From a virus (taxonomy: Duplodnaviria; Caudoviricetes), in the IMG/VR virus record IMGVR_UViG_3300002835_000097, positions 1-64,000 of that record: a stretch of DNA of 64,000 nt. One strand, given 5' to 3'. Position numbers and translations under genes: made by a program. Positions 1 to 64,000 of this stretch are shown piece after piece; positions within the stretch are counted from its first letter, which is position 1, and every line of letters begins with the position of its first letter. The notes beneath the pieces are model-generated. The model saw only the letters and a list, made by a program, of their open reading frames with translations. It was not told the origin of the DNA and did no database searches.

Positions 1-10
1 CCCGATTCGT

Positions 11-39
11 CGTAAAGTCTTATGCGACAAGTAGTTAGA
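11..39. repeat. 82-bp element copy E0 (right 29-bp unit only; truncated by window edge)
   Basis: cgtaaagtcttatgcgacaagtagttaga, preceded by tcgt like the right unit of E1 and E4. Confidence 0.8.
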
Positions 40-52
40 TTATTATGATATT

Positions 53-60
53 GGTGTATA
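53..60 (+). promoter_or_regulatory. candidate phage late promoter motif GGTGTATA
   Basis: Motif starts 45 bp before the ATG at 98; recurs before eight structural genes. Confidence 0.55.
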
Positions 61-97
61 AACCATAGTCTACATTTCCATACCGGAGACGAGTACT

Positions 98-496
98 ATG
101 GCAAAATATGATCCACAAGAATATCAGCGAAATAAAGAGTCTTACAAGATTAGAAACCAAAGATACAAGAGCAAACATAGGTCTATGGTGAACCAAAAAC
201 AATCGGAATATAGATCAAAAACAAAAGATAAAATCAATCAGTATTCTAAAAGTCGTAGAAATAAAATAAGGATTCTATATGATGAATACATGAAAGATAA
301 ATCTTGCTTACATTGTGGATATGATGATTCTCGCTCTCTCGTATGGCATCATACCGACCCATCACAAAAGAAAAATGGAGTTGTTCAGTTGGTTGGTAAA
401 AAACACGGGTGGGATACTATCATGACAGAAATAAACAAATGTATATGCTTATGCCATAATTGTCATAATATATTACATAATCACCAGTCACCATAG
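98..496 (+). CDS. HNH endonuclease (probable free-standing homing type)
   Basis: Basic N-terminus, CLHCG...WHH...KCICLCHNCHNILH zinc/HNH pattern. Confidence 0.85.
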   Translation: MAKYDPQEYQRNKESYKIRNQRYKSKHRSMVNQKQSEYRSKTKDKINQYSKSRRNKIRILYDEYMKDKSCLHCGYDDSRSLVWHHTDPSQKKNGVVQLVGKKHGWDTIMTEINKCICLCHNCHNILHNHQSP

Positions 497-780
497 TCAT
501 CCATTGAAGGATTATAGTATTCATCTTCGGCCCAGCCTACTGACCCCATAGCGCTGTCGTGATCTCCATCCATGCTGTCATCATAGTGATCATCGTAATC
601 ATCATCGTGGTCATCATCCAACTGGCTCTCAATCTCATGATCGGCATCGGCATGATAGGCTGAACTATCCTCGCCATAGAAAGCGTCATGGTAATCGTAG
701 TTATAATCGTCAAAGTGGCTGCTCATAGTATCTTCCTCATAAGAGTTTTCGGGATCGAACAAAGGATCAGGATGACTCAT
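481..780 (-). CDS. highly acidic Asp/His/Tyr-rich hypothetical protein (99 aa)
   Basis: ORF track 481..846; start moved to MSHPDP at 780 because an upstream peptide ORF ends at 785. Confidence 0.7.
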   Translation of the reverse strand: MSHPDPLFDPENSYEEDTMSSHFDDYNYDYHDAFYGEDSSAYHADADHEIESQLDDDHDDDYDDHYDDSMDGDHDSAMGSVGWAEDEYYNPSMDDYGDW

Positions 781-784
781 CTTT

Positions 785-853
785 TTACTCTTTTGCAATG
801 GTACAGAAACAAAGCCCAACATAGGCCACAACGAACAGCATAGCACTAAACAT
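785..853 (-). CDS. 22-aa hydrophobic peptide
   Basis: Translated by hand: MFSAMLFVVAYVGLCFCTIAKE; fills the gap between neighbouring genes. Confidence 0.4.
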   Translation of the reverse strand: MFSAMLFVVAYVGLCFCTIAKE

Positions 854-861
854 AGTTTTTG

Positions 862-1041
862 TCAAGCCTCCACGATTTCGGGATAAATATCTTCGACCAG
901 AATCTCAGCCAGACCCGTAACCTCTGCCCAATCCATCGGGTGGCAGTCGGGTTCGTCAATCGGCTCTACCATAGGCTCGATGATACCCTGCTCTGCAAGG
1001 TAACTCAGTTGGCTGTTTGCTTCGTCTAAGTCGTGAAACAT
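862..1041 (-). CDS. small acidic hypothetical protein (59 aa)
   Basis: ORF track 862..1218 trimmed to MFHDLDE; GAGGG RBS and a promoter lie upstream of 1041. Confidence 0.7.
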   Translation of the reverse strand: MFHDLDEANSQLSYLAEQGIIEPMVEPIDEPDCHPMDWAEVTGLAEILVEDIYPEIVEA

Positions 1042-1077
1042 TTTCGAGCCCTCGTTGGTTGTGATCATCATGCCACG

Positions 1078-1105
1078 ATTATACACATAATATCGGCCAA
1101 TGCAA
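1078..1105 (-). promoter_or_regulatory. sigma70-type promoter
   Basis: TTGCAT-N16-TATAAT on minus strand. Confidence 0.6.
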
Positions 1106-1145
1106 GTGGAGATATGAATCTTTTTCCTTACAATGCTGCAAGTTT

Positions 1146-1227
1146 CGCAACTCGTTGACGGATAAGAGTTTACGTCAAACGCGGGCGGCGGGCCTCGTCT
1201 CAAAGTCTTATGCGGCAAGGCTTTAGG
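1146..1227. repeat. 82-bp element copy E1 (29-24-29)
   Basis: cgcaactcgttgacggataagagtttacg + 24 bp GC-rich + ctcaaagtcttatgcggcaaggctttagg. Confidence 0.85.
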
Positions 1228-1560
1228 TCAACCCCTCCAACCGAAGGGTGAAACTTCCTCGCCCGATGCCATAATGGCAGCATACTGGTCGGCCAACGCT
1301 GCCTTACGCTCAGCCGAACCGGGCTTGCCAACGGGTACAATCATGGTATCCTCTCCCCCATTGTAGCGAGAGTCAACCTTTTCCGCCTTAGCCTTACTAC
1401 CCTTGCGGAGAGCCTTGCGATTGAACTTGTGAATCTTTTCACTGTGAATCGGGCCATACAATCCATCGGCAAGGGACGGCTGATGCCGAGTGGCCATACC
1501 AACAAAGCACATGCGAACCTGACGCTTGGCATCTTCGATAATCTTGAACTTGGTAGCCAT
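1228..1560 (-). CDS. hypothetical basic protein (110 aa)
   Basis: ORF with AGAGG RBS and own promoter; stop codon abuts E1. Confidence 0.75.
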   Translation of the reverse strand: MATKFKIIEDAKRQVRMCFVGMATRHQPSLADGLYGPIHSEKIHKFNRKALRKGSKAKAEKVDSRYNGGEDTMIVPVGKPGSAERKAALADQYAAIMASGEEVSPFGWRG

Positions 1561-1587
1561 TTTCTTTTTCCTCTTGGTGATGAACGT

Positions 1588-1616
1588 ATTTTACAGAAAC
1601 TTTTTTGTCTTGTCAA
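1588..1616 (-). promoter_or_regulatory. sigma70-type promoter
   Basis: TTGACA-N17-TAAAAT on minus strand. Confidence 0.75.
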
Positions 1617-1631
1617 CCCCTCTAGTGGGGG

Positions 1632-1847
1632 TCATGAGACGCCCATCCAAGAGGCTTTTTCCATACAGAAGTTATAGAACATATCGTTCAGCATTTCTTC
1701 GTAGTTGCTTTCCGTGAGTCTACGCCGATCATTCGTCGCCTCGCACTCAGCAAACAGTTTACCGTCTGCCGTATACAGTAGCACCACATTGTACGTTTCG
1801 CTACCCCAAATCTGACGCAAAGCATTTTTGATTTCGTTGGATATCAT
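1632..1847 (-). CDS. hypothetical protein (71 aa)
   Basis: ORF with AGAGG RBS and promoter. Confidence 0.7.
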   Translation of the reverse strand: MISNEIKNALRQIWGSETYNVVLLYTADGKLFAECEATNDRRRLTESNYEEMLNDMFYNFCMEKASWMGVS

Positions 1848-1874
1848 TTTGTTTCCTCTTTCTCTTATATCGTC

Positions 1875-1902
1875 ATTATACAGGGTATTTCTTAGAGATC
1901 AA
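1875..1902 (-). promoter_or_regulatory. sigma70-type promoter
   Basis: TTGATC-N16-TATAAT followed by shared leader GACGATATAAGAG. Confidence 0.65.
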
Positions 1903-1933
1903 GCAAAAAGTTTCCTTAAAAGATCGCAAGGTT

Positions 1934-2015
1934 CGTAAGTCGTTATGCGACAAGACTTTGCGAAAAACCGAGCCGCCACCGCTCGACGTAAAGTCTTGCG
2001 GCTATTGAGTTTACG
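1934..2015. repeat. 82-bp element copy E2 (29-24-29)
   Basis: cgtaagtcgttatgcgacaagactttgcg + 24 bp + cgtaaagtcttgcggctattgagtttacg. Confidence 0.85.
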
Positions 2016-2226
2016 TTGCGTGAATGAATACCTTTTCGCTCGTGGTCTTATTTGTGATCGTCACAATCCAGTTACGACCACTACCATCCTCACGCATGAT
2101 GCCATTCACAAGGCCAGCATAAACCCTACCCTTCGGATCGATCACACTAGTATACTTACCAGCGATCATGGACGAGAAGATAGTATTGAGGCTGTTCTGT
2201 CGATTGGCGTAGGCGGTTCCGAACAT
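2011..2226 (-). CDS. hypothetical protein (71 aa)
   Basis: ORF with AAGGA RBS; stop codon lies inside E2. Confidence 0.7.
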   Translation of the reverse strand: MFGTAYANRQNSLNTIFSSMIAGKYTSVIDPKGRVYAGLVNGIMREDGSGRNWIVTITNKTTSEKVFIHAT

Positions 2227-2256
2227 TTTCTTTTTCCTTGTGGTGATGATGAAGTT

Positions 2257-2284
2257 ATTTTACAGAAACTTTTTTGCTTGTCAA
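2257..2284 (-). promoter_or_regulatory. sigma70-type promoter
   Basis: TTGACA-N16-TAAAAT; spacer nearly identical to the 1588-1616 promoter. Confidence 0.7.
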
Positions 2285-2290
2285 TCCCCT

Positions 2291-2512
2291 CTATCGTAGG
2301 GTAATCAAGCCATTGAAGTGCGAGAAGGTAAGAGTAAGAGTCTTGCCAGGATACTTCTGGTCGATATACGCTTGAGCGGTACTCTTGCGATTATCGGTAG
2401 CGGCAACGTGTTGCACTACCATACCATTCTCATCCGTAACCTTCCAAACTTTCTTTTCCACAATCCTAGGAAGGGTGCCGATGAAGTCGTTGATATGAGT
2501 TGCTTGTTCCAT
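2291..2512 (-). CDS. hypothetical protein (73 aa)
   Basis: ORF in the minus-strand array with own promoter. Confidence 0.7.
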   Translation of the reverse strand: MEQATHINDFIGTLPRIVEKKVWKVTDENGMVVQHVAATDNRKSTAQAYIDQKYPGKTLTLTFSHFNGLITLR

Positions 2513-2538
2513 CTTCTTTCTCTCTTTCTTGTGATTCT

Positions 2539-2567
2539 ATTCTATCAAAACTTTTTCGTATCGTCAA
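2539..2567 (-). promoter_or_regulatory. sigma70-type promoter
   Basis: TTGACG-N17-TAGAAT on minus strand. Confidence 0.7.
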
Positions 2568-2572
2568 CCCCC

Positions 2573-2719
2573 TCAAATGGCGAAGGTGTTCATAAACCTT
2601 TCGGCCTCATATGAACTCTTGAACGTAGCAAGCAGTTGACGGTGATATCCATTCGGATACTTCTTTTCCCGATAAACCTTATACTTACCCTTCACAACGA
2701 TCAGAACCAGATTTTCCAT
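2573..2719 (-). CDS. hypothetical protein (48 aa, below ORF-track cutoff)
   Basis: Translated by hand: MENLVLIVVKGKYKVYREKKYPNGYHRQLLATFKSSYEAERFMNTFAI; purine-rich leader and promoter upstream. Confidence 0.65.
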   Translation of the reverse strand: MENLVLIVVKGKYKVYREKKYPNGYHRQLLATFKSSYEAERFMNTFAI

Positions 2720-2752
2720 TTCTTTCTCTCTTTCCTTTTCTCTTATATCGAC

Positions 2753-2780
2753 ATTATACCATCCATACTTTAGAAGTCAA
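2753..2780 (-). promoter_or_regulatory. sigma70-type promoter
   Basis: TTGACT-N16-TATAAT with extended TGn; leader GTCGATATAAGAG. Confidence 0.7.
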
Positions 2781-2817
2781 CAAAAATCTTTCCTTACAAT
2801 ATCGTAAGATTTCTTAC

Positions 2818-2834
2818 AGCAAATATCATGCCAA
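2818..2834 (-). promoter_or_regulatory. sigma54-like -24/-12 motif
   Basis: TTGGCATGATATTTGCT (GG-N10-GC) on minus strand. Confidence 0.4.
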
Positions 2835-2846
2835 AACTCTGCTTAT

Positions 2847-2928
2847 CTTAAGTTGTTATGCTGTAAGAGTTTGCGTCAAGCCCCTGCGCCCCGCCTCGCC
2901 GTAAAGTGTTATGTAGCAAGGATTTACG
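2847..2928. repeat. 82-bp element copy E3 (29-24-29)
   Basis: cttaagttgttatgctgtaagagtttgcg + 24 bp GC-rich + cgtaaagtgttatgtagcaaggatttacg. Confidence 0.85.
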
Positions 2929-2953
2929 TCGAGTGCATACCTCTAGTGGGGGG

Positions 2954-3274
2954 TTAGCCCACCTTGAACATGAAAACCCTAGAAATCCCACATGACGATA
3001 CCCCCCAACTGGGGCAATCATACAGCCAATCGGGCAACCCCTTACAATGGGGAGGATGATAGCCGTCAACGTGTAGCGTATTATTATCATCCGGCAACCG
3101 CTGTACGATCAGGCCATGAGATTCTAGTTTGCAAATCATTTCAGAAACAGACATTATTTTTTCCTTGGGTTGCATATCATATCCAAGATTATACTTTTTT
3201 CGCAAGTATCTTACCTTATCCTTAGTAGCATTTGCGTCCATTCCAATCCGATTCAATCTTGCAAAACTATTCAT
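2954..3274 (-). CDS. hypothetical protein (106 aa)
   Basis: ORF with AAGGA RBS in the minus-strand array. Confidence 0.65.
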   Translation of the reverse strand: MNSFARLNRIGMDANATKDKVRYLRKKYNLGYDMQPKEKIMSVSEMICKLESHGLIVQRLPDDNNTLHVDGYHPPHCKGLPDWLYDCPSWGVSSCGISRVFMFKVG

Positions 3275-3321
3275 TTTCTTTCCTTGTGAGAGTATTCTAT
3301 ATAATCTCCTTACTGGGGAGA

Positions 3322-3540
3322 TTAGATTCCCTCTCCATCGTCAAGACCGGGAATGTAATCGATATCAGCATGAGAAACATAGTCGGCGTTGAGCCGACCA
3401 ACGTTGCCTTCCTCGTCGCGTACAGTAAGGGTATTATCGTCGTTCACCGACTCGACTCGATAAACCGGATAGTTCTCACAATCAAGCCCATATTCTTCAT
3501 CACTCTCAACCCAATCGCCAACTGAAAAACTGCCGATCAT
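3322..3540 (-). CDS. small acidic protein, possible SH3/KOW-like beta fold
   Basis: FSVGDWV...VYRVESV...TLTVRD pattern; AAGGA RBS. Confidence 0.65.
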   Translation of the reverse strand: MIGSFSVGDWVESDEEYGLDCENYPVYRVESVNDDNTLTVRDEEGNVGRLNADYVSHADIDYIPGLDDGEGI

Positions 3541-3581
3541 TTTCTTTTCCTTTTCTCTTCTGTCTTACTTCTTATATCGAC

Positions 3582-3609
3582 ATTATACAGACATATCTTT
3601 AGGTTGCAA
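3582..3609 (-). promoter_or_regulatory. sigma70-type promoter
   Basis: TTGCAA-N16-TATAAT; leader GTCGATATAAG. Confidence 0.65.
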
Positions 3610-3663
3610 GCGAAATCTTTTATTTTTTTTATTTTTTTTAGAGAATATATTATTCTTTATTCT

Positions 3664-3680
3664 TTGGCATAGCATTTGCT
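3664..3680 (+). promoter_or_regulatory. sigma54-like -24/-12 motif
   Basis: TTGGCATAGCATTTGCT (GG-N10-GC). Confidence 0.4.
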
Positions 3681-3692
3681 AGGGTCATTTAA

Positions 3693-3774
3693 CGTAAGTC
3701 CTTATCCCATAAGAGTTTAGGGCAACTTTTGCGGCCATAACTCGTCGTAAAGTCTTACGCCACAACACTTTAGG
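3693..3774. repeat. 82-bp element copy E4 (29-24-29)
   Basis: cgtaagtccttatcccataagagtttagg + 24 bp + cgtaaagtcttacgccacaacactttagg. Confidence 0.85.
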
Positions 3775-4081
3775 GCAAGAGGGGGTTTTTTCGTTTTATA
3801 TCAAGGGGTTTAGAAAATCGCCATACCTTGCGGGTGGTCCAAAAACAATAAGGACCATCATAACAAATTGGCCAGTTTATTAGCCATTTTCCCCTATAAT
3901 AATCTTTTATAAATCATCTTTGTGCCGATACAAGTATCAATAATGAGCCCAGTAGCATCGATTCTAAAAAAAATGGCCGGGTCATCATATCAATTGGCCA
4001 GTTTCCACCAACTAACAATCAACCCTGCACCATATTTTATTCATCTACAGATTACTTACTATATATTAGCCGAATTCCCCC

Positions 4082-4393
4082 CTAGTATCTATAAACATTA
4101 TATCCATAGAAATTAGGAGCAGTCGGAACAGGACTATAAAGGAGATAAGCTGGATAAATTACTGTCTGAACAGGTACTACCTGAGTATTTACTACTGGCT
4201 GATAAACTATTGTTGGAACATAGGTAACAGTATTCTGTTGAACATAAGACCATGATACAACTGGTTGAAACTGCCGAACAGGAGCATAAACTGGCTGAGT
4301 ATGAATATTTCTTGCTCTTGTCCATTCACAAGCATTACTACTATTTCCAATACAACAATATAAACCACAAACTAATAGCATAAAAATTTTCAT
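4082..4393 (-). CDS. putative exported Pro/Val/Tyr-rich protein
   Basis: Signal-peptide-like N-terminus MKIFMLLVCGLYCCIGNSSNA then low-complexity PVY/QPVV tract; AGGAG RBS. Confidence 0.65.
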   Translation of the reverse strand: MKIFMLLVCGLYCCIGNSSNACEWTRARNIHTQPVYAPVRQFQPVVSWSYVQQNTVTYVPTIVYQPVVNTQVVPVQTVIYPAYLLYSPVPTAPNFYGYNVYRY

Positions 4394-4453
4394 TATTAAT
4401 CTCCTAAAGGTATTTTTGACTTCATGTCACCTTATTATAACGGCCAACCCCCA

Positions 4454-4500
4454 TAAAAACAACAACGGCCACAACTAATTTCTTAGCTATGGCCGCCGTT
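4454..4500 (-). terminator. intrinsic terminator
   Basis: On minus strand an 18-bp stem (4 G-U pairs) with GAAA loop, then GTTTTTA; downstream of gene 4527-4772. Confidence 0.75.
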
Positions 4501-4526
4501 ATAATCAATTTTTAATTAAAATAACT

Positions 4527-4772
4527 TTAAGAAAGCACACTCTGCTCAACCTGAATATTCGTTGATGCTGTAGTAGCAGGCTTTGTCTTTCGTGGACGTC
4601 CTCTGCTCTTCTTTAGTGATAACTTTCTTCGCTGTCTACGAACCATGGCAGTACTAATGTTTTGTCCAGTTATTTTGCTTAGTGATGCTGCTAAACTCTC
4701 ATCACATAATACATTATGATTATTTTGAATATAGTCCAATTCTGAGGGTGCCCACTTTTTATAATTAGCCAT
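4527..4772 (-). CDS. small DNA-binding protein (HTH/Myb-like plus AT-hook)
   Basis: KKW..SELDYI...LAASL...VRRQRRKL followed by RGRPRK. Confidence 0.65.
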   Translation of the reverse strand: MANYKKWAPSELDYIQNNHNVLCDESLAASLSKITGQNISTAMVRRQRRKLSLKKSRGRPRKTKPATTASTNIQVEQSVLS

Positions 4773-4861
4773 AAAATACTCCTATACTTATTAATTGTTG
4801 ACAATCATCCATCAAAACATATTATAATAACAGTTGACAAGTTTAGCGCAAGGATAAACAT

Positions 4862-5032
4862 ATGACATTTTCAAATTTAAATTCGCCCAATTTTCCAACC
4901 ATTACTGATAGCGTACTATCTATAAAAGCTTCTGGATCAGTAAATGATGAAGTTATTAATGATTTATTATTAGATAACGGAAAGAGCATAGCAGAATTAC
5001 TAAATGACCAAAAAACAACAGAACAAAGATAA
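4862..5032 (+). CDS. hypothetical protein (56 aa, below ORF-track cutoff)
   Basis: Translated by hand MTFSNLNSPNF...KTTEQR; AAGGA RBS; overlaps next gene start. Confidence 0.5.
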   Translation: MTFSNLNSPNFPTITDSVLSIKASGSVNDEVINDLLLDNGKSIAELLNDQKTTEQR

Positions 5033-5660
5033 ATTGCCCAATGGCGTAGAAACAGAAGAATTTTTATTAGTTTTGGATAATATTACTAAAAGATTAGCTA
5101 ATAAATTCAGATTCGCCTATCATAGCATAGAAGATATGAAGCAACAAGCTGCTATTTTTGCTTTGGAAGGATTAAAAAATTATGACAAGAAAAGGCCCCT
5201 GGAAAACTTTCTTTGGACCCATGTTCGTAATAGACTATTTAATTACAAACGTAATAACTATCAAAGGCCCGACAAACCTTGTTTAACTTGTCCATTTTTT
5301 GATAAAGGTTGTAAAGTGAGCATTAATCAGTGTGAACAATATAAAAATAAAAATGATTGTGAACTATATGCAGCATGGGCAAAAAGAAATGAGGCCAAAA
5401 AGAATATTATTCAACCAGGTTATATTGAGAATAACACCTCATTAGGCCCATCTCTTCCTGCACCACTATTAGAAAACCAAGAGTTAATTAAATTTTTAGA
5501 TTCTAACATACAAAGTGATTATAGAGAAAGTTATTTAAAACTAAAACATGGAACTAAAATTAATAAGACCGAGCTTAAAAAACTCAAAGCTCATATTCAA
5601 AAAATAATGGAGGAAAACAATTGGAAAATAGAAACATTCCAAGAAAACGAGGACAACTAA
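5004..5660 (+). CDS. phage RNA polymerase sigma-like factor
   Basis: Sigma70 region-2 pattern EDMKQQAAIFALEGLKNYD..RPLENFLWTHVRNRLFNYKR; Cys-rich insert follows. Confidence 0.7.
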   Translation: MTKKQQNKDKLPNGVETEEFLLVLDNITKRLANKFRFAYHSIEDMKQQAAIFALEGLKNYDKKRPLENFLWTHVRNRLFNYKRNNYQRPDKPCLTCPFFDKGCKVSINQCEQYKNKNDCELYAAWAKRNEAKKNIIQPGYIENNTSLGPSLPAPLLENQELIKFLDSNIQSDYRESYLKLKHGTKINKTELKKLKAHIQKIMEENNWKIETFQENEDN

Positions 5661-6436
5661 GTTTAGAAGAAGAAAAATACATTCGTGATAACTATAGTTC
5701 AATACCATTACAGCAAATTGCTGATGCTCTAAACAGAAACTTAGCTCCAGTAGAAAGATACGTTAATGAGAATCAATTATCTGTGGTTAATAATTCACAA
5801 GATGATCAGATACTAAAACAAAAATTACACAGTAAAACCTTTTGGTTAGAAATACTAAGACAATTTGATAAAGAGAGCGGTGAACTAGAATATTTTGAAA
5901 GTACCTGGGTTAATTTAGTCAAACAATTTCGTGAAGATGTTTTACCCGCCGAAGAACTTCAGATTAAACAATTTATAACTATTGATATTCTGATTAATCG
6001 AAGTATGAAAGAACGAAAGCGTCATATTGCTGAAACTGAAAAATTACAAAAGCAAGTTGACAAAGAATATGAAAAAAGTGAAGATCAAAGAGACATACCG
6101 AAATTGGCTAATTTAGAAACTCAATTAAGTTTTGCTCGTAACAGTATTGCAAACTATACTAACGAATATACTAAACTTTTAAATGAACAACAAAAGATTA
6201 GCAAAGACCTTAAAGCTACTCGTGAACAGCGTATCAAAAGAATAGAAGATGGTAAAAGCAGTTGGACAGGATTAATACGCATGTTGGAAGACGAAGAAAC
6301 ACGAGAAAAAGAAGGACGTCAAATGGAGATTATCAGTTTAGCTACCGAAAAATACAAACAGCAATTAGCTGGCTATCATTCTTTTCAGGATAATACTGTA
6401 GATAAACCTCTTTTAACACCAGATACTGTGGAGTAA
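5621..6436 (+). CDS. HTH plus coiled-coil protein, possible terminase small subunit
   Basis: N-terminal LQQIADALNRNLAPVERY HTH-like segment, long coiled coil, position upstream of TerL; function is inferred. Confidence 0.45.
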   Translation: MENRNIPRKRGQLSLEEEKYIRDNYSSIPLQQIADALNRNLAPVERYVNENQLSVVNNSQDDQILKQKLHSKTFWLEILRQFDKESGELEYFESTWVNLVKQFREDVLPAEELQIKQFITIDILINRSMKERKRHIAETEKLQKQVDKEYEKSEDQRDIPKLANLETQLSFARNSIANYTNEYTKLLNEQQKISKDLKATREQRIKRIEDGKSSWTGLIRMLEDEETREKEGRQMEIISLATEKYKQQLAGYHSFQDNTVDKPLLTPDTVE

Positions 6437-6438
6437 AT

Positions 6439-7434
6439 ATGAAAACAGCAATTGTTACGGGAATAACAGGTCAAGATGGTAGTTATTTAGCAGAAAATTT
6501 ATTAGACAAAGATTACAAAGTTATTGGATTATACAGAAGATCCAGTACCAATACCTTCAATAGAATCAAACATATAGATAATCCTAATTTTATTTTGCAA
6601 GAATATGACATTACTGATCCTAGCGGATGCATATCTTTAATATCATATATCCAACCTGATGAATTTTATAATTTGGCGGCCCAAAGTCATGTGGCCACAA
6701 GTTTCAAACAACCAACTACAACATTTGAAATTAATGCTATTGGTGTTATTAATGTTTTGGAGGCTATTCGACTATTTTCAAAACATACTAAGTTTTATCA
6801 GGCTAGTACTAGCGAAATGTTTGGGCGAAATTACTCAGTTGATAGTGATGGTAACAAATATCAAAATGAAGAAACCTCCTTATTGCCACAAAGTCCTTAT
6901 GCTGTAGCTAAGTTAGCTAGTCATCGAATGGTTCAAATATACAGAGAGGCTTATAACTTATATTGTTGTAGTGGAATACTATTTAATCATGAAAGTCCAC
7001 GACGCGGCGAAAACTTTGTAACGCGTAAGATTACCAGATATATTGGTCGATTAGTTAATAACAAACTACAGCCAGATGAGAAATTGCGATTAGGAAACAT
7101 AAAAGCAGTTAGAGACTGGGGACATGCTAAAGACTATGTTGAAGCTATGAGACTAATGCTAAATAACAATATAGCCGCAAATGATTTTGTTATTAGCACC
7201 GGACAATGCTATAGTGTTGAGCAGTTTTTGCAAATAGCTTTTGGTCTAATAAATAAAGATTGGAATAATTATGTTGTTATAGATCCTGAATTCTACAGAC
7301 CAGCCGAAGTAGATTATCTGAGAGGAAACTCTGATAAAGCTAAAAAGTTACTAGGTTGGGAGCCTAAAATACCATTCGAAGATTTAGTCAAAGATATGGT
7401 AAATCAAGATATTGAGATAACAAAGAATGATTAG
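6439..7434 (+). CDS. gmd: GDP-mannose 4,6-dehydratase
   Basis: TGITGQDGSYLAE, YNLAAQSHV, QASTSEMFG, SPYAVAK, NHESPRRGENFVTRKI, RDWGHAKDYV. Confidence 0.97.
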   Translation: MKTAIVTGITGQDGSYLAENLLDKDYKVIGLYRRSSTNTFNRIKHIDNPNFILQEYDITDPSGCISLISYIQPDEFYNLAAQSHVATSFKQPTTTFEINAIGVINVLEAIRLFSKHTKFYQASTSEMFGRNYSVDSDGNKYQNEETSLLPQSPYAVAKLASHRMVQIYREAYNLYCCSGILFNHESPRRGENFVTRKITRYIGRLVNNKLQPDEKLRLGNIKAVRDWGHAKDYVEAMRLMLNNNIAANDFVISTGQCYSVEQFLQIAFGLINKDWNNYVVIDPEFYRPAEVDYLRGNSDKAKKLLGWEPKIPFEDLVKDMVNQDIEITKND

Positions 7435-7699
7435 AAACTTTGATGATCCTGAGTATAAAAAATGGAGAAATAAAATTTATGCAAGGGATAATCATACTTG
7501 TCAATGGCCAGGATGTTCTAATAAGAAAAAATTGAATGCTCACCATATTCGTCGTTGGGCTGATTTTCCAGGACTACGGTTCGCTGTTGATAATGGAATA
7601 ACATTGTGTAAAGATCATCATAAAGCAATTACTGGTGTAGAAACTTATTATGAGGCTGTTTTTTATAACATAGTAAAACAGAAAAATAATGACAAATAA
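7427..7699 (+). CDS. small HNH endonuclease, terminase-adjacent
   Basis: WRNKIYARDNHTCQWPGC...HHI...NGITLCKDHH. Confidence 0.85.
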   Translation: MIRNFDDPEYKKWRNKIYARDNHTCQWPGCSNKKKLNAHHIRRWADFPGLRFAVDNGITLCKDHHKAITGVETYYEAVFYNIVKQKNNDK

Positions 7700-8180
7700 T
7701 AATACTTATAATAATTTTACCATTATAATAGACACGCGCGAACAACAGCCGTGGAATTTTGAGAGTTATACAACGGCACATAAGAAACTTGATACTGGAG
7801 ATTATAGTATCGAAGGACTGGAAAGCATTCTTACCATCGAAAGAAAAAAGAGCGCTAGTGAATTTGCTACAAATATAGTGGAAAGTCGATTCAAAGATGT
7901 TATTATGCGCTTGAGTCAATTTAAATATTCATTTTTATTATTAGAATTTGACTTAGAGGACCTACTAATATATCCGATAGGCAGTACTGTTCCTAAAAAA
8001 ATGTGGGATAAAGTTAAAATTACTCCAGCTTTTTTAGTTAAAAATATACTTGAATTACAATTAAATCATAATATCAAAGTAATATTTTGTGGTAATGCAA
8101 CTAGTGCTGAAAAAATAGCTGAATTTATATTTAAAAAAATACACTATATCGAAATGGTAAAAAAAACAGATGCCCAATAA
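7689..8180 (+). CDS. ERCC4 (XPF/Mus81-like) nuclease
   Basis: IIIDTREQ...LDTGDYS...IERK signature. Confidence 0.88.
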   Translation: MTNNNTYNNFTIIIDTREQQPWNFESYTTAHKKLDTGDYSIEGLESILTIERKKSASEFATNIVESRFKDVIMRLSQFKYSFLLLEFDLEDLLIYPIGSTVPKKMWDKVKITPAFLVKNILELQLNHNIKVIFCGNATSAEKIAEFIFKKIHYIEMVKKTDAQ

Positions 8181-10194
8181 TACTGATATAATATTTGACG
8201 ATGCATGGTTGGGCTTGGGTGATCTATCAGCCCTGAGTTTGCCTAATAATGTAATGATACACAGGTCTGAGAAAGATATAGAATTTCCAGATCTTCATTT
8301 GATGCGTATATTAAAAAATCCTAAATATATTGGTAGTATGGTTAAATTACTATTTAATATAGAATTACATCCTATGCAAGTTGTAATTTTACAAGAATTT
8401 TGGATACGACCATTTCCAATGTATATTGCTAGTCGTGGTTGGGGAAAATCATTCTTATTAGCTTTGTATTGTATTATAAAATGCACATTCTGTCCTGGTA
8501 CTAAAATAGTAGTTGTCGGTGCTGCCTTTCGTCAGAGTAAAATCATCTTTGAATATATGGAAACAATATGGAGAAACAGTCCTATTTTAAGAAGTATTTT
8601 TAATGGTAATGATGATGGACCACGAAGAGACGTTGACAGATGTACTATCCGATTAGGAGATAGTTGGACAATAGCTATTCCAATGGGTGACGGAAGTAAA
8701 ATCAGAGGATTAAGAGCACATATTATTATTGCTGACGAATTTGCATCTATAAGTCCAGATATTTATGAGACGGTAGTTTCTGGATTCGCTGCTGTTAGTG
8801 CTAGTCCTATTCAGAATGTTAAAGAGCAAGCAAAAAAGAAAGCTATGATAGACGCTGGTTTATGGAATGAAGAATTAGAAGTTCTTAATACTAAGATGGG
8901 AAATCAAGCAATAATTTCTGGAACGGCAGATTATGATTTTAAACACTTTGCTAGTTATTGGAAAAGATATAAAACAATTATAGAAAGCAAAGGAGATAAA
9001 TCTAAATTAGAAGATATATTTAAAGGAGAAGTTCCTGAGAATTTTAATTGGAGAGACTATAGTATCATACGTATTCCTTATGAATTAATACCAAAAGGAT
9101 TCATGGACGATAAACAAGTTAGTAGAGCTAAAGCAACTATTCATAATGGAATCTATAATATGGAATATGCTGCTTGCTTTGTTAAGGACAGTGAAGGTTT
9201 TTTTAGACGAAGTTTAATAGAAAGTTGTGTTGTATCTAATAAAGAAATTATTATTGATGGTAAAAGAATTCTTTTTGATGCGGTGGCTAAAGGAGATCCA
9301 GATAAACAATATATATATGGAATAGATCCAGCTAGTGAACAAGATAACTTTAGTATAGTTATATTAGAAGTTAATTCTACACATTCTAAAATCGTGTATT
9401 GCTGGACTACTAATAGAGCTAATTTTAAAGAACGTCAAAAAACAGGGTTAATTACGGAACATGATTTCTATGGATTCTGTGCTCGTAAAATTAGAAATTT
9501 GATGAAAACCTTTAAGCCCTTAAGGATAGGAATGGATGCTCAGGGAGGTGGTGTGGCTATTGAAGAATCATTGCACGACCCAAATAAATTAGAGGATGGA
9601 GAATTATTAATTTGGCCAACCGTAAATGATGACAAAGCTAAGGACACAGATTCTCAAGCAGGACTACACATATTAGAGCTTGTACAATTTGCTAAAGCAG
9701 ACTGGACCAGCCAAGCTAATCATGGACTTAGAAAAGATTTAGAAGACAAAACCCTATTATTTCCATCATTTGATAATTTGACTTTAGGATTAGCTATAGA
9801 AAAAGAAGGTCAAAATATACTAGAAGCAGATCTCAATCCGTTATATGATAATGTAAGTGAATGCATTTTAGAAATTGAAGAGTTGAAAAATGAATTAACA
9901 ACAATAGTTATGACACAAACAAGTAATGGACCAAATGCCAGAGACAGATGGGATACTCCAGAGACTAAATTAGGACACGGAAAAAAAGGAAGACTTAGAA
10001 AAGATAGATATAGCTCTTTAATAATAGCTAATATGTTAGCTAGACAATTAACAAAAGTGTTAAAACCAGTTGATTATGATGTTATAGGAGCTAATGCAAA
10101 AGACCAATCTAAAAATAACGGAAGTATGTATAAAGGTCCAGAATGGTTTACTTCTAATGCTAATGACGATATTTATACAGGAATTTATAGATAA
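8170..10194 (+). CDS. terL: terminase large subunit
   Basis: Walker A ASRGWGKS, IRGLRA, Walker B IIIADEFA, nuclease GIDPA..D, late KDRYS motif; precedes portal. Confidence 0.92.
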   Translation: MPNNTDIIFDDAWLGLGDLSALSLPNNVMIHRSEKDIEFPDLHLMRILKNPKYIGSMVKLLFNIELHPMQVVILQEFWIRPFPMYIASRGWGKSFLLALYCIIKCTFCPGTKIVVVGAAFRQSKIIFEYMETIWRNSPILRSIFNGNDDGPRRDVDRCTIRLGDSWTIAIPMGDGSKIRGLRAHIIIADEFASISPDIYETVVSGFAAVSASPIQNVKEQAKKKAMIDAGLWNEELEVLNTKMGNQAIISGTADYDFKHFASYWKRYKTIIESKGDKSKLEDIFKGEVPENFNWRDYSIIRIPYELIPKGFMDDKQVSRAKATIHNGIYNMEYAACFVKDSEGFFRRSLIESCVVSNKEIIIDGKRILFDAVAKGDPDKQYIYGIDPASEQDNFSIVILEVNSTHSKIVYCWTTNRANFKERQKTGLITEHDFYGFCARKIRNLMKTFKPLRIGMDAQGGGVAIEESLHDPNKLEDGELLIWPTVNDDKAKDTDSQAGLHILELVQFAKADWTSQANHGLRKDLEDKTLLFPSFDNLTLGLAIEKEGQNILEADLNPLYDNVSECILEIEELKNELTTIVMTQTSNGPNARDRWDTPETKLGHGKKGRLRKDRYSSLIIANMLARQLTKVLKPVDYDVIGANAKDQSKNNGSMYKGPEWFTSNANDDIYTGIYR

Positions 10195-10195
10195 A

Positions 10196-10202
10196 GTGTA
10201 TA
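10196..10202 (+). promoter_or_regulatory. candidate late promoter (A)GTGTATA
   Basis: Intergenic, 55 bp before portal ATG. Confidence 0.5.
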
Positions 10203-10250
10203 AACTTACCAGTAATTGTTTTACAATCCTATTACAATAGAATTAATATT

Positions 10251-12446
10251 ATGGCTAAAAAAAGAACAAAGGATGAAGTTCTCGGAACAGTACACTCTGC
10301 ACCACCAGAAGCCTATGTAACATGGGGAGATGATTTATCTAGCAAACAAGAGGCATTAAAAACAGCAGGAGCATCATTAGACGAGTTTACTTTAGTAGAA
10401 AGAGCAACTGCTGCTGGCGGAAGAAGATATAGTTTGGATTTCTCTAGTTTGGATGGTCTTACCGGTAGTCGCCCAGGATTAACAAAAGACGATTACTACA
10501 CATTTAGGCCACAAGAAGCTCCTCCTAATGAGATAAAAATGATTCTGCAAAGAGCAGAACGAATTTATCAAAGAGTTGGTTTAGTAAAAAACGTGATTGA
10601 TCTTATGGGAGATTTTGCAAGCCAAGGCATACGACTAGTGCATAGAAATAAAAGAATTGAAAGATTTTATCGAAGATGGTTCAAGAAAATAAATGGGAAA
10701 GATAGAAGTGAAAGATTTTTGAATAATCTTTATAAGAGTGGGAATGTTGTTATAGATAGAAGAACAGCTAAATTAAGCATAAAAGCCTCAGACAAACTAT
10801 ATAAGGCTCTTGGAGCCGCCGATATGCAGCTTAATGATATACCAGAATTAAATGTAGAAAAAAGAGAGGTGCCTTGGAAATATACATTTATTGATCCTAT
10901 CTGTATAGAAGTTTCAGCTGGTGCATTGTCCTCTTTCCTTACTGAAAAAACATATGAACTACAATTGCCAGCATCTCTTAGAAAGCTAATAAATAATCCT
11001 AAAACAGAAAACGAAAAAAGAGTTATAGATAGTCTACCACAACAAATAATAGAAGCTGCTAAAAACAAAAAACCATATCCTCTTGATCCTGATAAAACTC
11101 TAGTATTTCATTATAAAAAAGATGATTGGCAGGCATGGGCATATCCTATGATTTATGCCATTATGGACGATATTACAGTTGTTGAGAAACTTAAATTGGC
11201 TGATATGGCAGCCCTTGATGGTGCTATTAGTAATATTAGAATTTTTAAATTAGGAAGTTTAGAGCATAAGATTGCTCCAACTAAAGCAGCAACATCCAAG
11301 CTTGCTCAGATTCTTGGCAATAATGTTGGCGGAGGTACAATGGATTTGATTTGGGGGCCAGATATAGAGTTATTAGAAAGCAATACCAATGTTCATAATT
11401 TTCTAGGAGAAGGTAAATATATTCCTCACTTAAATGCAATATATGCTGGTTTGGGAATACCTCCTACTCTTACAGGAACATTCGGCGCCGCAGGTACCAC
11501 GAATAATTTTATTAGTTTAAAAACGTTAACTCAAAGATTACAATATGGTAGAGATCGACTTATAGAATTCTGGGAAGAAGAAATAGCAATTGTGCAAAAG
11601 GCTATGGGCTTCAAGTTTCCTGCAAAAATTGAATTTGATCGAATGGATCTTAGCAATGAAGATACTGAAAAGGCATTATTAGTACAATTAGCTGATAGAA
11701 ATCTTATTAGCGATGAATTATTACAAACAAGATTTGGTATTGATCCTGATATGGAAAAAAGTAGACTTAATAGAGAAAGTAGAGAAAGAGATAGTAATAG
11801 AATGGTTCAAAAATCTGGCCCATGGTTTGATCCTCAGTTTGAAAATTCATTGAAAAAGATTGCATTACAAACAGGAGTTGTTTCACCAAGTCAAATAGGA
11901 TTAGACTTAGATAAGAAAAAAGGAGGAGAAAAATCTGCTCTTGAAATGAAAACTCCATCAGTTCCATTTGGAGGTGGAAATAGTGGCCCAAAAACTTCTT
12001 CTTTACCAAAACAGCCAGGAGAAGGTCGCCCAAAATTATCTAAAGATAGCGAAAAAAGACAGACTAAAAAATTCTCTCCTCAAACCGGAGCTAAATTAGT
12101 ATTATGGGCATCAGGAGCACAGGAAAAAATTAGCGAAGTAATTAATCCGATTATACTAGAGTTCTTTAAAAAGAAAAATTTAAGAAGTTTAAGTAATACA
12201 GAATCTCAAAAATTAGAAGATATTAAAACTAATATATTATTAAATATTACTCCATTTTCTTCTATAGCAGATGAGTCGATTGTAAATAATTTAAATTCTT
12301 TAGAAAATAATAATGGTATATTAAATCAATACTATATATGGCTAAAAGCTTTACAGTCTGATATTGGTCGAGAATTATCTGTTGATGAGACTAAGCAGGC
12401 TAAAGCATCTTTTTATTCTATGGTGTATACTGAAATAGATAACTAA
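10251..12446 (+). CDS. portal protein
   Basis: Position after TerL; portal-like segments (LVKNVIDLMGDF, AGLGIPPTL, KIEFDRMDL) and low-complexity C-terminal extension. Confidence 0.8.
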   Translation: MAKKRTKDEVLGTVHSAPPEAYVTWGDDLSSKQEALKTAGASLDEFTLVERATAAGGRRYSLDFSSLDGLTGSRPGLTKDDYYTFRPQEAPPNEIKMILQRAERIYQRVGLVKNVIDLMGDFASQGIRLVHRNKRIERFYRRWFKKINGKDRSERFLNNLYKSGNVVIDRRTAKLSIKASDKLYKALGAADMQLNDIPELNVEKREVPWKYTFIDPICIEVSAGALSSFLTEKTYELQLPASLRKLINNPKTENEKRVIDSLPQQIIEAAKNKKPYPLDPDKTLVFHYKKDDWQAWAYPMIYAIMDDITVVEKLKLADMAALDGAISNIRIFKLGSLEHKIAPTKAATSKLAQILGNNVGGGTMDLIWGPDIELLESNTNVHNFLGEGKYIPHLNAIYAGLGIPPTLTGTFGAAGTTNNFISLKTLTQRLQYGRDRLIEFWEEEIAIVQKAMGFKFPAKIEFDRMDLSNEDTEKALLVQLADRNLISDELLQTRFGIDPDMEKSRLNRESRERDSNRMVQKSGPWFDPQFENSLKKIALQTGVVSPSQIGLDLDKKKGGEKSALEMKTPSVPFGGGNSGPKTSSLPKQPGEGRPKLSKDSEKRQTKKFSPQTGAKLVLWASGAQEKISEVINPIILEFFKKKNLRSLSNTESQKLEDIKTNILLNITPFSSIADESIVNNLNSLENNNGILNQYYIWLKALQSDIGRELSVDETKQAKASFYSMVYTEIDN
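12422..12429 (+). promoter_or_regulatory. candidate late promoter GGTGTATA
   Basis: 46 bp before protease/scaffold ATG. Confidence 0.5.
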
Positions 12447-12467
12447 CCAAAATAAAGGTTAAATAAT

Positions 12468-14015
12468 ATGAAAATATATGATCAAGAAAAAAATGACGGA
12501 TTAGAAGAAATTCTAAAAAGTTCAGCATCAATATCATATGCTTGTGTTGTTGAGCCATATGCCGGAAATAAAAAAGACTCAAAATACTTAAAAAGCATAG
12601 CATCTTTTGATGACGAAGATCTATATTATGTTCAATCTATTTTAGTATCATCTTCATGGAACAAAAATGATGATATCTTTGATAAAGTAGAAGTATGGAA
12701 TGCTAAAAATACTCCTGAACACAAACCAACAAATTTAGAACACGATGAACATAGTATTATCGGCCATATTGTTTCGAATTGGCCAATCACAGAAGACGGA
12801 ATATTAATAGATGAAAATACTCCTGTAGAAAATCTTCCAGAAAAATATCATATTTTAACAGGATCAGTTATTTATAAAGGTTTTAGTAGTGAAGATCTGA
12901 GAGAACGATCTTTAAAACTAATATCAGAGATAGAAGACGGTACAAAATATGTTAGTATGGAATGTTTTTTTAAAGGATTCGATTATGGTTTATTAAATAA
13001 GAGTACTGGAGAATATAAAATATTAGGACGTAATTCTGAAACAGCATATTTAACAAAATTTTTACGATCCTATGGTGGAATCGGTGAACATCAAGACTAT
13101 AAAATTGGTAGAGTTTTAAGAAATATAACATTTAGTGGCAAAGGATTTGTAAATAAACCAGCCAATGAAGATAGCATTATATTTTCTAAAAATCTAATAT
13201 CTCCAAATAATAATCTTATTATAAATGATAATAATAAAGAAAAAAATCAAGAAATTGTCAATTCAGGTGTATTAAATATTCAATCCAATATACAATCGGA
13301 GACTTTAATTATGAGTTCAGCTAATACAGAAATTAATACGGAAAATAAAGAAGTGCCAGTTGTTGCAGAAGTTGCAGCAGTAGAACAAGTTGAACAAACA
13401 GAAGTTGTTCAGGTTGCAGAAGTTAATGCTGCAGAATTAACATCAAAAATTGAAGAGTTAACTGTTGCCAATGAAGCACTAAAAGCTGAAATTGAACAAA
13501 TCAAATCAGAAGCAGCTAAAAAGACCGAAGAGCAAATGAAAAAAGAAGAAGAGATGATGAAGAAAGCAAAGAGTGAATTAGAAGCTGCTCTTACCACTAT
13601 CGCAGAATATGTTGCTAAAGAAGAAGCCATGATGAAGAAAGAAAAGAAAATGAAAAGAATGGCTACTTTAATTGAGGCTGGTATTGATAATGAATCAGCC
13701 GAGGCAACAGTTGACAAATTCGAAAGTTTGGATGATGAAGCTTTTCAAGCTATGACTTCTCTTTTTGCTGGCAAAATGCCACCTTGGTTAGAAAAGATCA
13801 AAAAGAAAGAAGAAGAAGAAGCTATGATGATGCGCAAAAAAGCATCAGAAGAAACTTCAGTTGAAGCAGATCCATCGGTGCTAGAAACAGCCGAAGTTGA
13901 AGCTAGTGTAAATTTGGGCGTTGGTAGCGACGATGTAGTATCTGCACTAGAAACAACTAGAGCAGCTTTGATCGAATTTGTAAGTAGTAAACTAGGTAAA
14001 AAAAACAATAAGTAA
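12468..14015 (+). CDS. prohead protease / scaffold protein
   Basis: NKNDDIF, NLEHD..IIGHI, VSMEC, FSGKGFVNKPAN protease-like domain followed by an acidic coiled coil; between portal and capsid genes. Confidence 0.75.
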   Translation: MKIYDQEKNDGLEEILKSSASISYACVVEPYAGNKKDSKYLKSIASFDDEDLYYVQSILVSSSWNKNDDIFDKVEVWNAKNTPEHKPTNLEHDEHSIIGHIVSNWPITEDGILIDENTPVENLPEKYHILTGSVIYKGFSSEDLRERSLKLISEIEDGTKYVSMECFFKGFDYGLLNKSTGEYKILGRNSETAYLTKFLRSYGGIGEHQDYKIGRVLRNITFSGKGFVNKPANEDSIIFSKNLISPNNNLIINDNNKEKNQEIVNSGVLNIQSNIQSETLIMSSANTEINTENKEVPVVAEVAAVEQVEQTEVVQVAEVNAAELTSKIEELTVANEALKAEIEQIKSEAAKKTEEQMKKEEEMMKKAKSELEAALTTIAEYVAKEEAMMKKEKKMKRMATLIEAGIDNESAEATVDKFESLDDEAFQAMTSLFAGKMPPWLEKIKKKEEEEAMMMRKKASEETSVEADPSVLETAEVEASVNLGVGSDDVVSALETTRAALIEFVSSKLGKKNNK

Positions 14016-14041
14016 TCACCAATTAATACGGAGAAATTACA

Positions 14042-14500
14042 ATGGCTCTAAAACCAGATCGTATCGAACTTTTAACTGACGTTTCATTCTTCATGGCATC
14101 AACAGCCGAGCGAGGTGGTGTTGTTAGTGTTGTAACAGCCACTAGTGGTGTTGGCGTTTCGATGGATGATGGCAATGCTGTAGTAGCATATGCTGCTGTG
14201 GCTTCTGGCGCTAAGCCAGTAGGCGTTCTATTAAATGATGTTGTTAATCTTGATCTAACAAGACAACACATCAATTGGCACAAAGACGAGACACAGGTTG
14301 GTGGCAAGGTCACCCTCCTTCGAGTAGGTCAAGTAACAACAAACATGCTAGTTGCAGGCACAACACCATCTGCTGGTGCTGATGCTTATGTTGGTGTCAG
14401 TGGTCTAATTGGAACCAGTTCAACAAATGCTGTTAAAGTTGGTCAATTCCTAAGTGCCAAAGACACCGACGGTTATGCCAAAGTATCAGTTAACCTATAA
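14042..14500 (+). CDS. capsid decoration/cement protein
   Basis: 152 aa, Gly/Ala/Val-rich, directly upstream of MCP with similar high-expression codon usage. Confidence 0.65.
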   Translation: MALKPDRIELLTDVSFFMASTAERGGVVSVVTATSGVGVSMDDGNAVVAYAAVASGAKPVGVLLNDVVNLDLTRQHINWHKDETQVGGKVTLLRVGQVTTNMLVAGTTPSAGADAYVGVSGLIGTSSTNAVKVGQFLSAKDTDGYAKVSVNL

Positions 14501-14530
14501 TTCATTTTTTAAATAAAGGGAGAAAAACAC

Positions 14531-15550
14531 ATGTCAGCTAAAACCGAAAGATTTCAGCCAACACCAGAATTAACAGATCTTCTAATGCGTTCTGGTTCGG
14601 CTAATAGAGAGACTGCTCTTGCTGCTAATGCAGAATTTGCAAAAGCTCTTGAGCTTCCTCTTCGTAAAGGTATCCTTAGTGGCGATATTCTTGATGGTAT
14701 CTTCGAGCCAATTCAATTAGCTCAAAGTGCTACTCCAGAATTCCCACTCGATTTCTTAGCTCCAGGCACAGAAAAAGATTTCGTTGCCTATACAATCCCA
14801 AACCATGGCTACATTCCAGAACGCCATGTTGAAGGTGATTACGTCATGGTTCCAACCTATGACGTTGGTGCTAGTATCGATTATCTTCTAAAGTATGCTC
14901 GTGACGCCCGTTGGGACGTTGTTGGTCGTGCTATGGAAGTTCTCGAAGCTTCTTTTGTTAAGAAGATGAATGATGACGGTTGGCACACACTACTTGCTGC
15001 TGGCGTTGATCGTAATATCGTTGTATACGATAGCGATGCTGCTAGCAGTCAGTTCACCAAGCGTCTAGTAAGTCTCATGAAAACTGTTATGCGTCGTAAT
15101 GGCGGCGGTAACAGCACATCAAATAATAGAGGTTTACTAACTGATCTTTATGTTAGTCCAGAAGCTATGGAAGATATCCGTAATTGGGGTATTGACCAAG
15201 TTGACGAAGTTACTCGCAGAGAAATTTATACTGCTGGTGACGGCACTATCAATAGAGTATTCGGTGTTAATCTTCACGACCTTGATGAGCTTGGTGTTGG
15301 TCAACAGTATCAACTATTCTATAGTTCAGCCACAGGCGGACTAGGCGCTACCCTTCCAGGTAGTAAAACAGAAATAGTTGTTGGATTAGATCAACGTAAG
15401 AGAGATAGTTTCATAATGCCAATTCGTCAAGAAGTTCAAATCTTCGAAGACGAAACACTACATCGTCAGAAGAGAGCCGGATTCTACGGCTGGGCAGAGC
15501 TTGGCTTTGCTGTTCTTGATAATCGTAGAGTTCTAATTGGTGCTCTATAA
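14531..15550 (+). CDS. major capsid protein (HK97 fold expected)
   Basis: 339 aa, position, biased codons, C-terminal GFYGWAELGFAVLDNRRV, followed by terminator. Confidence 0.85.
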   Translation: MSAKTERFQPTPELTDLLMRSGSANRETALAANAEFAKALELPLRKGILSGDILDGIFEPIQLAQSATPEFPLDFLAPGTEKDFVAYTIPNHGYIPERHVEGDYVMVPTYDVGASIDYLLKYARDARWDVVGRAMEVLEASFVKKMNDDGWHTLLAAGVDRNIVVYDSDAASSQFTKRLVSLMKTVMRRNGGGNSTSNNRGLLTDLYVSPEAMEDIRNWGIDQVDEVTRREIYTAGDGTINRVFGVNLHDLDELGVGQQYQLFYSSATGGLGATLPGSKTEIVVGLDQRKRDSFIMPIRQEVQIFEDETLHRQKRAGFYGWAELGFAVLDNRRVLIGAL

Positions 15551-15585
15551 TATCTTTATTTTAATTTATTAAAATTAGAAATATT

Positions 15586-15615
15586 AAAGGCTGGCCCAAA
15601 AGGCTGGCCTTTTTT
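15586..15615 (+). terminator. intrinsic terminator after MCP
   Basis: aaaggctggcc-caaaa-ggctggccttt stem with two G-U pairs, then T run. Confidence 0.8.
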
Positions 15616-15619
15616 ATTA

Positions 15620-15627
15620 GGTGTATA
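15620..15627 (+). promoter_or_regulatory. candidate late promoter GGTGTATA
   Basis: Immediately after the MCP terminator, 50 bp before next ATG. Confidence 0.6.
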
Positions 15628-15669
15628 AGTTTATATATTCTTTACAATGATATAATGGGGCAATAAGCT

Positions 15670-16074
15670 ATGGCAGCTAGTAAATATGATTTTGCTATAG
15701 AACAAGGCACGTCATTTAAAATTAGTCTAATTTATAAAGATGCTAATGGTATTCCAGTAAATTTAACAAATTGGTGTGCTAGATTAATATGGAAAACTAA
15801 TACTGGCCAGACTTATTCATTCAATACTACGGATCCCACAGATGGTGTATATAGTTTTAGTATAGATGGAATCAATGGTAAACTAACACTAATGTTTCCT
15901 GCTATATATACTAATAGTTTTAATTTTACATCAGCTAAATATGATTTGGAATTACAAAGTCCTGATGATTTATATGCTGGTGGAGGTAAATATACTACCA
16001 GAATATTATTTGGAACTATTAGCATAGTTAAACGATTTAGTCAGTCTAATGATGCTTTGGAGTGCTCTGTATGA
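15670..16074 (+). CDS. virion protein, BppU-N-like fibre anchor domain
   Basis: YDFAIEQGTSF...YDLEL...RILFGTI; paralogous to N-terminus of 29909-30868. Confidence 0.6.
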   Translation: MAASKYDFAIEQGTSFKISLIYKDANGIPVNLTNWCARLIWKTNTGQTYSFNTTDPTDGVYSFSIDGINGKLTLMFPAIYTNSFNFTSAKYDLELQSPDDLYAGGGKYTTRILFGTISIVKRFSQSNDALECSV

Positions 16075-16421
16075 GCAATTATATAATTGAAATCACAGAA
16101 CCCATTAATCATATAATTGAAATTGAGACTATGTTTTTGGATACTGTTACAGACAGTATAGAAGTTGAAAGATATGACTCTTTTAATTTGGAAATTGTAA
16201 ATACTGAAAAAATTCTTTGGAGTGATTTACCAGATAATATTCCATTTAGTAAAATAAGTGGAACATTAGATGTTAATAGAATTGATGGTTTGGATCAGTA
16301 TATAACTGAATTTTTAGGAGATAATGCTAGTGTTCATGTTGACGATCTTCTTTGGGGTATTAATAATGTTGGATTGAGTGGGTATTTAGATCAGTATCAG
16401 TTTGATTGCGGAATACCATAA
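16071..16421 (+). CDS. acidic hypothetical virion-associated protein
   Basis: ATGA overlap with upstream gene; ends FDCGIP, similar to the IDGGTP end of the next gene. Confidence 0.6.
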   Translation: MSNYIIEITEPINHIIEIETMFLDTVTDSIEVERYDSFNLEIVNTEKILWSDLPDNIPFSKISGTLDVNRIDGLDQYITEFLGDNASVHVDDLLWGINNVGLSGYLDQYQFDCGIP

Positions 16422-16447
16422 CAAAACATAATCTGGAGTAATACATA

Positions 16448-18913
16448 ATGGCTGCTAATACTAGAATTCAACTTCGTAGAGGTTTATCAACCGATTGGTT
16501 ATCTAATACTCGTTTGGCTCCAGGTGAAATAGGTTTTGAAATAGATACTGGTAAATTTAAGATTGGTAGAACAGGATTAGGAGCAAATATTGGAAGCGAA
16601 TGGGGAACTTTACCATATGCTGGTGGAAGCGCATTAATATCTCAAACTGGTATAGGATTTAAATTTGATAGTAGTAATAATGCTTATACATTATATAGTT
16701 ATATTACTGGAATTAGCGGTGGACAAGATGGTATAACCTTTCAGACTCTTCCTCTTAGCGGACTATTAAATGATACTAGTGTTAGTGGTACATATTATAC
16801 TATAGGTCTTAGTACAAAATTAGAAAATTTTCATGATTTATCTACTAGTGGCATTGTAGTTCAAACTGGTAATAATGGATTTGTTACTAGAAGTGTATCT
16901 GGTCTAAATAATAATATTAGTATTACTAACGGTAACGGAGTATCTGGCAATCCAGTTATTGGTTTAAATCCTTCTATTACTGGAATAACATCTATTACTG
17001 GTGTTGATAATTTCAGGATAGCAGCTAATAGTGGTATTACTATTGATGCTGGGAATGGTGTTGTTGGTGTTGATGATCTTAGTGTTAGCGGAACTTTATA
17101 CGTTGGACAAAATATAGACATAAGTCTCAGCGCTACTGTAACAGCAAGAGGTCCAATAGTATACTCTGGTAATCCCACGATTTATAGTGGTAATGTATAT
17201 TTTAGTCAAACTCCTTATGTTGGTCCAACAGGAGGAACTTTAGGGACTAATCTATTCCCTGTTAGTTTAAGTGGTCATAATCATGTATATAGCGATATCA
17301 CAAATTTTTGTAGTGGTGTAGCAAGTTGTGTTGATACTGCTCTTACTGTTAGCACAGGACTAAGAGCAGACTTTAGTAGTAATACTCTACAACTTGCTTT
17401 GTCTGGTCAAGCAGCCACATTACATTCTTTTACAGGTAGCGGATTAATGGTTCGCACAAGTGGACCAGATAATAATGGAGCATTTGCTGCTAGATCAATA
17501 ACTCAAGGATCAAATATAAATGTTACGAATGGAAATGGTATTAATGATAATCCTAGAGTAGCATTAGCTTCTTCTATTACCGGATTAACAACAGTTAGTG
17601 GAACTAATGTATATACTACAAATATATACTCGACAGATGGTCAAAACACATTAAATATTTATGCTCCAACAGTTAATGTTACTGGCAATATGATAGTTGC
17701 TAATCTAACTGTTACTGGTGTCACAACAACTGTAAATAGTACAACAATAACCGTTCAAGACCCTGTATTAACTCTAGGAGGAACAGGAGTTATATCAGGA
17801 GCAGATAATTTAGATAGAGGGTTGCAGTTAAGATACTGGGACGGAGCTGCTGCTGCTACTGGTTTTATGGGTTGGAATAACCAAAGTAGTGAGTTCATAT
17901 TCTTAAGTTCTACTACTGGAACTATTGTTGGTAACGATTATGGTGCCGGAACATTCGGACGAGTTAAAGTTGGTTCACTGGTAAGCAATGGCAATGTTAG
18001 CGGTACAAATTTGTATGCTACTAATCAGACAGCGCATAGGGTTGCTGTATTTGATGCTAATAGTATGTTATTCAGTACTGGTATAGCAACTAGCGAACTC
18101 ACTCATTTAACAGGCGTAAGCAGTAGCATTCAGGATCAGTTAAATAGTAAAGCAGCTTCTGGTGTTTCATTAACAGCAGGAAATGGTTTAACTGGTGGCG
18201 GATCACTAAGTGGTAACTTGTCATTCAATGTTGGGGCCGGAGATGGTATAGGTGTTTCCGCTGATCTTGTTAATGTTGACAGTACAGTAGTAAGAACTAC
18301 CGGAAATCAATCAATTGGAGGTATAAAGACCTTCACAACCGCACCAATCTTTAGTGGTGGTTATACATCTTCTGGAACTATTAATTTACAAGTAGCAGCA
18401 ACAGCATCTGGTACTAGTTATTTTCCAGTATTCATTAGTGATCCAACAGCAGCTTCTCAACAGTTAGTTAGTAGAACTTTAGCCCAAATGAGAACAGATT
18501 TGGGAACATCACTTAATACTGGTAATACACTAGTCTTGAGAGATACTAATGGTAACTTTGGTGCTGGTAGTATTACTGGAACATTAGTAGGAAATGCTAG
18601 TACAGCAACTAATGCAACCAGTGCTAGTGGAATTTATATAAGTGGAGTTACTTCTACAGATACTCTTGTTTCTATAGTTTTAGTTGCTGATCAATCATCG
18701 TCTTCTCAGCTTCCATTTATTGATAGTGGTTTACAGTATAATGCTAATGATGATATTTTAATACTAAAGAATATCAGTGGTACACTTAATATTCCATTTA
18801 ATGGATATACTTCTCCATCTTATTCTTCAACCTCTATTAGTGGTATAATACCAATGAATGGAATTAGTGGAACATATTTACATAACTTTATTATAGATGG
18901 CGGCACTCCATAA
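16448..18913 (+). CDS. fibre protein with Mtd-N-like N-terminal domain
   Basis: RIQLRRG...LAPGEIGFEIDTGKFKIG; Gly/Ser/Thr-rich beta repeats. Confidence 0.75.
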   Translation: MAANTRIQLRRGLSTDWLSNTRLAPGEIGFEIDTGKFKIGRTGLGANIGSEWGTLPYAGGSALISQTGIGFKFDSSNNAYTLYSYITGISGGQDGITFQTLPLSGLLNDTSVSGTYYTIGLSTKLENFHDLSTSGIVVQTGNNGFVTRSVSGLNNNISITNGNGVSGNPVIGLNPSITGITSITGVDNFRIAANSGITIDAGNGVVGVDDLSVSGTLYVGQNIDISLSATVTARGPIVYSGNPTIYSGNVYFSQTPYVGPTGGTLGTNLFPVSLSGHNHVYSDITNFCSGVASCVDTALTVSTGLRADFSSNTLQLALSGQAATLHSFTGSGLMVRTSGPDNNGAFAARSITQGSNINVTNGNGINDNPRVALASSITGLTTVSGTNVYTTNIYSTDGQNTLNIYAPTVNVTGNMIVANLTVTGVTTTVNSTTITVQDPVLTLGGTGVISGADNLDRGLQLRYWDGAAAATGFMGWNNQSSEFIFLSSTTGTIVGNDYGAGTFGRVKVGSLVSNGNVSGTNLYATNQTAHRVAVFDANSMLFSTGIATSELTHLTGVSSSIQDQLNSKAASGVSLTAGNGLTGGGSLSGNLSFNVGAGDGIGVSADLVNVDSTVVRTTGNQSIGGIKTFTTAPIFSGGYTSSGTINLQVAATASGTSYFPVFISDPTAASQQLVSRTLAQMRTDLGTSLNTGNTLVLRDTNGNFGAGSITGTLVGNASTATNATSASGIYISGVTSTDTLVSIVLVADQSSSSQLPFIDSGLQYNANDDILILKNISGTLNIPFNGYTSPSYSSTSISGIIPMNGISGTYLHNFIIDGGTP

Positions 18914-18987
18914 GCTGGACAAAGTTAATATAATCAATATTATAGTATTAGATTCTATAATAGGATAACTCATAATATGGTTAAAAT

Positions 18988-21933
18988 ATGCCAAGACAAA
19001 ATAATATACAATTTAGAAAAGGCACATATAATCAGTGGGATGCTCAAAGTTCCACGGTTTTAGGTAGTGGTGAACCAGGATTTGTAACTGATTTTAATAA
19101 ACTAAAAATTGGTGATGGTAGTACTCAGTGGAGTGATCTTAGCGCTATTAATGATGCTTTGACAACTCTTGTTTATAATGGAACTGCTAGTACTATTCCC
19201 AAGATGAGTGTTGTTTATATTAATGGCGCTCAAGGAGATATGCCTAGTATTAGATTATCTATTGCTAGTGGCGAAATGACTAGTAGTAAAACATATGGTA
19301 TAACAACAAATACTATATCGGCTGGCGGAACAGGTATGGTGGTTGTTGACGGAGCCCTTAAGAATTTAAATACCAGCCCAGCATTTGATGGAGCAACTCC
19401 AGGAACCACTTTATGGCTTAGTCCCACAGTTTCTGGCGGTATAACCACGATCAAACCTTCTGCTCCAAATCATATGGTTAGTGTTGGTAATCTTATTAGG
19501 ATTCATAATCAGCAAGGAATTATTAATGTTAAAGTTCAAAATGGATTTGAACTAGAAGAATTACATAACGTAGCACTTAGTGGAGTATCAGGTGGTCAGT
19601 TTTTATATTACAACTCATCATCTGGACTGTGGCAACCAAATAGTACTATTTATGGTAGCGGAAATAATATTGGGATAGGAACAGCCTCTCCATCTACTTC
19701 TTTACATGTTGTTGGAAGTGGAATCGTATCAGGTGATATGACTATTGGAGGAAACTTAATAGTTAATGGTACCACAACTACAGTTAATGTTGATACCGTC
19801 ACAATTGAGGATCCTATTATTACTTTAGGATTAAGTAGTGGAAATGTTGTTCCTAATTTAACGCATGATAGAGGATTAGCATTAGTAAGAGGAACTGGTC
19901 TTACAGCTTTTATGGGTTGGGATACTAGCGCATCTCAATTCGTGATGCTGAGTAGTGGTATTGCCGGGGTTAACAGCGGAACATATACAGCAGGAACTTA
20001 TGGAGATTTACAACTTAATAAACTTAATAGTACTGAAATTAATGTTAATGAATTAATATCGATTATATCATCTGGTATTTCATTTTCAAATTTTATTAAA
20101 TTTAATGATAGTAGTACTGCAAGTGGTCCATCATTAGGGTCTGTTAGTAATGGAACTAGGCTATTATTGAATGAAAATAATACCGATGGTCATAATGCTA
20201 TTGGCATACAATATGCTGGCATTAATGGCACTTGGTTTAGTGTTCCTAGTGGTGGCACATTCACATTTTACAACGGAACAGCTCCACAGCTTACAATAAA
20301 TAGTACATCATTAAATTATGGTAGTTTGACAGCTAGTCCGAACGGTAGTATAACGAGTGCTTCATGGGATGCCTCGACAATAGCAGTCAATAAAGGAGGA
20401 ACAGGGCGAACCAGCTATAGTAATGGTCAGCTGTTAATAGGAAGTGGTACTAGTCTTGTTGCTAATACATTAACTGCCGGTACTGGTATTAGCATAACTA
20501 ATGGTAGCGGTACCATAACAATTAATACTAGTGGACTACAAACTAGGTTAAGTGATCCTGTAACAGGTACCGGAACAAATGGAAAAATACCAAAATGGAG
20601 TTCAACTAGCACACTAAACGATAGCATACTATCTGAAGCTTCGACCATTATTAACATTGCTGGATCTTTTAATAGCACTATTGATAATACTTATTTAAGT
20701 TTTGATGCTAATGCCAGAAGAATAGGAATGACTAAGAAGGGTGGGTTTACTGGCAAATTTACTTATGGTTCTGGCAGTTCATTTGCTATAGCTCAATCTA
20801 ATAGTGGTACTATAGAAGCAACTAATACTTTTACTGATCGATTAGTTATAAATAGTATTGGAAATGTTGGAGTTGGAACTGATACTCCACAAAGTAAAGT
20901 TCATATAACTGATACAAATAATTTAAATACAATAATAGAATATACTAATACTACTGCTGGATTTGCTAGTGGTGTTAGGCCATTAAAACTATTATTAACA
21001 GCATCTAATGGAGTTGCAGTTGGTGCTGGTGTCGGCATTGATTTTGTTACAAAAAGTTCCAGTACAGAATATACTGGAGCAAGAATCATTAGTAATAGAA
21101 CAGACACTAGCAGTAATCATGCTCTAACATTTTGGGCTGGTGGTGGAACAACCTCATTGTCTGAGTACATGAGAATATCTTCTAACGGAAATGTCGGAAT
21201 AGGAACAACAACCCCAGCAGAACTATTAACAGTATATGGAGATAGCAAATATTTATATCTTCAAGCTCAAAATAATAGTGGGTCTGCTGGTATAAAGTTT
21301 GGGAATACTTCCGCTAGACAGCAAATGTATATTGAGGGCACATCAAATGATCTTGTTGTAGATTCTATGAATGGTGTAATAACAGAATCTATCAGAATAG
21401 GATATAATACCGGAGCAGTTACTATTAACGAAAGTGGTTCTGATCTTGATTTTAGGGTCGAGGGTGATACTGATACTAATCTAGTTTTTGTTGATGCTAG
21501 TACTGATAGAGTTGGAATAGGAACCTCTAGTCCTGGATATAAGCTTCAAGTTAACGGTAGTTTTGCTGCTAGTACCAAGAGTTTCCGAATACATCATCCT
21601 TCTAAAAAAGATCATTCTTTAGAATATGGTTCACTAGAAAGTCCGTATCACGGAGTAAGATTAACAGGTCGAGGAACTGTGATTAAAGGCGTTGGGATGG
21701 TATCTCTGCCATCTTATTTAAAAGATTTGATCCACGATGATGATACTTTAAATATTCAAATTACTAATATTAAACATAGTAAAACTATTTATATTGATAA
21801 GATTGATTTAAAGAATGACCAGTTTATCGTTAAGGTTGATCGAGCTAAAAGTTTAGGAGAACTACAATTCTTCTGGACATTAAGTGGAGTACGAAAGGAT
21901 GTTGATCATCTAGTTGTCGAAAAGGAGAACTAA
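18988..21933 (+). CDS. fibre protein with Mtd-N-like domain and GNVGIGT repeats
   Basis: IQFRKG...GEPGFVTDFNKLKIGDG; repeated GN(V/I)GIGT..P; C-terminal KSFRIHHP...LESP domain typical of fibre ends. Confidence 0.78.
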   Translation: MPRQNNIQFRKGTYNQWDAQSSTVLGSGEPGFVTDFNKLKIGDGSTQWSDLSAINDALTTLVYNGTASTIPKMSVVYINGAQGDMPSIRLSIASGEMTSSKTYGITTNTISAGGTGMVVVDGALKNLNTSPAFDGATPGTTLWLSPTVSGGITTIKPSAPNHMVSVGNLIRIHNQQGIINVKVQNGFELEELHNVALSGVSGGQFLYYNSSSGLWQPNSTIYGSGNNIGIGTASPSTSLHVVGSGIVSGDMTIGGNLIVNGTTTTVNVDTVTIEDPIITLGLSSGNVVPNLTHDRGLALVRGTGLTAFMGWDTSASQFVMLSSGIAGVNSGTYTAGTYGDLQLNKLNSTEINVNELISIISSGISFSNFIKFNDSSTASGPSLGSVSNGTRLLLNENNTDGHNAIGIQYAGINGTWFSVPSGGTFTFYNGTAPQLTINSTSLNYGSLTASPNGSITSASWDASTIAVNKGGTGRTSYSNGQLLIGSGTSLVANTLTAGTGISITNGSGTITINTSGLQTRLSDPVTGTGTNGKIPKWSSTSTLNDSILSEASTIINIAGSFNSTIDNTYLSFDANARRIGMTKKGGFTGKFTYGSGSSFAIAQSNSGTIEATNTFTDRLVINSIGNVGVGTDTPQSKVHITDTNNLNTIIEYTNTTAGFASGVRPLKLLLTASNGVAVGAGVGIDFVTKSSSTEYTGARIISNRTDTSSNHALTFWAGGGTTSLSEYMRISSNGNVGIGTTTPAELLTVYGDSKYLYLQAQNNSGSAGIKFGNTSARQQMYIEGTSNDLVVDSMNGVITESIRIGYNTGAVTINESGSDLDFRVEGDTDTNLVFVDASTDRVGIGTSSPGYKLQVNGSFAASTKSFRIHHPSKKDHSLEYGSLESPYHGVRLTGRGTVIKGVGMVSLPSYLKDLIHDDDTLNIQITNIKHSKTIYIDKIDLKNDQFIVKVDRAKSLGELQFFWTLSGVRKDVDHLVVEKEN

Positions 21934-21934
21934 G

Positions 21935-22633
21935 ATGAGCGTATATGGAGGGCCTGATATAGTTACTGATGGACTCGTTTTTGATATGGATTTTGGTAGC
22001 TCAAAATGCTATACAGGTTCTGGAACAGCATGTAACGATATTAGTACTTCTAATCTTAGTGGAGAACTAGTTAATAGTCCTCCATATAGTAGTTCTACGA
22101 ATAATAAGTTTTTTAGTTTTAATAGCACAACTAATAGTAGACTTATTAGAATACCCAATAGTACTATTTTAGACACTCAAACACCATCAGTTGAAGTTTG
22201 GATAAGAACAAATGAAACAACACAAAGCGGTTTTTGGTTTGAAAAAGGAACTGTTAATAGTCAATATAGTTTATTTCAAGAATCAAATACTATATATTGG
22301 AGACAAAATTTTGGTACATTTAATCAATTAATTACAACAACTACTGCTGCCGCTGGAATCAATACATCTAGTTGGTTTCAAGTTGTTGGTACTTTCATAA
22401 CAGGAAGTAGAAAATTATATGTTAATGGAATATTAAAAAATAGTGACTCTCAAACAGGAACTATTGCTACAAACAATGGAGGTATGAGTATAGGAGTTTA
22501 TGGAGGATATGCTGGTAGTAGAGGCTATTATTATAACGGAGATATTGCTATAGTACGAGTATATAATAAAGCTCTTTCAGCTAGTGAAGTATTAACTAAT
22601 TATAACTCTCTTAAAGGAAGGTTTGGACTATAA
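21935..22633 (+). CDS. LamG/concanavalin A-like lectin domain protein
   Basis: GPDIVTDGLV, WFQVVGT...LYVNG, GDIAIVRVYNKALSASEV. Confidence 0.85.
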   Translation: MSVYGGPDIVTDGLVFDMDFGSSKCYTGSGTACNDISTSNLSGELVNSPPYSSSTNNKFFSFNSTTNSRLIRIPNSTILDTQTPSVEVWIRTNETTQSGFWFEKGTVNSQYSLFQESNTIYWRQNFGTFNQLITTTTAAAGINTSSWFQVVGTFITGSRKLYVNGILKNSDSQTGTIATNNGGMSIGVYGGYAGSRGYYYNGDIAIVRVYNKALSASEVLTNYNSLKGRFGL

Positions 22634-24009
22634 TGGCTACTCATTATGGAAATATGAAGGCGACTTTTTATAGAGATTTTACAACTCAACAAAGCCTTAA
22701 TCCGTCTACTGGGGCTATTGGCGGCCCAATAGTATTCACCAGATCGACTTCGGGTACATACATTGGAAGTGATGGATATATTAAAACAGCAGCAGTTAAT
22801 GAACCCAGATTTACATATGAATATGATAGTGGAGGAGTACTACAATACAGAGGATTGTATATTGATTCTCAAAGAACATCATATAATTATTTTAACTATA
22901 GTGAAGATTTTTCTCAAGCAGTTTGGACGAAAACAAATTCTAGCATAAGTTCCACATCTACTTTATCTCCTGATGGCATTACTAATGGGTCTAAAATTAG
23001 TTTGGTATCATCTGGAGGAAATATTAATTACGCTTTAACTTCTGCTGGTAATGCTAGCACATCTCTTAAAAGACAGTTAACAGTTAGCATAATAGCCAAA
23101 GCGTCAGAATGCCAGCACTTAAATATTAAAATTGATAACGGAACCACTACCGTTGATTGTTATTATAATTTATCAACAGGAGCTTTAGGAAACAATACTA
23201 ATGGCTTGGGAGCACACTACCCGTCAGGAGTTAATCAAAATGGACTACAATTTATATATAAACATATTTGCAATATGGGTAATGGATGGTATAGATGTAT
23301 TTTAAGCGTTGAAGATAGCATCACAGTTAGTTCTGCCAATTATACTATTAGTTTTATTCCATCGTCATCAGCATCCTCTATCAGCTTGACTAATAATAAT
23401 GATGGAATATTAATATGGGGAGCTATGGTTGATACCATACTAATCAGTTTTAACTATCATTATTGTTTTGCTAATTATATCAAAACTACTGGAAGTTCAG
23501 CTTCTTGTGGCACTGAAACTTGTTATGTTTCGAATAGTAATGCAACAGAAAATAATTTATTGGAGGGATACAGTGCAGATTCTTGCTCAATATATGCTGA
23601 GTTCACAACTCCTTATTTTTTTATATCCACAATAGTAGGCACTATAATTTCTCTTGGAGCAACATCCAAATACAATGCTGGCAATAGTGCTAGTATGAGA
23701 ATTAATACCAGCGCAGGACTTGCCGCTTACGTCACATACTTATATAGGCCGCCAGCACAAAGTGCGTTTGACTTTAATGCTGGTGGACCGGTTGTTGTTT
23801 CTTCAACCAATAATAAAATGATTATTACTAATAGACAATATGCTCCAATTATGTCTGCTATGAACGGGACCACAGGAACATCTGCTACTAACTTAGTTCC
23901 TCAAAAATTTAATACTTTCTATTTGGGTGGAGTTGCTTGTTATAAAAAATTATTTTACGTTCCAACATACTTTAATTCTAACCAATTAATAAGATTAACC
24001 ACGCTATGA
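22633..24009 (+). CDS. spike/fibre-type carbohydrate-binding virion protein
   Basis: FTRSTSGTY..DG..K.AAVNEPRF, YSEDFSQAVW, GNGWYRC, IWGA motifs typical of phage spike/fibre proteins. Confidence 0.65.
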   Translation: MATHYGNMKATFYRDFTTQQSLNPSTGAIGGPIVFTRSTSGTYIGSDGYIKTAAVNEPRFTYEYDSGGVLQYRGLYIDSQRTSYNYFNYSEDFSQAVWTKTNSSISSTSTLSPDGITNGSKISLVSSGGNINYALTSAGNASTSLKRQLTVSIIAKASECQHLNIKIDNGTTTVDCYYNLSTGALGNNTNGLGAHYPSGVNQNGLQFIYKHICNMGNGWYRCILSVEDSITVSSANYTISFIPSSSASSISLTNNNDGILIWGAMVDTILISFNYHYCFANYIKTTGSSASCGTETCYVSNSNATENNLLEGYSADSCSIYAEFTTPYFFISTIVGTIISLGATSKYNAGNSASMRINTSAGLAAYVTYLYRPPAQSAFDFNAGGPVVVSSTNNKMIITNRQYAPIMSAMNGTTGTSATNLVPQKFNTFYLGGVACYKKLFYVPTYFNSNQLIRLTTL

Positions 24010-24188
24010 AAACTTTTGAAATCAATTGCATAATAGCAGATAAAGAAAATCCATCAGTTGAAAATGAAGATGTGATAGAGATTATTTTATATACAACAAT
24101 AATAGCAGAATCCTTAGAAGCTGCTATAGAAAAGATAAAATCTTTATATAATATAAAAACTATTATAGACATACAGGAAATAATATGA
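24006..24188 (+). CDS. hypothetical protein (60 aa)
   Basis: ATGA overlaps on both sides. Confidence 0.6.
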   Translation: MKTFEINCIIADKENPSVENEDVIEIILYTTIIAESLEAAIEKIKSLYNIKTIIDIQEII

Positions 24189-24880
24189 GTTATTCTAATG
24201 GTCCAAGAATAGTTACAGATGGATTAGTTTTGTATCTTGATGCTGGTAACAGTAAGAGTTATCCGGGGACTGGTACTGTTTGGAATGATTTAAGTGGAAA
24301 TAATAATAATGGAACGCTAGTTAACGGACCAACATTTAGTAGCGCGAATAAAGGGTCTATTGTTTTTGATGGAGTGAACGATGGTTGTAATATCAATAAT
24401 AATTCATTTATAAATCCAACTAATGCAATAACTTTTGGTGCAATAGTAAATTTGTCTGGTTATGGAAGTAATTATGCTCCAATAATTTTTAAGCAAAATA
24501 ATTATACCAGTTTGTACGAGCAATATGCTTTATATTTGACCAATTCTTCTGTTGGTGCAGCTGTTACTGGAGTTGATAGATCTCAAAAAATTGTTTCTAT
24601 AAATCAAGATCTTAGAAATCAATATTTACATTTGGTTGGAACTTGTGATACAGAGACTAATCTTTTATCCTTTTATTTAAATGGATCTCTAATACAGAGC
24701 GTAGCATTCACTAGTACCTTTGATATTTCCACACAAAATCTAAGAATAGGATATATGGATTCTAATTATCTTGGTTTTAGTTTGGGAAAAATTTTTATAA
24801 CTTATATTTATAATCGAGCATTATCACCAACAGAAATACTTCAAAACTACAACGCAACCAAAGGCCGATTTAACCTATAG
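24185..24880 (+). CDS. LamG/concanavalin A-like lectin domain protein
   Basis: GPRIVTDGLVLYLDAGN..SYPGTGTVWNDLSGN; YNRALSPTEILQNYNA; paralog of 21935-22633. Confidence 0.85.
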   Translation: MSYSNGPRIVTDGLVLYLDAGNSKSYPGTGTVWNDLSGNNNNGTLVNGPTFSSANKGSIVFDGVNDGCNINNNSFINPTNAITFGAIVNLSGYGSNYAPIIFKQNNYTSLYEQYALYLTNSSVGAAVTGVDRSQKIVSINQDLRNQYLHLVGTCDTETNLLSFYLNGSLIQSVAFTSTFDISTQNLRIGYMDSNYLGFSLGKIFITYIYNRALSPTEILQNYNATKGRFNL

Positions 24881-24887
24881 GTGTATA
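24880..24887 (+). promoter_or_regulatory. candidate late promoter GGTGTATA
   Basis: Intergenic, 36 bp before ATG 24916. Confidence 0.55.
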
Positions 24888-24915
24888 CTAATATAGAAAA
24901 CCATGGAGAAAATAC

Positions 24916-27900
24916 ATGCCAGATATTATTATAACGCCAAGTAGCGGAATCATAGACTTCTTTCCGGTTTCAACAAGAGTTGGCCGAATTGAGGGATCGG
25001 GTAATACTATCAATATAATTAATCCTTCTGGCTTTATTGCGGTCAGTGGTAGTGGTCTGTCCATTAACACATCTTCTCCAAATGCCACATTTCATGCGTA
25101 CTCTGCTACTTCTGGTGCGACACTCTTAAATATTGAGGGGACCAACGGTAGCTTATTTAGCGTTATAGACAATCTGAGTGGAACGCTCATGAGTGTTAAT
25201 AATAATGCGGGACTTCCGGTATTTGAAGTTTTTAGTGATGACCGAGTAGTTGCTGGTCGTTTTGGTCAGAATGATTTTATTATGACTAGCGGTGGAAATG
25301 TTGGAATCGGAACTGGCGTTCCATCTAGTAAGTTTCATGTTGTAGGAATTAGCACTTTTAATGGTGATGTATCTTCAACAGGTTCGTTTATAGCAGGCTC
25401 TGGTAGTGCGACCAATCCATCTTTTGAATTTATTGAAGATGTTGATACTGGTATGTTCAGTCCTGCTAGTAATGTGATTGGTTTTGCTACTAGCGGAGTT
25501 GAGAGATTACGAGTAGATAGTGTTGGTAATATTGGTATAGGAACAGTTAGTCCAACCAGCAGATTACAAGTTAGTGGATTAATAACAGCTAACAGTGGAA
25601 ATTTTACTAATTCTTTACAGGTGAATGGTACTGGAGTTTGGCATAGTGGTAATTTTGATAGTAGTAATATTGTTAGAACTACTGGAACTCAAACTATTAG
25701 TGGAGTTAAAACATTTTCTGAGGGTTTAAAGGTAGTTGGTAATGATGCTGGTATTCCGATAGAACTGGGAGTGTCTCAGGATGCTATTGTTTTATTTGGT
25801 AAAACTAGTAATGGTTTGGGTATAGGTAGTAATTCTTTTAATTTTAGTGACTCTTCTACTAATGTTATAGATTCTAGAGAATTATTAATAGGTCTAAATG
25901 CTAATGACCCAATTCTGACTATTAGTCGTGGATTGTTATTTGCCGGTAATAGCGGTGTGGGGGTAATAAATTACTATGATAATGGAGCTGCTGTTAGTGC
26001 TAATAGATTGATATTTGATGTGACTCCAGCAACCACCCTTGCTTCTGCTAATACCACATTGCGTACCACAACAGAAGATGGAAATAATATAGTAGTAAAT
26101 CTGCCAAATACTAGCGGAACATTAGCATTATTAACAAGTATAAATACTTCTCAAATTACTGGAACTTTACCAGTTAATAAGGGCGGTACAAATATAACTT
26201 CTTATAGTAATGGACAATTACTAATTGGTAGCGGAACAAGTTTAGTTGCTAATACTTTGTCTGCTGGTACTGGAATAGCTATAACTAATGGCAGTGGGAC
26301 CATAACAATCAATACTAGTGGACTTCAAACTATTTTAACTAATCCTGTTACTGGTACTGGTACTGGAGCTTCAACATCAGGATACTTACCACGATGGAAT
26401 AGTACTAGTGGATTAAGTAATAGCATTATTTATCAAAGTGGTAATAATATTGGTATTGGAACATCAACTCCAAGCGGACAACTACATGTTATCGGCAGTG
26501 GAATATTTAGCAGCGGCATAATCGCTAGCAACATAAGCGTTACTGATAACATGATATCTGCCACCAATACCAATGGTAATCTAATAATAAAACCAAATGC
26601 TAGCGGAGCATTACAGGCAGATGATGCTGGAAACTCAAGAGGCATATATAGTGTAGACTTACAAAGAAGCAGAGTTTCTGTTTCTGGAGTAGCTCATGGT
26701 AGTTATAGTGTTATAGGAGGTGGGTCAAACAATAATGCTATGGGTCCACTATGTACTATTGGAGGAGGAAGCAACAATACTGCTGGCGGTGATTATTATC
26801 CAGGAAATTGCTCAACAATTGGAGGAGGAGAAAATAATATTGCTGTTGGGGAAAAGTCAACAGTGGGTGGAGGAAGCAGTAATAGTGCTGGTGGTAACTA
26901 TTCTATAGTTGGTGGAGGACAGAGTAACAGTGCTGGTGCTCCGCATTCTACAGTTGGTGGAGGAATTGGTAATAGTGCTATCGCTAATAAGTCAACAATT
27001 AGTGGTGGAAGTTATAACAGTAGTAGTGGTGAATACTCTATAGTTGGTGGAGGAAGAAGTAATAGTGCTGCTGGGTACATATCCGCAGTTTGTGGAGGAA
27101 ATAGTAACAGTGCTTCTGGTAGTCTTTCTACAGTTTGTGGAGGAGATGATAATACTGCTGGTGCGGACGCCTCTACTATAGCTGGTGGAAAAACTAATAC
27201 CATAAGTGCTTTTGCGAACTATTCAACTATAGCAGGAGGACAATATAACTATACTGGAAGTTCATATTCTAGTTTCTATGGTCTGTATGCATTTGTTGGA
27301 GGAGGCTATAGTAATGCTATCTATAGTAGCTATTCAACCATCGGAGGAGGAGAAAATAACACTATTGGAAGTGATACCTATAGTGATAGTTTGTTCACAA
27401 AAAGTGTTATTGGAGGAGGATCAAATAATACTTGTGATGGTGTTGCTGCCACAGTTGGTGGAGGAATATCAAATACCGCTAGTGGATACCATTGTACAGT
27501 TGCAGGAGGATTTTCTAATAGCGCTAGTTCATACGAGTCAACAATTGGTGGAGGAAATTCTAATAGTGCGACCGCTACTGGTAGCACGGTCGGTGGTGGA
27601 AGATACAATACAGCCAGTGGAAATAGTGACTCTGTAGTGTGCGGAGGCTCAAACAATCTTGCTAGTGGTCCAGGATCTACTATTGCTGGAGGATTATCAA
27701 ATACCGCAAGTGGTTATGCTAGTGCTGTTGTTGGTGGTATAGATGCTTTGGCTAGCAGTCGAGGCGAAATAAGTCATGCTACTGGAAAATTTGCTGATGA
27801 TGGAGATGCTCAACACAGTATATTTGTACTAAGAACCAAAACAACGAATAATACGGCTACAGAAATGGGTCTTGACGGAGCTTCTGTACGATTAACAATA

Positions 27901-28188
27901 AATAGCGGTCAAATATTATCAGGAACAATTAATATAATAGGATCTCGTAGTGATGGTTCAGCAGTGGCTCGATATCTTAGACAATTTACTATAAAAAATG
28001 TTGGTGGAACAACCAGTTTAGTTGGATCTATAATAACACTAGGAACAGACGAGGCTGCTGGAACAAGTATCAGTATCACTGCTGACAATACAAATGACTT
28101 TTTAAGTATTAAAGTTACAGGAATAAGTAGTCAAACATGGAGATGGGTTGCTGTTGTTGATTGCATCAAAACAAAATATGGAACATGA
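24916..28188 (+). CDS. long fibre/adhesin with ~14-aa S-x-[IV]-x-GG-x-x-N repeats
   Basis: GNVGIGT repeats, then more than 20 STVGGG..N.A-type repeats at ~26700-27760 (beta-roll-like). Confidence 0.75.
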   Translation: MPDIIITPSSGIIDFFPVSTRVGRIEGSGNTINIINPSGFIAVSGSGLSINTSSPNATFHAYSATSGATLLNIEGTNGSLFSVIDNLSGTLMSVNNNAGLPVFEVFSDDRVVAGRFGQNDFIMTSGGNVGIGTGVPSSKFHVVGISTFNGDVSSTGSFIAGSGSATNPSFEFIEDVDTGMFSPASNVIGFATSGVERLRVDSVGNIGIGTVSPTSRLQVSGLITANSGNFTNSLQVNGTGVWHSGNFDSSNIVRTTGTQTISGVKTFSEGLKVVGNDAGIPIELGVSQDAIVLFGKTSNGLGIGSNSFNFSDSSTNVIDSRELLIGLNANDPILTISRGLLFAGNSGVGVINYYDNGAAVSANRLIFDVTPATTLASANTTLRTTTEDGNNIVVNLPNTSGTLALLTSINTSQITGTLPVNKGGTNITSYSNGQLLIGSGTSLVANTLSAGTGIAITNGSGTITINTSGLQTILTNPVTGTGTGASTSGYLPRWNSTSGLSNSIIYQSGNNIGIGTSTPSGQLHVIGSGIFSSGIIASNISVTDNMISATNTNGNLIIKPNASGALQADDAGNSRGIYSVDLQRSRVSVSGVAHGSYSVIGGGSNNNAMGPLCTIGGGSNNTAGGDYYPGNCSTIGGGENNIAVGEKSTVGGGSSNSAGGNYSIVGGGQSNSAGAPHSTVGGGIGNSAIANKSTISGGSYNSSSGEYSIVGGGRSNSAAGYISAVCGGNSNSASGSLSTVCGGDDNTAGADASTIAGGKTNTISAFANYSTIAGGQYNYTGSSYSSFYGLYAFVGGGYSNAIYSSYSTIGGGENNTIGSDTYSDSLFTKSVIGGGSNNTCDGVAATVGGGISNTASGYHCTVAGGFSNSASSYESTIGGGNSNSATATGSTVGGGRYNTASGNSDSVVCGGSNNLASGPGSTIAGGLSNTASGYASAVVGGIDALASSRGEISHATGKFADDGDAQHSIFVLRTKTTNNTATEMGLDGASVRLTINSGQILSGTINIIGSRSDGSAVARYLRQFTIKNVGGTTSLVGSIITLGTDEAAGTSISITADNTNDFLSIKVTGISSQTWRWVAVVDCIKTKYGT

Positions 28189-28190
28189 TA

Positions 28191-28991
28191 ATGAAAAATT
28201 TTATTTTTATTAGTGGTCTTCCTCGTTCTGGAAGCACACTTCTTTGTAATATATTAGCACAAAACGATAATTTATTTGTTAGTAAAGCTACTAGTGGATG
28301 TCATGATATATTATTTAATATACGAAATCAATGGGATAATTTAATCGAACATAAAGCAGAAGGAATTGATAAAAATCAATTAAAAAGAGTTCTACAGAGT
28401 GTGCTTAATAGCTATCATTCTACAGATAAAAATTTTATAGTAGATAAGGGTAGGGGCTGGCTAAGTTTGATAGAGATGGCCGAATTTATATTAGGATATA
28501 CTCCAAAGATCATAGTTCCTGTGCGAGATATGAAAGAAATTTTTAGTAGTTTTGAAAAACTATGGAGAAATAGTACAGGTTCTACTCAATGGCATTTTGA
28601 AAAAGAGGATTATTTTAAAAGTCAAACTATTGAAGGAAGATGTGATATTTTAGCTCATCAAAGCCAAGTTGTCGGATTAGCATACAATCGTGTTAAAGAT
28701 GCTATAAATAGAGGATATAAAAATAAATTATTTTTTGTTGAATTTGATGATTTAACACAAAAACCTAATGAAACCCTAAAACAAATATATAATTATTTGG
28801 AATTTCCAAACTTTCAACACGATTTTAATAATGTACAACAATATACTAAAGAAGACGATGATGGTGTTCATAGAATACCTGGTTTACATACGATAAGATC
28901 AGAAGTTAAATCTGTATACAAAGACAGTTTAGATATTTTAGGTAAAGAATTAGTAAATAAATATAGTAATCTAGAAATATGGAGAAATTAA
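28191..28991 (+). CDS. sulfotransferase family protein
   Basis: FISGLPRSGSTLL PAPS-binding loop, DK.R.W, PVRD....SS, VEFDDL..KP. Confidence 0.85.
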   Translation: MKNFIFISGLPRSGSTLLCNILAQNDNLFVSKATSGCHDILFNIRNQWDNLIEHKAEGIDKNQLKRVLQSVLNSYHSTDKNFIVDKGRGWLSLIEMAEFILGYTPKIIVPVRDMKEIFSSFEKLWRNSTGSTQWHFEKEDYFKSQTIEGRCDILAHQSQVVGLAYNRVKDAINRGYKNKLFFVEFDDLTQKPNETLKQIYNYLEFPNFQHDFNNVQQYTKEDDDGVHRIPGLHTIRSEVKSVYKDSLDILGKELVNKYSNLEIWRN

Positions 28992-28992
28992 T

Positions 28993-29328
28993 ATGAGCAT
29001 ACTAGATAATATCGGAGAGAATTCTATCTCAAACCAAGTTGCTAATAGAATTAAAAATCAAACCAGACAAACTTTTCAAAATATGGTTAATGCTTTTAAT
29101 GAAGGATCAAAAATCTTTTGGCAAAATCCTCGTGGACTAACACCAACACAAATAGCAGAGGCTCTAGGAACAGATGCTAGGGAAGTATTTGAATTACACT
29201 ATGCATTGGGACTATTAATTAATAGTATAAAACCAGAGAGTATACAAGAAGGTTGGGCCGCTATTGGCCAATTTACAATGAATGAAGATGGAACAGTAAC
29301 TGTGATTTCTACCAGTGGCAATCCATAA
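28993..29328 (+). CDS. hypothetical protein (111 aa)
   Basis: ORF tightly packed in operon. Confidence 0.7.
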   Translation: MSILDNIGENSISNQVANRIKNQTRQTFQNMVNAFNEGSKIFWQNPRGLTPTQIAEALGTDAREVFELHYALGLLINSIKPESIQEGWAAIGQFTMNEDGTVTVISTSGNP

Positions 29329-29338
29329 TAAATGTATG

Positions 29339-29346
29339 GGTGTATA
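29339..29346 (+). promoter_or_regulatory. candidate late promoter GGTGTATA
   Basis: Intergenic, 48 bp before ATG 29387. Confidence 0.55.
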
Positions 29347-29386
29347 CTATTATATACAGCATATACTCTAATAAAAAGGCCGTATT

Positions 29387-29896
29387 ATGTCATGGGATGC
29401 TGAAATACCAATAATAGTCAGAACACTAATTAACGATCTTGGTGATCAACCAACATATAGTGACGATAGAATAAAACAAATTATAGCCGTTGCTGCTAAA
29501 TATGTTCAATTTGATGTTGTTCTTGACCATTCTTACAATGTAGATGTGATAGAAGGTAACATTAGTCCTGATCCAACTGATCATAATGATGAAATTTTTA
29601 TTAGCTTAGTTTCTCTTAAAGCTGCTTGTATTATTGATCAAAGTGTTCTAAGAACAAAGGCCGCTTTAGAGGGTATAAGAGCATCACTTGGGTCGGCAAC
29701 ATTGACAGTAAAAGGAAGTTTGGAAGGATTCATAAAGATACTAGAAAAAGGACCATGTGCATCATATGATGAATTGACTTCTCACTGGGATGTCAGTCAG
29801 GCTACTGCCATTAGAGCAATTCTTAGTCCGTTTGTTGGTAATAAATTTGACCCACGATCACTATTCTCTGATAACAGAGGAAGAGATTTATATTAA
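29387..29896 (+). CDS. putative head-tail adaptor / head completion protein
   Basis: IVRTLINDL....YSDDRI helical N-terminus resembling adaptor proteins; size and position. Confidence 0.55.
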   Translation: MSWDAEIPIIVRTLINDLGDQPTYSDDRIKQIIAVAAKYVQFDVVLDHSYNVDVIEGNISPDPTDHNDEIFISLVSLKAACIIDQSVLRTKAALEGIRASLGSATLTVKGSLEGFIKILEKGPCASYDELTSHWDVSQATAIRAILSPFVGNKFDPRSLFSDNRGRDLY

Positions 29897-29908
29897 TAAG
29901 GAAGTTTT

Positions 29909-30868
29909 ATGGCAGCAGTAAATTACAATTTTCCTATAGAACAAGGTAGTGATTTTGAAGTTAATTTTCAATATAATGACTCTAATGGTCAGCCAGTAAA
30001 TCTCGGAGATAGTAATACATCTTGCGTTGTTATGCAAATTATTCCAAATTCTGGTGACTCTTTTGGATTTTCTACTAAAAAAATTGGTAACACATCGTTA
30101 TTTTCTAACGACAAAGGATTAATAACATTAAAAATTAGTAATGCTTTAACACAAAGTTTTCAATTTGATAATGCTATTTATGATCTTGATGTTCTTATTG
30201 GAGACAAAATAACTAGATTGGTCTATGGTACTATTAATATAATTAAAAGACAAACACCATTTCCTAATTGTATTCTTAGTACCCCCTCAACAAACGGTAA
30301 CGATACCCCATCAACAACTCCAGTTCCGTCAGAATCTTTAACAGAATTCCAAAATTTATGTTTAGATACAGATTGCTTGAATCTAGATATTTATTCCACA
30401 GCATATCAAGGATCAGGATTAATAATAAACGATTTATCAATATCAAATAGTAATATAACGACCACAAATACTAATAATATAGAAAATATAGAAGTTGTTA
30501 TAAATAATCTAAATCATACATCTCCACAAGATTTACAAATATTTTTAGCTCCACCGTCCGGTAATAAGATACTATTATCTGCAAATCATAAAATGCCAAA
30601 AACTAATTTTAATTTTATGTTTTCTAATAAAGCACTACCAACATCTTATGTATATAATATTAATAATGGATCATATTGTAATATATACGACAAAACTGAC
30701 ATAGTTAAATATTCTAATGAAACTTTATCATCAAATTTTGGATATCTTATTGGACACAGCATAACCGGAGTATGGTCATTATTAATCAAAGACACCGATC
30801 CGGATGCATCTCCTGTAGGATCAGGTTATATGGATGGATGGAAACTAGTAGTAACTTATCAGCCCTAA
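29909..30868 (+). CDS. BppU-N-like domain plus proprotein-convertase P-domain-like protein
   Basis: N-terminal IEQGSDF...YDLDV; C-terminal LNHTSPQDLQIFLAPPSG...ITGVWSLLIKD...GYMDGWKL. Confidence 0.65.
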   Translation: MAAVNYNFPIEQGSDFEVNFQYNDSNGQPVNLGDSNTSCVVMQIIPNSGDSFGFSTKKIGNTSLFSNDKGLITLKISNALTQSFQFDNAIYDLDVLIGDKITRLVYGTINIIKRQTPFPNCILSTPSTNGNDTPSTTPVPSESLTEFQNLCLDTDCLNLDIYSTAYQGSGLIINDLSISNSNITTTNTNNIENIEVVINNLNHTSPQDLQIFLAPPSGNKILLSANHKMPKTNFNFMFSNKALPTSYVYNINNGSYCNIYDKTDIVKYSNETLSSNFGYLIGHSITGVWSLLIKDTDPDASPVGSGYMDGWKLVVTYQP

Positions 30869-30904
30869 CTCAAATAATAAACCAGAAGGGTGGCAAGTAT
30901 ATTA

Positions 30905-32968
30905 ATGACTCAATTTCATAATGTAAGATCTATTACTCAAAAAGATAAAATTTCTTCATTAGAAGATAATTTAAAATCATTCTTAGATTGGTCTTTTTTG
31001 AATATAGGTGGTTTTGTTAATGTGCCAAATCCTTCTCCAGCAATATCCGGAACATCTGGATTTCATGTTCTTAAACTAGCACCAGATCCAACAGTAGTAG
31101 GAAGCAGATTATGGCAGTCTATCCGTAAAGATTGGGTATATGAGTCAGGAGTAAACTATAACAGTACGGCCCCGTCAGTATTTTCTGGATTATATCTAAA
31201 TAATATTTTTCTACCGGCGCCAACAGGAAGCGGAGGATACGGATACTCTGTTAACTATCCTCTTGGACAAATAAAATTTAATAATGCAGTATCATCATCT
31301 AGTTCTGTTATTGCTAGCTATTCTTATAGATATATACAAACATATAAAGCTAGCGATTCTATTTGGTGGAAAGAAGTACAAAAAGAGACATACAGTCCCT
31401 CAAATTATAAAGCAAATGGAGACTATGCTATAACCTCTATTCATAGAGTTCAATTGCCAGCAATAATTTTAGAATTAGCTCCCAGCACCAAACTCAAACC
31501 GTATGAATTAGGTACTACAGAAAATATTTGGACTCAAGAAATATTTCTTCATATTTTTGCACAATCTGCTACTCAACGAAATACTATAATAGATATATTA
31601 ATAGCACAAAAAGATAAAGTTCTTCATCTATATGATTCTGACGCTGTTGCAAAAACACTTTCTTTTGGACTAGATAAATATGGGGCAATCAATCCTAATG
31701 GTAAAAATTATCCACAATTAGTAGATGAATTTCAATATAATTATTTTACTATTATTAATACTTCATTAGGTGAATTAAATACACTTAGTAGCACTTTATA
31801 TAATGGAATAGTAAGATGGTCTATAGAGATATTGCCTTACCACAAGACACAAACAACACCAACTCCAACTTCTACTATTGTAACGGGCACAACTCCGCTT
31901 GTCACGCCCACTGTGACTTCTACTCCAGCACTGGGTGTTAGTCCTACACCAACATCTACTAAAGCACCAAGTGCTAGTCCCACAGTAACGCCTACTAAAA
32001 CACCAACTGCAACTTCTACTCTCCCTATGAGCGTTAGTCCTACGCCAACACCCACTAAGACACAAACTGTTACTCCTACTACAACTCTAATTAATATTGT
32101 AAATAATTTTATAGCAATTGCAGATAATTCTAATGTAACAGCGTTAAGTAGTAATAATGGGTCCTCATGGTCACTTAATAATCTAACAGCCACCAGATCA
32201 TGGAAAGATGTAGCTTATGGAGCCTCTAAATTTATTGCTTGTGCATATGGTAGTTCAGATTACGAATATTCGACAAATGGTATAACATGGACTAGCTCAA
32301 ATTTTAATGTAACAAATGTTAATAATCAATGGACATGTATAACTTATGCCAATAATAAATTTATTATATTAGCAAACTCCTCTGCCAATGGAATAATATC
32401 AACAGATGGTATAAATTGGACAAAGTTTACATTGCCGTTTCAAATTTATATTGGTGGACCAAATGCCCCATCAGCGTCCAGTTGGAACGGCTGTGCATAC
32501 GGTAATGGTATTTTTGTAGCAATGAATTATAATTCGTCAACCATTGCAACATCCACTGATGGCATAACATGGACACAAAGATCTTTACCAATCACAAATA
32601 ACTGGAACGATATTATTTATGGAGATAAATTCGCTATAGTTGCTTCACAAACTGATAAAATAGCATACAGCACAAATGGCATATCATGGACAACAGCTGA
32701 TCTTCCCGAATCTGCAGGATGGAAATCTATAGCATATGGTAATAACACTTATGTTGCTATAGGATATAATTTAGCTAATATTATAGTATCTAATGACCTA
32801 ATAAATTGGACTAGTAATATAGTATTAAATGGACCATGGAATAAAATTATTTACAAAAATAATACTTTTATTATTATAGGAAGTACCACCACAGTATTAA
32901 CATCAACGAATGGAATAAACTGGACTCAAAGATCAATAGATAATTATAATTGGATTAATCTTACATAA
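30905..32968 (+). CDS. neck/tail-terminator-like protein with Pro/Thr linker and beta-propeller
   Basis: Structural N-domain (VQLPAIILE...IFLHIFA), PTPT linker ~31850-32085, repeated W..IAYG..F / STDGI.WT blades. Confidence 0.6.
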   Translation: MTQFHNVRSITQKDKISSLEDNLKSFLDWSFLNIGGFVNVPNPSPAISGTSGFHVLKLAPDPTVVGSRLWQSIRKDWVYESGVNYNSTAPSVFSGLYLNNIFLPAPTGSGGYGYSVNYPLGQIKFNNAVSSSSSVIASYSYRYIQTYKASDSIWWKEVQKETYSPSNYKANGDYAITSIHRVQLPAIILELAPSTKLKPYELGTTENIWTQEIFLHIFAQSATQRNTIIDILIAQKDKVLHLYDSDAVAKTLSFGLDKYGAINPNGKNYPQLVDEFQYNYFTIINTSLGELNTLSSTLYNGIVRWSIEILPYHKTQTTPTPTSTIVTGTTPLVTPTVTSTPALGVSPTPTSTKAPSASPTVTPTKTPTATSTLPMSVSPTPTPTKTQTVTPTTTLINIVNNFIAIADNSNVTALSSNNGSSWSLNNLTATRSWKDVAYGASKFIACAYGSSDYEYSTNGITWTSSNFNVTNVNNQWTCITYANNKFIILANSSANGIISTDGINWTKFTLPFQIYIGGPNAPSASSWNGCAYGNGIFVAMNYNSSTIATSTDGITWTQRSLPITNNWNDIIYGDKFAIVASQTDKIAYSTNGISWTTADLPESAGWKSIAYGNNTYVAIGYNLANIIVSNDLINWTSNIVLNGPWNKIIYKNNTFIIIGSTTTVLTSTNGINWTQRSIDNYNWINLT

Positions 32969-32984
32969 TTAAAGGGAAAAATAA

Positions 32985-33215
32985 ATGAATTTAACTTATT
33001 CAATAGATAGTAATAATTTTTCTGTTAAAATATATTCTGACGATAGACCAGAACCAATTATATATCAGCCAGATTGGCCAAATGGGACAGCATGGTCATC
33101 GGCAGCAGAAGCAGAATCATGGGCTCAGTTGTGCATACAAGCAATAATTGATGAGAATGCCCCGTATGCTCCAGCCGGTCCAGGATTAGCAGGAGAACCT
33201 AAAAAGTTATCATAA
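32985..33215 (+). CDS. hypothetical protein (76 aa)
   Basis: ORF with GGGA RBS. Confidence 0.65.
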   Translation: MNLTYSIDSNNFSVKIYSDDRPEPIIYQPDWPNGTAWSSAAEAESWAQLCIQAIIDENAPYAPAGPGLAGEPKKLS

Positions 33216-33217
33216 TA

Positions 33218-33412
33218 ATGAATATAACATTACAAACTAATATTACAAAAGTTGCACTAGAAATTTATCAAAAAGATTTATCTGTAAATCTTATAGACTT
33301 AATTAATAAAACCATTTATATATCTAATACTAGTACAACATTGTATGGACTAGTTATTGAATCGTTAATAGATATTAAAGACACAACATCCTCAGATATA
33401 ATTTATATATAA
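33218..33412 (+). CDS. hypothetical protein (64 aa)
   Basis: Fills operon gap exactly. Confidence 0.5.
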   Translation: MNITLQTNITKVALEIYQKDLSVNLIDLINKTIYISNTSTTLYGLVIESLIDIKDTTSSDIIYI

Positions 33413-33413
33413 A

Positions 33414-33935
33414 ATGAATAATTTATTTGGTAAAGAATTTAAAAACCTGTATAAAGATGCTATAAATATATTACTGGATAGCAGTGGCCTAACTGTGCCA
33501 TGTACTTTGAGATACACAGGAATTAATAGCCCAATATATTGCAATAATTGTATTTTTGATAGCATATCACAATTATCTACTAATAAATATAACGGCACAG
33601 GACCAGTATCATTTACAGAAGGAACTATTTGTCCTGTTTGCATGGGAATGGGAATGATGCAATCTAATATTGGTACAGAAGTTGTCTACCTTGCTTGTAT
33701 TTTTGATAGCAAACATTGGATAAATTGGTCATCAAAAACATTGAATATACCTGACTCAATGGTTCAAACAATATGTAAAATTGAATTATTGCCAAAATTA
33801 AGAAATGCTACAGAATTAGTTGTAGATAATAGTATTAATAAATATGGTAATTTTGTATATGAAAGACATGGAGATCCTGAACTTGCGGGATTAGGAGACA
33901 ATGCTTATATAATTTGTATGTGGAAAAGAAAATGA
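33414..33935 (+). CDS. putative head-closure protein with CxxC...CxxC
   Basis: CNNC and CPVC.G.G; position in neck module. Confidence 0.5.
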   Translation: MNNLFGKEFKNLYKDAINILLDSSGLTVPCTLRYTGINSPIYCNNCIFDSISQLSTNKYNGTGPVSFTEGTICPVCMGMGMMQSNIGTEVVYLACIFDSKHWINWSSKTLNIPDSMVQTICKIELLPKLRNATELVVDNSINKYGNFVYERHGDPELAGLGDNAYIICMWKRK

Positions 33936-34576
33936 AAATATCTTTAACTTTACTAGAAACAGATAGTAAAATTAAAGACTTGATACTTATTGAAATTAAA
34001 AAAGTTATTGATAATGCTATAAATAAATCAATTAAAATTATTTCTAATGAAATTAAATTTTTGATAGCAGAAGCACTAAGATCTCAACCAGAATATTCTT
34101 CTTTAATGGCAGGAACATTAAAAGCAGAGTTTGGAATATCAAATCCAGGATCAATACCTCTAGTAATAGATGCATTAATAGATACCTTAGATGTTAAAAA
34201 TTCAAATACAAAAATATCTTCAAATGGTATAATAGGTGGTTTTACTATAACTATGATGAAATCCGATGATATGAACGGCGTTATATCAGCAAATATAGCT
34301 ACTGTTTCAGATGAAAATAAAGGATATGTGCTTCCTTGGTTAGAATGGTTATTATATGGAGGAAATGAAATAATAGTACAAAATTATGAAGTTGTTTATG
34401 GTAATTTCTCATATTCTAGATCTGGCATGGCAATTATGAAACCTTCTAGCGGAGCATGGAAAGTACCATCGGAATTTGCAGGAACAGAGGATAATAATTG
34501 GACTACTAGAGCTATTAATAGTGTAGAAGATAATATATATAAAATTATACAAAAAAATATAGAACAATATTTATAA
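33932..34576 (+). CDS. putative neck/tail-completion protein
   Basis: Position before tail tubes; LPWLEWLL...SRSG.AIM...WKVP..FAGT.DNNW.TRA. Confidence 0.5.
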   Translation: MKISLTLLETDSKIKDLILIEIKKVIDNAINKSIKIISNEIKFLIAEALRSQPEYSSLMAGTLKAEFGISNPGSIPLVIDALIDTLDVKNSNTKISSNGIIGGFTITMMKSDDMNGVISANIATVSDENKGYVLPWLEWLLYGGNEIIVQNYEVVYGNFSYSRSGMAIMKPSSGAWKVPSEFAGTEDNNWTTRAINSVEDNIYKIIQKNIEQYL

Positions 34577-34585
34577 GGAATATTT

Positions 34586-35338
34586 ATGGTAAATACAAAA
34601 TGTTGTGAATGTATGTTTGCTAGTCCAGTAGAAGATTCGAATACATTAAAAGGATGTTCAAAAGATATTATATCTAAAATTATGAATATTAAAGAAATAT
34701 CTATTGATGAGAATGGATATAATCATATTCAAAATTATGCTTGTAGATATGGATTTTCTCAAAATATATATAACCAATATAAAGAAAATTTTATAGATGG
34801 ATCTTTAGAACAAATGATAAATACTAATACTTTAATTAGACTATATTTAATAATTGATTGTTCTGATCCTTCTATTGATTTTGATAATATTATTGCCAAA
34901 CTATCCAACTTAGATATTCCGCCAGTTGCAATATCTTTTATGTTCAGATCAAGGTCATTTAGGCCATTTTTACCTGAAAAACACAATGATCTTTGCAACT
35001 CCTTACTGAAAAACTGTAAGTGGAAAGCTCATAATTTTTTATATGATATAGTAATAGATGATGCTATTAGTCATGTCTTATCTACCAATGCTAAAATGAA
35101 TAACAGTTATTATTTTTTGGTGTATGATGGTAGTAGAATTGATCAATTAAATACAGATATAATAAATATTAATGATAATGTTATATTATATCAAAAACCC
35201 ATGATAGCCATGATTGAAAGCCAAGACGCTTTACATAAATTTTTTATGAGTTTTGATAATTATGCAGTTTCCAAAGAAATCTCACATAGCTTATTAGAGT
35301 CAATAAAGAAAGAACAAAACAATATAATTTATTACTAA
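34586..35338 (+). CDS. hypothetical protein (250 aa)
   Basis: ORF with AAGGA RBS; Cys-rich N-terminus. Confidence 0.7.
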   Translation: MVNTKCCECMFASPVEDSNTLKGCSKDIISKIMNIKEISIDENGYNHIQNYACRYGFSQNIYNQYKENFIDGSLEQMINTNTLIRLYLIIDCSDPSIDFDNIIAKLSNLDIPPVAISFMFRSRSFRPFLPEKHNDLCNSLLKNCKWKAHNFLYDIVIDDAISHVLSTNAKMNNSYYFLVYDGSRIDQLNTDIININDNVILYQKPMIAMIESQDALHKFFMSFDNYAVSKEISHSLLESIKKEQNNIIYY

Positions 35339-35344
35339 GTATTT

Positions 35345-35352
35345 GGTGTATT
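35345..35352 (+). promoter_or_regulatory. candidate late promoter GGTGTATT
   Basis: Intergenic, 44 bp before first tail-tube gene. Confidence 0.5.
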
Positions 35353-35388
35353 CTATAAAATATACATCCTATTTCGCGGGAGTTTACA

Positions 35389-36603
35389 ATGCCGAACAAC
35401 AGAATTTATTATGCTTCTCAGGTTGCTCAGTTAAGACCATGTAATGATACTGGATCCAGCGTAACAAGCTATTGGTATAATCCTCTAGGTGTTCAAAGCG
35501 TTGGTATGACAACAAATTTTAACCGAGAACAAACTTTTCAACTAGGAACAGTAGAAATATATGATAATGTTGAAACCGTTCCAGAAGTTGAAGTAACTAT
35601 CAACAAAATAATAGATAGTACTAGTCCTTTATATTTAATGGCAATGGGCGGTGGCGGCGGGATAGGAGATGCCATAAATGCTAGTTTAGTCTCATTATCA
35701 AATAATAGAGTTCATTTTCGTTTAGGAATTTATGAAGATAACAAACAATTCACAGAAGATGCAGCAGCTTCATATGTTGTATGCACAGGAATGTATTTGT
35801 CTAGTTTTAATTATACATTGCCAGTAGAAGGAAATGCTACTGAAGAAATTACACTTGTAGGAAATCACAAAAGATGGAATTATAATTATCCTGGAATAAA
35901 CACTGGAGCACCTTCAGTTGGTGATACATTTACTCAAGGAAAAGTAGCGAATGGAGTAAGACCATCAAGTAGTAGTGGAATTTTACGTAGACAATATTTT
36001 AATATTCAACAATCAACACTTCCTGTTGGAACAGGTGGCATTGGTGGTCCAACATACTCCAAATTACCTCATATTCAAAATATTACCATGAGTTCTAATC
36101 TTGGAAGAGAAAGTATCAATCAATTAGGTAAATTTAGTCCATATTGTAGATATGCAACATTTCCTATTGAAGTTACTAGCGAATTTGAAATTATTGCAGA
36201 AGATGGCGATGGTTTAGATTTCAAAGACTTTAGTGGTGATAGTTTTTGCGGAACATCTAAAACTAATTTAGCATACAAAACTATTAGATTAGCCATTTGT
36301 GACTTTGACCATACTAATGGTAGTAATTCTATGGTTTTTGATCTTGGGTCAAAAAATACATTAACTGCAGTTAATTATGCTGGCGGCGATACTGGTGGTG
36401 GAAATGCCACAGTAACATATAGTTTTAGAAATTTCAATGACTTTAAAATAGATGCTAGTGGTACGTATGCTAAGGGAGTTACTATCAATGACGATGATAA
36501 TGCTGTTAATGTTCAACAAATAAATAATCCCACAGTGTCGGCCACCACACCAGCATCAACTTCCACATTAGAATCAAATACTGGAGATATTTATAATGGG
36601 TAA
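35389..36603 (+). CDS. tail tube / major tail protein, paralog 1
   Basis: GVQSVG...FQLG...PEVEVT, LGRE.INQLG...FPIEVTSEFE, GGDTGGGNATVTY; upstream of chaperones and TMP. Confidence 0.7.
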   Translation: MPNNRIYYASQVAQLRPCNDTGSSVTSYWYNPLGVQSVGMTTNFNREQTFQLGTVEIYDNVETVPEVEVTINKIIDSTSPLYLMAMGGGGGIGDAINASLVSLSNNRVHFRLGIYEDNKQFTEDAAASYVVCTGMYLSSFNYTLPVEGNATEEITLVGNHKRWNYNYPGINTGAPSVGDTFTQGKVANGVRPSSSSGILRRQYFNIQQSTLPVGTGGIGGPTYSKLPHIQNITMSSNLGRESINQLGKFSPYCRYATFPIEVTSEFEIIAEDGDGLDFKDFSGDSFCGTSKTNLAYKTIRLAICDFDHTNGSNSMVFDLGSKNTLTAVNYAGGDTGGGNATVTYSFRNFNDFKIDASGTYAKGVTINDDDNAVNVQQINNPTVSATTPASTSTLESNTGDIYNG

Positions 36604-37822
36604 TCTTAATAAAAGAATTTTTTATGCTACACAAAGTATTAATCTTCAACCAGTATCTACTGGAAATGCCGTCCCTATAAATTATAGAGACCCAAGTCAT
36701 TATGTTACTTATGGTCGATGGATTCAACCACTAGGTTTACAAAGTGCTGGTATAAGTACAACATTTAATAATGAACCAGTTTCTCAACTTGGAACATTAT
36801 CTATTTATACTCAAGTAGAAACATCTCCAGAAGTTGAAGTAACATTATCTAAATTAGTAGATGGAACAGCTCCTTTATATTCTTTATGCACAGCATGGAC
36901 CAATGGAACCGCTGTTGTATCTAAAAATAAAGATATTACTGAAATATCAACAAATATGGTTAATGCTAGATTTGCTGTTGCTAAAGATACTAGTTCTAAA
37001 GCTAGTGGAACACTTAGTCATCATACTTTATGCTCTGGTATGTATTTGAATAGTGTGTCTTTCACTTTCCCTGTTGATGGAAATGCTACTGAGCAAGTAA
37101 CATTAGCCGGTAGTAGAAAAACATGGGGTGGTTCAGTTACTGTTCCTAATGGGGCTGCTGCTGAGGCTCTTGGAGACTTAGCAAGTCTTGTTGTTAGAAG
37201 ACAGCATGTTGCAATAACTGGGGCTCTTGCTACGCTAAGCACAGTCAGAGATGAAAATGATAAAATTACAACTTTTCCTGCCTTTACTATGCTACCAACT
37301 GGAATACTAGTTCCATATAAGCGAGAAATTAACGGAGGAGAAGATACTCCTAAAGTACAAAATATAACAGTTAGTGCTTCTCTTAATAGAGAAAATATTA
37401 ATGAATTAGGATTCTTTGGTCCATATTACAAATATACCACATTTCCTATTGAAGTGACCAGTGAATTTGAATTGGTATCAGTATCTGGTGATTTTATCAA
37501 TGCTAATGATTTTATGGCTTATGACAATGAAGATAACCCCATCAGTTCTGCAACATGCGCAACAGATTATAGCAATACTCCTAATGAAGAAATTGTTATT
37601 AAAGTTTGTGGAGCAACAAATGCTGATGCTTTATATCTAGATCTTGGAACAAAGAATAGATTAACCTCAGTTAATTATACAGGAGGAGATACTGGTGGTG
37701 GTAATGCTACTGTTACATATAGCTATCAAACATTCAACAAGTTCAATGTTATTCCTGAGGGCTCTTATGCTAAATATCTTAGCCATAATGGATCAGCCTA
37801 TGCCTCTGGTACATTAACCTAA
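36596..37822 (+). CDS. tail tube / major tail protein, paralog 2
   Basis: Same motif series as paralog 1. Confidence 0.7.
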   Translation: MGNLNKRIFYATQSINLQPVSTGNAVPINYRDPSHYVTYGRWIQPLGLQSAGISTTFNNEPVSQLGTLSIYTQVETSPEVEVTLSKLVDGTAPLYSLCTAWTNGTAVVSKNKDITEISTNMVNARFAVAKDTSSKASGTLSHHTLCSGMYLNSVSFTFPVDGNATEQVTLAGSRKTWGGSVTVPNGAAAEALGDLASLVVRRQHVAITGALATLSTVRDENDKITTFPAFTMLPTGILVPYKREINGGEDTPKVQNITVSASLNRENINELGFFGPYYKYTTFPIEVTSEFELVSVSGDFINANDFMAYDNEDNPISSATCATDYSNTPNEEIVIKVCGATNADALYLDLGTKNRLTSVNYTGGDTGGGNATVTYSYQTFNKFNVIPEGSYAKYLSHNGSAYASGTLT

Positions 37823-37847
37823 ACATCAATTAAATAGGAGTTTTTAA

Positions 37848-38960
37848 ATGGGTAATAATAATAGAATTTTTTACGGCTCACAGATAGCTCAATTAAAACC
37901 ATCAACAACCGGAAATAAGTATGGTTCATGGTATCAGCCCCAAGGTGTTCAGAGTGTTGGATTCAATAATACACTATCTACTGAGCAGGCGTTTCAATTA
38001 GGTGCTATAGATATTTATGCTATTAGTGAGAATACTCCTGAAGTTGAAGTTACTATTAATAAGGCTCTAGACGGTACATGTCCTTTATATTTAATGGCCA
38101 TGGGTGGCGAAACTGGAATCGAAGGAGCTAATACTAGCAGCTTCACAGATTCAAATCAACTTAAAAATAAAGGTTTTGCTGGATTAGCATTTAATACTGT
38201 AGACTTTAGATTAGGAATATATAGTGATATTAAATCTACAGTTAATGGTACCACAACTGACTGGGTTGAATGTACTCCTATGTATTTATCTAGTTTAAAC
38301 TATACTTTCCCAGTGGATGGAAATGCTACTGAAGAAATCACTTTAGTTGGAAATAATAAAAAATGGGCTAAAAATAGTGGCGGTACTATGGGAGATATGA
38401 CAGCTGCCACAATAAATAAAACAGCTAATAAATTAGCTCGTAGACAGTATATAAATATTAGCGAATCAGTCTTACCAACAGGATTTAATGGAGTATTTAA
38501 AAGCGGCGGTTTGCCAACTGGTGTTGATGTTGATTTATACTTACAGAATATAACAATAAGTGCTAATCTTGGTCGTGAGCAAATTAACGAGCTTGGTCAG
38601 TTAGCTCCATACTATAGATATGCAACCTTTCCTGTTGAAGTTACTAGTGAATTTGAAATTATTGGTCAGGTCGGCGATTATATTACCGCAAATGACTTTA
38701 TATTTAGTAGTGGCTGTGGTGTTAACTATAATAATCTAACAGAATTTCCTATTAGATTAAAGATTTGTGGTAGTGGTGATCCTAGTAGCAATAATAATAG
38801 TTTACAATTCTATTTAGGTTCTGGTAATAAACTAACATCTGTTAATTATGCTGGTGGTGACACTGGTGGTGGAAATCTTACTATTACTTATGGTTTTAGA
38901 AACTATAATGATTTTTATGTTAGAGCCACCGGCAGTTATGCTGATGTGCCAACAGTATAA
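37848..38960 (+). CDS. tail tube / major tail protein, paralog 3
   Basis: Same motif series; AGGAG RBS. Confidence 0.7.
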   Translation: MGNNNRIFYGSQIAQLKPSTTGNKYGSWYQPQGVQSVGFNNTLSTEQAFQLGAIDIYAISENTPEVEVTINKALDGTCPLYLMAMGGETGIEGANTSSFTDSNQLKNKGFAGLAFNTVDFRLGIYSDIKSTVNGTTTDWVECTPMYLSSLNYTFPVDGNATEEITLVGNNKKWAKNSGGTMGDMTAATINKTANKLARRQYINISESVLPTGFNGVFKSGGLPTGVDVDLYLQNITISANLGREQINELGQLAPYYRYATFPVEVTSEFEIIGQVGDYITANDFIFSSGCGVNYNNLTEFPIRLKICGSGDPSSNNNSLQFYLGSGNKLTSVNYAGGDTGGGNLTITYGFRNYNDFYVRATGSYADVPTV

Positions 38961-39009
38961 TAAAAATATATTTAATTAGGAATTTATAGAACAAGGATTT
39001 AGGATTAAA

Positions 39010-39171
39010 ATGGATGAATTATTTCAGATAATAGGAAAATTGTATACCGATATGTATCATGCTCAAAAGTTTTTAGAAAATCTCCAGGAACAAATAAAAA
39101 TTAAGGATGGAGAAATCTTAGCACTTAAAAGTAAATTAGTAAACAGTCCTAAGGATAATATGGAAAAATAG
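39010..39171 (+). CDS. small coiled-coil protein (53 aa, below ORF-track cutoff)
   Basis: Translated by hand MDELFQIIGKLYTDMY...DNMEK; AGGA RBS. Confidence 0.6.
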   Translation: MDELFQIIGKLYTDMYHAQKFLENLQEQIKIKDGEILALKSKLVNSPKDNMEK

Positions 39172-39180
39172 TATAATGAT

Positions 39181-40194
39181 ATGGTGCAAGAATTAGAGAG
39201 GGATATATATAGAATATTGTCTGGGAAATTACTATTTTCTTATAATAAAAAAAAATATGTATTGACATTTCCTAAACCAATATTAAAATATAAAGCTAAT
39301 TTAATTTATGAATCTATTATTAATGATGAAAAGTATAATGAGTGGATCAGATTGGAAAATTTAGATAAATATATGCAATATATGGGGGTGTGGGAACCTG
39401 GGATGTCAGCATTTATGAAAAAATCAGAACAAGAAATAGATAATCTTAAAGTATCATTATATAATAATAGACTTAATGCAAAACTAACAAATAGAACAAA
39501 ATTACAATTAAATAATTTAAGAGCCAAACTAGGTCAGTTAAATGGAATCAAACAAACATACTATATGCAAACACTAGAGGGATATGCTGAAAGTATAAAA
39601 AATGAATTCATAATGGTTAATACCATTTACCATAATGGTAAAAAAGCTTTTGATAAATTTAAATCATTAAAAAATTCATTAAATAAATTTACTAATATTG
39701 TATCAGAAATAGACAAGCACGGACTTTCTGTATCAGACTATAGAAGAATTGCTAAATCTGATTTATGGAGATCTTTGTGGAATGTTGGAAAAACTAATAT
39801 ATTTAAAAATGCAGTATCAGAATGGACAGAAGAACAATTAACTATAGTCAGTTATAGTATGATGTATGACAGTGTATATGAGCATCCAGAAAAACCTACA
39901 GATAATGTTATCAATGATGATGATATGCTTGATGGATGGATGATAATACAACGTAGGGCAATAGAAAAATCAAAGAAACAAGATGAGATGTTAAAAACAA
40001 ATAATAAATTGGGTAAAGCACAAGAAGTATTTATTTTTACAGATTCTGATGAGGGTATCCAAGAAGTTATGTCAATGAATTCTGATGAAGCAATTATGGA
40101 TATTGCTCACAGAGAACATGTAATTAATAAATATCAACATATAGAACATACAGAATTACCAGATATTCAAAAAGAGACTAAAAATAGGAATTAA
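39181..40194 (+). CDS. hypothetical protein, possible tail assembly chaperone
   Basis: Helical protein between tube and TMP genes; YEHPEKP...DDDMLDGW. Confidence 0.5.
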   Translation: MVQELERDIYRILSGKLLFSYNKKKYVLTFPKPILKYKANLIYESIINDEKYNEWIRLENLDKYMQYMGVWEPGMSAFMKKSEQEIDNLKVSLYNNRLNAKLTNRTKLQLNNLRAKLGQLNGIKQTYYMQTLEGYAESIKNEFIMVNTIYHNGKKAFDKFKSLKNSLNKFTNIVSEIDKHGLSVSDYRRIAKSDLWRSLWNVGKTNIFKNAVSEWTEEQLTIVSYSMMYDSVYEHPEKPTDNVINDDDMLDGWMIIQRRAIEKSKKQDEMLKTNNKLGKAQEVFIFTDSDEGIQEVMSMNSDEAIMDIAHREHVINKYQHIEHTELPDIQKETKNRN

Positions 40195-40197
40195 TTT

Positions 40198-40491
40198 ATG
40201 GATTATCAACAACAACTAATTACTGAAATCGAAACACGATTAAAAACAACTATGATAGGTTCATTAGCAAGATTCGAACAATCTTTTGGTCATTTGTGGG
40301 AAGAACCGGGACCAGATCAGCAAGAATACATAGATCTTTGGGAGTATACTAGAAATTCTATTTTAAATAATGGAAATAAACAAATAAGATTAGCATTGGA
40401 GACTCTATCATCTGTGGTATATAGATCGTATAAAACTAAACAAACATATAATTTTAATAATAAGGAACTAGGAGATAAATATGAAAACTAA
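40198..40491 (+). CDS. hypothetical protein (97 aa)
   Basis: ORF in operon. Confidence 0.7.
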   Translation: MDYQQQLITEIETRLKTTMIGSLARFEQSFGHLWEEPGPDQQEYIDLWEYTRNSILNNGNKQIRLALETLSSVVYRSYKTKQTYNFNNKELGDKYEN

Positions 40492-41389
40492 AAATTTTAA
40501 GGTTACTATAGACGGTACAGAAAAAGAATTTGTTGTCAAGACACCATCATTAAATGATCAAAGAGAAGCACAAAAAGTGTATAATCAAGCTTTCACTGAT
40601 GCTATAAAAAGCAAAAGTGTTGTAAGAGCAAAGTTAGACGATCTTTTAGAAGATCAAGGTTTATGGAATGATGAGAAACAGGCTAAATTCACCACTTTAC
40701 AAAAAGAACTTTTAGACGGTGAAAAAAGACTAGCAAAGGGTGGATTTAGTTTAAATGAAGCCAAAGACCTAGCTATTAAAATGAAGGGCATTAGAGATGA
40801 GATACGAGATCTAATTAGTGTTAGAACTAGTTTAGATAATCATAGTGCCGAAGGTCAAGCTGATAATGCCAGGTTTAATTATTTGGTTAGTGTTTGTGTG
40901 GTGTATAATGATACTAAACAACCATACTTTAATAATATGGAAGATTATCTTAATAGGTCAACCGATCAGGTTGGTTTGTTAGGAGCGCAAAATTTGGCTA
41001 ATATGTTATATGGATTGGATAATGACTATGAAAGCAATCTGCCAGAAAACAAATTCTTAAAGAAATTTAAATTTGTTGACGATAAATTGCGACTTGTTGA
41101 TAAAAAAGGTAGGCTCGTTGATGCTGAAGGTAGACTAGTAGATGAAAGTGGTAGATTCATAGATGAAGAAGGGAATTTTGTTGATAAATATGGTAACAAG
41201 GTAAATTCTGATGGAGATTATCTGGTTGACCCTCAGCCGTTCCTTGATGATAATGGAAATCCAATTATTTTAGAAGAAGACAAAAAAGATGAACCAACAG
41301 CAGTACAAACAGAGACAGCAAAAGAACCCCCAGTTTCTGAACCACCAAAAAGCACTGTTGCAGAATCTACGGAGCCTGTTAGTTCATAA
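40481..41389 (+). CDS. putative tail assembly chaperone
   Basis: Directly upstream of TMP; coiled coil plus (V/I)D.xG(R/N) repeats; AGGAG RBS. Confidence 0.55.
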   Translation: MKTKNFKVTIDGTEKEFVVKTPSLNDQREAQKVYNQAFTDAIKSKSVVRAKLDDLLEDQGLWNDEKQAKFTTLQKELLDGEKRLAKGGFSLNEAKDLAIKMKGIRDEIRDLISVRTSLDNHSAEGQADNARFNYLVSVCVVYNDTKQPYFNNMEDYLNRSTDQVGLLGAQNLANMLYGLDNDYESNLPENKFLKKFKFVDDKLRLVDKKGRLVDAEGRLVDESGRFIDEEGNFVDKYGNKVNSDGDYLVDPQPFLDDNGNPIILEEDKKDEPTAVQTETAKEPPVSEPPKSTVAESTEPVSS

Positions 41390-41417
41390 TAAGATTAATA
41401 ATAATATTAATTTAATA

Positions 41418-41464
41418 GGTATTCCTAACCATGAGTTTAACCTTGTGGTTGGGAATATTTTTTT
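41418..41464 (+). terminator. intrinsic terminator-like hairpin before TMP
   Basis: 18-bp stem with G-U pairs (41418-41435 / 41442-41459), 6-nt loop, T run. Confidence 0.65.
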
Positions 41465-41493
41465 GGATCGTTAATTCTTTATAGGATAATATT

Positions 41494-44400
41494 ATGGCAA
41501 CTTTTAATCTAACAGCACAGTTGAATCTTAAAGGTCCAACAAACGTTAAGCAAATAGCTGCTCAAATTAAAAAAGATCTTGGCGCTCTTAATGCAAATGT
41601 ACAATTTAAACTTGATCCGGCAGCATCAAAAAATGTTGCAGCATTATCGTCTTCTTTAAAAGTTTTGAATGCTAATTTTGCCTCAACTGTCAAATCAGCC
41701 AATGCTGCCACATCAGCAATAAAGGCTTTTGGTAATAGCGTAAATTCTGTTAAAATTAACAATGTCCCTCAACAAATTAATCAAACTTCATCAGCAATTG
41801 CTAAATTAAATAAAGTATCCTCATCAACATCTGGAGGATTGCAAAATGCCGCAACAGAGATGCAGGAATTCGGCAAGCAAGCTGGTTTAGCAGTTAGAAG
41901 ATTCGTTGCATTTAGTGCTGTTACAAGTGTTATATATGGAGTAACAAATAGTATAAATAATGGTATACAGGCTTTTATTGATTATGATAAAGAGCTTGTA
42001 AAATTACAACAGGTTACTGGAGAATCTGCTGCCGGATTATCCAAACTACAATCTCAAATTAGTAATTTAGCTGTAGAATTTGGTGTTAGTTCTAAAGAGC
42101 TAACTCAAGTAGCATCAACATTAGCTCAGGCTGGTTTAAGTGCCAGAGAAACTGAGAAAGCTTTAAAAGCCTTAGCACTTAGTAGTTTAGCTCCGTCATT
42201 TGATAATATGAATGAGACTGTGGAAGGTAGTATTGCTATAATGAGACAGTTTGGTATTAGTGCTGCTGATTTGGAGGCATCATTAGGTGCGGTTAATACC
42301 GTGGCAGCAAGGTTCGCAGTAGAATCTAGTGACATCATTACCGCCGTGCAAAGAACAGGTAGCGTATTCGCTACTGCGAGTAAAGGGGTAAGCGAAGGAA
42401 AAGACGCTTTAAATGAATTTATTTCGGTATTTACCAGTGTTAGAGCAACTACCCGTGAAAGCGCTGAAACTATTGCTACTGGATTACGAACAATATTTAC
42501 TCGTATCCAAAGAGGAACAACGATAGACGCCCTAAAAGAGTTTGGTGTTAACTTAACAGATGCTGAGGGTAAGTTCGTTGGAGCGTATAAGGCTGTCGAA
42601 TTGTTAAGTAAAGGATTAGGTAAAATAGACCCTAGAAGTTTGGACTTTTCAAGAATAGTTGAAGAACTTGGTGGATTTAGACAAATTGGTAAAGTTATTC
42701 CATTAATTCAACAATTTAGTGTGGCTCAACAGGCGTTAAAAGTTGCTCAACAAGGACAAGGTTCGCTAGCTAAAGATGCAGCAACAGCACAATTAAGTTT
42801 AGCTAATCAAATAAGTAAAGTTCGTGAAGAATTTTTCTCACTATTTCGTGAAATAGGTCAATCCAAAGGATTTCAAAGTTTAATCAGAGGAGCGTTGTCT
42901 CTAACTAGTGGTTTGATAAAAGTAGCAGATGCTGTTAAAGGAATTCTACCAGCATTAGCAGTACTTGCAGCATTTAAGGGATTTAAAGCATTAACAGAAT
43001 TTACTACAGGATTTGCCACAGGAGTTAAAAGAGGACCAGATGGTAAAGCTAATGGCGGAGTTATAAGAAAATTCGCACGAGGTGGTGTTGTTCCTGGTAC
43101 TGGTAGTGGAGATACTGTACCAGCAATGTTAGAGCCAGGAGAATTTGTTATACGTAAAAAAGCTGTTGAAACTATTGGTACTGATAGTCTTCATAGTATG
43201 AATAAGTATGGAAGTGGTGGAAGTATACGAGCAGGAAAATCAAATAGAAGAAAAAGATTTGGGGGTGGAGGTAAACTATATGACGATATTGATGTTCAAG
43301 AATATTCTAAGTCTAACAAGCAGTATGCTGGTAGGCTCAAAGCTTATGATGCAGATAGTATAAATTTATTGGTTGATCCAACACAAACACTAGTTAATAA
43401 ACGTTTTAAAAAACTAACTGGCGATTTAATTTATCCTAGTGAAAAAGGTAAATTTAAAGTCACATCCAGACTTGAAGGAATAGATGCTTTTGAAATTAAA
43501 GCATCAAAAAAAGAAAGAGAAGAGTATGCTAGTCAAGGAGGAAAAGGTCCGGCATATGCTAGTAATAGAGAGAAAGGCAAAAGAGCCAAAGATATAACTA
43601 TAGATTTTATAAGTGGACTTGGTAAAGAAAAATTAGCTAAAATTTTTATCGACGCTAATAAAGTAGATTACTATGGCAGACCAATGGCGGAAATTGGTGC
43701 TCTTAATAAAAAATTAGTAGGAGAGAATGTTGCAAAATATAGTGGAACTAAAAAAGGTCAAGACATTATTCAAGCAGATAAACTAGCAAATAGACTAGAG
43801 ATAATGAAGAAAAATTCAGGATTCGGCAATACTAATAAGTCATCATGGGATAGGGTTATTAAAGATGATTATATGTTTAACTATATGCCAGCAGGATCTA
43901 AGGATAGGTTTAACAGTTCAGGGAATATAATACAAGACGACTCCCGGCCATTAAAAACTATCTCTGATATTGGTTTTATTAAGAAAATGACAGAGACTAA
44001 AGGATTGGCTAAGTTCATGGTTGGAGGAAAAGTAGAAAGAAAAATTGGAGTAGTTGATACGGACGTACTAAGAGATGAGGCTAATGCGGCGATAGTTAGG
44101 CCAGCAATGGAAAAGCTTGGAATAACTGATGTTAGTGACTATACAACAAAACTTGGAGAATTGGCAGGCAATGCTAGAAAAAGTGGATCGCTATCTAGGT
44201 TTAGAGCTATTGCTGGAGCTGCTGGAAGTGGAAAAAGCAGTTTAGCAACCGGAAAGGGAGCTAATGATGATGCTACTTTAAGAAAAACAATTCGCTCTCA
44301 AATATTAACGCCTGAAGATATAGACAAAGTTAATGAAGTTATAGTATTAACATCGACAGCTAGTCAGACTAAATTAGATGCTTATTTAAAAGATGTTGAT

Positions 44401-47400
44401 AGAGCATATGTATTAAGCTCTAATAGCAGAGAGGAACAAGATAGAGTTAGGTCAAATAGAGAGAGCAGAGACATTACAGGAGAAGGATTGTATGGTCGTA
44501 AACCAGGAACCACAAGAGCAGCTGATATTGATTTTGGTCTGGAAGAAACCATATTACGAGATGAACTTGGCAAAAGAGCCACAGTATTAGGAAGAAAAAA
44601 AGATAGTTTCGGTTTAAGACGTAAAAGAGAAAGCGAACTACCAGAAATAGTTCAGGCTGGTGGATTTTATATGGGTGGTTTTGCCCCACCAACAAGAGGC
44701 CATAGAGGAGCTTTAGATACTTTATTAGAAAACATGTTAGCAAAGAACCCAAACTCTTCTTTAGAAGATATTCTTGTTAGTGTTGCTCCTGACCTTCCAA
44801 TGATTGTTGATAAAGAAGGCATAGACCACGCTGCACGATATGGTATTTTCCCATCAGACATAAGAACCTTATTTAGCCAAATGAATTTTGGAAATGCTAT
44901 GATTAGCACTCAAAGCCAGACGGGTGGTGGTTTACCAAAATTTATGGAAGTTACTGATGCTGGAGATAGAAGAAAATTCGCCAGATTAAAAGGAGCCATG
45001 GCAATAACTTCTGGTAAAGACGATAAAACATTGGGCAAATACCAAAGAGCAGGAATAGACGTTACAGATATTCCTAGAATAGAAGATATTAGTGCTACTG
45101 CAGTTAGAGACGCATTATTTAATGGTGACGATAAAACACTTACTAGTTTAATGAATCCTGATATAGCATCAATATTAATGGGCAATAGAGCACAATTACG
45201 TAATCGTAGCACTATGGTTCCTATGCTCATCGAAGAAATACAAAAGTTTGTTGATCAAGATAAAGTACGATCCAATGCTGAGGTTACAGAAATATTATCA
45301 AATGCTCCTGGTGGTCCATATGGTAATGTTAGTGCTGATCTAAAGAAAAATTATCCAGAAATAGCTGAGCAAGTTAAGCAGATAAGAGACAAAAGAGATA
45401 GAGTATCTAAAGGAGCATTCGGCTATAGAGCATTTAATATAATAAGCGCCCTATCTGCCAAATATCCAGAAACTTATGGGTTAGACCCATCAAGAAAATC
45501 CGCCGTATCTGCGCAACCATCAGACATAACCAGAGAGGCCATAGCAGCACAAATTTCAGAACAGATGGCTGGTGAGTTTGGTGGAGTTCCAACAGCTATG
45601 CCTTCTGGACTAGAAGAGGCAATACTAAAAAATGTAGAAAAAGCCACCCAGGTCAAAAAGTCTTCTGGAATATTACCAACACAAGGATCAGAGATTCTAA
45701 AAAGATTTGGAACTCAAAGATTACCAAATGATCCAAGTTTTGGCCCATTCTCAGGAAAAACAGTAAGAGATACAGCCGAAGGAGGAAAATTAAAATACTG
45801 GAATTCTGCTTTTAGACCAGAAACAAAAGAAGATAAGCTCGCTTACTATATTGCAACAAGAGACTATCTAATAGACAAATTTAATGAATCACAAGGAATT
45901 CAAAAGGCTACAGCTCTAGAAGATACAACTAATGCTGTGTTATCTTCCAAACAATTAGGATTAGTTGGATTAAATCCGCTAGGATATACTGGATTATTGG
46001 GTCCAGAGACTTGGAATCTTGGAGTCGATCCGTCTGGCCAAGAAAGATCAATAGACGCTTCAATAGTACAAAGAGGACTACCAACAGAATTCCAAAACGT
46101 TATTGATTATCTTAGTGGACAAACAGCAGAAATAGTACAAGGAGCATCAAAGCTTCTTGGTATTACTCCTAAAGAATTAACTAAAAAACAAAGAGAAACA
46201 TTAGGACAAGGAAATATTGAGGGTGCTTTACTAGAACAAATTTTTGGATCAGCAGATGCCACAATATTAGACGATGCATTAAGAACAAGACCAATTGACT
46301 TTCCAATGGGTATCGGACCTAAAGCAGCAAAAATATTTGGTATCGATCCTGATATTCCAACAGAAGTTAAAAGAACAATAGATAGTAATAGTAGAGGTAA
46401 AGCTGTTGAAGAATTTCAAAAATATTTTAGACAACAATACGGCATTCCTGATCCAGAAAAAGTAACAGCTTTTGCTGACGGCGGAGAAGTATATACTCCA
46501 CAACAACTAGTCTCATTAGCCAAATACAGAACAGGACCATTTCCTGGTGGTGGAACTGATAGCGAATTTATAAATAGATATTTAGAAGATAATGATTCTT
46601 TCATGGAATATCTTAAAACTTTCCATGCTGATCCTCCAAAGGCGTATGATGCCACAAAGAATGCTGCAAAAGATTTATTGGAAATGTTTACTAGCCAAGA
46701 ATCAATGAGTGGCTCAAAGCGTTCTGGTAAATTATATTCCACTGTTGCTGGTGGTAAATTAAAAACCATTTTAACTCAAATTAATAATCCTTTAAACTCT
46801 AATAAAGATATTTCTGATGCTATTGGTAAAAACTTTAATTTAAATGGCTCATTATTATCAACTAGTGAATCCCCGGATACAGCTAGTGTATTTCAGCCAG
46901 AAAATGGTTCTAGTGCAATGTTGAGTATCATTAGAAATAAAAATATTCCATCTATTGATGTTGATAAGGCAATATTTGATACCTCCACAGAAGAAGATAT
47001 TATAAAAGCATTATCAAAATATATAGACCCTGTCTCTGGAAAAAGCGGAGCAGATTTTCTAAGCAGAAGTCGATCAGCAACACGAATAGAAAAAGAATTC
47101 ATTCTCCCACAAACTTCAAAATTTAGAATAGATGATATTGATAGAATATTTAGTAAAGATCAAGAAGATAAATTATTAGGTGGAAATATTCGTCATATAG
47201 AAGGAATGAAAGTTCAGCAGTTTAAAGATGGAGGAATGGCATTTGGTAAAGAAAATGAATTTGAAAAAATAAGACAAAAAATATTAAATCAATATCCAGA
47301 TATTAATTTTAGAATTTCCAGACGAAAGAATGGTTTTGGATACAATATATTAGGCGGACTAAAACAAGAAAGTAGTAACATTGGTAATTATGCAGAATTT

Positions 47401-50400
47401 AAGCAAGCTGGTAATCTTTCTAAAATACAAGAAGTTGCCGATAATATGGCATCCTCTCTGCTATATGAATATGGTCCAAATATAGATCCGTCTCTTCTAA
47501 AGAAGATGCAGAATAAAAGAAAATTTGCAAATGGTGGGTCTGCGCAGGATACTGTACCAGCATTATTAACTCCTGGTGAATTTGTTGTTAATAAAAAAGC
47601 AGCAGAAAAAATAGGATATGGCAAGTTAGAAAAATTAAATAAAGCAGATAAAATACAAGGATACAATAAAGGAGGAATTGTAGGAGGAGTACAAAGATTT
47701 GCTTTAGGTGGAGGTGTAGATGGCTTTCTTTCTGGATTACAAAGCATAGCAAGTAATTTAGGAAGAACACAAAATATTACTAATAATCGCCCAAATTCAA
47801 TAGATACTAGTACAATAGCTGTAGACCCATCTATTCTGCAAGATACAAAAGCATTTGTGGACACTCTTTATGATGCCGGAGACGGCATGAAGTATTTAAA
47901 TCGTTTATTAAATGAAAATAAACAATTATCTATACAAGCAGTATTAGAAGCTGGTAATAAAGATCTAGAAAGATTAAAAATTAGTGGAGCATCTATTGAT
48001 AAAATTATAGAAGCTGAAAAGGCATTGTCTAATATTAGAAATAAAGGACTTATTGATGTTACTAATCGTCAATTTTTAGAGTCTGGATTTAAAGAAAGTT
48101 CAGTTGGTAAAAAATTAGGATCAGGAGCTACGCAACAAAAAATATTATCTTTAGCAGAAAAAGAAGAGCGACGATTAATAGATAAAAGAAAAAAGGCTAT
48201 AGAAGCTGATATAGTATCATCATCCAAACAACCAATATCTCCATCAGACTTAGCTGATCAGGTCGCCCAAGCTATATCTTCTGAATTAAATGATATTAAA
48301 ACGCAAGCATTTTCTAGAGCTACAGCAGCGGCTACAGGAACAAAAACTTCTACTGGCATAAAAGGGAATATAACAGAAAGTGAATTAAAAAATCTAAATA
48401 TAACTGGAAATGATATTCAAAAATATATTTCTGATTCTATGAGAGATAGAAAAACTCTCAGACAAATGGATCAGCAGTTAATAGCTATGAGAATGGAAGA
48501 GTATAAGAATGCTGGAACTGTTAGAGGTATTAGCGTTGCTTCTGCAGAGGAAGCTAAAAAATTAGCACAGGAAGAAGTTAGCAAACGAAGAGAAGCTATA
48601 AATGATCTGGCAAAAATGAGAGGAGAACGAGGTGTTGGAGCTGCTGGATTAATGGATACTAGAAATAGTCCTATTAATCGAGCATTTAGAGAAAGATACT
48701 TTACTGGAGATCTAGGAAAAAGTATGCAGAGAGGATTGGGCGACATTGGATTAGCGGCAGGATTAGTTGCTGGACAAGGAGACAACATAGCATCAGCATT
48801 ATTTGATACTAAAACCGATAAAGGCAAAATACAAGCGGCAGATACAGGCGCAAGAATCGATAAAGCAGCAACAACACTGTCTGTTGGTCTAACAACATCA
48901 GCACAATTAGCTGCTATAAATCCTATGTTAGGAGCTGCTGCTGCTATAGGCACAGCACTGTATGCTGGCGCTGATGCTGTATATGATTTCTCAGGCACTG
49001 CCAAAAAAGCAGCTCAAGAAATGGCAAGAGCTTTATTAAATGATAAATTATCTGCTGCTAGTGATAATCTATCAAATGCTTTGGAAAAATTAAGCAGAGA
49101 TGCTAATAACGTTGAACTTAGAGCAAAAACAGCATCAACCATTAAAAGCTTAACAGATACTGCCCTGGAAAGCACAGCAGATACAGGAATAACAGGAAAG
49201 AATAAAGCAGAGACGGAGCGTAATTGGTCAGATTTTGGCAGAGGAATATTGTTGGCCATTGGAGAAATTGGAGTTGGTATGAATCCATTCTACCAAGACA
49301 TGGACCCTGTAACGCTTGCAAAATCCAAACAAGGCTCTTATGGCATGGAAGAAGCAAGAGTTGATGCTCAAAAAGAAGCAGAAAATTTTCAAAAAATAGC
49401 TAATGCTGGATATACCGATCTAGAAAGGCTATATGCAAAAGGATTCACTAATGATCAAATTATGGATCCTACTAATGAAGCTGGAAATATAGTTAGAGAA
49501 TCTATAAAAGGCATGATTCTAGCTGATTCTGAAAAACGAGCTTTATATATGGCTGCCGGACCACAAGGTAAAGAAGCTATTGCTGGTACAGCAGCGCAAC
49601 AAGCATTTTTAGCTAATGATGAATTAGCAAAAGCTTCTCAAGAAGCTGCAAAATTAGCAAGAGCTATGGAAATTGCTGATAAAGCAGGACGAAGATTAGC
49701 AGCAAGTTTTGATAAAATAGCAGATATAGTAAATGAATCTGTTAATAGAATATCATTTGAGTCTGATGCTAGAGTAGAAGCGGCAAACCAATATGCATCA
49801 TCATTACGTGGAGAGTCCAGAGGTTCTGGTCCAAAACTAAGAGAAAGAAATATTTTAGAAAATCCCAATGCATATTCTGAAGCAGAATTTACTGCAGCAC
49901 TACAAAGTGCCACAGCAGGATTAAGTGACGGACTTAGAAAACAACTGATTGGCGGTGCTCAATTACAACAAAACATACCAAAAAATATAACAAAAAGCAT
50001 AGCAACTGTTTTAGACAAGAGCGCCGGCTCAGGAGTAGATGAACTTAAAAAAGCAGCAGTTGATACTGCTAAAAATGAAATAGAAAATAATGCTAATTTA
50101 TCTAGACAACAAAAAGATGAATTAAAACAAATAGCTACGGCCAGGATAGAAACTATAGCTAAAAAAGCTAAAGATAACAATGCCGATAATACTACGCAAG
50201 TATCAGAATTTAGAAAAGAACTAGAAGAAGGTACTAGTGTTTTAGGTGATTTTGGTAAAAAATTATTAGATTCTATAAAAGGTCTATCATCATTCAAAGA
50301 AGGAGCATTAGATAAATTTGCTAAGGGCTTGAATGAAGCTAGCAAAGCAGCTAAAGAATCTCAAAACTATTTTAGAAGATCAAGAGAAATCTCTAACGAA

Positions 50401-53400
50401 GGCAATATGAACCTAAGAGAAGTCTTGAGTGGATACGGTGAAACATATGATGAACAATTTAATAGAATTATGGGTGATGTTGGTGGTTTAGCAGGAGGTG
50501 AAACAACTGTTCAGGGAATTAAAAATAGACAAATAATGCTTGCTGAGCAAAGAGATACTCTACAGAATCAACAAAATACCCTTACAGATAAAGACGCTTT
50601 GCGTAACAATGTTGAACAGCTTAATAAATTAGATGATCAATTAAGAGATAATAGAGAAGCATTAGATATGCTTGCTAATAGTACAGAATTAGTAGATAAA
50701 GCTTTCAACAACTTGCAAAATACTGCAGAATTACAGAATAATCGACAAAATTTTGTTAATCAATTATTAACTAATACGCCAGAAGAAGCAGATAAACTTA
50801 ATCAAAGTTTTATTAGATTACAACGAAATCTTTCTGGAGGACTCAATAGTGCATATAATCAAAGAGACGCTAGAAAAGCATTTAATGAAACATTATTTAA
50901 GACCGGAAATGTAAGAGAAGCAACTCGCGCCGGAAATACTGTTCTTGCTAATCAAAGAAAAGAAACACTATCATTGATGCAGGATCCCGGATTCAGAGCT
51001 GCTCAAGAATTACAGATAAGAAATCAATATGCTCAGAACCGAGGAAGACCAGGAGTAGATGCTGATCAAGCAGTAGCAGAATATTTTCAAAAACAGCAAT
51101 TACAAGTAACCAAACAAATGGCGATAGAAAGTGGAATGATAAATAATCCACTTGTTCAACAGTCATTGGCTGTCCTAGAGGATCGCAAAGCAGATCCTGC
51201 TATGCAACAGGCTGCTGAAAGATATTTAGAAGCTGTTGGATTAAGAGCCGATGCTACAAAAGCACAAGGAGAACTGGCTTTATTAGAATCACAATCCATA
51301 CTAAAAAATTCTAATGATAATTTACGTATTAGTATTGATGATTTAAGAGCAAGCATCGAAGGAAATCTGAATAATGCTAATATAGGTATGGACGCTGCTG
51401 GTAACAGAATAGTTAATCCTGGGGTGGCTGTTCCTGCTCCTGCTGCGGCCAGATCATCTGGAGGATTAATATATGCTAGTAGTGGAAAGCTTATTGATTT
51501 TAAGCCTAAAGGTACCGACACTGTTCCTGCCATGTTAAGTCCTGGCGAATTTGTTATCAATTCTAAGTCTACACAAAAACATTTACCATTATTGAAAGCT
51601 ATTAATAGTGGAAATTATAGTAAGGGTGGAGTGGTTTATTTACAAAAGGGTGGTAAAGCAGGAACTAATATTGACGAAGATATAGATCTAAATAAAGATG
51701 GAACAATTACAGATGAAGAACGACAGATTTATCAACGTCGAAAAGAATTATATCTAACAAGATCATTTGGACAAATGGATTATAGACAAGCATATTTTAC
51801 TAGACCATTCGGATATAGTAAAGGAGGGCCAGTAAATTATTTAGCCAATGGTGGCGAAGTACAAAAAAGAAAAGAAGAAAGAATAGATGCTCAAAAAGAA
51901 TCATGGATGATGTCAGAAGCAGCCGGAAGAAGACCTGATGAGGTAGTTTCTAGAACATCATCTAGTTGGGCAGAATCTCAGGTAGGTAGTAATAAATGGC
52001 AAAGTATGACAGAAGAACAAAGACAATCAGAAACTAAAAAATATGAACCAGAATTTCAAAACAGATGGGATAATTATAATAATAGACAGAATGACGCACA
52101 ACTCAGAAGTGCTAACGATGCAGGATATGGCAGTATAAAGGAGGATCCTAACTCTGGTATTGTTGGGGTTAATTTTTATAATGAAGAAAAGAAAAGAGCT
52201 AAAGAAAGATTTGAAAAAGCTAGTGCGGCTGAAGCTGAAACGGAAGCATCAAATAATCAAATGACTCAAAGCTCTATGGAGCAACCAGCTCCAGTAGCAG
52301 TTCCTCTACCCGATATGACAAAAATACCTTGGGGCAGAGGAGCGGCAATAAAGATTGGACCAACACAAGAAACTATCAATGAGAGAAAAAAAATTAAATC
52401 TGAAGAGTCACGAAGACGATCATTATGGCTTAAAGGAAGCAAAGGAATAAGCTCAGAAGAAGAAACAGAATATGCAACTTTAAAATCTAATCAAATAAAA
52501 AGAGAGGTAGGCCCGTATACTGTAGAAAAAGATCGTAATATTTCTTCTTTAGTAAATAGTGCCTATCGTAAAGGTGCTCAGTCTAATGAGATAACATCAG
52601 AAGAAAGATCAGCCCTAAAAGAGTTAGGCTCTGATCCTAGAAATAGAGGAAGTTTACGAGCCCTATCATTTAGTGCTGCGTTGCCTCCAATAACTAGTAA
52701 CGGAGGAAAACCCGACCCTATTGATCCAGCAACTGTCGCTAGAATAAATCAGAGTGCAAGACCTGACATAGCCGATCCTGCAGTCTCTTCAGGTGTTCAA
52801 ACAGGAAATCCTTCAGAAGGAATGGTTAATCGTACAGCTAATAATAGAGCTTATGAGGCTAATCAGGCTAAAAAGAGAAAAATGGCTGGATTAGCATTAG
52901 GATTGTCAACAGAGGCTGATCAAGAAACAGCAGACCTTTTGGAACAAATACTTTTTGGTGGACCTATAGAGAGACCTATAGAGAATAATCCAGCAAGAGA
53001 AAAAAGACAAGCAGCTTTAACTACAAATATTATAAACCAAGCCTTAAATAAAAAAACACCAGATTATTCCATAGCCACCCCAACATCTGGTGATCAAACC
53101 ACTAAAACTGAACGACTAACCAAAGAATTTATTGGATCTTCAGCAAGCAGACGAGCATTTAATGCAGTTGCTAATAATGGCGGAACATTAGCAGAAGCCA
53201 ATGCAGCAGCTAAAAATGCCATACAATCACAGGCTGAAAGATCAAAAAGCATAGTGGAAAAAAGAAAAGACGAAGGTAAAAAAGTAATAGACTATTATGA
53301 ACAAAGACTAAATGAAGCCAGAGCAGACAACGACGGAGATGGACGACCAGACTTTTCAAACGAAGAAATAGACAAGAGAAAAAGAGAAAGAGATAGCGCA

Positions 53401-56346
53401 AGAGTTAATTTTTCTGGTAACATGAATCCTATTGGTCGTCAGCCAGAATCATATTACTCATCTAGAAAAAATGCTGAAAGATGGGGAGCTAAACAATATA
53501 CTAGTGCTGAGGACTACTTTGCTGCTCAAGGAGCAAGACAAGATTATCTTGACAGACAAGCAAGAATAAGAAAAGAAAATGAGGCATCTGCTGAAGGATT
53601 TAAGGCAGGGGTTTCCCATGTTGTTAATATGACGGAACCACAATATGCTGCGGCATTTAGATCCACATATGGAGATACAGCAGCCGATGCTCTTGGTAGA
53701 GCTACTAGAATGGATCCATCAGTAGGGCGTAATAATGAAAATACAAGAATAAAAGACGAAGAGAAAAAAACACGAGAAACATTCGATAGGGCTAAAAATT
53801 ATGAGGGGCCACTAGGAAATGCTGCTTATGTTGGAGATACTTTAACACAAGCTATTGTTGGAGCATTACCACAAGATCGTGCTCGTAATGATAGTCAAGA
53901 CATGAAAGACATTAATGCTCGTCGTGATGCTTATAGAGAAAGAGAAAAACTAGCTGGAAATAAAGATTTTAGTTTTGAAAATAGTAGTAATTCTTTTTAT
54001 AGAGGTCTTGGAACTACAGGCAGATACATTGGAGATCTTACTGCAGTAGCTACTAGTCCCTTTAGAATTATTGGCGGAGGTGGGGGAGCATTGTTGGGTG
54101 GGGCATCATTAGGCATTGCAGAAACTCAAAAGGTGCTTGGTTATGACGATACTATGGCTAGAGCTTTTGGCGATAAGGCATTAAGTCAAGCGTCTGATTC
54201 TGTTGGTGCTGGTATTTCAGATATTAATAGACTAGCTGAACAAACAGGCAGATTAGCCACCTATGCCGGTATTCCTTTTGGATTAGAAGCAGATCCTTTA
54301 CTTAAAAATAATTCAGCAGGAATGATATTCGACGAAAGAAATGTTTCTGAAGCTGGACCTTTAGGGCCCGTAGTTAGGGCCGCTAATGTGATTAGAGATG
54401 TTACTGCTGATTCGGTTATGCCATTACCAATTCCTGGAGCTGGTAAAGTTAGAAGCGTTGCTGGCAGATTGGATGATATGGACAAAGCTGCAGAAAAAGC
54501 CTATAAAGTTTCGCAAAGAGCCTACGAAGCAGCACAAAGATCATCCATAGCCAGTGCCACAGAATCTACTATTCCTAAAATGATCCAAAATTATGTAGAA
54601 AAATTGCCAATACCTTCAGAGGCTACAGGTTCTATAGGGTCCATGGGACGGTTAAGCAGAGGGGAAGCTTTATCTAGATCATTAAAAGATTTGAGAGAAG
54701 TAAAAGTGCCGTCATTACGCAGTGACCCTATGGATATGTCTAAACTTGGTAAATCAGCAAAACAATCACAACCAATATTAGATCCTTTACAAGAAGCTGC
54801 CAAATCAGCTGCTAAGCCCAGAATTACGGCAGCAGAATATACAAAACGTGCAGAAGAAGCAAGATCTGCTGCCAGAGCCAGCAAGCCAAGAGTTACTGCT
54901 GAAGAATTTATGGCCAGAACAAAACCAGATGCAACAACATTACCAATCAAACGACCACTTCCAGAAGTTATAGATGTTACTGATACCAAAACACTAAGAC
55001 AAGTTCAAGAGAATTTAGCTAGTGATTTGGCTGATTATGCTACTCCAGCAAAAAGAGATCAGTTCTTGTCAGAATTTGTTGAAAAGTCTACACCGCAATC
55101 GGTATCTGTTGATCCTAAAGCACTAGCTGAGGCCAAAAAGAAAGTTGCTAAGACCATAGGTCCGGTAAAAGCCCCAGACGGCATGGTTACTTCAGGTAAC
55201 AAAATGATATTTAAGGACGCTAAGACAAAAACATCAGTAGTACAGCATGAATTAGCCCACTCTTTTCAAACTAAAACTGCTGGAATGAAGGGTGATCCTT
55301 TTGGAGGTAAAAAAATACAGCTATCAGGACTAATGAAGGAAATCGAGTCATTTGTTGATGATCCGAAGGGATTAGTTGCTATAACAGGAGGCAAAGGATA
55401 TTCTGCAAGTCAAATCAAAAAAGCCCCATATGAACTACTAAGCACCTTGATGCAACATATGGAAAAGGTAAAGGGTAATAAAAGAGCAGAAAATATTTTA
55501 AAAAAATTAATGAAATTCCATGGATATAGTAAGGGAGGATTAGTATATGCTAATAATGGAGCTTTTATTAATGCTAACAATGGAACTACAGATGATACTC
55601 CTGCAATGTTAACTAAAGGAGAATTTGTAATAAATAGACAAGCTACTAAAAAACATATGCCACTTCTCAATGCTATTAATAGTGGTCATTTAAATAGAGG
55701 CGGAATTGTTAATTATTTGGCCAATGGAGGTATAGTCGGTCCACAATATCTTGCTGCTGGTGGTCGATCAATGGCTAGTATATCAAATTCTAATATATTA
55801 CCAGAACTATTAAATAAATTATCAAATACTGGCATGAATTCTTCTGGTGGAGCCTCACAACTAGCACCTCTTTCTAATGTTGTACAGACACTTAAACAAA
55901 CCGCATCCTCTGCCGGTGGTGTATCTAATAATGTTAGTATAGATACGGCTAATATATCATCATCCATACAGGATGCTGTTACAAATGCTATTGGTCAATT
56001 TAATGAATATACAGAGCAAATTGGGGCTAATTTTACTGAACAGTTTGGTGCTGCACAAAAAAGTTTGTCATCATCTATCAACACATTCCAAACAGCCACC
56101 GCTCAATTTGGAGAACATGCAAATGCTATACCAACGTCATTATCTGCTAATGTTACGCAAACAACATCACTTCACCATATTGGTTTAGAATCTATAAAAG
56201 GTAATATGGAAAAAAATATATACGACAATACTTCTGTTAGTTCAAAAAATATTGCCCAAGACACCGTCATGCAATATGATAAAACTGTTTTTGAAGGAGG
56301 CATGAATAGTGCCGCTAAACCAAGTATTATGGGACGACCATCATAA
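41494..56346 (+). CDS. giant tape measure protein (4950 aa) with embedded enzyme domains
   Basis: TP901-type TMP core near the N-terminus (LVKLQQVTG...LAQAGL...ESAETIATGLRTIFTRI), four DT(V)PAxL..GEFV repeats, inserted catalytic motifs. Confidence 0.88.
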   Translation: MATFNLTAQLNLKGPTNVKQIAAQIKKDLGALNANVQFKLDPAASKNVAALSSSLKVLNANFASTVKSANAATSAIKAFGNSVNSVKINNVPQQINQTSSAIAKLNKVSSSTSGGLQNAATEMQEFGKQAGLAVRRFVAFSAVTSVIYGVTNSINNGIQAFIDYDKELVKLQQVTGESAAGLSKLQSQISNLAVEFGVSSKELTQVASTLAQAGLSARETEKALKALALSSLAPSFDNMNETVEGSIAIMRQFGISAADLEASLGAVNTVAARFAVESSDIITAVQRTGSVFATASKGVSEGKDALNEFISVFTSVRATTRESAETIATGLRTIFTRIQRGTTIDALKEFGVNLTDAEGKFVGAYKAVELLSKGLGKIDPRSLDFSRIVEELGGFRQIGKVIPLIQQFSVAQQALKVAQQGQGSLAKDAATAQLSLANQISKVREEFFSLFREIGQSKGFQSLIRGALSLTSGLIKVADAVKGILPALAVLAAFKGFKALTEFTTGFATGVKRGPDGKANGGVIRKFARGGVVPGTGSGDTVPAMLEPGEFVIRKKAVETIGTDSLHSMNKYGSGGSIRAGKSNRRKRFGGGGKLYDDIDVQEYSKSNKQYAGRLKAYDADSINLLVDPTQTLVNKRFKKLTGDLIYPSEKGKFKVTSRLEGIDAFEIKASKKEREEYASQGGKGPAYASNREKGKRAKDITIDFISGLGKEKLAKIFIDANKVDYYGRPMAEIGALNKKLVGENVAKYSGTKKGQDIIQADKLANRLEIMKKNSGFGNTNKSSWDRVIKDDYMFNYMPAGSKDRFNSSGNIIQDDSRPLKTISDIGFIKKMTETKGLAKFMVGGKVERKIGVVDTDVLRDEANAAIVRPAMEKLGITDVSDYTTKLGELAGNARKSGSLSRFRAIAGAAGSGKSSLATGKGANDDATLRKTIRSQILTPEDIDKVNEVIVLTSTASQTKLDAYLKDVDRAYVLSSNSREEQDRVRSNRESRDITGEGLYGRKPGTTRAADIDFGLEETILRDELGKRATVLGRKKDSFGLRRKRESELPEIVQAGGFYMGGFAPPTRGHRGALDTLLENMLAKNPNSSLEDILVSVAPDLPMIVDKEGIDHAARYGIFPSDIRTLFSQMNFGNAMISTQSQTGGGLPKFMEVTDAGDRRKFARLKGAMAITSGKDDKTLGKYQRAGIDVTDIPRIEDISATAVRDALFNGDDKTLTSLMNPDIASILMGNRAQLRNRSTMVPMLIEEIQKFVDQDKVRSNAEVTEILSNAPGGPYGNVSADLKKNYPEIAEQVKQIRDKRDRVSKGAFGYRAFNIISALSAKYPETYGLDPSRKSAVSAQPSDITREAIAAQISEQMAGEFGGVPTAMPSGLEEAILKNVEKATQVKKSSGILPTQGSEILKRFGTQRLPNDPSFGPFSGKTVRDTAEGGKLKYWNSAFRPETKEDKLAYYIATRDYLIDKFNESQGIQKATALEDTTNAVLSSKQLGLVGLNPLGYTGLLGPETWNLGVDPSGQERSIDASIVQRGLPTEFQNVIDYLSGQTAEIVQGASKLLGITPKELTKKQRETLGQGNIEGALLEQIFGSADATILDDALRTRPIDFPMGIGPKAAKIFGIDPDIPTEVKRTIDSNSRGKAVEEFQKYFRQQYGIPDPEKVTAFADGGEVYTPQQLVSLAKYRTGPFPGGGTDSEFINRYLEDNDSFMEYLKTFHADPPKAYDATKNAAKDLLEMFTSQESMSGSKRSGKLYSTVAGGKLKTILTQINNPLNSNKDISDAIGKNFNLNGSLLSTSESPDTASVFQPENGSSAMLSIIRNKNIPSIDVDKAIFDTSTEEDIIKALSKYIDPVSGKSGADFLSRSRSATRIEKEFILPQTSKFRIDDIDRIFSKDQEDKLLGGNIRHIEGMKVQQFKDGGMAFGKENEFEKIRQKILNQYPDINFRISRRKNGFGYNILGGLKQESSNIGNYAEFKQAGNLSKIQEVADNMASSLLYEYGPNIDPSLLKKMQNKRKFANGGSAQDTVPALLTPGEFVVNKKAAEKIGYGKLEKLNKADKIQGYNKGGIVGGVQRFALGGGVDGFLSGLQSIASNLGRTQNITNNRPNSIDTSTIAVDPSILQDTKAFVDTLYDAGDGMKYLNRLLNENKQLSIQAVLEAGNKDLERLKISGASIDKIIEAEKALSNIRNKGLIDVTNRQFLESGFKESSVGKKLGSGATQQKILSLAEKEERRLIDKRKKAIEADIVSSSKQPISPSDLADQVAQAISSELNDIKTQAFSRATAAATGTKTSTGIKGNITESELKNLNITGNDIQKYISDSMRDRKTLRQMDQQLIAMRMEEYKNAGTVRGISVASAEEAKKLAQEEVSKRREAINDLAKMRGERGVGAAGLMDTRNSPINRAFRERYFTGDLGKSMQRGLGDIGLAAGLVAGQGDNIASALFDTKTDKGKIQAADTGARIDKAATTLSVGLTTSAQLAAINPMLGAAAAIGTALYAGADAVYDFSGTAKKAAQEMARALLNDKLSAASDNLSNALEKLSRDANNVELRAKTASTIKSLTDTALESTADTGITGKNKAETERNWSDFGRGILLAIGEIGVGMNPFYQDMDPVTLAKSKQGSYGMEEARVDAQKEAENFQKIANAGYTDLERLYAKGFTNDQIMDPTNEAGNIVRESIKGMILADSEKRALYMAAGPQGKEAIAGTAAQQAFLANDELAKASQEAAKLARAMEIADKAGRRLAASFDKIADIVNESVNRISFESDARVEAANQYASSLRGESRGSGPKLRERNILENPNAYSEAEFTAALQSATAGLSDGLRKQLIGGAQLQQNIPKNITKSIATVLDKSAGSGVDELKKAAVDTAKNEIENNANLSRQQKDELKQIATARIETIAKKAKDNNADNTTQVSEFRKELEEGTSVLGDFGKKLLDSIKGLSSFKEGALDKFAKGLNEASKAAKESQNYFRRSREISNEGNMNLREVLSGYGETYDEQFNRIMGDVGGLAGGETTVQGIKNRQIMLAEQRDTLQNQQNTLTDKDALRNNVEQLNKLDDQLRDNREALDMLANSTELVDKAFNNLQNTAELQNNRQNFVNQLLTNTPEEADKLNQSFIRLQRNLSGGLNSAYNQRDARKAFNETLFKTGNVREATRAGNTVLANQRKETLSLMQDPGFRAAQELQIRNQYAQNRGRPGVDADQAVAEYFQKQQLQVTKQMAIESGMINNPLVQQSLAVLEDRKADPAMQQAAERYLEAVGLRADATKAQGELALLESQSILKNSNDNLRISIDDLRASIEGNLNNANIGMDAAGNRIVNPGVAVPAPAAARSSGGLIYASSGKLIDFKPKGTDTVPAMLSPGEFVINSKSTQKHLPLLKAINSGNYSKGGVVYLQKGGKAGTNIDEDIDLNKDGTITDEERQIYQRRKELYLTRSFGQMDYRQAYFTRPFGYSKGGPVNYLANGGEVQKRKEERIDAQKESWMMSEAAGRRPDEVVSRTSSSWAESQVGSNKWQSMTEEQRQSETKKYEPEFQNRWDNYNNRQNDAQLRSANDAGYGSIKEDPNSGIVGVNFYNEEKKRAKERFEKASAAEAETEASNNQMTQSSMEQPAPVAVPLPDMTKIPWGRGAAIKIGPTQETINERKKIKSEESRRRSLWLKGSKGISSEEETEYATLKSNQIKREVGPYTVEKDRNISSLVNSAYRKGAQSNEITSEERSALKELGSDPRNRGSLRALSFSAALPPITSNGGKPDPIDPATVARINQSARPDIADPAVSSGVQTGNPSEGMVNRTANNRAYEANQAKKRKMAGLALGLSTEADQETADLLEQILFGGPIERPIENNPAREKRQAALTTNIINQALNKKTPDYSIATPTSGDQTTKTERLTKEFIGSSASRRAFNAVANNGGTLAEANAAAKNAIQSQAERSKSIVEKRKDEGKKVIDYYEQRLNEARADNDGDGRPDFSNEEIDKRKRERDSARVNFSGNMNPIGRQPESYYSSRKNAERWGAKQYTSAEDYFAAQGARQDYLDRQARIRKENEASAEGFKAGVSHVVNMTEPQYAAAFRSTYGDTAADALGRATRMDPSVGRNNENTRIKDEEKKTRETFDRAKNYEGPLGNAAYVGDTLTQAIVGALPQDRARNDSQDMKDINARRDAYREREKLAGNKDFSFENSSNSFYRGLGTTGRYIGDLTAVATSPFRIIGGGGGALLGGASLGIAETQKVLGYDDTMARAFGDKALSQASDSVGAGISDINRLAEQTGRLATYAGIPFGLEADPLLKNNSAGMIFDERNVSEAGPLGPVVRAANVIRDVTADSVMPLPIPGAGKVRSVAGRLDDMDKAAEKAYKVSQRAYEAAQRSSIASATESTIPKMIQNYVEKLPIPSEATGSIGSMGRLSRGEALSRSLKDLREVKVPSLRSDPMDMSKLGKSAKQSQPILDPLQEAAKSAAKPRITAAEYTKRAEEARSAARASKPRVTAEEFMARTKPDATTLPIKRPLPEVIDVTDTKTLRQVQENLASDLADYATPAKRDQFLSEFVEKSTPQSVSVDPKALAEAKKKVAKTIGPVKAPDGMVTSGNKMIFKDAKTKTSVVQHELAHSFQTKTAGMKGDPFGGKKIQLSGLMKEIESFVDDPKGLVAITGGKGYSASQIKKAPYELLSTLMQHMEKVKGNKRAENILKKLMKFHGYSKGGLVYANNGAFINANNGTTDDTPAMLTKGEFVINRQATKKHMPLLNAINSGHLNRGGIVNYLANGGIVGPQYLAAGGRSMASISNSNILPELLNKLSNTGMNSSGGASQLAPLSNVVQTLKQTASSAGGVSNNVSIDTANISSSIQDAVTNAIGQFNEYTEQIGANFTEQFGAAQKSLSSSINTFQTATAQFGEHANAIPTSLSANVTQTTSLHHIGLESIKGNMEKNIYDNTSVSSKNIAQDTVMQYDKTVFEGGMNSAAKPSIMGRPS

Positions 56347-56380
56347 AAATATTTTGTATATTTCATAAGGTATAAATTAA

Positions 56381-59300
56381 ATGATAAATAATAAACTAAT
56401 AAAAGTATTTGATAATGTTGGATTTTCATTTACGATAGAAAATGATCATTTTAAAATTTTATCAAAACTTAAAAATTATAATTCATTAAATTCTACTCAT
56501 GTTGGTTTTTATATACCTTATATAGCAAGAAATATATCTTATCAATATTTTGAAACTGGTGTTGGAGAAATAGTATTTGATGGCGCTGGTAATATCTCCG
56601 TTAAAAGAAACTCTATTTCATCATCTTCTAATGAAAATAAATCAGTTTTCTTTCCAGATTCTGGTAATGAATTTTATGTTTTTGCTAATCAAAGTTATTT
56701 TGATACACTATTAAATAATGTTATTATATTAGATCGTAGCTCAATATTAGATAATATAAGTGCTATATATTTAGTAGATACTTCTAATGGAGACATATCT
56801 CTAACATTACCAAGTCCATCTAAAAAAGATATTTTTCTAGAATTTAAAGTAATACAATCATCTAATGCTTTAACTATTAGAGATTATAACGATAGAGTAT
56901 TAACTGTTCTTGTGGGTAGCAATAATTATATCAGACTGGTTTCTACTGGCGAGGATTGGGTAGTACTAAACAAAATATCAGAGTCTGCTAATATACAGTC
57001 ATTATCTGAAAATGATTCAGTATCAATGTTATCTAATCCTGTAGGCTCTAACTATTCTTTACAATATAAATATGATGATACAACTTTTGGATCCTCACAA
57101 GCGTACTGGTATTCTACTGCTAGTGGACAAGCTCTATTATTGGGTGCTGATAACCTCAATGATGCGAACTCGGTTCTTGCGACATCAGGAACAAATAATT
57201 TTCTATTTAATAAAAACAATGCAGCTAATGATTTTATAGTTTATGGTAGTGGTACAGATAATAGAAATTTATTTTTCTCGTATGATGGTAAATTAGGTAT
57301 TAATATGCCATCAGGAGTAAAGCCATCAACATTATTACACATAGTTAATAATCTATGTCAAAATTGTCAAGAAGGTATTAGATTAGAAAATAGGGCCTCG
57401 ACTTATCCTACAAATATTACTTTATATTATAAACCATCAACTAATATTCCAGCTAATACTATAGTCTCAAGACTACAATTATCAGCATCTAATTCTTCTG
57501 GCATCCAAACAAACTATGGAAAAATAGAAGCTAGAGCAGTAAGTTCATCTCATGGATCCGAAAGAGGCGCGATTGATTTGATAGTTGTATCAGGAAGTAC
57601 AGGGGTAAAAACACTCAATACTAGTGTTGAAAATACTATTTTAGGATATCCAAACACTAAAATTACTATTAATAATAATGGAAATATGATACTGTCTAAT
57701 GGGTCAAACCAGATAGAGGTCGGATCCTCATCAACCACAGTATCATCTGAAACAGTAACAATAACTGGTATTTCATATTTAAATACAATTAATTCTCAAA
57801 ATATAACTTCTCCAAATATTTATGTTAGCAGTTTATCTCAAAGTGGATTGTTAACAATGTCTAATGGTAAAATTGCTAATAGTCAGATAACAATTAATAG
57901 CAATGGGTCTTTAAATTTACCTATTCCCTCAAACAGAATACTCAGTACAACATCCAATGGCTTGGTAACTGGTATTTATAATACAGATGATTATTTCTTA
58001 ACGCAAAAAGATATAACATGGAATAAATATTCTCCAAAATCAGCTACAGTATGTTTAAGACAAGTTATATTAGTAAATCCAATTAGTTCAAATGAGTTTT
58101 CTGTTGATGATCAAATACTAATTAGTTTATCGGGCACTAATTATTATAGAAATATAGATACAATAACACTAAATGGTGGTAATCAAATTACAGAAATGTT
58201 ATTAGATACAGCCGTTCCTTTTGGTGATACTAACGATATTACTATACAGTCTATTACCAAGGGTGGATATTTAAGTCTTTTTAGATACGCAGACAATGAA
58301 ACTTCCGACTCAACATCTCATATTTTGAGCATTAGACCCAATTTCAGTACAGTATTTAATACATCCAAAAAAGATACAAATTTTGAAATCTATGGATTGA
58401 ATAATAGTCCAGCTTTATTTGTACAAGCTAGTGGTTCAAGTGTAGGAATCAATACATCAAACTTATTCACTATACCATCTGGGCAAAATGTAATTTTTCA
58501 ACAACCCAGTAACATTCCAGCAAGTTTAACAGTTAGTGGCTGGCTGTATTCAGATAATATTATGGTTGGATCAGCAAGCTCTGATGTTCCCGCGCTAGTC
58601 AGTCCAGGCATAATAGAATCAAGTGGAATAAGAGCCAAAAAAGTACAGTACATAAGTCTTGAACAAATAGATATTTCGGGAAATGTAATATCATCATCAA
58701 CTTCTTCAATAATAAACAATAAAGTTGTAACTACTTTTGATCAGGGTATCAGAGCCTATGCTAATACTGGTGACCCAGGTTTATATTTGTATCCCAAAAT
58801 TAATAATGCATTGAGTGGAAATGCTTATGGTGGAGTTTCTTTTACTACATTTTTAGACAGAGCCAAGTCAACTGCATCAGGATGGTCTTATGATAGAAAA
58901 TCTAAAACCACTATTAATACTGATACTCCATATATTTTAGGTTCATTAGCAACTGGAACATACGAAGCTAATGGTATAACAGTAACAGGATATGGTTATT
59001 TATATTCAGATTTAACCGTAAATGGTATTGCTTACGCATCCGAAATAGTATCTGAAGATATATATTTAAGACCAGCTCCAAGTACAAATAATACTGGTAA
59101 ATATATAGCAAATGCATTTTTAACTTTAGATCGTAATGGCAAAATAGTTTCACAAATTCCAACAGCCAATTACACAACTCCAACTGCTCCTCAAAATCTA
59201 TCAGCAACACAAGGCAACGGTATTGGTAATGGTGAGGTTTCTTTATCTTGGACAGCTCCTCAAAGTAATGGCGGCACTTCAATACTAGCTTATATACTAG

Positions 59301-59899
59301 AATTTTCTTTGGATTCTGGTTCAACATGGACAAGATTGCCTGTGGGTAATTATACTTTAAACAGGGCACTAAGTAATTCTACTCATTGTTCAATTTTAGG
59401 ATTATCTTCTTTAAACACTTATCGTTTTAGGGTCGCTGCTCAAAATAATGTTGGAATTGGATCTTTTTCACAGAATTCTTCAGCAATAACCCCAGCGTCC
59501 TCTGCTCCAAAGGCCGTAAATAACATAACGTATACTAGAACCTTTAATGATAATAATACATCAAGCATTGCATTAAGTTGGTCTGCAAGCGATGCTGGAG
59601 GATCTGCAATTATAGGTTATACTATTCAAGAGTCAACAGATAAGGGGTTAACATGGCAGGATTACAATAATACATCTAATTTAATAGATGATACCTCAGA
59701 AACCATATATGGAACAAGTTCTAGTTTAGATTATTATTATAGAGTTTCTGCTTGGAATAATTATAATAGTTTAAATAATCAAAGTGCATTTGCTTACTCC
59801 TATGTTTCTGGAACAAATCCTGGAGCGCCATTTGACACAATAGATAGTAGTTTTTCTAATTGGGACTTTGGTATGGTATTATTTACAGGAGTGTGTTAA
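56381..59899 (+). CDS. large tail-associated protein with two C-terminal fibronectin type III domains
   Basis: PTAPQNL...VSLSWTAPQSNGG..I..Y...YRFRVAAQN and a second LSWSA...YYYRVSAWN. Confidence 0.75.
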   Translation: MINNKLIKVFDNVGFSFTIENDHFKILSKLKNYNSLNSTHVGFYIPYIARNISYQYFETGVGEIVFDGAGNISVKRNSISSSSNENKSVFFPDSGNEFYVFANQSYFDTLLNNVIILDRSSILDNISAIYLVDTSNGDISLTLPSPSKKDIFLEFKVIQSSNALTIRDYNDRVLTVLVGSNNYIRLVSTGEDWVVLNKISESANIQSLSENDSVSMLSNPVGSNYSLQYKYDDTTFGSSQAYWYSTASGQALLLGADNLNDANSVLATSGTNNFLFNKNNAANDFIVYGSGTDNRNLFFSYDGKLGINMPSGVKPSTLLHIVNNLCQNCQEGIRLENRASTYPTNITLYYKPSTNIPANTIVSRLQLSASNSSGIQTNYGKIEARAVSSSHGSERGAIDLIVVSGSTGVKTLNTSVENTILGYPNTKITINNNGNMILSNGSNQIEVGSSSTTVSSETVTITGISYLNTINSQNITSPNIYVSSLSQSGLLTMSNGKIANSQITINSNGSLNLPIPSNRILSTTSNGLVTGIYNTDDYFLTQKDITWNKYSPKSATVCLRQVILVNPISSNEFSVDDQILISLSGTNYYRNIDTITLNGGNQITEMLLDTAVPFGDTNDITIQSITKGGYLSLFRYADNETSDSTSHILSIRPNFSTVFNTSKKDTNFEIYGLNNSPALFVQASGSSVGINTSNLFTIPSGQNVIFQQPSNIPASLTVSGWLYSDNIMVGSASSDVPALVSPGIIESSGIRAKKVQYISLEQIDISGNVISSSTSSIINNKVVTTFDQGIRAYANTGDPGLYLYPKINNALSGNAYGGVSFTTFLDRAKSTASGWSYDRKSKTTINTDTPYILGSLATGTYEANGITVTGYGYLYSDLTVNGIAYASEIVSEDIYLRPAPSTNNTGKYIANAFLTLDRNGKIVSQIPTANYTTPTAPQNLSATQGNGIGNGEVSLSWTAPQSNGGTSILAYILEFSLDSGSTWTRLPVGNYTLNRALSNSTHCSILGLSSLNTYRFRVAAQNNVGIGSFSQNSSAITPASSAPKAVNNITYTRTFNDNNTSSIALSWSASDAGGSAIIGYTIQESTDKGLTWQDYNNTSNLIDDTSETIYGTSSSLDYYYRVSAWNNYNSLNNQSAFAYSYVSGTNPGAPFDTIDSSFSNWDFGMVLFTGVC

Positions 59900-60429
59900 T
59901 GAAAATTTTATTAAAAAGAGATGAAACAAGCCTAGGGTTCCCTGGCCCAGATCAGGTGAGCATTGGTGAATTAGTCATGAATAGTAAAACTGGTAAATTA
60001 TATTCCAAACTTACTGACGGATCAATAATAGAATGGTCTGGTAAAATTGTTTGTCCTAGTAACACTCTATCAACAGATGCTAGATTATATTATAAATCTT
60101 CGCTAGTAAGTACAAATTTAATTAGTAACTTTTGCAGCACTGGTGATGCTCTGGAATTTGAAGTTCTACCCATAATAAACGATTTTACTGATTACTCTTT
60201 TGAATTTGTAGAACTAACGAATAATTCTTCTGTTGGTAATATAGCTATATCTGAACCTGTTTATAGTACATATACAGATAATGGAATAACTCAATCAAAG
60301 GTTTCTGTTCGTGTTACTTTATCTATACCGAATCCACAACAATCAACTAGTATTTTCAAGTTTTCAGTATCAAGAACAGATATTAGTCAAAAAATTATTG
60401 AAAAACTAATAACAATACAGTGCGTGTAA
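59899..60429 (+). CDS. virion protein with fibre-type N-terminal motif
   Basis: ILLKRD......GELVMNSKTGKLY resembles the Mtd-N-like starts of the fibres; TAATG overlap. Confidence 0.55.
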   Translation: MKILLKRDETSLGFPGPDQVSIGELVMNSKTGKLYSKLTDGSIIEWSGKIVCPSNTLSTDARLYYKSSLVSTNLISNFCSTGDALEFEVLPIINDFTDYSFEFVELTNNSSVGNIAISEPVYSTYTDNGITQSKVSVRVTLSIPNPQQSTSIFKFSVSRTDISQKIIEKLITIQCV

Positions 60430-60433
60430 TACT

Positions 60434-61327
60434 ATGATTAACGAATTCAATACTAATATAAATAATTTAGAAAATGGTATTATATTAACTTTTCCGTCTC
60501 CAAGCTCTTTGAGTTTACATCAAGAATATATTTGCTATTTTAGCACTACTAATATTATACCAGATAATGTTTTAACAGATATTACTTTTGCTCCTTCTTC
60601 TTACGCAATAAGCGGGTCAAATAATAGTCCCATTACAGCAATAGCAAAAGGAAAATTGTCTCATAAGATATATACAAAAATTTTAATTAGATTACAAATA
60701 AAAGATATCTCTAATGTTATTGTTCATATAGACTATATCTTGGTTAATTGTTCTCCTGTCAATACATCTTTCTCTATTAATGGAAAGATTTTAGCTGAAA
60801 CTCCTGCTAATTATGGTCCTAATGGCGGCAGATTATTCGTCATGTCAGAAGCTAATCAATTAGCTCCATCATTAGTAACAGAGGGTGATGTTTTAACTAA
60901 TCCATTAATACCAGAAACTCTTAGAGTAAAAATAGGAAAAAATATAGATCCTTTTACGTTTGAGCTGAATGCAGCTCCTATAGCAGGACTAATTGAATCT
61001 TCTATTAATAATCCTAAATTAAATAAAAGTGAATATTCTGGAAGTTTTACAATAACAAAGTCAGAGTGTGTAGGAATTAATTTACATGAATATCCTAAAT
61101 ATACTATTTTAGACCAATCTAATAATTGGACATATTCAATAAATAATAAAATATTAGCCCAATTTATTCCAGACGATGCAGAAGAAAGTTATGACTCTGT
61201 GATCATGCTACCATTAAAAGATTTTTCTCTTTTGGATGATACTCAGCCACAGAGTATACCGTTTATTTCGTCGGTCATTATTGGAGGAACAGTTGGCCAC
61301 ACGTTTACTCCTGTCACAAATATATAA
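60434..61327 (+). CDS. hypothetical virion protein (297 aa)
   Basis: ORF in operon, beta-rich composition. Confidence 0.65.
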   Translation: MINEFNTNINNLENGIILTFPSPSSLSLHQEYICYFSTTNIIPDNVLTDITFAPSSYAISGSNNSPITAIAKGKLSHKIYTKILIRLQIKDISNVIVHIDYILVNCSPVNTSFSINGKILAETPANYGPNGGRLFVMSEANQLAPSLVTEGDVLTNPLIPETLRVKIGKNIDPFTFELNAAPIAGLIESSINNPKLNKSEYSGSFTITKSECVGINLHEYPKYTILDQSNNWTYSINNKILAQFIPDDAEESYDSVIMLPLKDFSLLDDTQPQSIPFISSVIIGGTVGHTFTPVTNI

Positions 61328-61328
61328 G

Positions 61329-61336
61329 GGTGTATA
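61329..61336 (+). promoter_or_regulatory. candidate late promoter GGTGTATA
   Basis: Intergenic, 51 bp before ATG 61380. Confidence 0.55.
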
Positions 61337-61379
61337 TCTCATTACAGCCATATAAACTTCATTATTAAAAGAGTCTATT

Positions 61380-62366
61380 ATGATAATAAATAGTCCATTA
61401 TGTATAACACACTATGCTGGACAAACTCCATTAAATTTAACCGGTCAATCAGCAAATTTGACGCCGGATCAATTAATAGATTTTAACAAATTATTACAAT
61501 CTGTTAGTACTATATATGCAAGTCAAAATCCTCCCAACGGAGCAGTTCCAACTTTCTGGACAAAACCTTTGGCAGTTGAGAATGGAGTAAAAATATATCA
61601 ACCAGACTCGAATTCTACGCTAGTGTCATTACAGCCTAGACAGTCTTACTATTTTATAATGAGAGAATCTGCACAATTACCAATAAATATCCCAGCAGCC
61701 GGAGGTCCATTAGAAGGATTTATAGATGATATACAGAATTTACCATCTATTAAAATAATAACTTCAACAGTGCCTGTTTCTAATTTAACAGCAATGTCCT
61801 ATCCGTCTGCTTCTATAACATCTCCAGAAAATAATCCAGTTGTTGTTCCTCCTGTTGTTGAAGGATCCGAAGGAAACACCAATAATGAGACAATGGGCAC
61901 CCAAGCCATTATACCTAATTCATTTAATGCGACTAATAATACTTATAGTTTTAATATAGCCGTTACTGGATTACAATCTTATAAAAACTACACCTATAGT
62001 GTTGATGTTATTGATGCTGAATGGCCAACCTATTTTGTTGGAAAACCTTCTGGCACATTAACTACTGGTAAAAATACATTAGACACAATAGAAGATATAT
62101 CATCTGTAACTAACCGATTAGTATTTTGTGCATCTGGCGCCTGTGATTCTTATCCAGAAATATTGAATCCATATACAACACCTGATTATCCTATTCTTTG
62201 GCGATCCAGTATCGACTATAGAGTAATTATTAGAGCATCACTTAAATGTGATGATTGCCTAAATGATAATACTGTATATAGCGATTATATAATATTAAAA
62301 TACGCCACCTCTAACCTTAACACGACACCATCTTTGCCTAATATTAGTTTCAAAATAACAGAATAA
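61380..62366 (+). CDS. hypothetical protein with one WP/FC..G.C repeat domain
   Basis: TGLQSYKNYTY...AEWP....KPSG...VFCASGAC. Confidence 0.7.
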   Translation: MIINSPLCITHYAGQTPLNLTGQSANLTPDQLIDFNKLLQSVSTIYASQNPPNGAVPTFWTKPLAVENGVKIYQPDSNSTLVSLQPRQSYYFIMRESAQLPINIPAAGGPLEGFIDDIQNLPSIKIITSTVPVSNLTAMSYPSASITSPENNPVVVPPVVEGSEGNTNNETMGTQAIIPNSFNATNNTYSFNIAVTGLQSYKNYTYSVDVIDAEWPTYFVGKPSGTLTTGKNTLDTIEDISSVTNRLVFCASGACDSYPEILNPYTTPDYPILWRSSIDYRVIIRASLKCDDCLNDNTVYSDYIILKYATSNLNTTPSLPNISFKITE

Positions 62367-62391
62367 TTGATCAAATTTAACAATCTAATAT

Positions 62392-62399
62392 GGTGTATT
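62392..62399 (+). promoter_or_regulatory. candidate late promoter GGTGTATT
   Basis: Intergenic, 42 bp before ATG 62434. Confidence 0.5.
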
Positions 62400-62433
62400 A
62401 ACCATTGATTACCATATGTTTTGAGGTATTATA

Positions 62434-63258
62434 ATGCCAAATCCAAAAGACGTTACTGTAACATTGACCAATTTAACTCCAAATGAAAAGTATAACTATA
62501 CTTTCAAAAGCATAAGTTCTAATTGGCCCATAACTATAACTCCTATTAGTGGAATATTTTCTTCAACTAGTACTAGTGGGACCATATCTGCTTCCGCTTA
62601 TTTTTGTCCAACTAAAACCAGTTGTGATGAAAATTATGAGGGATATCTTCCATGCACAGAACATTTTTGTACAGTAGGGGACGATTATTTTAGTAATATA
62701 GCTATTGATTTTAATCTAGTAAGAGATCCAACGAAAATTTATCAAAGTTCTGCATTTAAATTAAGCTCCAATTATAGTCTACCAAAAGCCGAGATAACAG
62801 CCTCCCAAACATTATTGACTACGAACGATGAAACAAATTTGAGTATTAAATTTATTAATCTTACTCCACAAAAAACTTATCAATATTCTATATATTCTTT
62901 AGATGCTAATTGGCCATTCGTTGTTTCTTCACCAACAGGATATTTTCATTCTGGTAGCGGTGGAACTCCAGCAAATCCAGTAGTATTAAATATAGATGCT
63001 GGATTCTGCCAGAATTCAGGAGTTTGTTATAATGGTAGATATGGAGTTTTAAATTATTCAATTAATAATCATCCAAAATTGCATTGGTATAATCCTGAAG
63101 TTACTATTAGATTATCGTATTCCGATACAGAGTATTCCGATATTGTACATGACAGTAATATAGCTAAATTTTATTGTTCTGATTGCATAGCAATTCAAGA
63201 GAGTCAAGCAACTAAAAGTGTAAATATATCACTCAGCACACCATCAAATTGTACTTAA
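62434..63258 (+). CDS. hypothetical protein with two NWP/FC repeat domains
   Basis: NLTP..KYNY...NWP...P.SG...FC twice. Confidence 0.75.
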   Translation: MPNPKDVTVTLTNLTPNEKYNYTFKSISSNWPITITPISGIFSSTSTSGTISASAYFCPTKTSCDENYEGYLPCTEHFCTVGDDYFSNIAIDFNLVRDPTKIYQSSAFKLSSNYSLPKAEITASQTLLTTNDETNLSIKFINLTPQKTYQYSIYSLDANWPFVVSSPTGYFHSGSGGTPANPVVLNIDAGFCQNSGVCYNGRYGVLNYSINNHPKLHWYNPEVTIRLSYSDTEYSDIVHDSNIAKFYCSDCIAIQESQATKSVNISLSTPSNCT

Positions 63259-63277
63259 TAAAAATAAAGAGGAAATA

Positions 63278-64000
63278 ATGTCAACTATCCAAGCAATAAA
63301 TGTTAAAGTAAGTGGATTTGATCCTGCTACAAAATATAATTTTATTTTTAAGAATAATGGTGGAAACTGGCCTGTAAGAATATCTCCATTGTCTGGTGTG
63401 TTTTTCCCCGACAGTGTTAAATCATATGTTTATTTTTGTTCGAATTCTGGAGAATGTCCAGAATCTGACCCTAATGTATTTTATAATGTTCCAGAAAATA
63501 GTCTTACCGCACCTGGTTTAGATCTAGATAATAAAAGTTTATATACTATTTTAGATTTAGAAATTAGAGATAATGATTCTGATGAACTTCTATATACTCA
63601 TCCGTGCATAGTGCAGTGTGATCAATGTATTCCATCATCATTATCTTTATCTTTTAATAATGGAGATGGCGACCTATCATTAACAAGCACTGATGGAAAT
63701 TCAAAAACATTTAATGTTAAATGTGAAGGTTTAATACCAAATCAAGAATATACTTATGTTTTGAATGGAGGAGGAGGTAATTGGCCTTTAAAAGTAACGC
63801 CCAGATCAGGAATCATTACCACCTCATCTTCTGATTTTACCGTTAATGGACTACTATCTTTTTGTCCATCAACAGGAGCTTGTCCAAGCACAGATCCGTC
63901 TATAATTAATTATCAGAATATACAAAATAGAAGATTTACTGAAGATCCTTATTCTATTATAGATGTATCGTTAACTCCAAATGATAGTACATTTCAAAAT
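63278..64000 (+). CDS. partial ORF (runs off window) with two NWP/FC repeat domains
   Basis: AGAGGA RBS; hand translation MSTIQAINVKVSGFDPATKYNF...GNWPVRISPLSG...FCSNSGEC, open to the window end. Confidence 0.75.
   Translation, partial: MSTIQAINVKVSGFDPATKYNFIFKNNGGNWPVRISPLSGVFFPDSVKSYVYFCSNSGECPESDPNVFYNVPENSLTAPGLDLDNKSLYTILDLEIRDNDSDELLYTHPCIVQCDQCIPSSLSLSFNNGDGDLSLTSTDGNSKTFNVKCEGLIPNQEYTYVLNGGGGNWPLKVTPRSGIITTSSSDFTVNGLLSFCPSTGACPSTDPSIINYQNIQNRRFTEDPYSIIDVSLTPNDSTFQN

Follow-up and report, generated by a model that had tools for sequence, protein, structure and literature searches.

A paired-palindrome element between small early genes of large uncultured phages resembles a regulatory boundary marker, not an integron or Xer recombinase site

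We analyzed a 64,000-nucleotide stretch (hereafter, the window) of the IMG/VR virus record IMGVR_UViG_3300002835_000097 (Duplodnaviria; Caudoviricetes), which opens with an array of short genes on the minus strand. In gene sense, these are nine small orphan early genes at 3322-3540, 2954-3274, 2573-2719, 2291-2512, 2011-2226, 1632-1847, 1228-1560, 862-1071, and 481-822, and none of the nine (481..3540) matched Pfam or PHROG. The array is punctuated by an 82-bp element, also in minus-strand orientation, and all five copies claimed in an earlier note were located. The first in gene sense is E4 (3693..3774), which is preceded by ~300 bp of AT-rich non-coding DNA rather than by a minigene. E3 (2847..2928) begins after the stop codon of ORF 2954-3274, which ends 25 nt before it; E2 (1934..2015) contains the stop of ORF 2011-2226; and E1 (1146..1227; PWM score 102.9, orientation margin 32.9) adjoins the stop codon of ORF 1228-1560. 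The last copy, E0 (1..39), which the note had given as 11-39, is truncated by the contig start and retains gene-sense site 1 (11-39) plus the 10 initial spacer nucleotides, so the array extends past the contig end. The gene stops reported at 1228, 2011, and 2954 are real and belong to the minus-strand ORFs named above, although we counted two to three genes per interval where the note had given two to four.

The element is specific to this locus. Allowing up to 3 mismatches, its 29-bp pattern matched the window 10 times, always inside elements, vs. 0.02 matches expected from shuffled sequence (0 of 100 shuffles reached 10). A half-site scan of the entire 88,057-bp contig found 13 half-sites at positions ≤3774, all within elements except one at 741, and 13 beyond 3774, all of them scattered singles. 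Full elements are therefore confined to bases 1-3774 of the 88-kb contig.

Each element is built from two pseudo-palindromes of 29 bp, both following the skeleton CGTAA-N4-CTT-N7-AAG-N4-TTACG. The proposed 29-24-29 geometry was borne out: across the window and 111 fetched loci, 142 site pairs lay 30-120 bp apart, and 140 of them were exactly 53 bp apart, leaving 2 pairs at other offsets. Site centers are thus separated by five helical turns, an alignment of 84 copies contained zero gaps, and the 53-bp geometry was retained across divergent lineages. The arms are conserved and the 7-bp cores variable, as the note had described. AA/TT positions are invariant across all four arms, whereas core columns are low in information and the cores of all window copies differ. 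However, the 24-bp spacer is not free to vary, as it is GC-rich with a conserved CGAG at 31-34 and TTTGA at 49-53 (gene-sense numbering), giving a conserved T-run at 49-51. Per-lineage consensus sequences kept the CGTAA/CTT/AAG/TTACG skeleton while the middles of the arms changed, and in several lineages two-fold symmetry extends over the entire element.

Across IMG/VR, at least 32 records contain the element in arrays of uniform orientation, and the carriers are a large group or clade of large uncultured phages. The large terminase is 24% identical to those of Bacillus phages such as Stahl, the nearest isolates, and SPO1 was not among the matches listed. In each genome examined, elements were restricted to a single region, and all 111 confidently oriented copies (111/111) pointed in the direction of their own array. 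The 16-base anchor of the element occurs in 60 stretches of bacterial or archaeal genomes, none of which contains the full element.

In gene sense, the order is upstream stop codon, element, and sigma70-like promoter. In 41 of 103 cases, the sense-strand stop fell between −20 and +2 nt relative to where the element starts, and a strong sigma70-like promoter followed within 150 nt downstream in 83 of 104 instances. In 64 of those 83, the −35 started 17-41 nt past the element, with clusters at 17-19, 26-32, and 38-41 nt. Within the window, minus-strand promoters of this type follow E4 (3582..3609, TTGCAA-16-TATAAT, for ORF 3322-3540), E3 (2753..2780, TTGACT-16-TATAAT, TG-extended, for ORF 2573-2719), and E2 (1875..1902, TTGATC-16-TATAAT, for ORF 1632-1847). 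A promoter-like site after E1 (1078..1105, minus strand, TTGCAT-16-TATAAT, ahead of ORF 862-1071) was recognized by eye and is missing from the promoter scan because its −35 matches at only 3 of 6 positions. The scan also placed internal, element-free promoters on the minus strand at 2567-2539, 2284-2257, 1616-1588, and 865-837, where the upstream TGA stop often lies beside or within the −35 TTGAC. Of 129 junctions with an element, 91 had a strong promoter, as did 83 of 162 element-free junctions. The promoters at element-free junctions are equally strong, so the element is dispensable for promoter activity.

This layout recalls the PeSLs of T4-like phages, described as repeated intergenic cassettes among small orphan early genes in hyperplastic regions, where an upstream stop is followed by an AT-rich stretch, a strong sigma70-like promoter, a Shine-Dalgarno sequence, and a start codon (PMC2839356, PMC4122927). 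With PeSLs, our arrays share the intergenic repeats, the orphan early genes, the stop-to-promoter layout, and the mosaicism described below, and here too a strong sigma70-like early promoter stands upstream of orphan genes in a hyperplastic region. The element-free junctions of the window (a stop, a short C-run/G-run hairpin, and TTGACA) are very PeSL-like. Still, PeSLs as described combine a promoter with one stem-loop of variable position, without a conserved 82-bp module, paired 29-bp dyads, or fixed spacing, whereas the conserved part here lies upstream of the promoter and carries no general stem-loop signal.

The shared layout (PMC2839356) raises an alternative that we consider unlikely, in which the element would be a PeSL-type composite of terminator and promoter that acts mainly as RNA, with hairpins directly behind the stop codon terminating or attenuating transcription, or stabilizing the mRNA 3′ end, ahead of the next early promoter. 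The closeness of the element start to the upstream stop, with the promoter next, is consistent with this, as is the finding that similarity from the upstream gene runs through the left half of the element, ending before position 30 in a single one of 57 informative pairs. One hairpin, H1 (positions 8-17 with 26-35), showed compensatory change, with 52 double-change cells where shuffles gave 30.7 (none of 500 reached 52), and at least 8 of its 10 pairs were formed in 31 of 84 copies. Positions 32 with 51 and 34 with 49 also pair, mostly as G-U, in a way that favors the sense strand (169 vs. 97 and 180 vs. 106 of 237 copies). The conserved T-run would suit a terminator, and E2 was scored as one, as only this copy in the window has a canonical hairpin of the terminator type with a T-run (1988-1974).

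However, the terminator scan listed only that one of the four full window copies. Hairpins at least as stable as −5 kcal/mol were present in 30 of 104 copies, and in 6 of 104 such a hairpin was followed by at least 4 T in the next 8 nt. Folding of the left half went only slightly beyond shuffles and did so equally on the two strands (mean z −1.21 and −1.16), the spacer gave z 0.01 (237 copies), and RNAalifold returned 0 predicted pairs. The right half folded no better than shuffles (mean z −0.30), and an RNA role leaves unexplained why this unstructured half is conserved equally to the left, as well as the sequence-level dyad of all four arms. Two-hairpin pairing of the palindromes was formed in 69.6% of cells vs. 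70.0% in shuffles, without covariation, and whole-element dyad pairing in 66.2% vs. 66.1%; an Rfam search of window positions 1-5000 gave 0 matches at E ≤ 1. The arms are therefore conserved as sequence and not as base pairs, which points to a symmetric protein on double-stranded DNA. Given its covariation, the H1 part of the left half may in addition have an RNA or single-strand role.

The earlier note had also proposed integron-like or Xer-like cassette shuffling. The corresponding alternative, that the elements are site-specific recombination sites (attC-like, Xer/dif-like, or for another recombinase) for cassette excision and insertion, draws on the 11-7-11 arm geometry, which matches that of tyrosine-recombinase core sites (two inverted ~11-bp arms flanking a center of 6-8 bp), and on the mosaic arrangement of small-orphan-gene arrays between relatives. 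A tyrosine recombinase, which the note suggested looking for elsewhere in the genome, was not found: PF00589 gave 0 matches in 3/3 records (G000, 59% complete, and G001 and G002, both rated 100% complete by CheckV), and the control for this search was positive in 14 of 14 genomes. Serine recombinases (PF00239) were likewise not found in 3/3 records, and no Y1/HUH match (PF01797) in them rose above the cut-off, with one sub-threshold match at 14.5 bits. Host Xer proteins may be a possible enzyme, but recombining sites of this kind have identical centers, and the differing cores within one array would block classical strand exchange between copies.

The note also proposed checking whether gene content changes exactly at the elements; it does not, since neighbors changed at both kinds of junction. 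The following gene was the same in 51 of 205 comparisons at element junctions and in 112 of 317 at element-free junctions, so gene-order changes at the latter were almost as frequent, and in 123 comparisons an element followed a given gene in only one of the two arrays. Mosaic breakpoints lay in or near elements and promoters, with some at the promoter/5′UTR border rather than the element. Integron attC sites are conserved in folded structure rather than in sequence, need IntI, and delimit promoterless cassettes. Our arrays resemble theirs in placing a repeated imperfect-palindrome element after each short group of small, uncharacterized genes, yet here the arms are conserved in sequence, no IntI-type recombinase was found in the 3 records, and units have their own promoters at the junctions. 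The lack of a recombinase in these records, the differing cores, and the changes at element-free junctions together leave the integron or Xer reading unsupported, and we regard it as very improbable.

We give still less credence to the idea that the element is a selfish mobile repeat of the REPIN or MITE type, which has spread through the region without serving the phage. REP, BIME, RIP, and REPIN elements are imperfect-palindrome pairs with a fixed linker that lie outside genes, after stop codons, and some bind IHF or gyrase; they are chromosomal, dispersed, hairpin-forming, and linked to RAYT transposases. The many copies, dyad symmetry, paired palindromes with a fixed linker, and extragenic position after stop codons are all shared with our element. 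By contrast, ours is phage-borne and confined to a single locus between stop and promoter, its copies are uniformly co-oriented, and its strict 53-bp geometry persists across divergent lineages. Moreover, no Y1 transposase gene exceeded the cut-off in the three records, the palindromes show no hairpin covariation, and the cores of an element’s two sites are non-complementary (19-37 of 84 copies paired at the three middle core positions).

If a protein binds the element, one rather doubtful option is a host architectural or topological protein, such as an IHF-like bender or DNA gyrase, with the sites forming barriers to supercoiling between very strong promoters in tandem. The anatomy expected is identical to that of the reading we favor below. 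All arms match YAA-N4-TTR and have a TAAA tract 8 nt upstream, a combination that resembles the IHF consensus and that we treat as a lead only, and two palindromes with a fixed linker after genes resemble BIME/RIP elements. However, the WAT of the IHF consensus is not conserved (positions 68-70 are low in information), and the full element’s absence from the anchor-bearing bacterial and archaeal stretches also speaks against a host system. No HU/IHF-family gene (PF00216) was found in 3/3 phage records, so a protein of this type would be supplied by the host.

A phage-encoded candidate for the element binder is F8 (4527..4772), a gene upstream of the array and on the same minus strand. Its 81-aa product is predicted to be three-helix (HTH-like) with an RGRPRK AT-hook tail, and AlphaFold2 models it as a bundle of three helices that carries a basic tail (mean pLDDT 72.7). 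F8 homologues were present in 5 of 5 element-bearing records searched. Among 58 F8 loci followed by 3 kb of sequence or more, elements lay downstream in 41 and upstream in 0, and the other 17 had no element within the available sequence; in a complete genome that had seemed to lack the array, it was located ~11 kb downstream of F8. A fold search with F8 gave nothing significant (best E 0.98), with several HTH domains among the weak top matches, so a DNA-binding role is no more than suggested.

Beyond the anatomy, conservation, position, and orientation observed here, we infer that the element is bound by protein, with a regulatory effect. The note’s other suggestion, putative phased DNA-protein sites, gives the best fit to the strict 53-bp spacing, the dyad-symmetric conserved arms, the variable cores, and the missing RNA-structure signal. 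We tentatively prefer, at somewhat less than an even chance, an operator- or insulator-type pair of predicted protein-binding sites on double-stranded DNA at the boundaries of early units, with homologous shuffling as a by-product. The −35 begins 17-130 nt downstream of the sites, which do not overlap the promoter as those of a simple repressor usually would.

If the element acts as a roadblock or a shut-off, its best functional analogy is with the stoperators of L5 and other Cluster A mycobacteriophages, described as many transcription-oriented copies of a protein site in short intergenic spaces, proposed to stop elongation between genes (PMC9283540). Our elements are similarly numerous, intergenic, and transcription-oriented, and they lie between stop and promoter. 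However, each stoperator is one asymmetric 13-mer to which the immunity repressor binds as a monomer, and the copies are spread genome-wide in temperate phages (PMC9283540), whereas ours are paired 29-bp dyads at one locus only, and a search of three records for an integrase found none.

As operator- or insulator-type sites, the elements would mark the borders of short early units that host RNA polymerase transcribes, within a hypervariable region occupied by small orphan genes. In the host-takeover module of SPO1, small early genes are likewise clustered and served by many strong host-type promoters, though no comparable repeated double-dyad element is known from it. A two-fold symmetric protein, either the phage’s small HTH and AT-hook protein encoded at the array head or a host factor, would occupy each boundary, probably as two dimers on one helix face. 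Once bound, it could control all units jointly by repressing or roadblocking early transcription, or it could instead insulate strong tandem promoters from one another. The repeated elements and promoters would also supply homology for ordinary recombination, and minigenes would be reshuffled much as PeSLs serve as points of homologous exchange, accompanied by mini-circles, that lead to modular mosaicism in T4-like phages (PMC2839356, PMC4122927).

The repeated element is an 82-bp module of two 29-bp imperfect palindromes separated by a 24-bp spacer, and all five copies reported in the earlier note were found in minus-strand sense: E0 (..11-39, cut by the contig start), E1 (1146-1227), E2 (1934-2015), E3 (2847-2928), and E4 (3693-3774). 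Because the contig start falls inside an element, the array has been cut by the assembly. A 29-bp pattern allowing up to three mismatches had 10 matches in the window, all within elements, compared to a mean of 0.02 in shuffled sequences, none of which (0/100) reached 10. Across the whole 88,057-bp contig, of which the window is bases 1-64,000, 13 half-sites lay at or before position 3774, in elements except for one at 741, and 13 further matches were scattered singles.

The element was not confined to this contig. A 14-base anchor taken from it matched at least 111 IMG/VR stretches, and when the contig and related phages were scanned with a weight matrix derived from these copies, as the earlier note had proposed, element arrays were found in at least 32 IMG/VR records. 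Among the matches listed, 29 records had at least two copies and 16 at least five, with a median copy-to-copy spacing of 855 bp (range 367-2,668 bp). The claimed fixed geometry also held: among the same matches, the two sites were 53 bp apart in 140 pairs and at other offsets (30-120 bp) in two, and every confidently oriented copy (111/111) pointed the same way as its own array. An alignment of 84 copies was gap-free. A strict inner-arm pattern was discarded as a genome screen, as it was blind to divergent lineages and returned nothing in two relatives' records (G002 and G006) although arrays were present.

In a complete 175-kb relative, every copy fell within 160.4-172.6 kb, and in G006, a complete relative of 244 kb that has terminal repeats, copies fell within 197.5-215.7 kb, likewise in a G+C-rich island. 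These placements indicate that the arrays form a single locus and that a position at the genome end is not required; that the element is simply a selfish repeat appears extremely improbable. Contigs often terminated at arrays, as they do at other repeats. G+C content was 40-47% in the window's array region vs. about 26-43% elsewhere (mostly 30-38%), making the array a G+C-rich island in an AT-rich phage. The island at 198-216 kb of G006 likewise had a G+C fraction of 0.43-0.46 vs. a mean of 0.355. Searches of the array region against 50,697 phage records (megablast and blastn) returned no match, leaving no isolate genome alike at the DNA level, and the element region had no match in Rfam. A bacterial or prophage origin was rejected, with a 16-base anchor giving 60 single matches and no full element in 596 Gb.

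Read in gene sense from its first base, the element has the consensus CcTAAAgCcTTg..gcatAAGACTTTACG.CgAg.c.gggCGcccgggtTTGaCgTAAAcTCTTat....cAAggAcTTAcG. AA/TT dinucleotides were invariant at positions 4-5, 25-26, 57-58, and 72-73 and nearly so at 10-11, 19-20, 63-64, and 78-79, while the 7-bp cores and the mid-spacer varied. Position 1 was often preceded by TTGA, mirroring TTTGA at 49-53, which gives a repeated unit of ~34 bp whose TGA was often the stop codon of the upstream gene. Consensus sequences drawn up lineage by lineage from 36 additional loci retained the CGTAA / CTT / AAG / TTACG skeleton together with the 53-bp phase; the middle three or four arm bases varied by lineage, often jointly in both inner arms, and several lineages had full two-fold symmetry. 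A third small inverted repeat, CCTTRC-N6-GYAAGG, lay directly 3' of three of the four full window elements (1123-1145, 1911-1933, and 2789-2811) and of many relatives' copies, before the A/T-rich block of the promoter.

The order at each boundary, in gene sense, was stop codon, element, promoter, and gene. In 41/103 cases a sense-strand stop lay within -20 to +2 nt of where the element starts, the next sense ATG lay 53-99 nt past the element end in 44/96, and in 83/104 instances a promoter with a score of 9.5 or more (out of 12) occurred within 150 nt. The distance from the element to the start of the -35 was 17-19 nt in 16 cases, 26-32 nt in 43, and 38-41 nt in 5; in the window, the gaps were 40, 31, 66, and 83 nt. 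A promoter scan of the window found sigma70-like sites after E4, E3, and E2 and at four element-free junctions. Since promoters just as good occurred at 83 of 162 junctions lacking it, the element is not part of the promoter. Nor does it serve as a sigma70 promoter itself: TTGAC occurs at -3 to 1 and 50-54, with no acceptable -10 at 16-18 nt. At the element-free junctions 1588-1634, 2257-2293, and 2539-2575 (all minus strand), the stop TGA adjoins or overlaps the following promoter's -35 TTGACA, and a CCCC...GGGG hairpin precedes the -35 at 1616-1631. This layout closely matches that published for PeSLs, the promoter-early stem-loop cassettes of T4-like phages.

All minigenes between the elements were on the minus strand, and nine searched against Pfam and PHROG had no matches. 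The exception in strand was the gene at 98-496 (+), which is AT-rich and encodes an HNH endonuclease (PHROG 3106, E 1.5e-18); it lies 59 nt from E0, antisense inside the G+C-rich array. A matching antisense ORF pair was present in two relatives' loci (L058 and L086) and absent from the 175-kb relative, and the gene resembles an inserted, free-standing homing endonuclease. The product of minigene 481-822 (-) was extremely acidic, with D/E/Y/H runs and no family match, a composition reminiscent of DNA-mimic anti-restriction proteins. No tRNA genes were found in window positions 1-8000; in the fetched locus of the 175-kb relative (L011), a tRNA-Glu (anticodon TTC) lay inside the minigene array at 3776-3849 (+).

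The earlier note had proposed integron- or Xer-like shuffling of gene cassettes at these sites and had seen no recombinase in the window. The latter observation extends to the whole contig (59% complete by CheckV) and two complete relatives, in which no tyrosine, serine, or Y1/HUH recombinase was found; a lone Y1 match scored 14.5 bits, below the cut-off. The 7-bp cores were also unlike one another inside a single array. To compare gene order, 444 sense ORFs from 31 arrays were grouped into families, 78 of which had at least two members. Order was broadly syntenic with modules recombined, for example families F4 F2 / F6 F0 in place of F6 F2 / F4 F0. After removal of seven near-duplicate arrays, the next gene came from the same family in 51/205 comparisons across element junctions vs. 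112/317 across element-free ones, and in 123 comparisons the element was present in only one of the two arrays; these pair counts are non-independent and descriptive only. Neighbors therefore changed at both kinds of junction, rather than exactly at the elements as the shuffling proposal would have it.

Breakpoints were mapped in 57 element pairs that shared the end of the upstream gene and differed in the downstream region. Similarity ended before position 30 only once, which indicates that the left half of the element moves with the upstream gene. It ended at positions 30-42 in 14 pairs, 42-54 in 4, 54-65 in 6, 65-72 in 15, 72-83 in 2, 83-110 in 9, 110-140 in 1, and 140-170 in 5, and some exchanges fell at the promoter/5'UTR border. 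This mosaic pattern is that expected for homologous exchange between repeated regulatory sequences, not for precise site-specific cassette capture. Exchange of this kind is described for PeSLs in passages of PMC2839356 and PMC4122927. Given breakpoints of this kind, differing cores, and no recombinase in three records, we regard a site-specific recombination site as very improbable and the cassette-shuffling proposal as unsupported.

A second alternative is that the element acts mainly at the RNA level, as a terminator. In its favor, a left-half hairpin (positions 8-17 with 26-35, loop TAAGACTT) showed genuine compensatory changes, such as GCCTTGCCGCA/TGCGGCGAGGC vs. GCCTTGATGTA/TACATCGAGGC, with 52 double-change cells vs. 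30.7 in shuffles (0/500 reached this). However, only 31/84 copies had at least 8 of its 10 pairs, a canonical terminator, defined as a hairpin at or below -5 kcal/mol and then at least four T in 8 nt, occurred in only 6/104 copies, and RNAalifold found no consensus pairs across 84 copies. The spacer folded no better than shuffled sequence (mean z 0.01 for 237 unique copies), making it a weak candidate for a canonical intrinsic terminator, and the right half was similar (mean z -0.30). The four full window copies had ordinary folding energies, E2 excepted. We consider a mainly RNA-level terminator unlikely.

Other foldings were also rejected. When the two palindromes were scored as hairpins, 69.6% of cells paired vs. 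70.0% for column shuffles, and double changes were not in excess. Scored as a single REPIN-like hairpin, the whole element paired in 66.2% vs. 66.1%, with mid-core positions pairing in only 19-37 of 84 copies, and is excluded by its non-complementary cores. Inner arms pairing over the spacer did so in 82.8% of cells, with 20 double-change cells vs. 12.2 shuffled (1/500 reached this), which we read as lineage-level dyad symmetry rather than a stem. All of these covariation figures are indicative only, because the shuffles leave the kinship between copies in place. From the sequence patterns, our reading is that the four arms are predicted duplex-DNA recognition sites for a two-fold symmetric protein, and that, in some lineages, part of the left half also contains a gene-linked hairpin. 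The per-lineage consensus sequences, with skeleton and phase kept while the mid-arms change, support the duplex-site reading.

Fixed phase, symmetry, position between stop and promoter, and restriction to the early orphan-gene locus together point to a protein-bound boundary module, the leading prediction, which we find quite possible and hold tentatively. Such a module would act on the numerous early units in concert, shutting them off, roadblocking transcription, or insulating them. The earlier note's suggestion of phased sites for a DNA-organizing protein fits the geometry, the dyads, and the conserved arm sequence; the 24-bp spacer that it described as varying includes a conserved CgAg. 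That the protein is a host architectural one appears improbable. No HU/IHF-family gene was found in the three phage records searched.

A candidate binder encoded by the phage is F8, an 81-aa helix-turn-helix-like, AT-hook protein (4527-4772, minus strand). In 10 arrays its gene is co-directional with the first element and lies upstream of it. Homologs were present in 5/5 element-bearing records searched, divergent lineages included, and relatives were encoded by 242 IMG/VR stretches, the best 80 of which were fetched. Of these loci, 58 had 3 kb or more of downstream sequence, and elements lay downstream of F8 in 41 and upstream in none; one of the 17 loci that seemed to be exceptions came from a complete genome in which the array lay about 11 kb further downstream, beyond the fetched flank. 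In an AlphaFold2 model of F8 (mean pLDDT 72.7), three helices form a bundle and a basic RGRPRK tail comes after it. Foldseek returned nothing significant for it in the PDB, with several helix-turn-helix DNA-binding domains among weak top matches, and the sequence profile matched no solved structure at E <= 1. No co-variation between recognition helix and arm type was visible across lineages, because the third helix is nearly invariant. The candidate link between F8 and the element thus consists of position and modeled fold type only.

Elsewhere, the window codes for large terminase, portal, capsid, and tail proteins and a sigma-like protein, with terminase identity to the closest isolates of only about 24%. 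An unusually long ORF at 41494-56346 (+) (4,950 aa) has a tape-measure (PhageMin_Tail) domain at residues 188-380. A sigma-70 region-2-like protein (5004-5660, plus strand) is followed by a 271-aa protein (5621-6436, plus strand), which by eye resembles the F8 helix-turn-helix at its N-terminus, continues into a charged coiled-coil-like stretch, and has a sole, weak family match (PHROG 323). The 271-aa product may be either a small terminase or a regulatory protein.

In its most specific form, which we consider doubtful, the boundary-module reading would have F8 oligomerize symmetrically on every double-dyad element, clamping ~82 bp per unit boundary so that ~20 early anti-host units are shut off or insulated together, a phage boundary-control system not previously described. 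A less likely variant has the F8-element complex steering cassette exchange without a known recombinase. If true, the F8-element reading would give lytic phages an equivalent, built on a new site architecture, of the stoperators of Cluster A mycobacteriophages. Passages of PMC9283540 describe stoperators as numerous repressor-binding sites that lie between genes and follow the direction of transcription. The analogy is functional, and the site architectures are very different.

The element is a sharply defined, searchable cis-module, with invariant AA/TT dinucleotides and a 53-bp phase, and it flags early orphan-gene regions in uncultured phage contigs by the hundreds, given that the linked F8 is encoded by 242 contigs. 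Phage early regions of small orphan genes house fast-evolving anti-host and anti-defense genes, and to our knowledge their regulation and reshuffling are known in detail only from T4-like PeSLs and a few model phages. If the proposed binding and its shut-off or insulation role are true, the element would add a new architecture to the few genome-wide sites of phage transcription control and would offer a handle for locating early anti-defense gene arrays in metagenomes.

Follow-up and report, generated by a model that had tools for sequence, protein, structure and literature searches.

A 4950-residue phage tape measure protein with built-in, exchangeable enzyme-like modules suggests a combined tail ruler and enzyme carrier

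The 64,000-nucleotide stretch of viral DNA analysed here (the window) contains at positions 41494..56346 an uninterrupted open frame of 4950 amino acids, approximately five times the usual size of a tape measure. This frame encodes the tape measure of the tail of a siphovirus-type phage, uncultured and with a large genome, that comes from aquatic metagenomes; the gene and all of its parts discussed below lie on the + strand. The enzyme-like modules built into the protein suggest that it acts both as a ruler and as a means of delivering enzymes to the host, and its size would be explained by the insertion of exchangeable modules of this kind into the ruler. Database searches found no cultured relative or isolate for this family of giant tape measures, and we found no description in print of a giant enzyme-carrying tape measure.

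The N-terminal 520 residues (N-core; 41494..43053) represent a TP901-type tape-measure core, recognized by Pfam and PHROG. The PF10145 (PhageMin_Tail) match to residues 188-380 scores 78.1 bits (cut-off 33.2; E 1.1e-21), residues 18-790 are matched by five PHROG tape-measure families, and a hydropathy scan shows hydrophobic stretches at residues 130-150 and 474-501. The first-pass annotation of this DNA had described the 4950-residue frame as possessing a normal tape-measure N-terminus, and these matches confirm it. The closest isolate match to the N-core is SPbeta YomI, at approximately 25% identity. The C-terminal end (residues 4761-4950; 55774..56346), which is rich in Ser, Thr, Asn and Gln, matches tape measure family phrog_36688 (E 0.0019) and is present in 22 of the 90 proteins of our module HMM map. 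Two small overlapping ORFs (40198-40491 and 40481-41389) precede the gene and large ORFs, one with an fn3 domain, follow it; none of these flanking ORFs has a PHROG match.

The motif D(T)xPAxLxxGEFV occurs in exactly four copies, at residues 540, 2019, 3342 and 4701 (DNA positions 43111, 47548, 51517 and 55594), each of them where the first-pass annotation had placed it. The motif is part of a unit of 50-70 residues (REP), in which an [FY]xxGG linker is followed by DTVPAxLxPGEFV, a helix, and a second xxGG linker. Motif scanning and an HMM made from the first copy recover all four units: REP1, with GG linkers and the DTVPAMLEPGEFV motif (residues 518-592; 43045..43269), REP2 (residues 2009-2078; 47518..47727), REP3 (residues 3320-3390; 51451..51663), and REP4 (residues 4678-4760; 55525..55773). 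Copies 1 and 2 share 77% DNA identity over 61 nt, while REP4 together with the C-terminal end matches positions 693-753 of the 810 in the tape measure profile phrog_25241 (E 1.8e-7). A tblastn search with the REP3 motif found 252 phage records, with a single place per record, and 35 of the 40 matches listed are annotated as tape measures; judged by these matches, REP is a motif of tape measures in general.

Between REP1 and REP2 is block A, in which a series of SNase-like, P-loop, nucleotidyltransferase, PD-(D/E)xK-like and ADP-ribosyltransferase (ART) motifs had been proposed. All of these are present in the window protein, yet all are below the Pfam thresholds. Profile and fold comparisons place the nucleotidyltransferase on firmer ground, and to a lesser degree the P-loop, SNase-like and ART-like modules; the PD-(D/E)xK assignment remains a motif alone. 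Fold comparison by AF2, Foldseek and VIA recovered a nucleotidyltransferase fold and a zeta-like P-loop, while the SNase-like and ART-like modules modelled poorly and the module with the PD-(D/E)xK motif gave no match. At E <= 0.001 Foldseek returned no match for any modelled module.

Slot 1 holds a staphylococcal-nuclease-like module (SN; residues 593-847; 43270..44034), in which D.D, RLxGxDxFE and YGR are invariant in five of five aligned rows and the catalytic Asp, Arg and Glu residues align to the same positions of SNase. Its profile, compared with PDB sequences, gave SNase/thermonuclease only among the 60 matches listed (best E 0.004). The Pfam SNase model is subthreshold on the SN module of the relative P0084 (E 0.028) and does not match that of the window protein, for which the first AF2 model has a pLDDT of <35; the motifs and profile thus weakly suggest a SNase-like module. 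It is followed by a P-loop domain resembling zeta toxins and nucleotide kinases (PL; residues 848-1045; 44035..44628). The Gly and Lys of its Walker A motif (G..GSGKS) are at least 90% conserved, and the AF2 pLDDT is 80-94; a second AF2 model has a mean pLDDT of 70, with 80-94 over most of residues 848-1657. Using VIA, 158 residues of PL aligned with zeta toxin 6epg_B (Z 7.4, rmsd 4.3), with lower scores for UMP kinase (Z 5.9) and AvrRxo1 (Z 5.7); Foldseek gave 6eph (prob 0.98, E 2.2e-3). The Pfam matches to PhoH and nSTAND1 are subthreshold (E 0.12-0.13).

The adjoining NT module (residues 1046-1370; 44629..45603) combines a HIGH-signature nucleotidyltransferase (NTase) of the NMNAT/NaMNAT/PPAT type with a helical extension. 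All 15 rows of one alignment contain GGFxPxTxGH and ISxTxVR without change, and across 34-39 rows both are conserved to at least 90%. The best 18 VIA matches are all HIGH-family nucleotidyltransferases (Z 7.7-10.3), headed by PPAT 4nah (Z 10.3, rmsd 2.7, 143 of 159 residues aligned), NadM (Z 10.1) and NMNAT (Z 9.9); Foldseek matched NadM, NMNAT and PPAT with a prob of 1.00, but a best E of only 1.8e-3. Profile comparison with PDB gave 3gmi (E 0.0011), and PHROG a cytidyltransferase (phrog_395; E 0.0024). Scores against curated families are below threshold (Pfam HIGH_NTase1_ass, E 0.068; NCBIfam, E 0.093), and similarly good matches are obtained with PPAT, ATP sulfurylase and TmcAL. The model predicts a HIGH nucleotidyltransferase of Rossmann-type fold, an assignment at the superfamily level only. 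With the NMNAT/NaMNAT/PPAT family the module shares both its fold (VIA Z 8-10) and two motifs, HIGH and ISxTxxR, but members of that family are free enzymes, whereas NT sits inside a structural protein. In NadR, which unites a kinase with NMNAT (VIA Z 7.8-7.9), a P-loop kinase-like domain likewise adjoins the transferase, although the domain order is reversed in the window protein.

No other part of the protein is as strongly conserved across the family as the X-PD module (residues 1371-1666; 45604..46491). X-PD ends in a PD-(D/E)xK-like motif (GNIEG ... IDFP ... TEVKR), in which E, D, T, K and R show at least 90% conservation, and an ADGGE linker. The AF2 model (pLDDT 60-89) has few strands; no fold, family, sequence or Atlas match was found, the fold lists being filled by the nucleotidyltransferase. 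A PD-(D/E)xK nature is putative. Slot 2 is occupied by an ART-like module (residues 1667-1917; 46492..47244), on which Pfam ADPrib_exo_Tox (PF03496) scores 15.2 bits against a cut-off of 23.4 (E 0.014). A homologous copy in the relative P0066, to which the window module is linked by BLAST (E 1e-4 to 1e-9), is above the cut-off (31.6 bits, E 1.3e-7). The STS and ExE motifs are kept in the family alignment; the NAD-binding Arg of R-S-E motif 1 is absent from the aligned rows, which have LY followed by S, T or A. With a pLDDT of <50 in AF2, this is a less strongly supported, putative ART-like module lacking the motif-1 Arg. The Y module (residues 1918-2008; 47245..47517), found in eight of 90 proteins, completes the block.

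The mid backbone (residues 2079-3319; 47728..51450) is tape-measure-like filler by composition and hydropathy, with a hydrophobic stretch at residues 2472-2496. It has no family match in Pfam or PHROG, but 84 of 90 proteins are matched by its HMM (MIDb). Beyond REP3, the slot 3 interior (residues 3391-4559; 51664..55170) is hypervariable, any 50-residue bin being common to only 3-16 of 83 relatives; this part, approximately 1100 residues of block B, has no Pfam, PHROG or PDB match, and much of the block is rich in charged residues. The EF-hand noted here in the first-pass annotation reduces to a single calcium-loop-like sequence (residues 3398-3409; 51685..51720), which fits the 12-residue pattern but is subthreshold in Pfam (EF-hand_5, E 0.054); canonical loops are normally paired, and no second one occurs in the 4950 residues. 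Of 84 family proteins, 12 contain the pattern; there are 13 matches, versus 2.0 in shuffles. The HExxH peptidase motif that had been seen in block B does exist: it lies at residue 4585, within a minimal zincin-like module (ZN; residues 4560-4677; 55171..55524), and is kept in 24 of 25 aligned homologues, with the downstream Glu in all 25. In these the module is always immediately upstream of a REP. It has only 27 matching representatives among 1.84 billion proteins, and is present in 11 of 90 family proteins. No PDB sequence matches ZN, Zn_peptidase_2 is subthreshold on that of the relative P0212 (E 0.0011), and the ESM Atlas offers only weak leads (LPD23 and LPD1, 0.78-0.79).

At least 83 metagenomic relatives of 2733-7724 residues, each a single ORF, were recruited; 74 of the 83 have a precomputed PF10145 match. 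The module HMM map reveals one shared module order; block A was the recruiting query, so the frequency of the P-loop/NTase core among these proteins is biased upward. The ART-like module precedes the P-loop in 13 proteins, follows PD in 10, and separates NT from X in three. REP number rises with protein length (Spearman 0.86, n = 76), and a linker is located at 69 of 74 PL starts, 78 of 82 PD ends, 24 of 29 SN starts and 12 of 12 ZN ends, compared to a fraction of approximately 0.12 at random positions.

Relative to P0029 and P0032 the window protein exhibits at least 95% identity in the N-core, 20-50% at residues 600-1350, 90-100% at 1400-1650, 20-40% at 1650-2000, 80-100% at 2000-3400, then 20-40% across block B, rising to 85-100% beyond REP4; with the relative L003 the pattern is reversed. 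At the residue level the breakpoints are RFGGGGK, KF.VGGKV, F.DGGE, QQF.DGG, and the REPs. That with P0029 falls directly after the RFGGGGK linker of REP1, and identity with both L003 and P0029 returns at FANGGS.QDTVPALL in REP2. Because pairwise identity switches between >95% and 20-40% exactly at [FY]xxGG linkers and REPs, cassette-like exchange of modules between related phages is well supported by the alignments. The cargo does vary between conserved repeats, as had been anticipated, and identity breakpoints fall at the REPs; the junctions, however, are the [FY]xxGG linkers at every module and not the four REPs only. The proposal that block A as a whole is cargo must also be narrowed. It carries several unrelated enzyme-like modules, but its P-loop/NTase/X-PD core is conserved rather than freely exchanged. 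Among 27 small tape measures (1958-2671 residues, contigs of 51-227 kb) with the arrangement N-core, REP, (PD), REP, MIDb, none contains PL, NT, SN, ART or ZN. PD, which is found in 86 of the 90 proteins mapped, is also present in 15 of these 27 enzyme-free relatives, and may therefore be structural backbone, not cargo.

On balance we favour a modular tape measure of polyvalent type, in which a constant backbone carrying enzyme-like slots would be delivered into the host. The constant parts are the N-core, REPs, mid region and C-terminal end. Each slot lies between [FY]xxGG linkers and ends with a REP; the slots hold the SNase-like module, the P-loop and NTase pair followed by X-PD, the ART-like module, and, at the end of a largely unassigned third slot, the HExxH zincin-like module. 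Tape measures are ejected from the tail first at infection, from which we infer that approximately three copies of each module would be delivered ahead of the DNA. The modules would thus reach the host envelope or cytoplasm before the phage genome, and their ATP- and NAD-type chemistry favours the cytoplasm. Cleavage of the chain at GG linkers by the HExxH module may free the modules, and tail length probably tracks the backbone and not all 4950 residues. Folded domains within a narrow tail tube present a steric problem for enzyme carriage.

A further-reaching reading, which we consider rather doubtful, is that of a delivery platform with exchangeable cassettes, an analogue of polymorphic toxins built on the tail ruler. 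Here the linkers would be sites of both recombination and cleavage, and the chain would be stored compactly in the tail lumen, which would uncouple tail length from protein length; the kinase and NMNAT-like pair (with X-PD), nucleases and ART-like modules would be released into the cytoplasm before phage expression. A possible use would be the rebuilding or re-routing of NAD+ or other nucleotides ahead of abortive-infection immunity; in phage NAD+ reconstitution NARP2 is described as using NMN ligation.

It is unlikely that the protein is a ruler only, specifying a very long tail (up to ~740 nm), with modules that have decayed, or been recruited as spacers or envelope-crossing aids, instead of being delivered as working enzymes. 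In the tape measure of mycobacteriophage TM4 an embedded motif counts towards tail length, a precedent for this idea, and the window protein is a bona fide tape measure by Pfam and PHROG. The joint scaling of REP number and length, the missing motif-1 Arg of the ART-like module, and the charged, unmatched sequence of block B are likewise in its favour. Spacers, however, do not need catalytic-type motifs, and those of the P-loop, HIGH NTase and SNase-like modules remain invariant, or conserved to at least 90%, in rows down to approximately 30% identity; moreover, the NTase models confidently as a globular Rossmann-type domain and not as an extended helix.

Quite improbable is a late polyprotein, cut at its GG linkers in the producing cell by the HExxH module or another protease, with only the backbone entering the tail and the enzymes acting late or being packed elsewhere. 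The tape measures of λ (H) and T5 (pb2) are trimmed by proteolysis, and in the window family linkers lie at nearly every module border and the HExxH module adjoins a REP. P1 DdrB is, in the account given in PMC5512222, processed before packaging. With ZN in so few of the family proteins, however, cleavage in cis cannot be general, and since the modules sit between the N-core and the C-terminal end, excising them would fragment the backbone. Equally improbable are add-ons acting outside the cytoplasm during penetration, for example as a nuclease on extracellular or periplasmic DNA or in calcium-dependent steps: the enzymes usually added to tape measures are cell-wall hydrolases, SNase is a secreted nuclease that requires calcium, and an EF-hand-like loop is present, but Pfam finds no lysozyme, transglycosylase or M23 domain in the window protein, and ATP and NAD+, on one or other of which P-loop kinases, NMNAT/PPAT-type transferases and ARTs depend, are cytoplasmic.

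The window protein resembles known enzyme-bearing tape measures, namely SPbeta YomI (annotated as a transglycosylase) and those of TM4 (Rpf-like motif) and T5 (pb2, peptidase), in its ruler role, PF10145-type core, and built-in catalytic part, which, being inside the ruler, reaches the host first. Those proteins have one cell-wall-directed activity in approximately 800-2300 residues; the window protein, at 4950 residues in a family reaching 7724, has at least five unrelated putative modules of cytoplasmic-type chemistry, REP-closed slots, and cassette exchange. Injected multidomain phage proteins are described as carrying ARTs, zeta-like kinases and HExxH+Glu MPTases (PMC5512222), the last proposed to release domains (Iyer et al. 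2017, PMC5512222). These polyvalent proteins, known from phages and conjugative elements, likewise place many unrelated effector domains in one polypeptide, and their ART, zeta-toxin-like kinase and HExxH+Glu domains overlap with ours; the range of 2-15 unrelated effector-type domains that characterizes them takes in the window protein, with its SN-like, P-loop, NTase, ART-like and HExxH modules. The carriers treated in PMC5512222 are, however, head or pilot proteins (N4 vRNAP, DdrB, MuF), not a tail ruler: "tape measure" and "TMP" do not occur in its main text, nor do "NMNAT" and "SNase", and "nucleotidyltransferase" appears there only twice. Polymorphic toxins, as presented by Zhang et al. 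2012 (PMC3482391), and MuF-toxin fusions (PMC5512222) similarly join a constant delivery part to variable enzymatic cassettes by recombination at short conserved junctions; they carry one variable C-terminal toxin, whereas the window protein has several serial internal slots with [FY]xxGG/REP junctions.

If the modules are delivered, a tail ruler can act as a first-in effector injector, and this would be a pre-expression route of counter-defence not described in the literature searched. By long tradition, the length of a tail is taken to equal that of its tape measure, and proteins that share one N-core and range four-fold in size, from 1958 to 7724 residues, offer a natural test of this rule. 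The family includes modules without known relatives (X-PD, ZN and block B), and the way in which its slots are bounded by linkers and REPs could be adopted as a principle for designing phage tails loaded with proteins.

The window covers the opening 64 kb of a viral record from IMG/VR; the record is 88 kb long, its completeness is estimated at 59% (CheckV), and no tRNA was found in it. The tape measure gene, on the plus strand at 41494-56346, is an uninterrupted frame of 4950 codons. PF10145 (PhageMin_Tail) is the sole Pfam match for the whole protein (residues 188-380, E 1.1e-21), and residues 18-790 are matched by five tape-measure families from PHROGs. An assembly artefact as the source of this giant frame was rejected, since a single ORF is kept in 83 independent contigs.

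The four D(T)xPAxLxxGEFV repeats reported in the first-pass annotation are present at residues 540, 2019, 3342 and 4701, in agreement with the DNA coordinates it had assigned to them. Each copy lies within a unit of 50-70 residues (REP1 to REP4) with an aromatic-x-x-G-G-x-hydrophobic linker at both ends; solitary linkers outside these units occur at residues 844, 1663 and 1913. REP4 and the adjoining C-end match positions 693-753 of the 810 in the tape-measure profile phrog_25241 (E 1.8e-7). A tblastn search with REP3 reached 252 phage records, at a single site in each; among the 40 rows listed, 35 bear a tape-measure annotation. The only match in a DNA search of the phage collection was an 86-nt REP motif in cyanophage P-TIM68, in a gene at the position of gp29 (tape measure). 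Judged by sequence, REP is a general tape-measure motif, and the unusual trait is therefore the presence of four copies in one protein rather than the motif.

Block A, which lies between REP1 and REP2, was used as a query and recovered 83 proteins of 2733-7724 residues, whose contigs reach 248 kb. Precomputed PF10145 is found in 74 of them, and precomputed SNase, ADPrib_exo_Tox, HIGH_NTase1_ass or EF-hand domains in a few. Sixteen module HMMs built from the window protein were mapped onto 90 proteins. The common order is N-core (residues 1-520), REP, slot 1, PL (P-loop), NT (nucleotidyltransferase), X, PD, slot 2, REP, mid region and REP, followed by extra slots, each closed by a REP, and then the C-end. 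REP was located in 88 of the 90 proteins (395 copies), PD in 86 and X in 62; PL and NT were each found in 78, a frequency that is biased because the relatives were recruited with block A. The SNase-like module (SN) occurs in 27, the ADP-ribosyltransferase-like module (ART) in 26, the HExxH module (ZN) in 11, and the block B pieces B1, B2 and B3 in 9, 5 and 6, respectively. ART is placed ahead of PL in 13 proteins, behind PD in 10 and in the NT-X interval in 3, while SN is additionally found downstream of REP2 in four. Protein length follows REP number (Spearman 0.86, n = 76).

The slots of other family members contain, by precomputed Pfam, HTH_3 (PF01381)/PF13443, PF06009, PF28597 and PF03983 (carriers P0091, P0111/P0114, P0045/P0049 and P0011/P0022-24), so the cargo repertoire of the relatives is broader than that of the window. 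Of the core cargo, the IMG/VR loci L020-L026 share only the last 80-110 residues, the PD mini-domain, located ~650-780 residues past the N-core; PD thus moves as an independent unit.

Among shorter proteins the N-core gave 2063 matches; the 27 listed proteins of at least 1958 residues on contigs of at least 50 kb were taken from these. They show N-core, REP, PD (in 15 of the 27), REP and the mid-region module MIDb; the module HMMs for PL, NT, SN, ART and ZN matched none of them. An enzyme-free backbone of ~2000-2700 residues thus exists, in agreement with the earlier estimate of ~1960 non-cargo residues.

Sliding identity against 15 relatives reveals a strongly mosaic protein. With P0029, P0032 and L010, identity is at least 95% in the N-core, 20-50% over residues 600-1350, 90-100% over 1400-1650, 20-40% over 1650-2000, 80-100% from REP2 to REP3, 20-40% in block B (between REP3 and REP4), and 85-100% past REP4. 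The pattern is inverted for L003, which shows 95-100% identity in block A and 30-60% in the mid region. At residue level, identity switches just past RFGGGGK downstream of REP1, at KF.VGGKV upstream of PL, at F.DGGE downstream of PD, at QQF.DGG downstream of ART, and also at the entries of REP2 and REP4 and the exit of REP3. Counted family-wide, a linker lies within 40 residues of the HMM border at 69/74 PL starts, 78/82 PD ends, 24/29 SN starts and 12/12 ZN ends, compared with a fraction of ~0.12 at random positions. Scores are low at ART starts (0/25), ART ends (7/25), ZN starts (0/12) and SN ends (12/29), those for ART, at least, partly because the HMM borders miss the linkers. The proposal that the repeats are cargo-exchange points is supported by the switches at REPs and linkers, in a refined form: the junction motif bounds every module and not the blocks only.

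The best-supported module is NT (residues 1046-1370), a nucleotidyltransferase. A first AF2 run (residues 553-1700, 22 rows) had a mean pLDDT of 45.7, and Foldseek and VIA gave no usable match with that model, NadM appearing only at rank 36 (Z 4.5). A second run (residues 848-1930, 36 rows including divergent full-length relatives) reached a mean of 70, with 80-94 across most of residues 848-1657. This model was queried whole, and its match lists are filled by NT, with X-PD and PL scarcely represented. Each of the top 18 VIA-align rows is a nucleotidyltransferase of the HIGH family; they include PPAT 4nah (Z 10.3, rmsd 2.7, 143 aligned), NadM (Z 10.1) and NMNAT 1f9a (Z 9.9) as well as NadD, TmcAL and NadR. 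Foldseek returned NadM, NMNAT and PPAT at probability 1.00 (best E 1.8e-3), and BFVD returned phage cytidyltransferase-like and zeta-domain proteins, only two rows at E ≤ 0.001. Sequence signals are weak (3gmi, E 0.0011; an NMNAT, E 0.66; phrog_395, E 0.0024; HIGH_NTase1_ass, E 0.068). The motifs GGFxPxTxGH and ISxTxVR are invariant among the aligned rows, and fold and motifs together uphold, at the superfamily level, the HxGH nucleotidyltransferase of the first-pass annotation.

The adjoining PL module (residues 848-1045) has a conserved Walker A, as expected of the P-loop proposed there. In the structure search its modeled fold comes closest to zeta toxin (Z 7.4), with UMP kinase and AvrRxo1 next, a suggestive rather than decisive sign of a zeta-toxin-like domain. 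The PL-NT pairing recalls the kinase and NMNAT of NadR and the phage NAD+ reconstitution pathways, a speculative link.

X-PD (residues 1371-1666) is the most conserved stretch. The PD-(D/E)xK-like motif claimed for it is present, yet neither a profile, nor a structure search with the whole second model, nor the ESM Atlas linked it to any fold or family. Designed armadillo repeats, returned when the whole-core profile was compared with PDB, were regarded as chance matches. SN (residues 593-847) keeps the SNase catalytic pattern in 5/5 rows, and the PDB matches listed for its profile are all SNase entries, though family scores are weak (best PDB E 0.004; Pfam SNase E 0.028 in relative P0084). 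The ART-like module (residues 1667-1917) has a Pfam E of 0.014 in the window, and the homologous module of P0066 clears the Pfam cut-off (E 1.3e-7). The STS and ExE motifs are kept, but S, T or A stands where motif 1 should have its Arg; the module is poorly folded in the AF2 model, and its profile gave only spurious ubiquitin rows in PDB.

ZN (residues 4560-4677), always immediately upstream of a REP, has HExxH in 24/25 rows and a downstream Glu in 25/25. The module is scarce: a set of 1.84 billion proteins held just 27 representatives. A pattern scan of IMG/VR yielded three contigs, none new, and the ESM Atlas unnamed viral clusters (0.85-0.87). The motif is as expected of the proposed peptidase, but the profile has no match in PDB. 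The claimed EF-hand amounts to one canonical loop at residues 3398-3409 (Pfam E only 0.054). The remaining ~1100 residues of block B match nothing in Pfam or PHROGs, and its interior has no PDB match. A search of NCBIfam gave no match below E 0.03. Residues 4190-4210 of block B (window ~54061-54123) form a Gly-rich hydrophobic run, IIGGGGGALLGGASLGIA, which resembles a glycine zipper and may be a membrane-insertion element. The tape measure of P0084 matches Pfam Gly-zipper_Omp at residues 1615-1655 (E 0.0042).

Directly upstream of the tape measure gene are ORFs 40198-40491 (97 residues) and 40481-41389 (302 residues), which share 11 nt; going from the first to the second, the reading frame shifts by +1. 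Their layout resembles a G/GT tail-assembly chaperone pair; neither has a PHROG match. Three large ORFs (821, 981 and 1090 residues) at 16448-28188 have N-terminal Mtd_N and/or BppL_N domains, which are typical of receptor-binding or fiber proteins, and their location upstream of the tape measure is an unusual gene order. The giant ORFs downstream (window 56381-59899 and G000:C1 63278-87981; 1172 (fn3), 1462, 884, 463, 645, 2168 and 2544 residues) are presumably tail-tip or fiber genes. Positions 1-4000 have a G+C of 0.41-0.44, versus ~0.32 elsewhere, and mostly short minus-strand ORFs; this stretch appears to be a separate module or to have another origin.

The core cargo (PL, NT and X-PD) had no tblastn match in phages, and hence no isolate carrier, and its alignment found no match in GTDB genomes. 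The N-core alignment found 13 GTDB loci, all in MAGs labeled with at least eight unrelated taxa, and from such contradictory labels no host can be inferred. A search for free-standing core cargo, with scoring limited to the 8000 candidates that had the most words in common with it, gave only six tape-measure fragments. The closest isolate N-core is that of SPbeta YomI (~25% identity).

Our literature search found no description of tape measures carrying such domains, although supplements, which lay outside the search, may list such architectures. The known kinds that embrace the window protein are enzyme-bearing tape measures and polyvalent proteins. The injected polyvalent proteins, in the main text of Iyer et al. 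2017 (PMC5512222), comprise ART, a zeta-like kinase and a peptidase of the HExxH+Glu type, for which a role in releasing the domains is proposed. This repertoire is matched by the window tape measure; that main text never mentions tape measures.

The window protein is a tape measure whose backbone is constant and whose linker-bounded modules are exchangeable; one module at least is predicted to be a well-folded nucleotidyltransferase, and several retain putative catalytic residues. With a lumen taken as ~4 nm wide and ~133 cubic angstroms per residue, three chains of 4950 residues would completely fill ~160 nm of lumen, so a ~300-nm tail set by the backbone alone could hold the modules compactly. 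That the protein acts as a ruler only is unlikely. A late polyprotein is less probable still, and we give equally little weight to add-ons acting in the envelope. Since tape measures are the first to exit the tail and pass into the envelope, the modules of this exchangeable cargo would probably reach the host ahead of any phage gene expression, and their ATP- and NAD-type chemistry argues for the cytoplasm as their destination.
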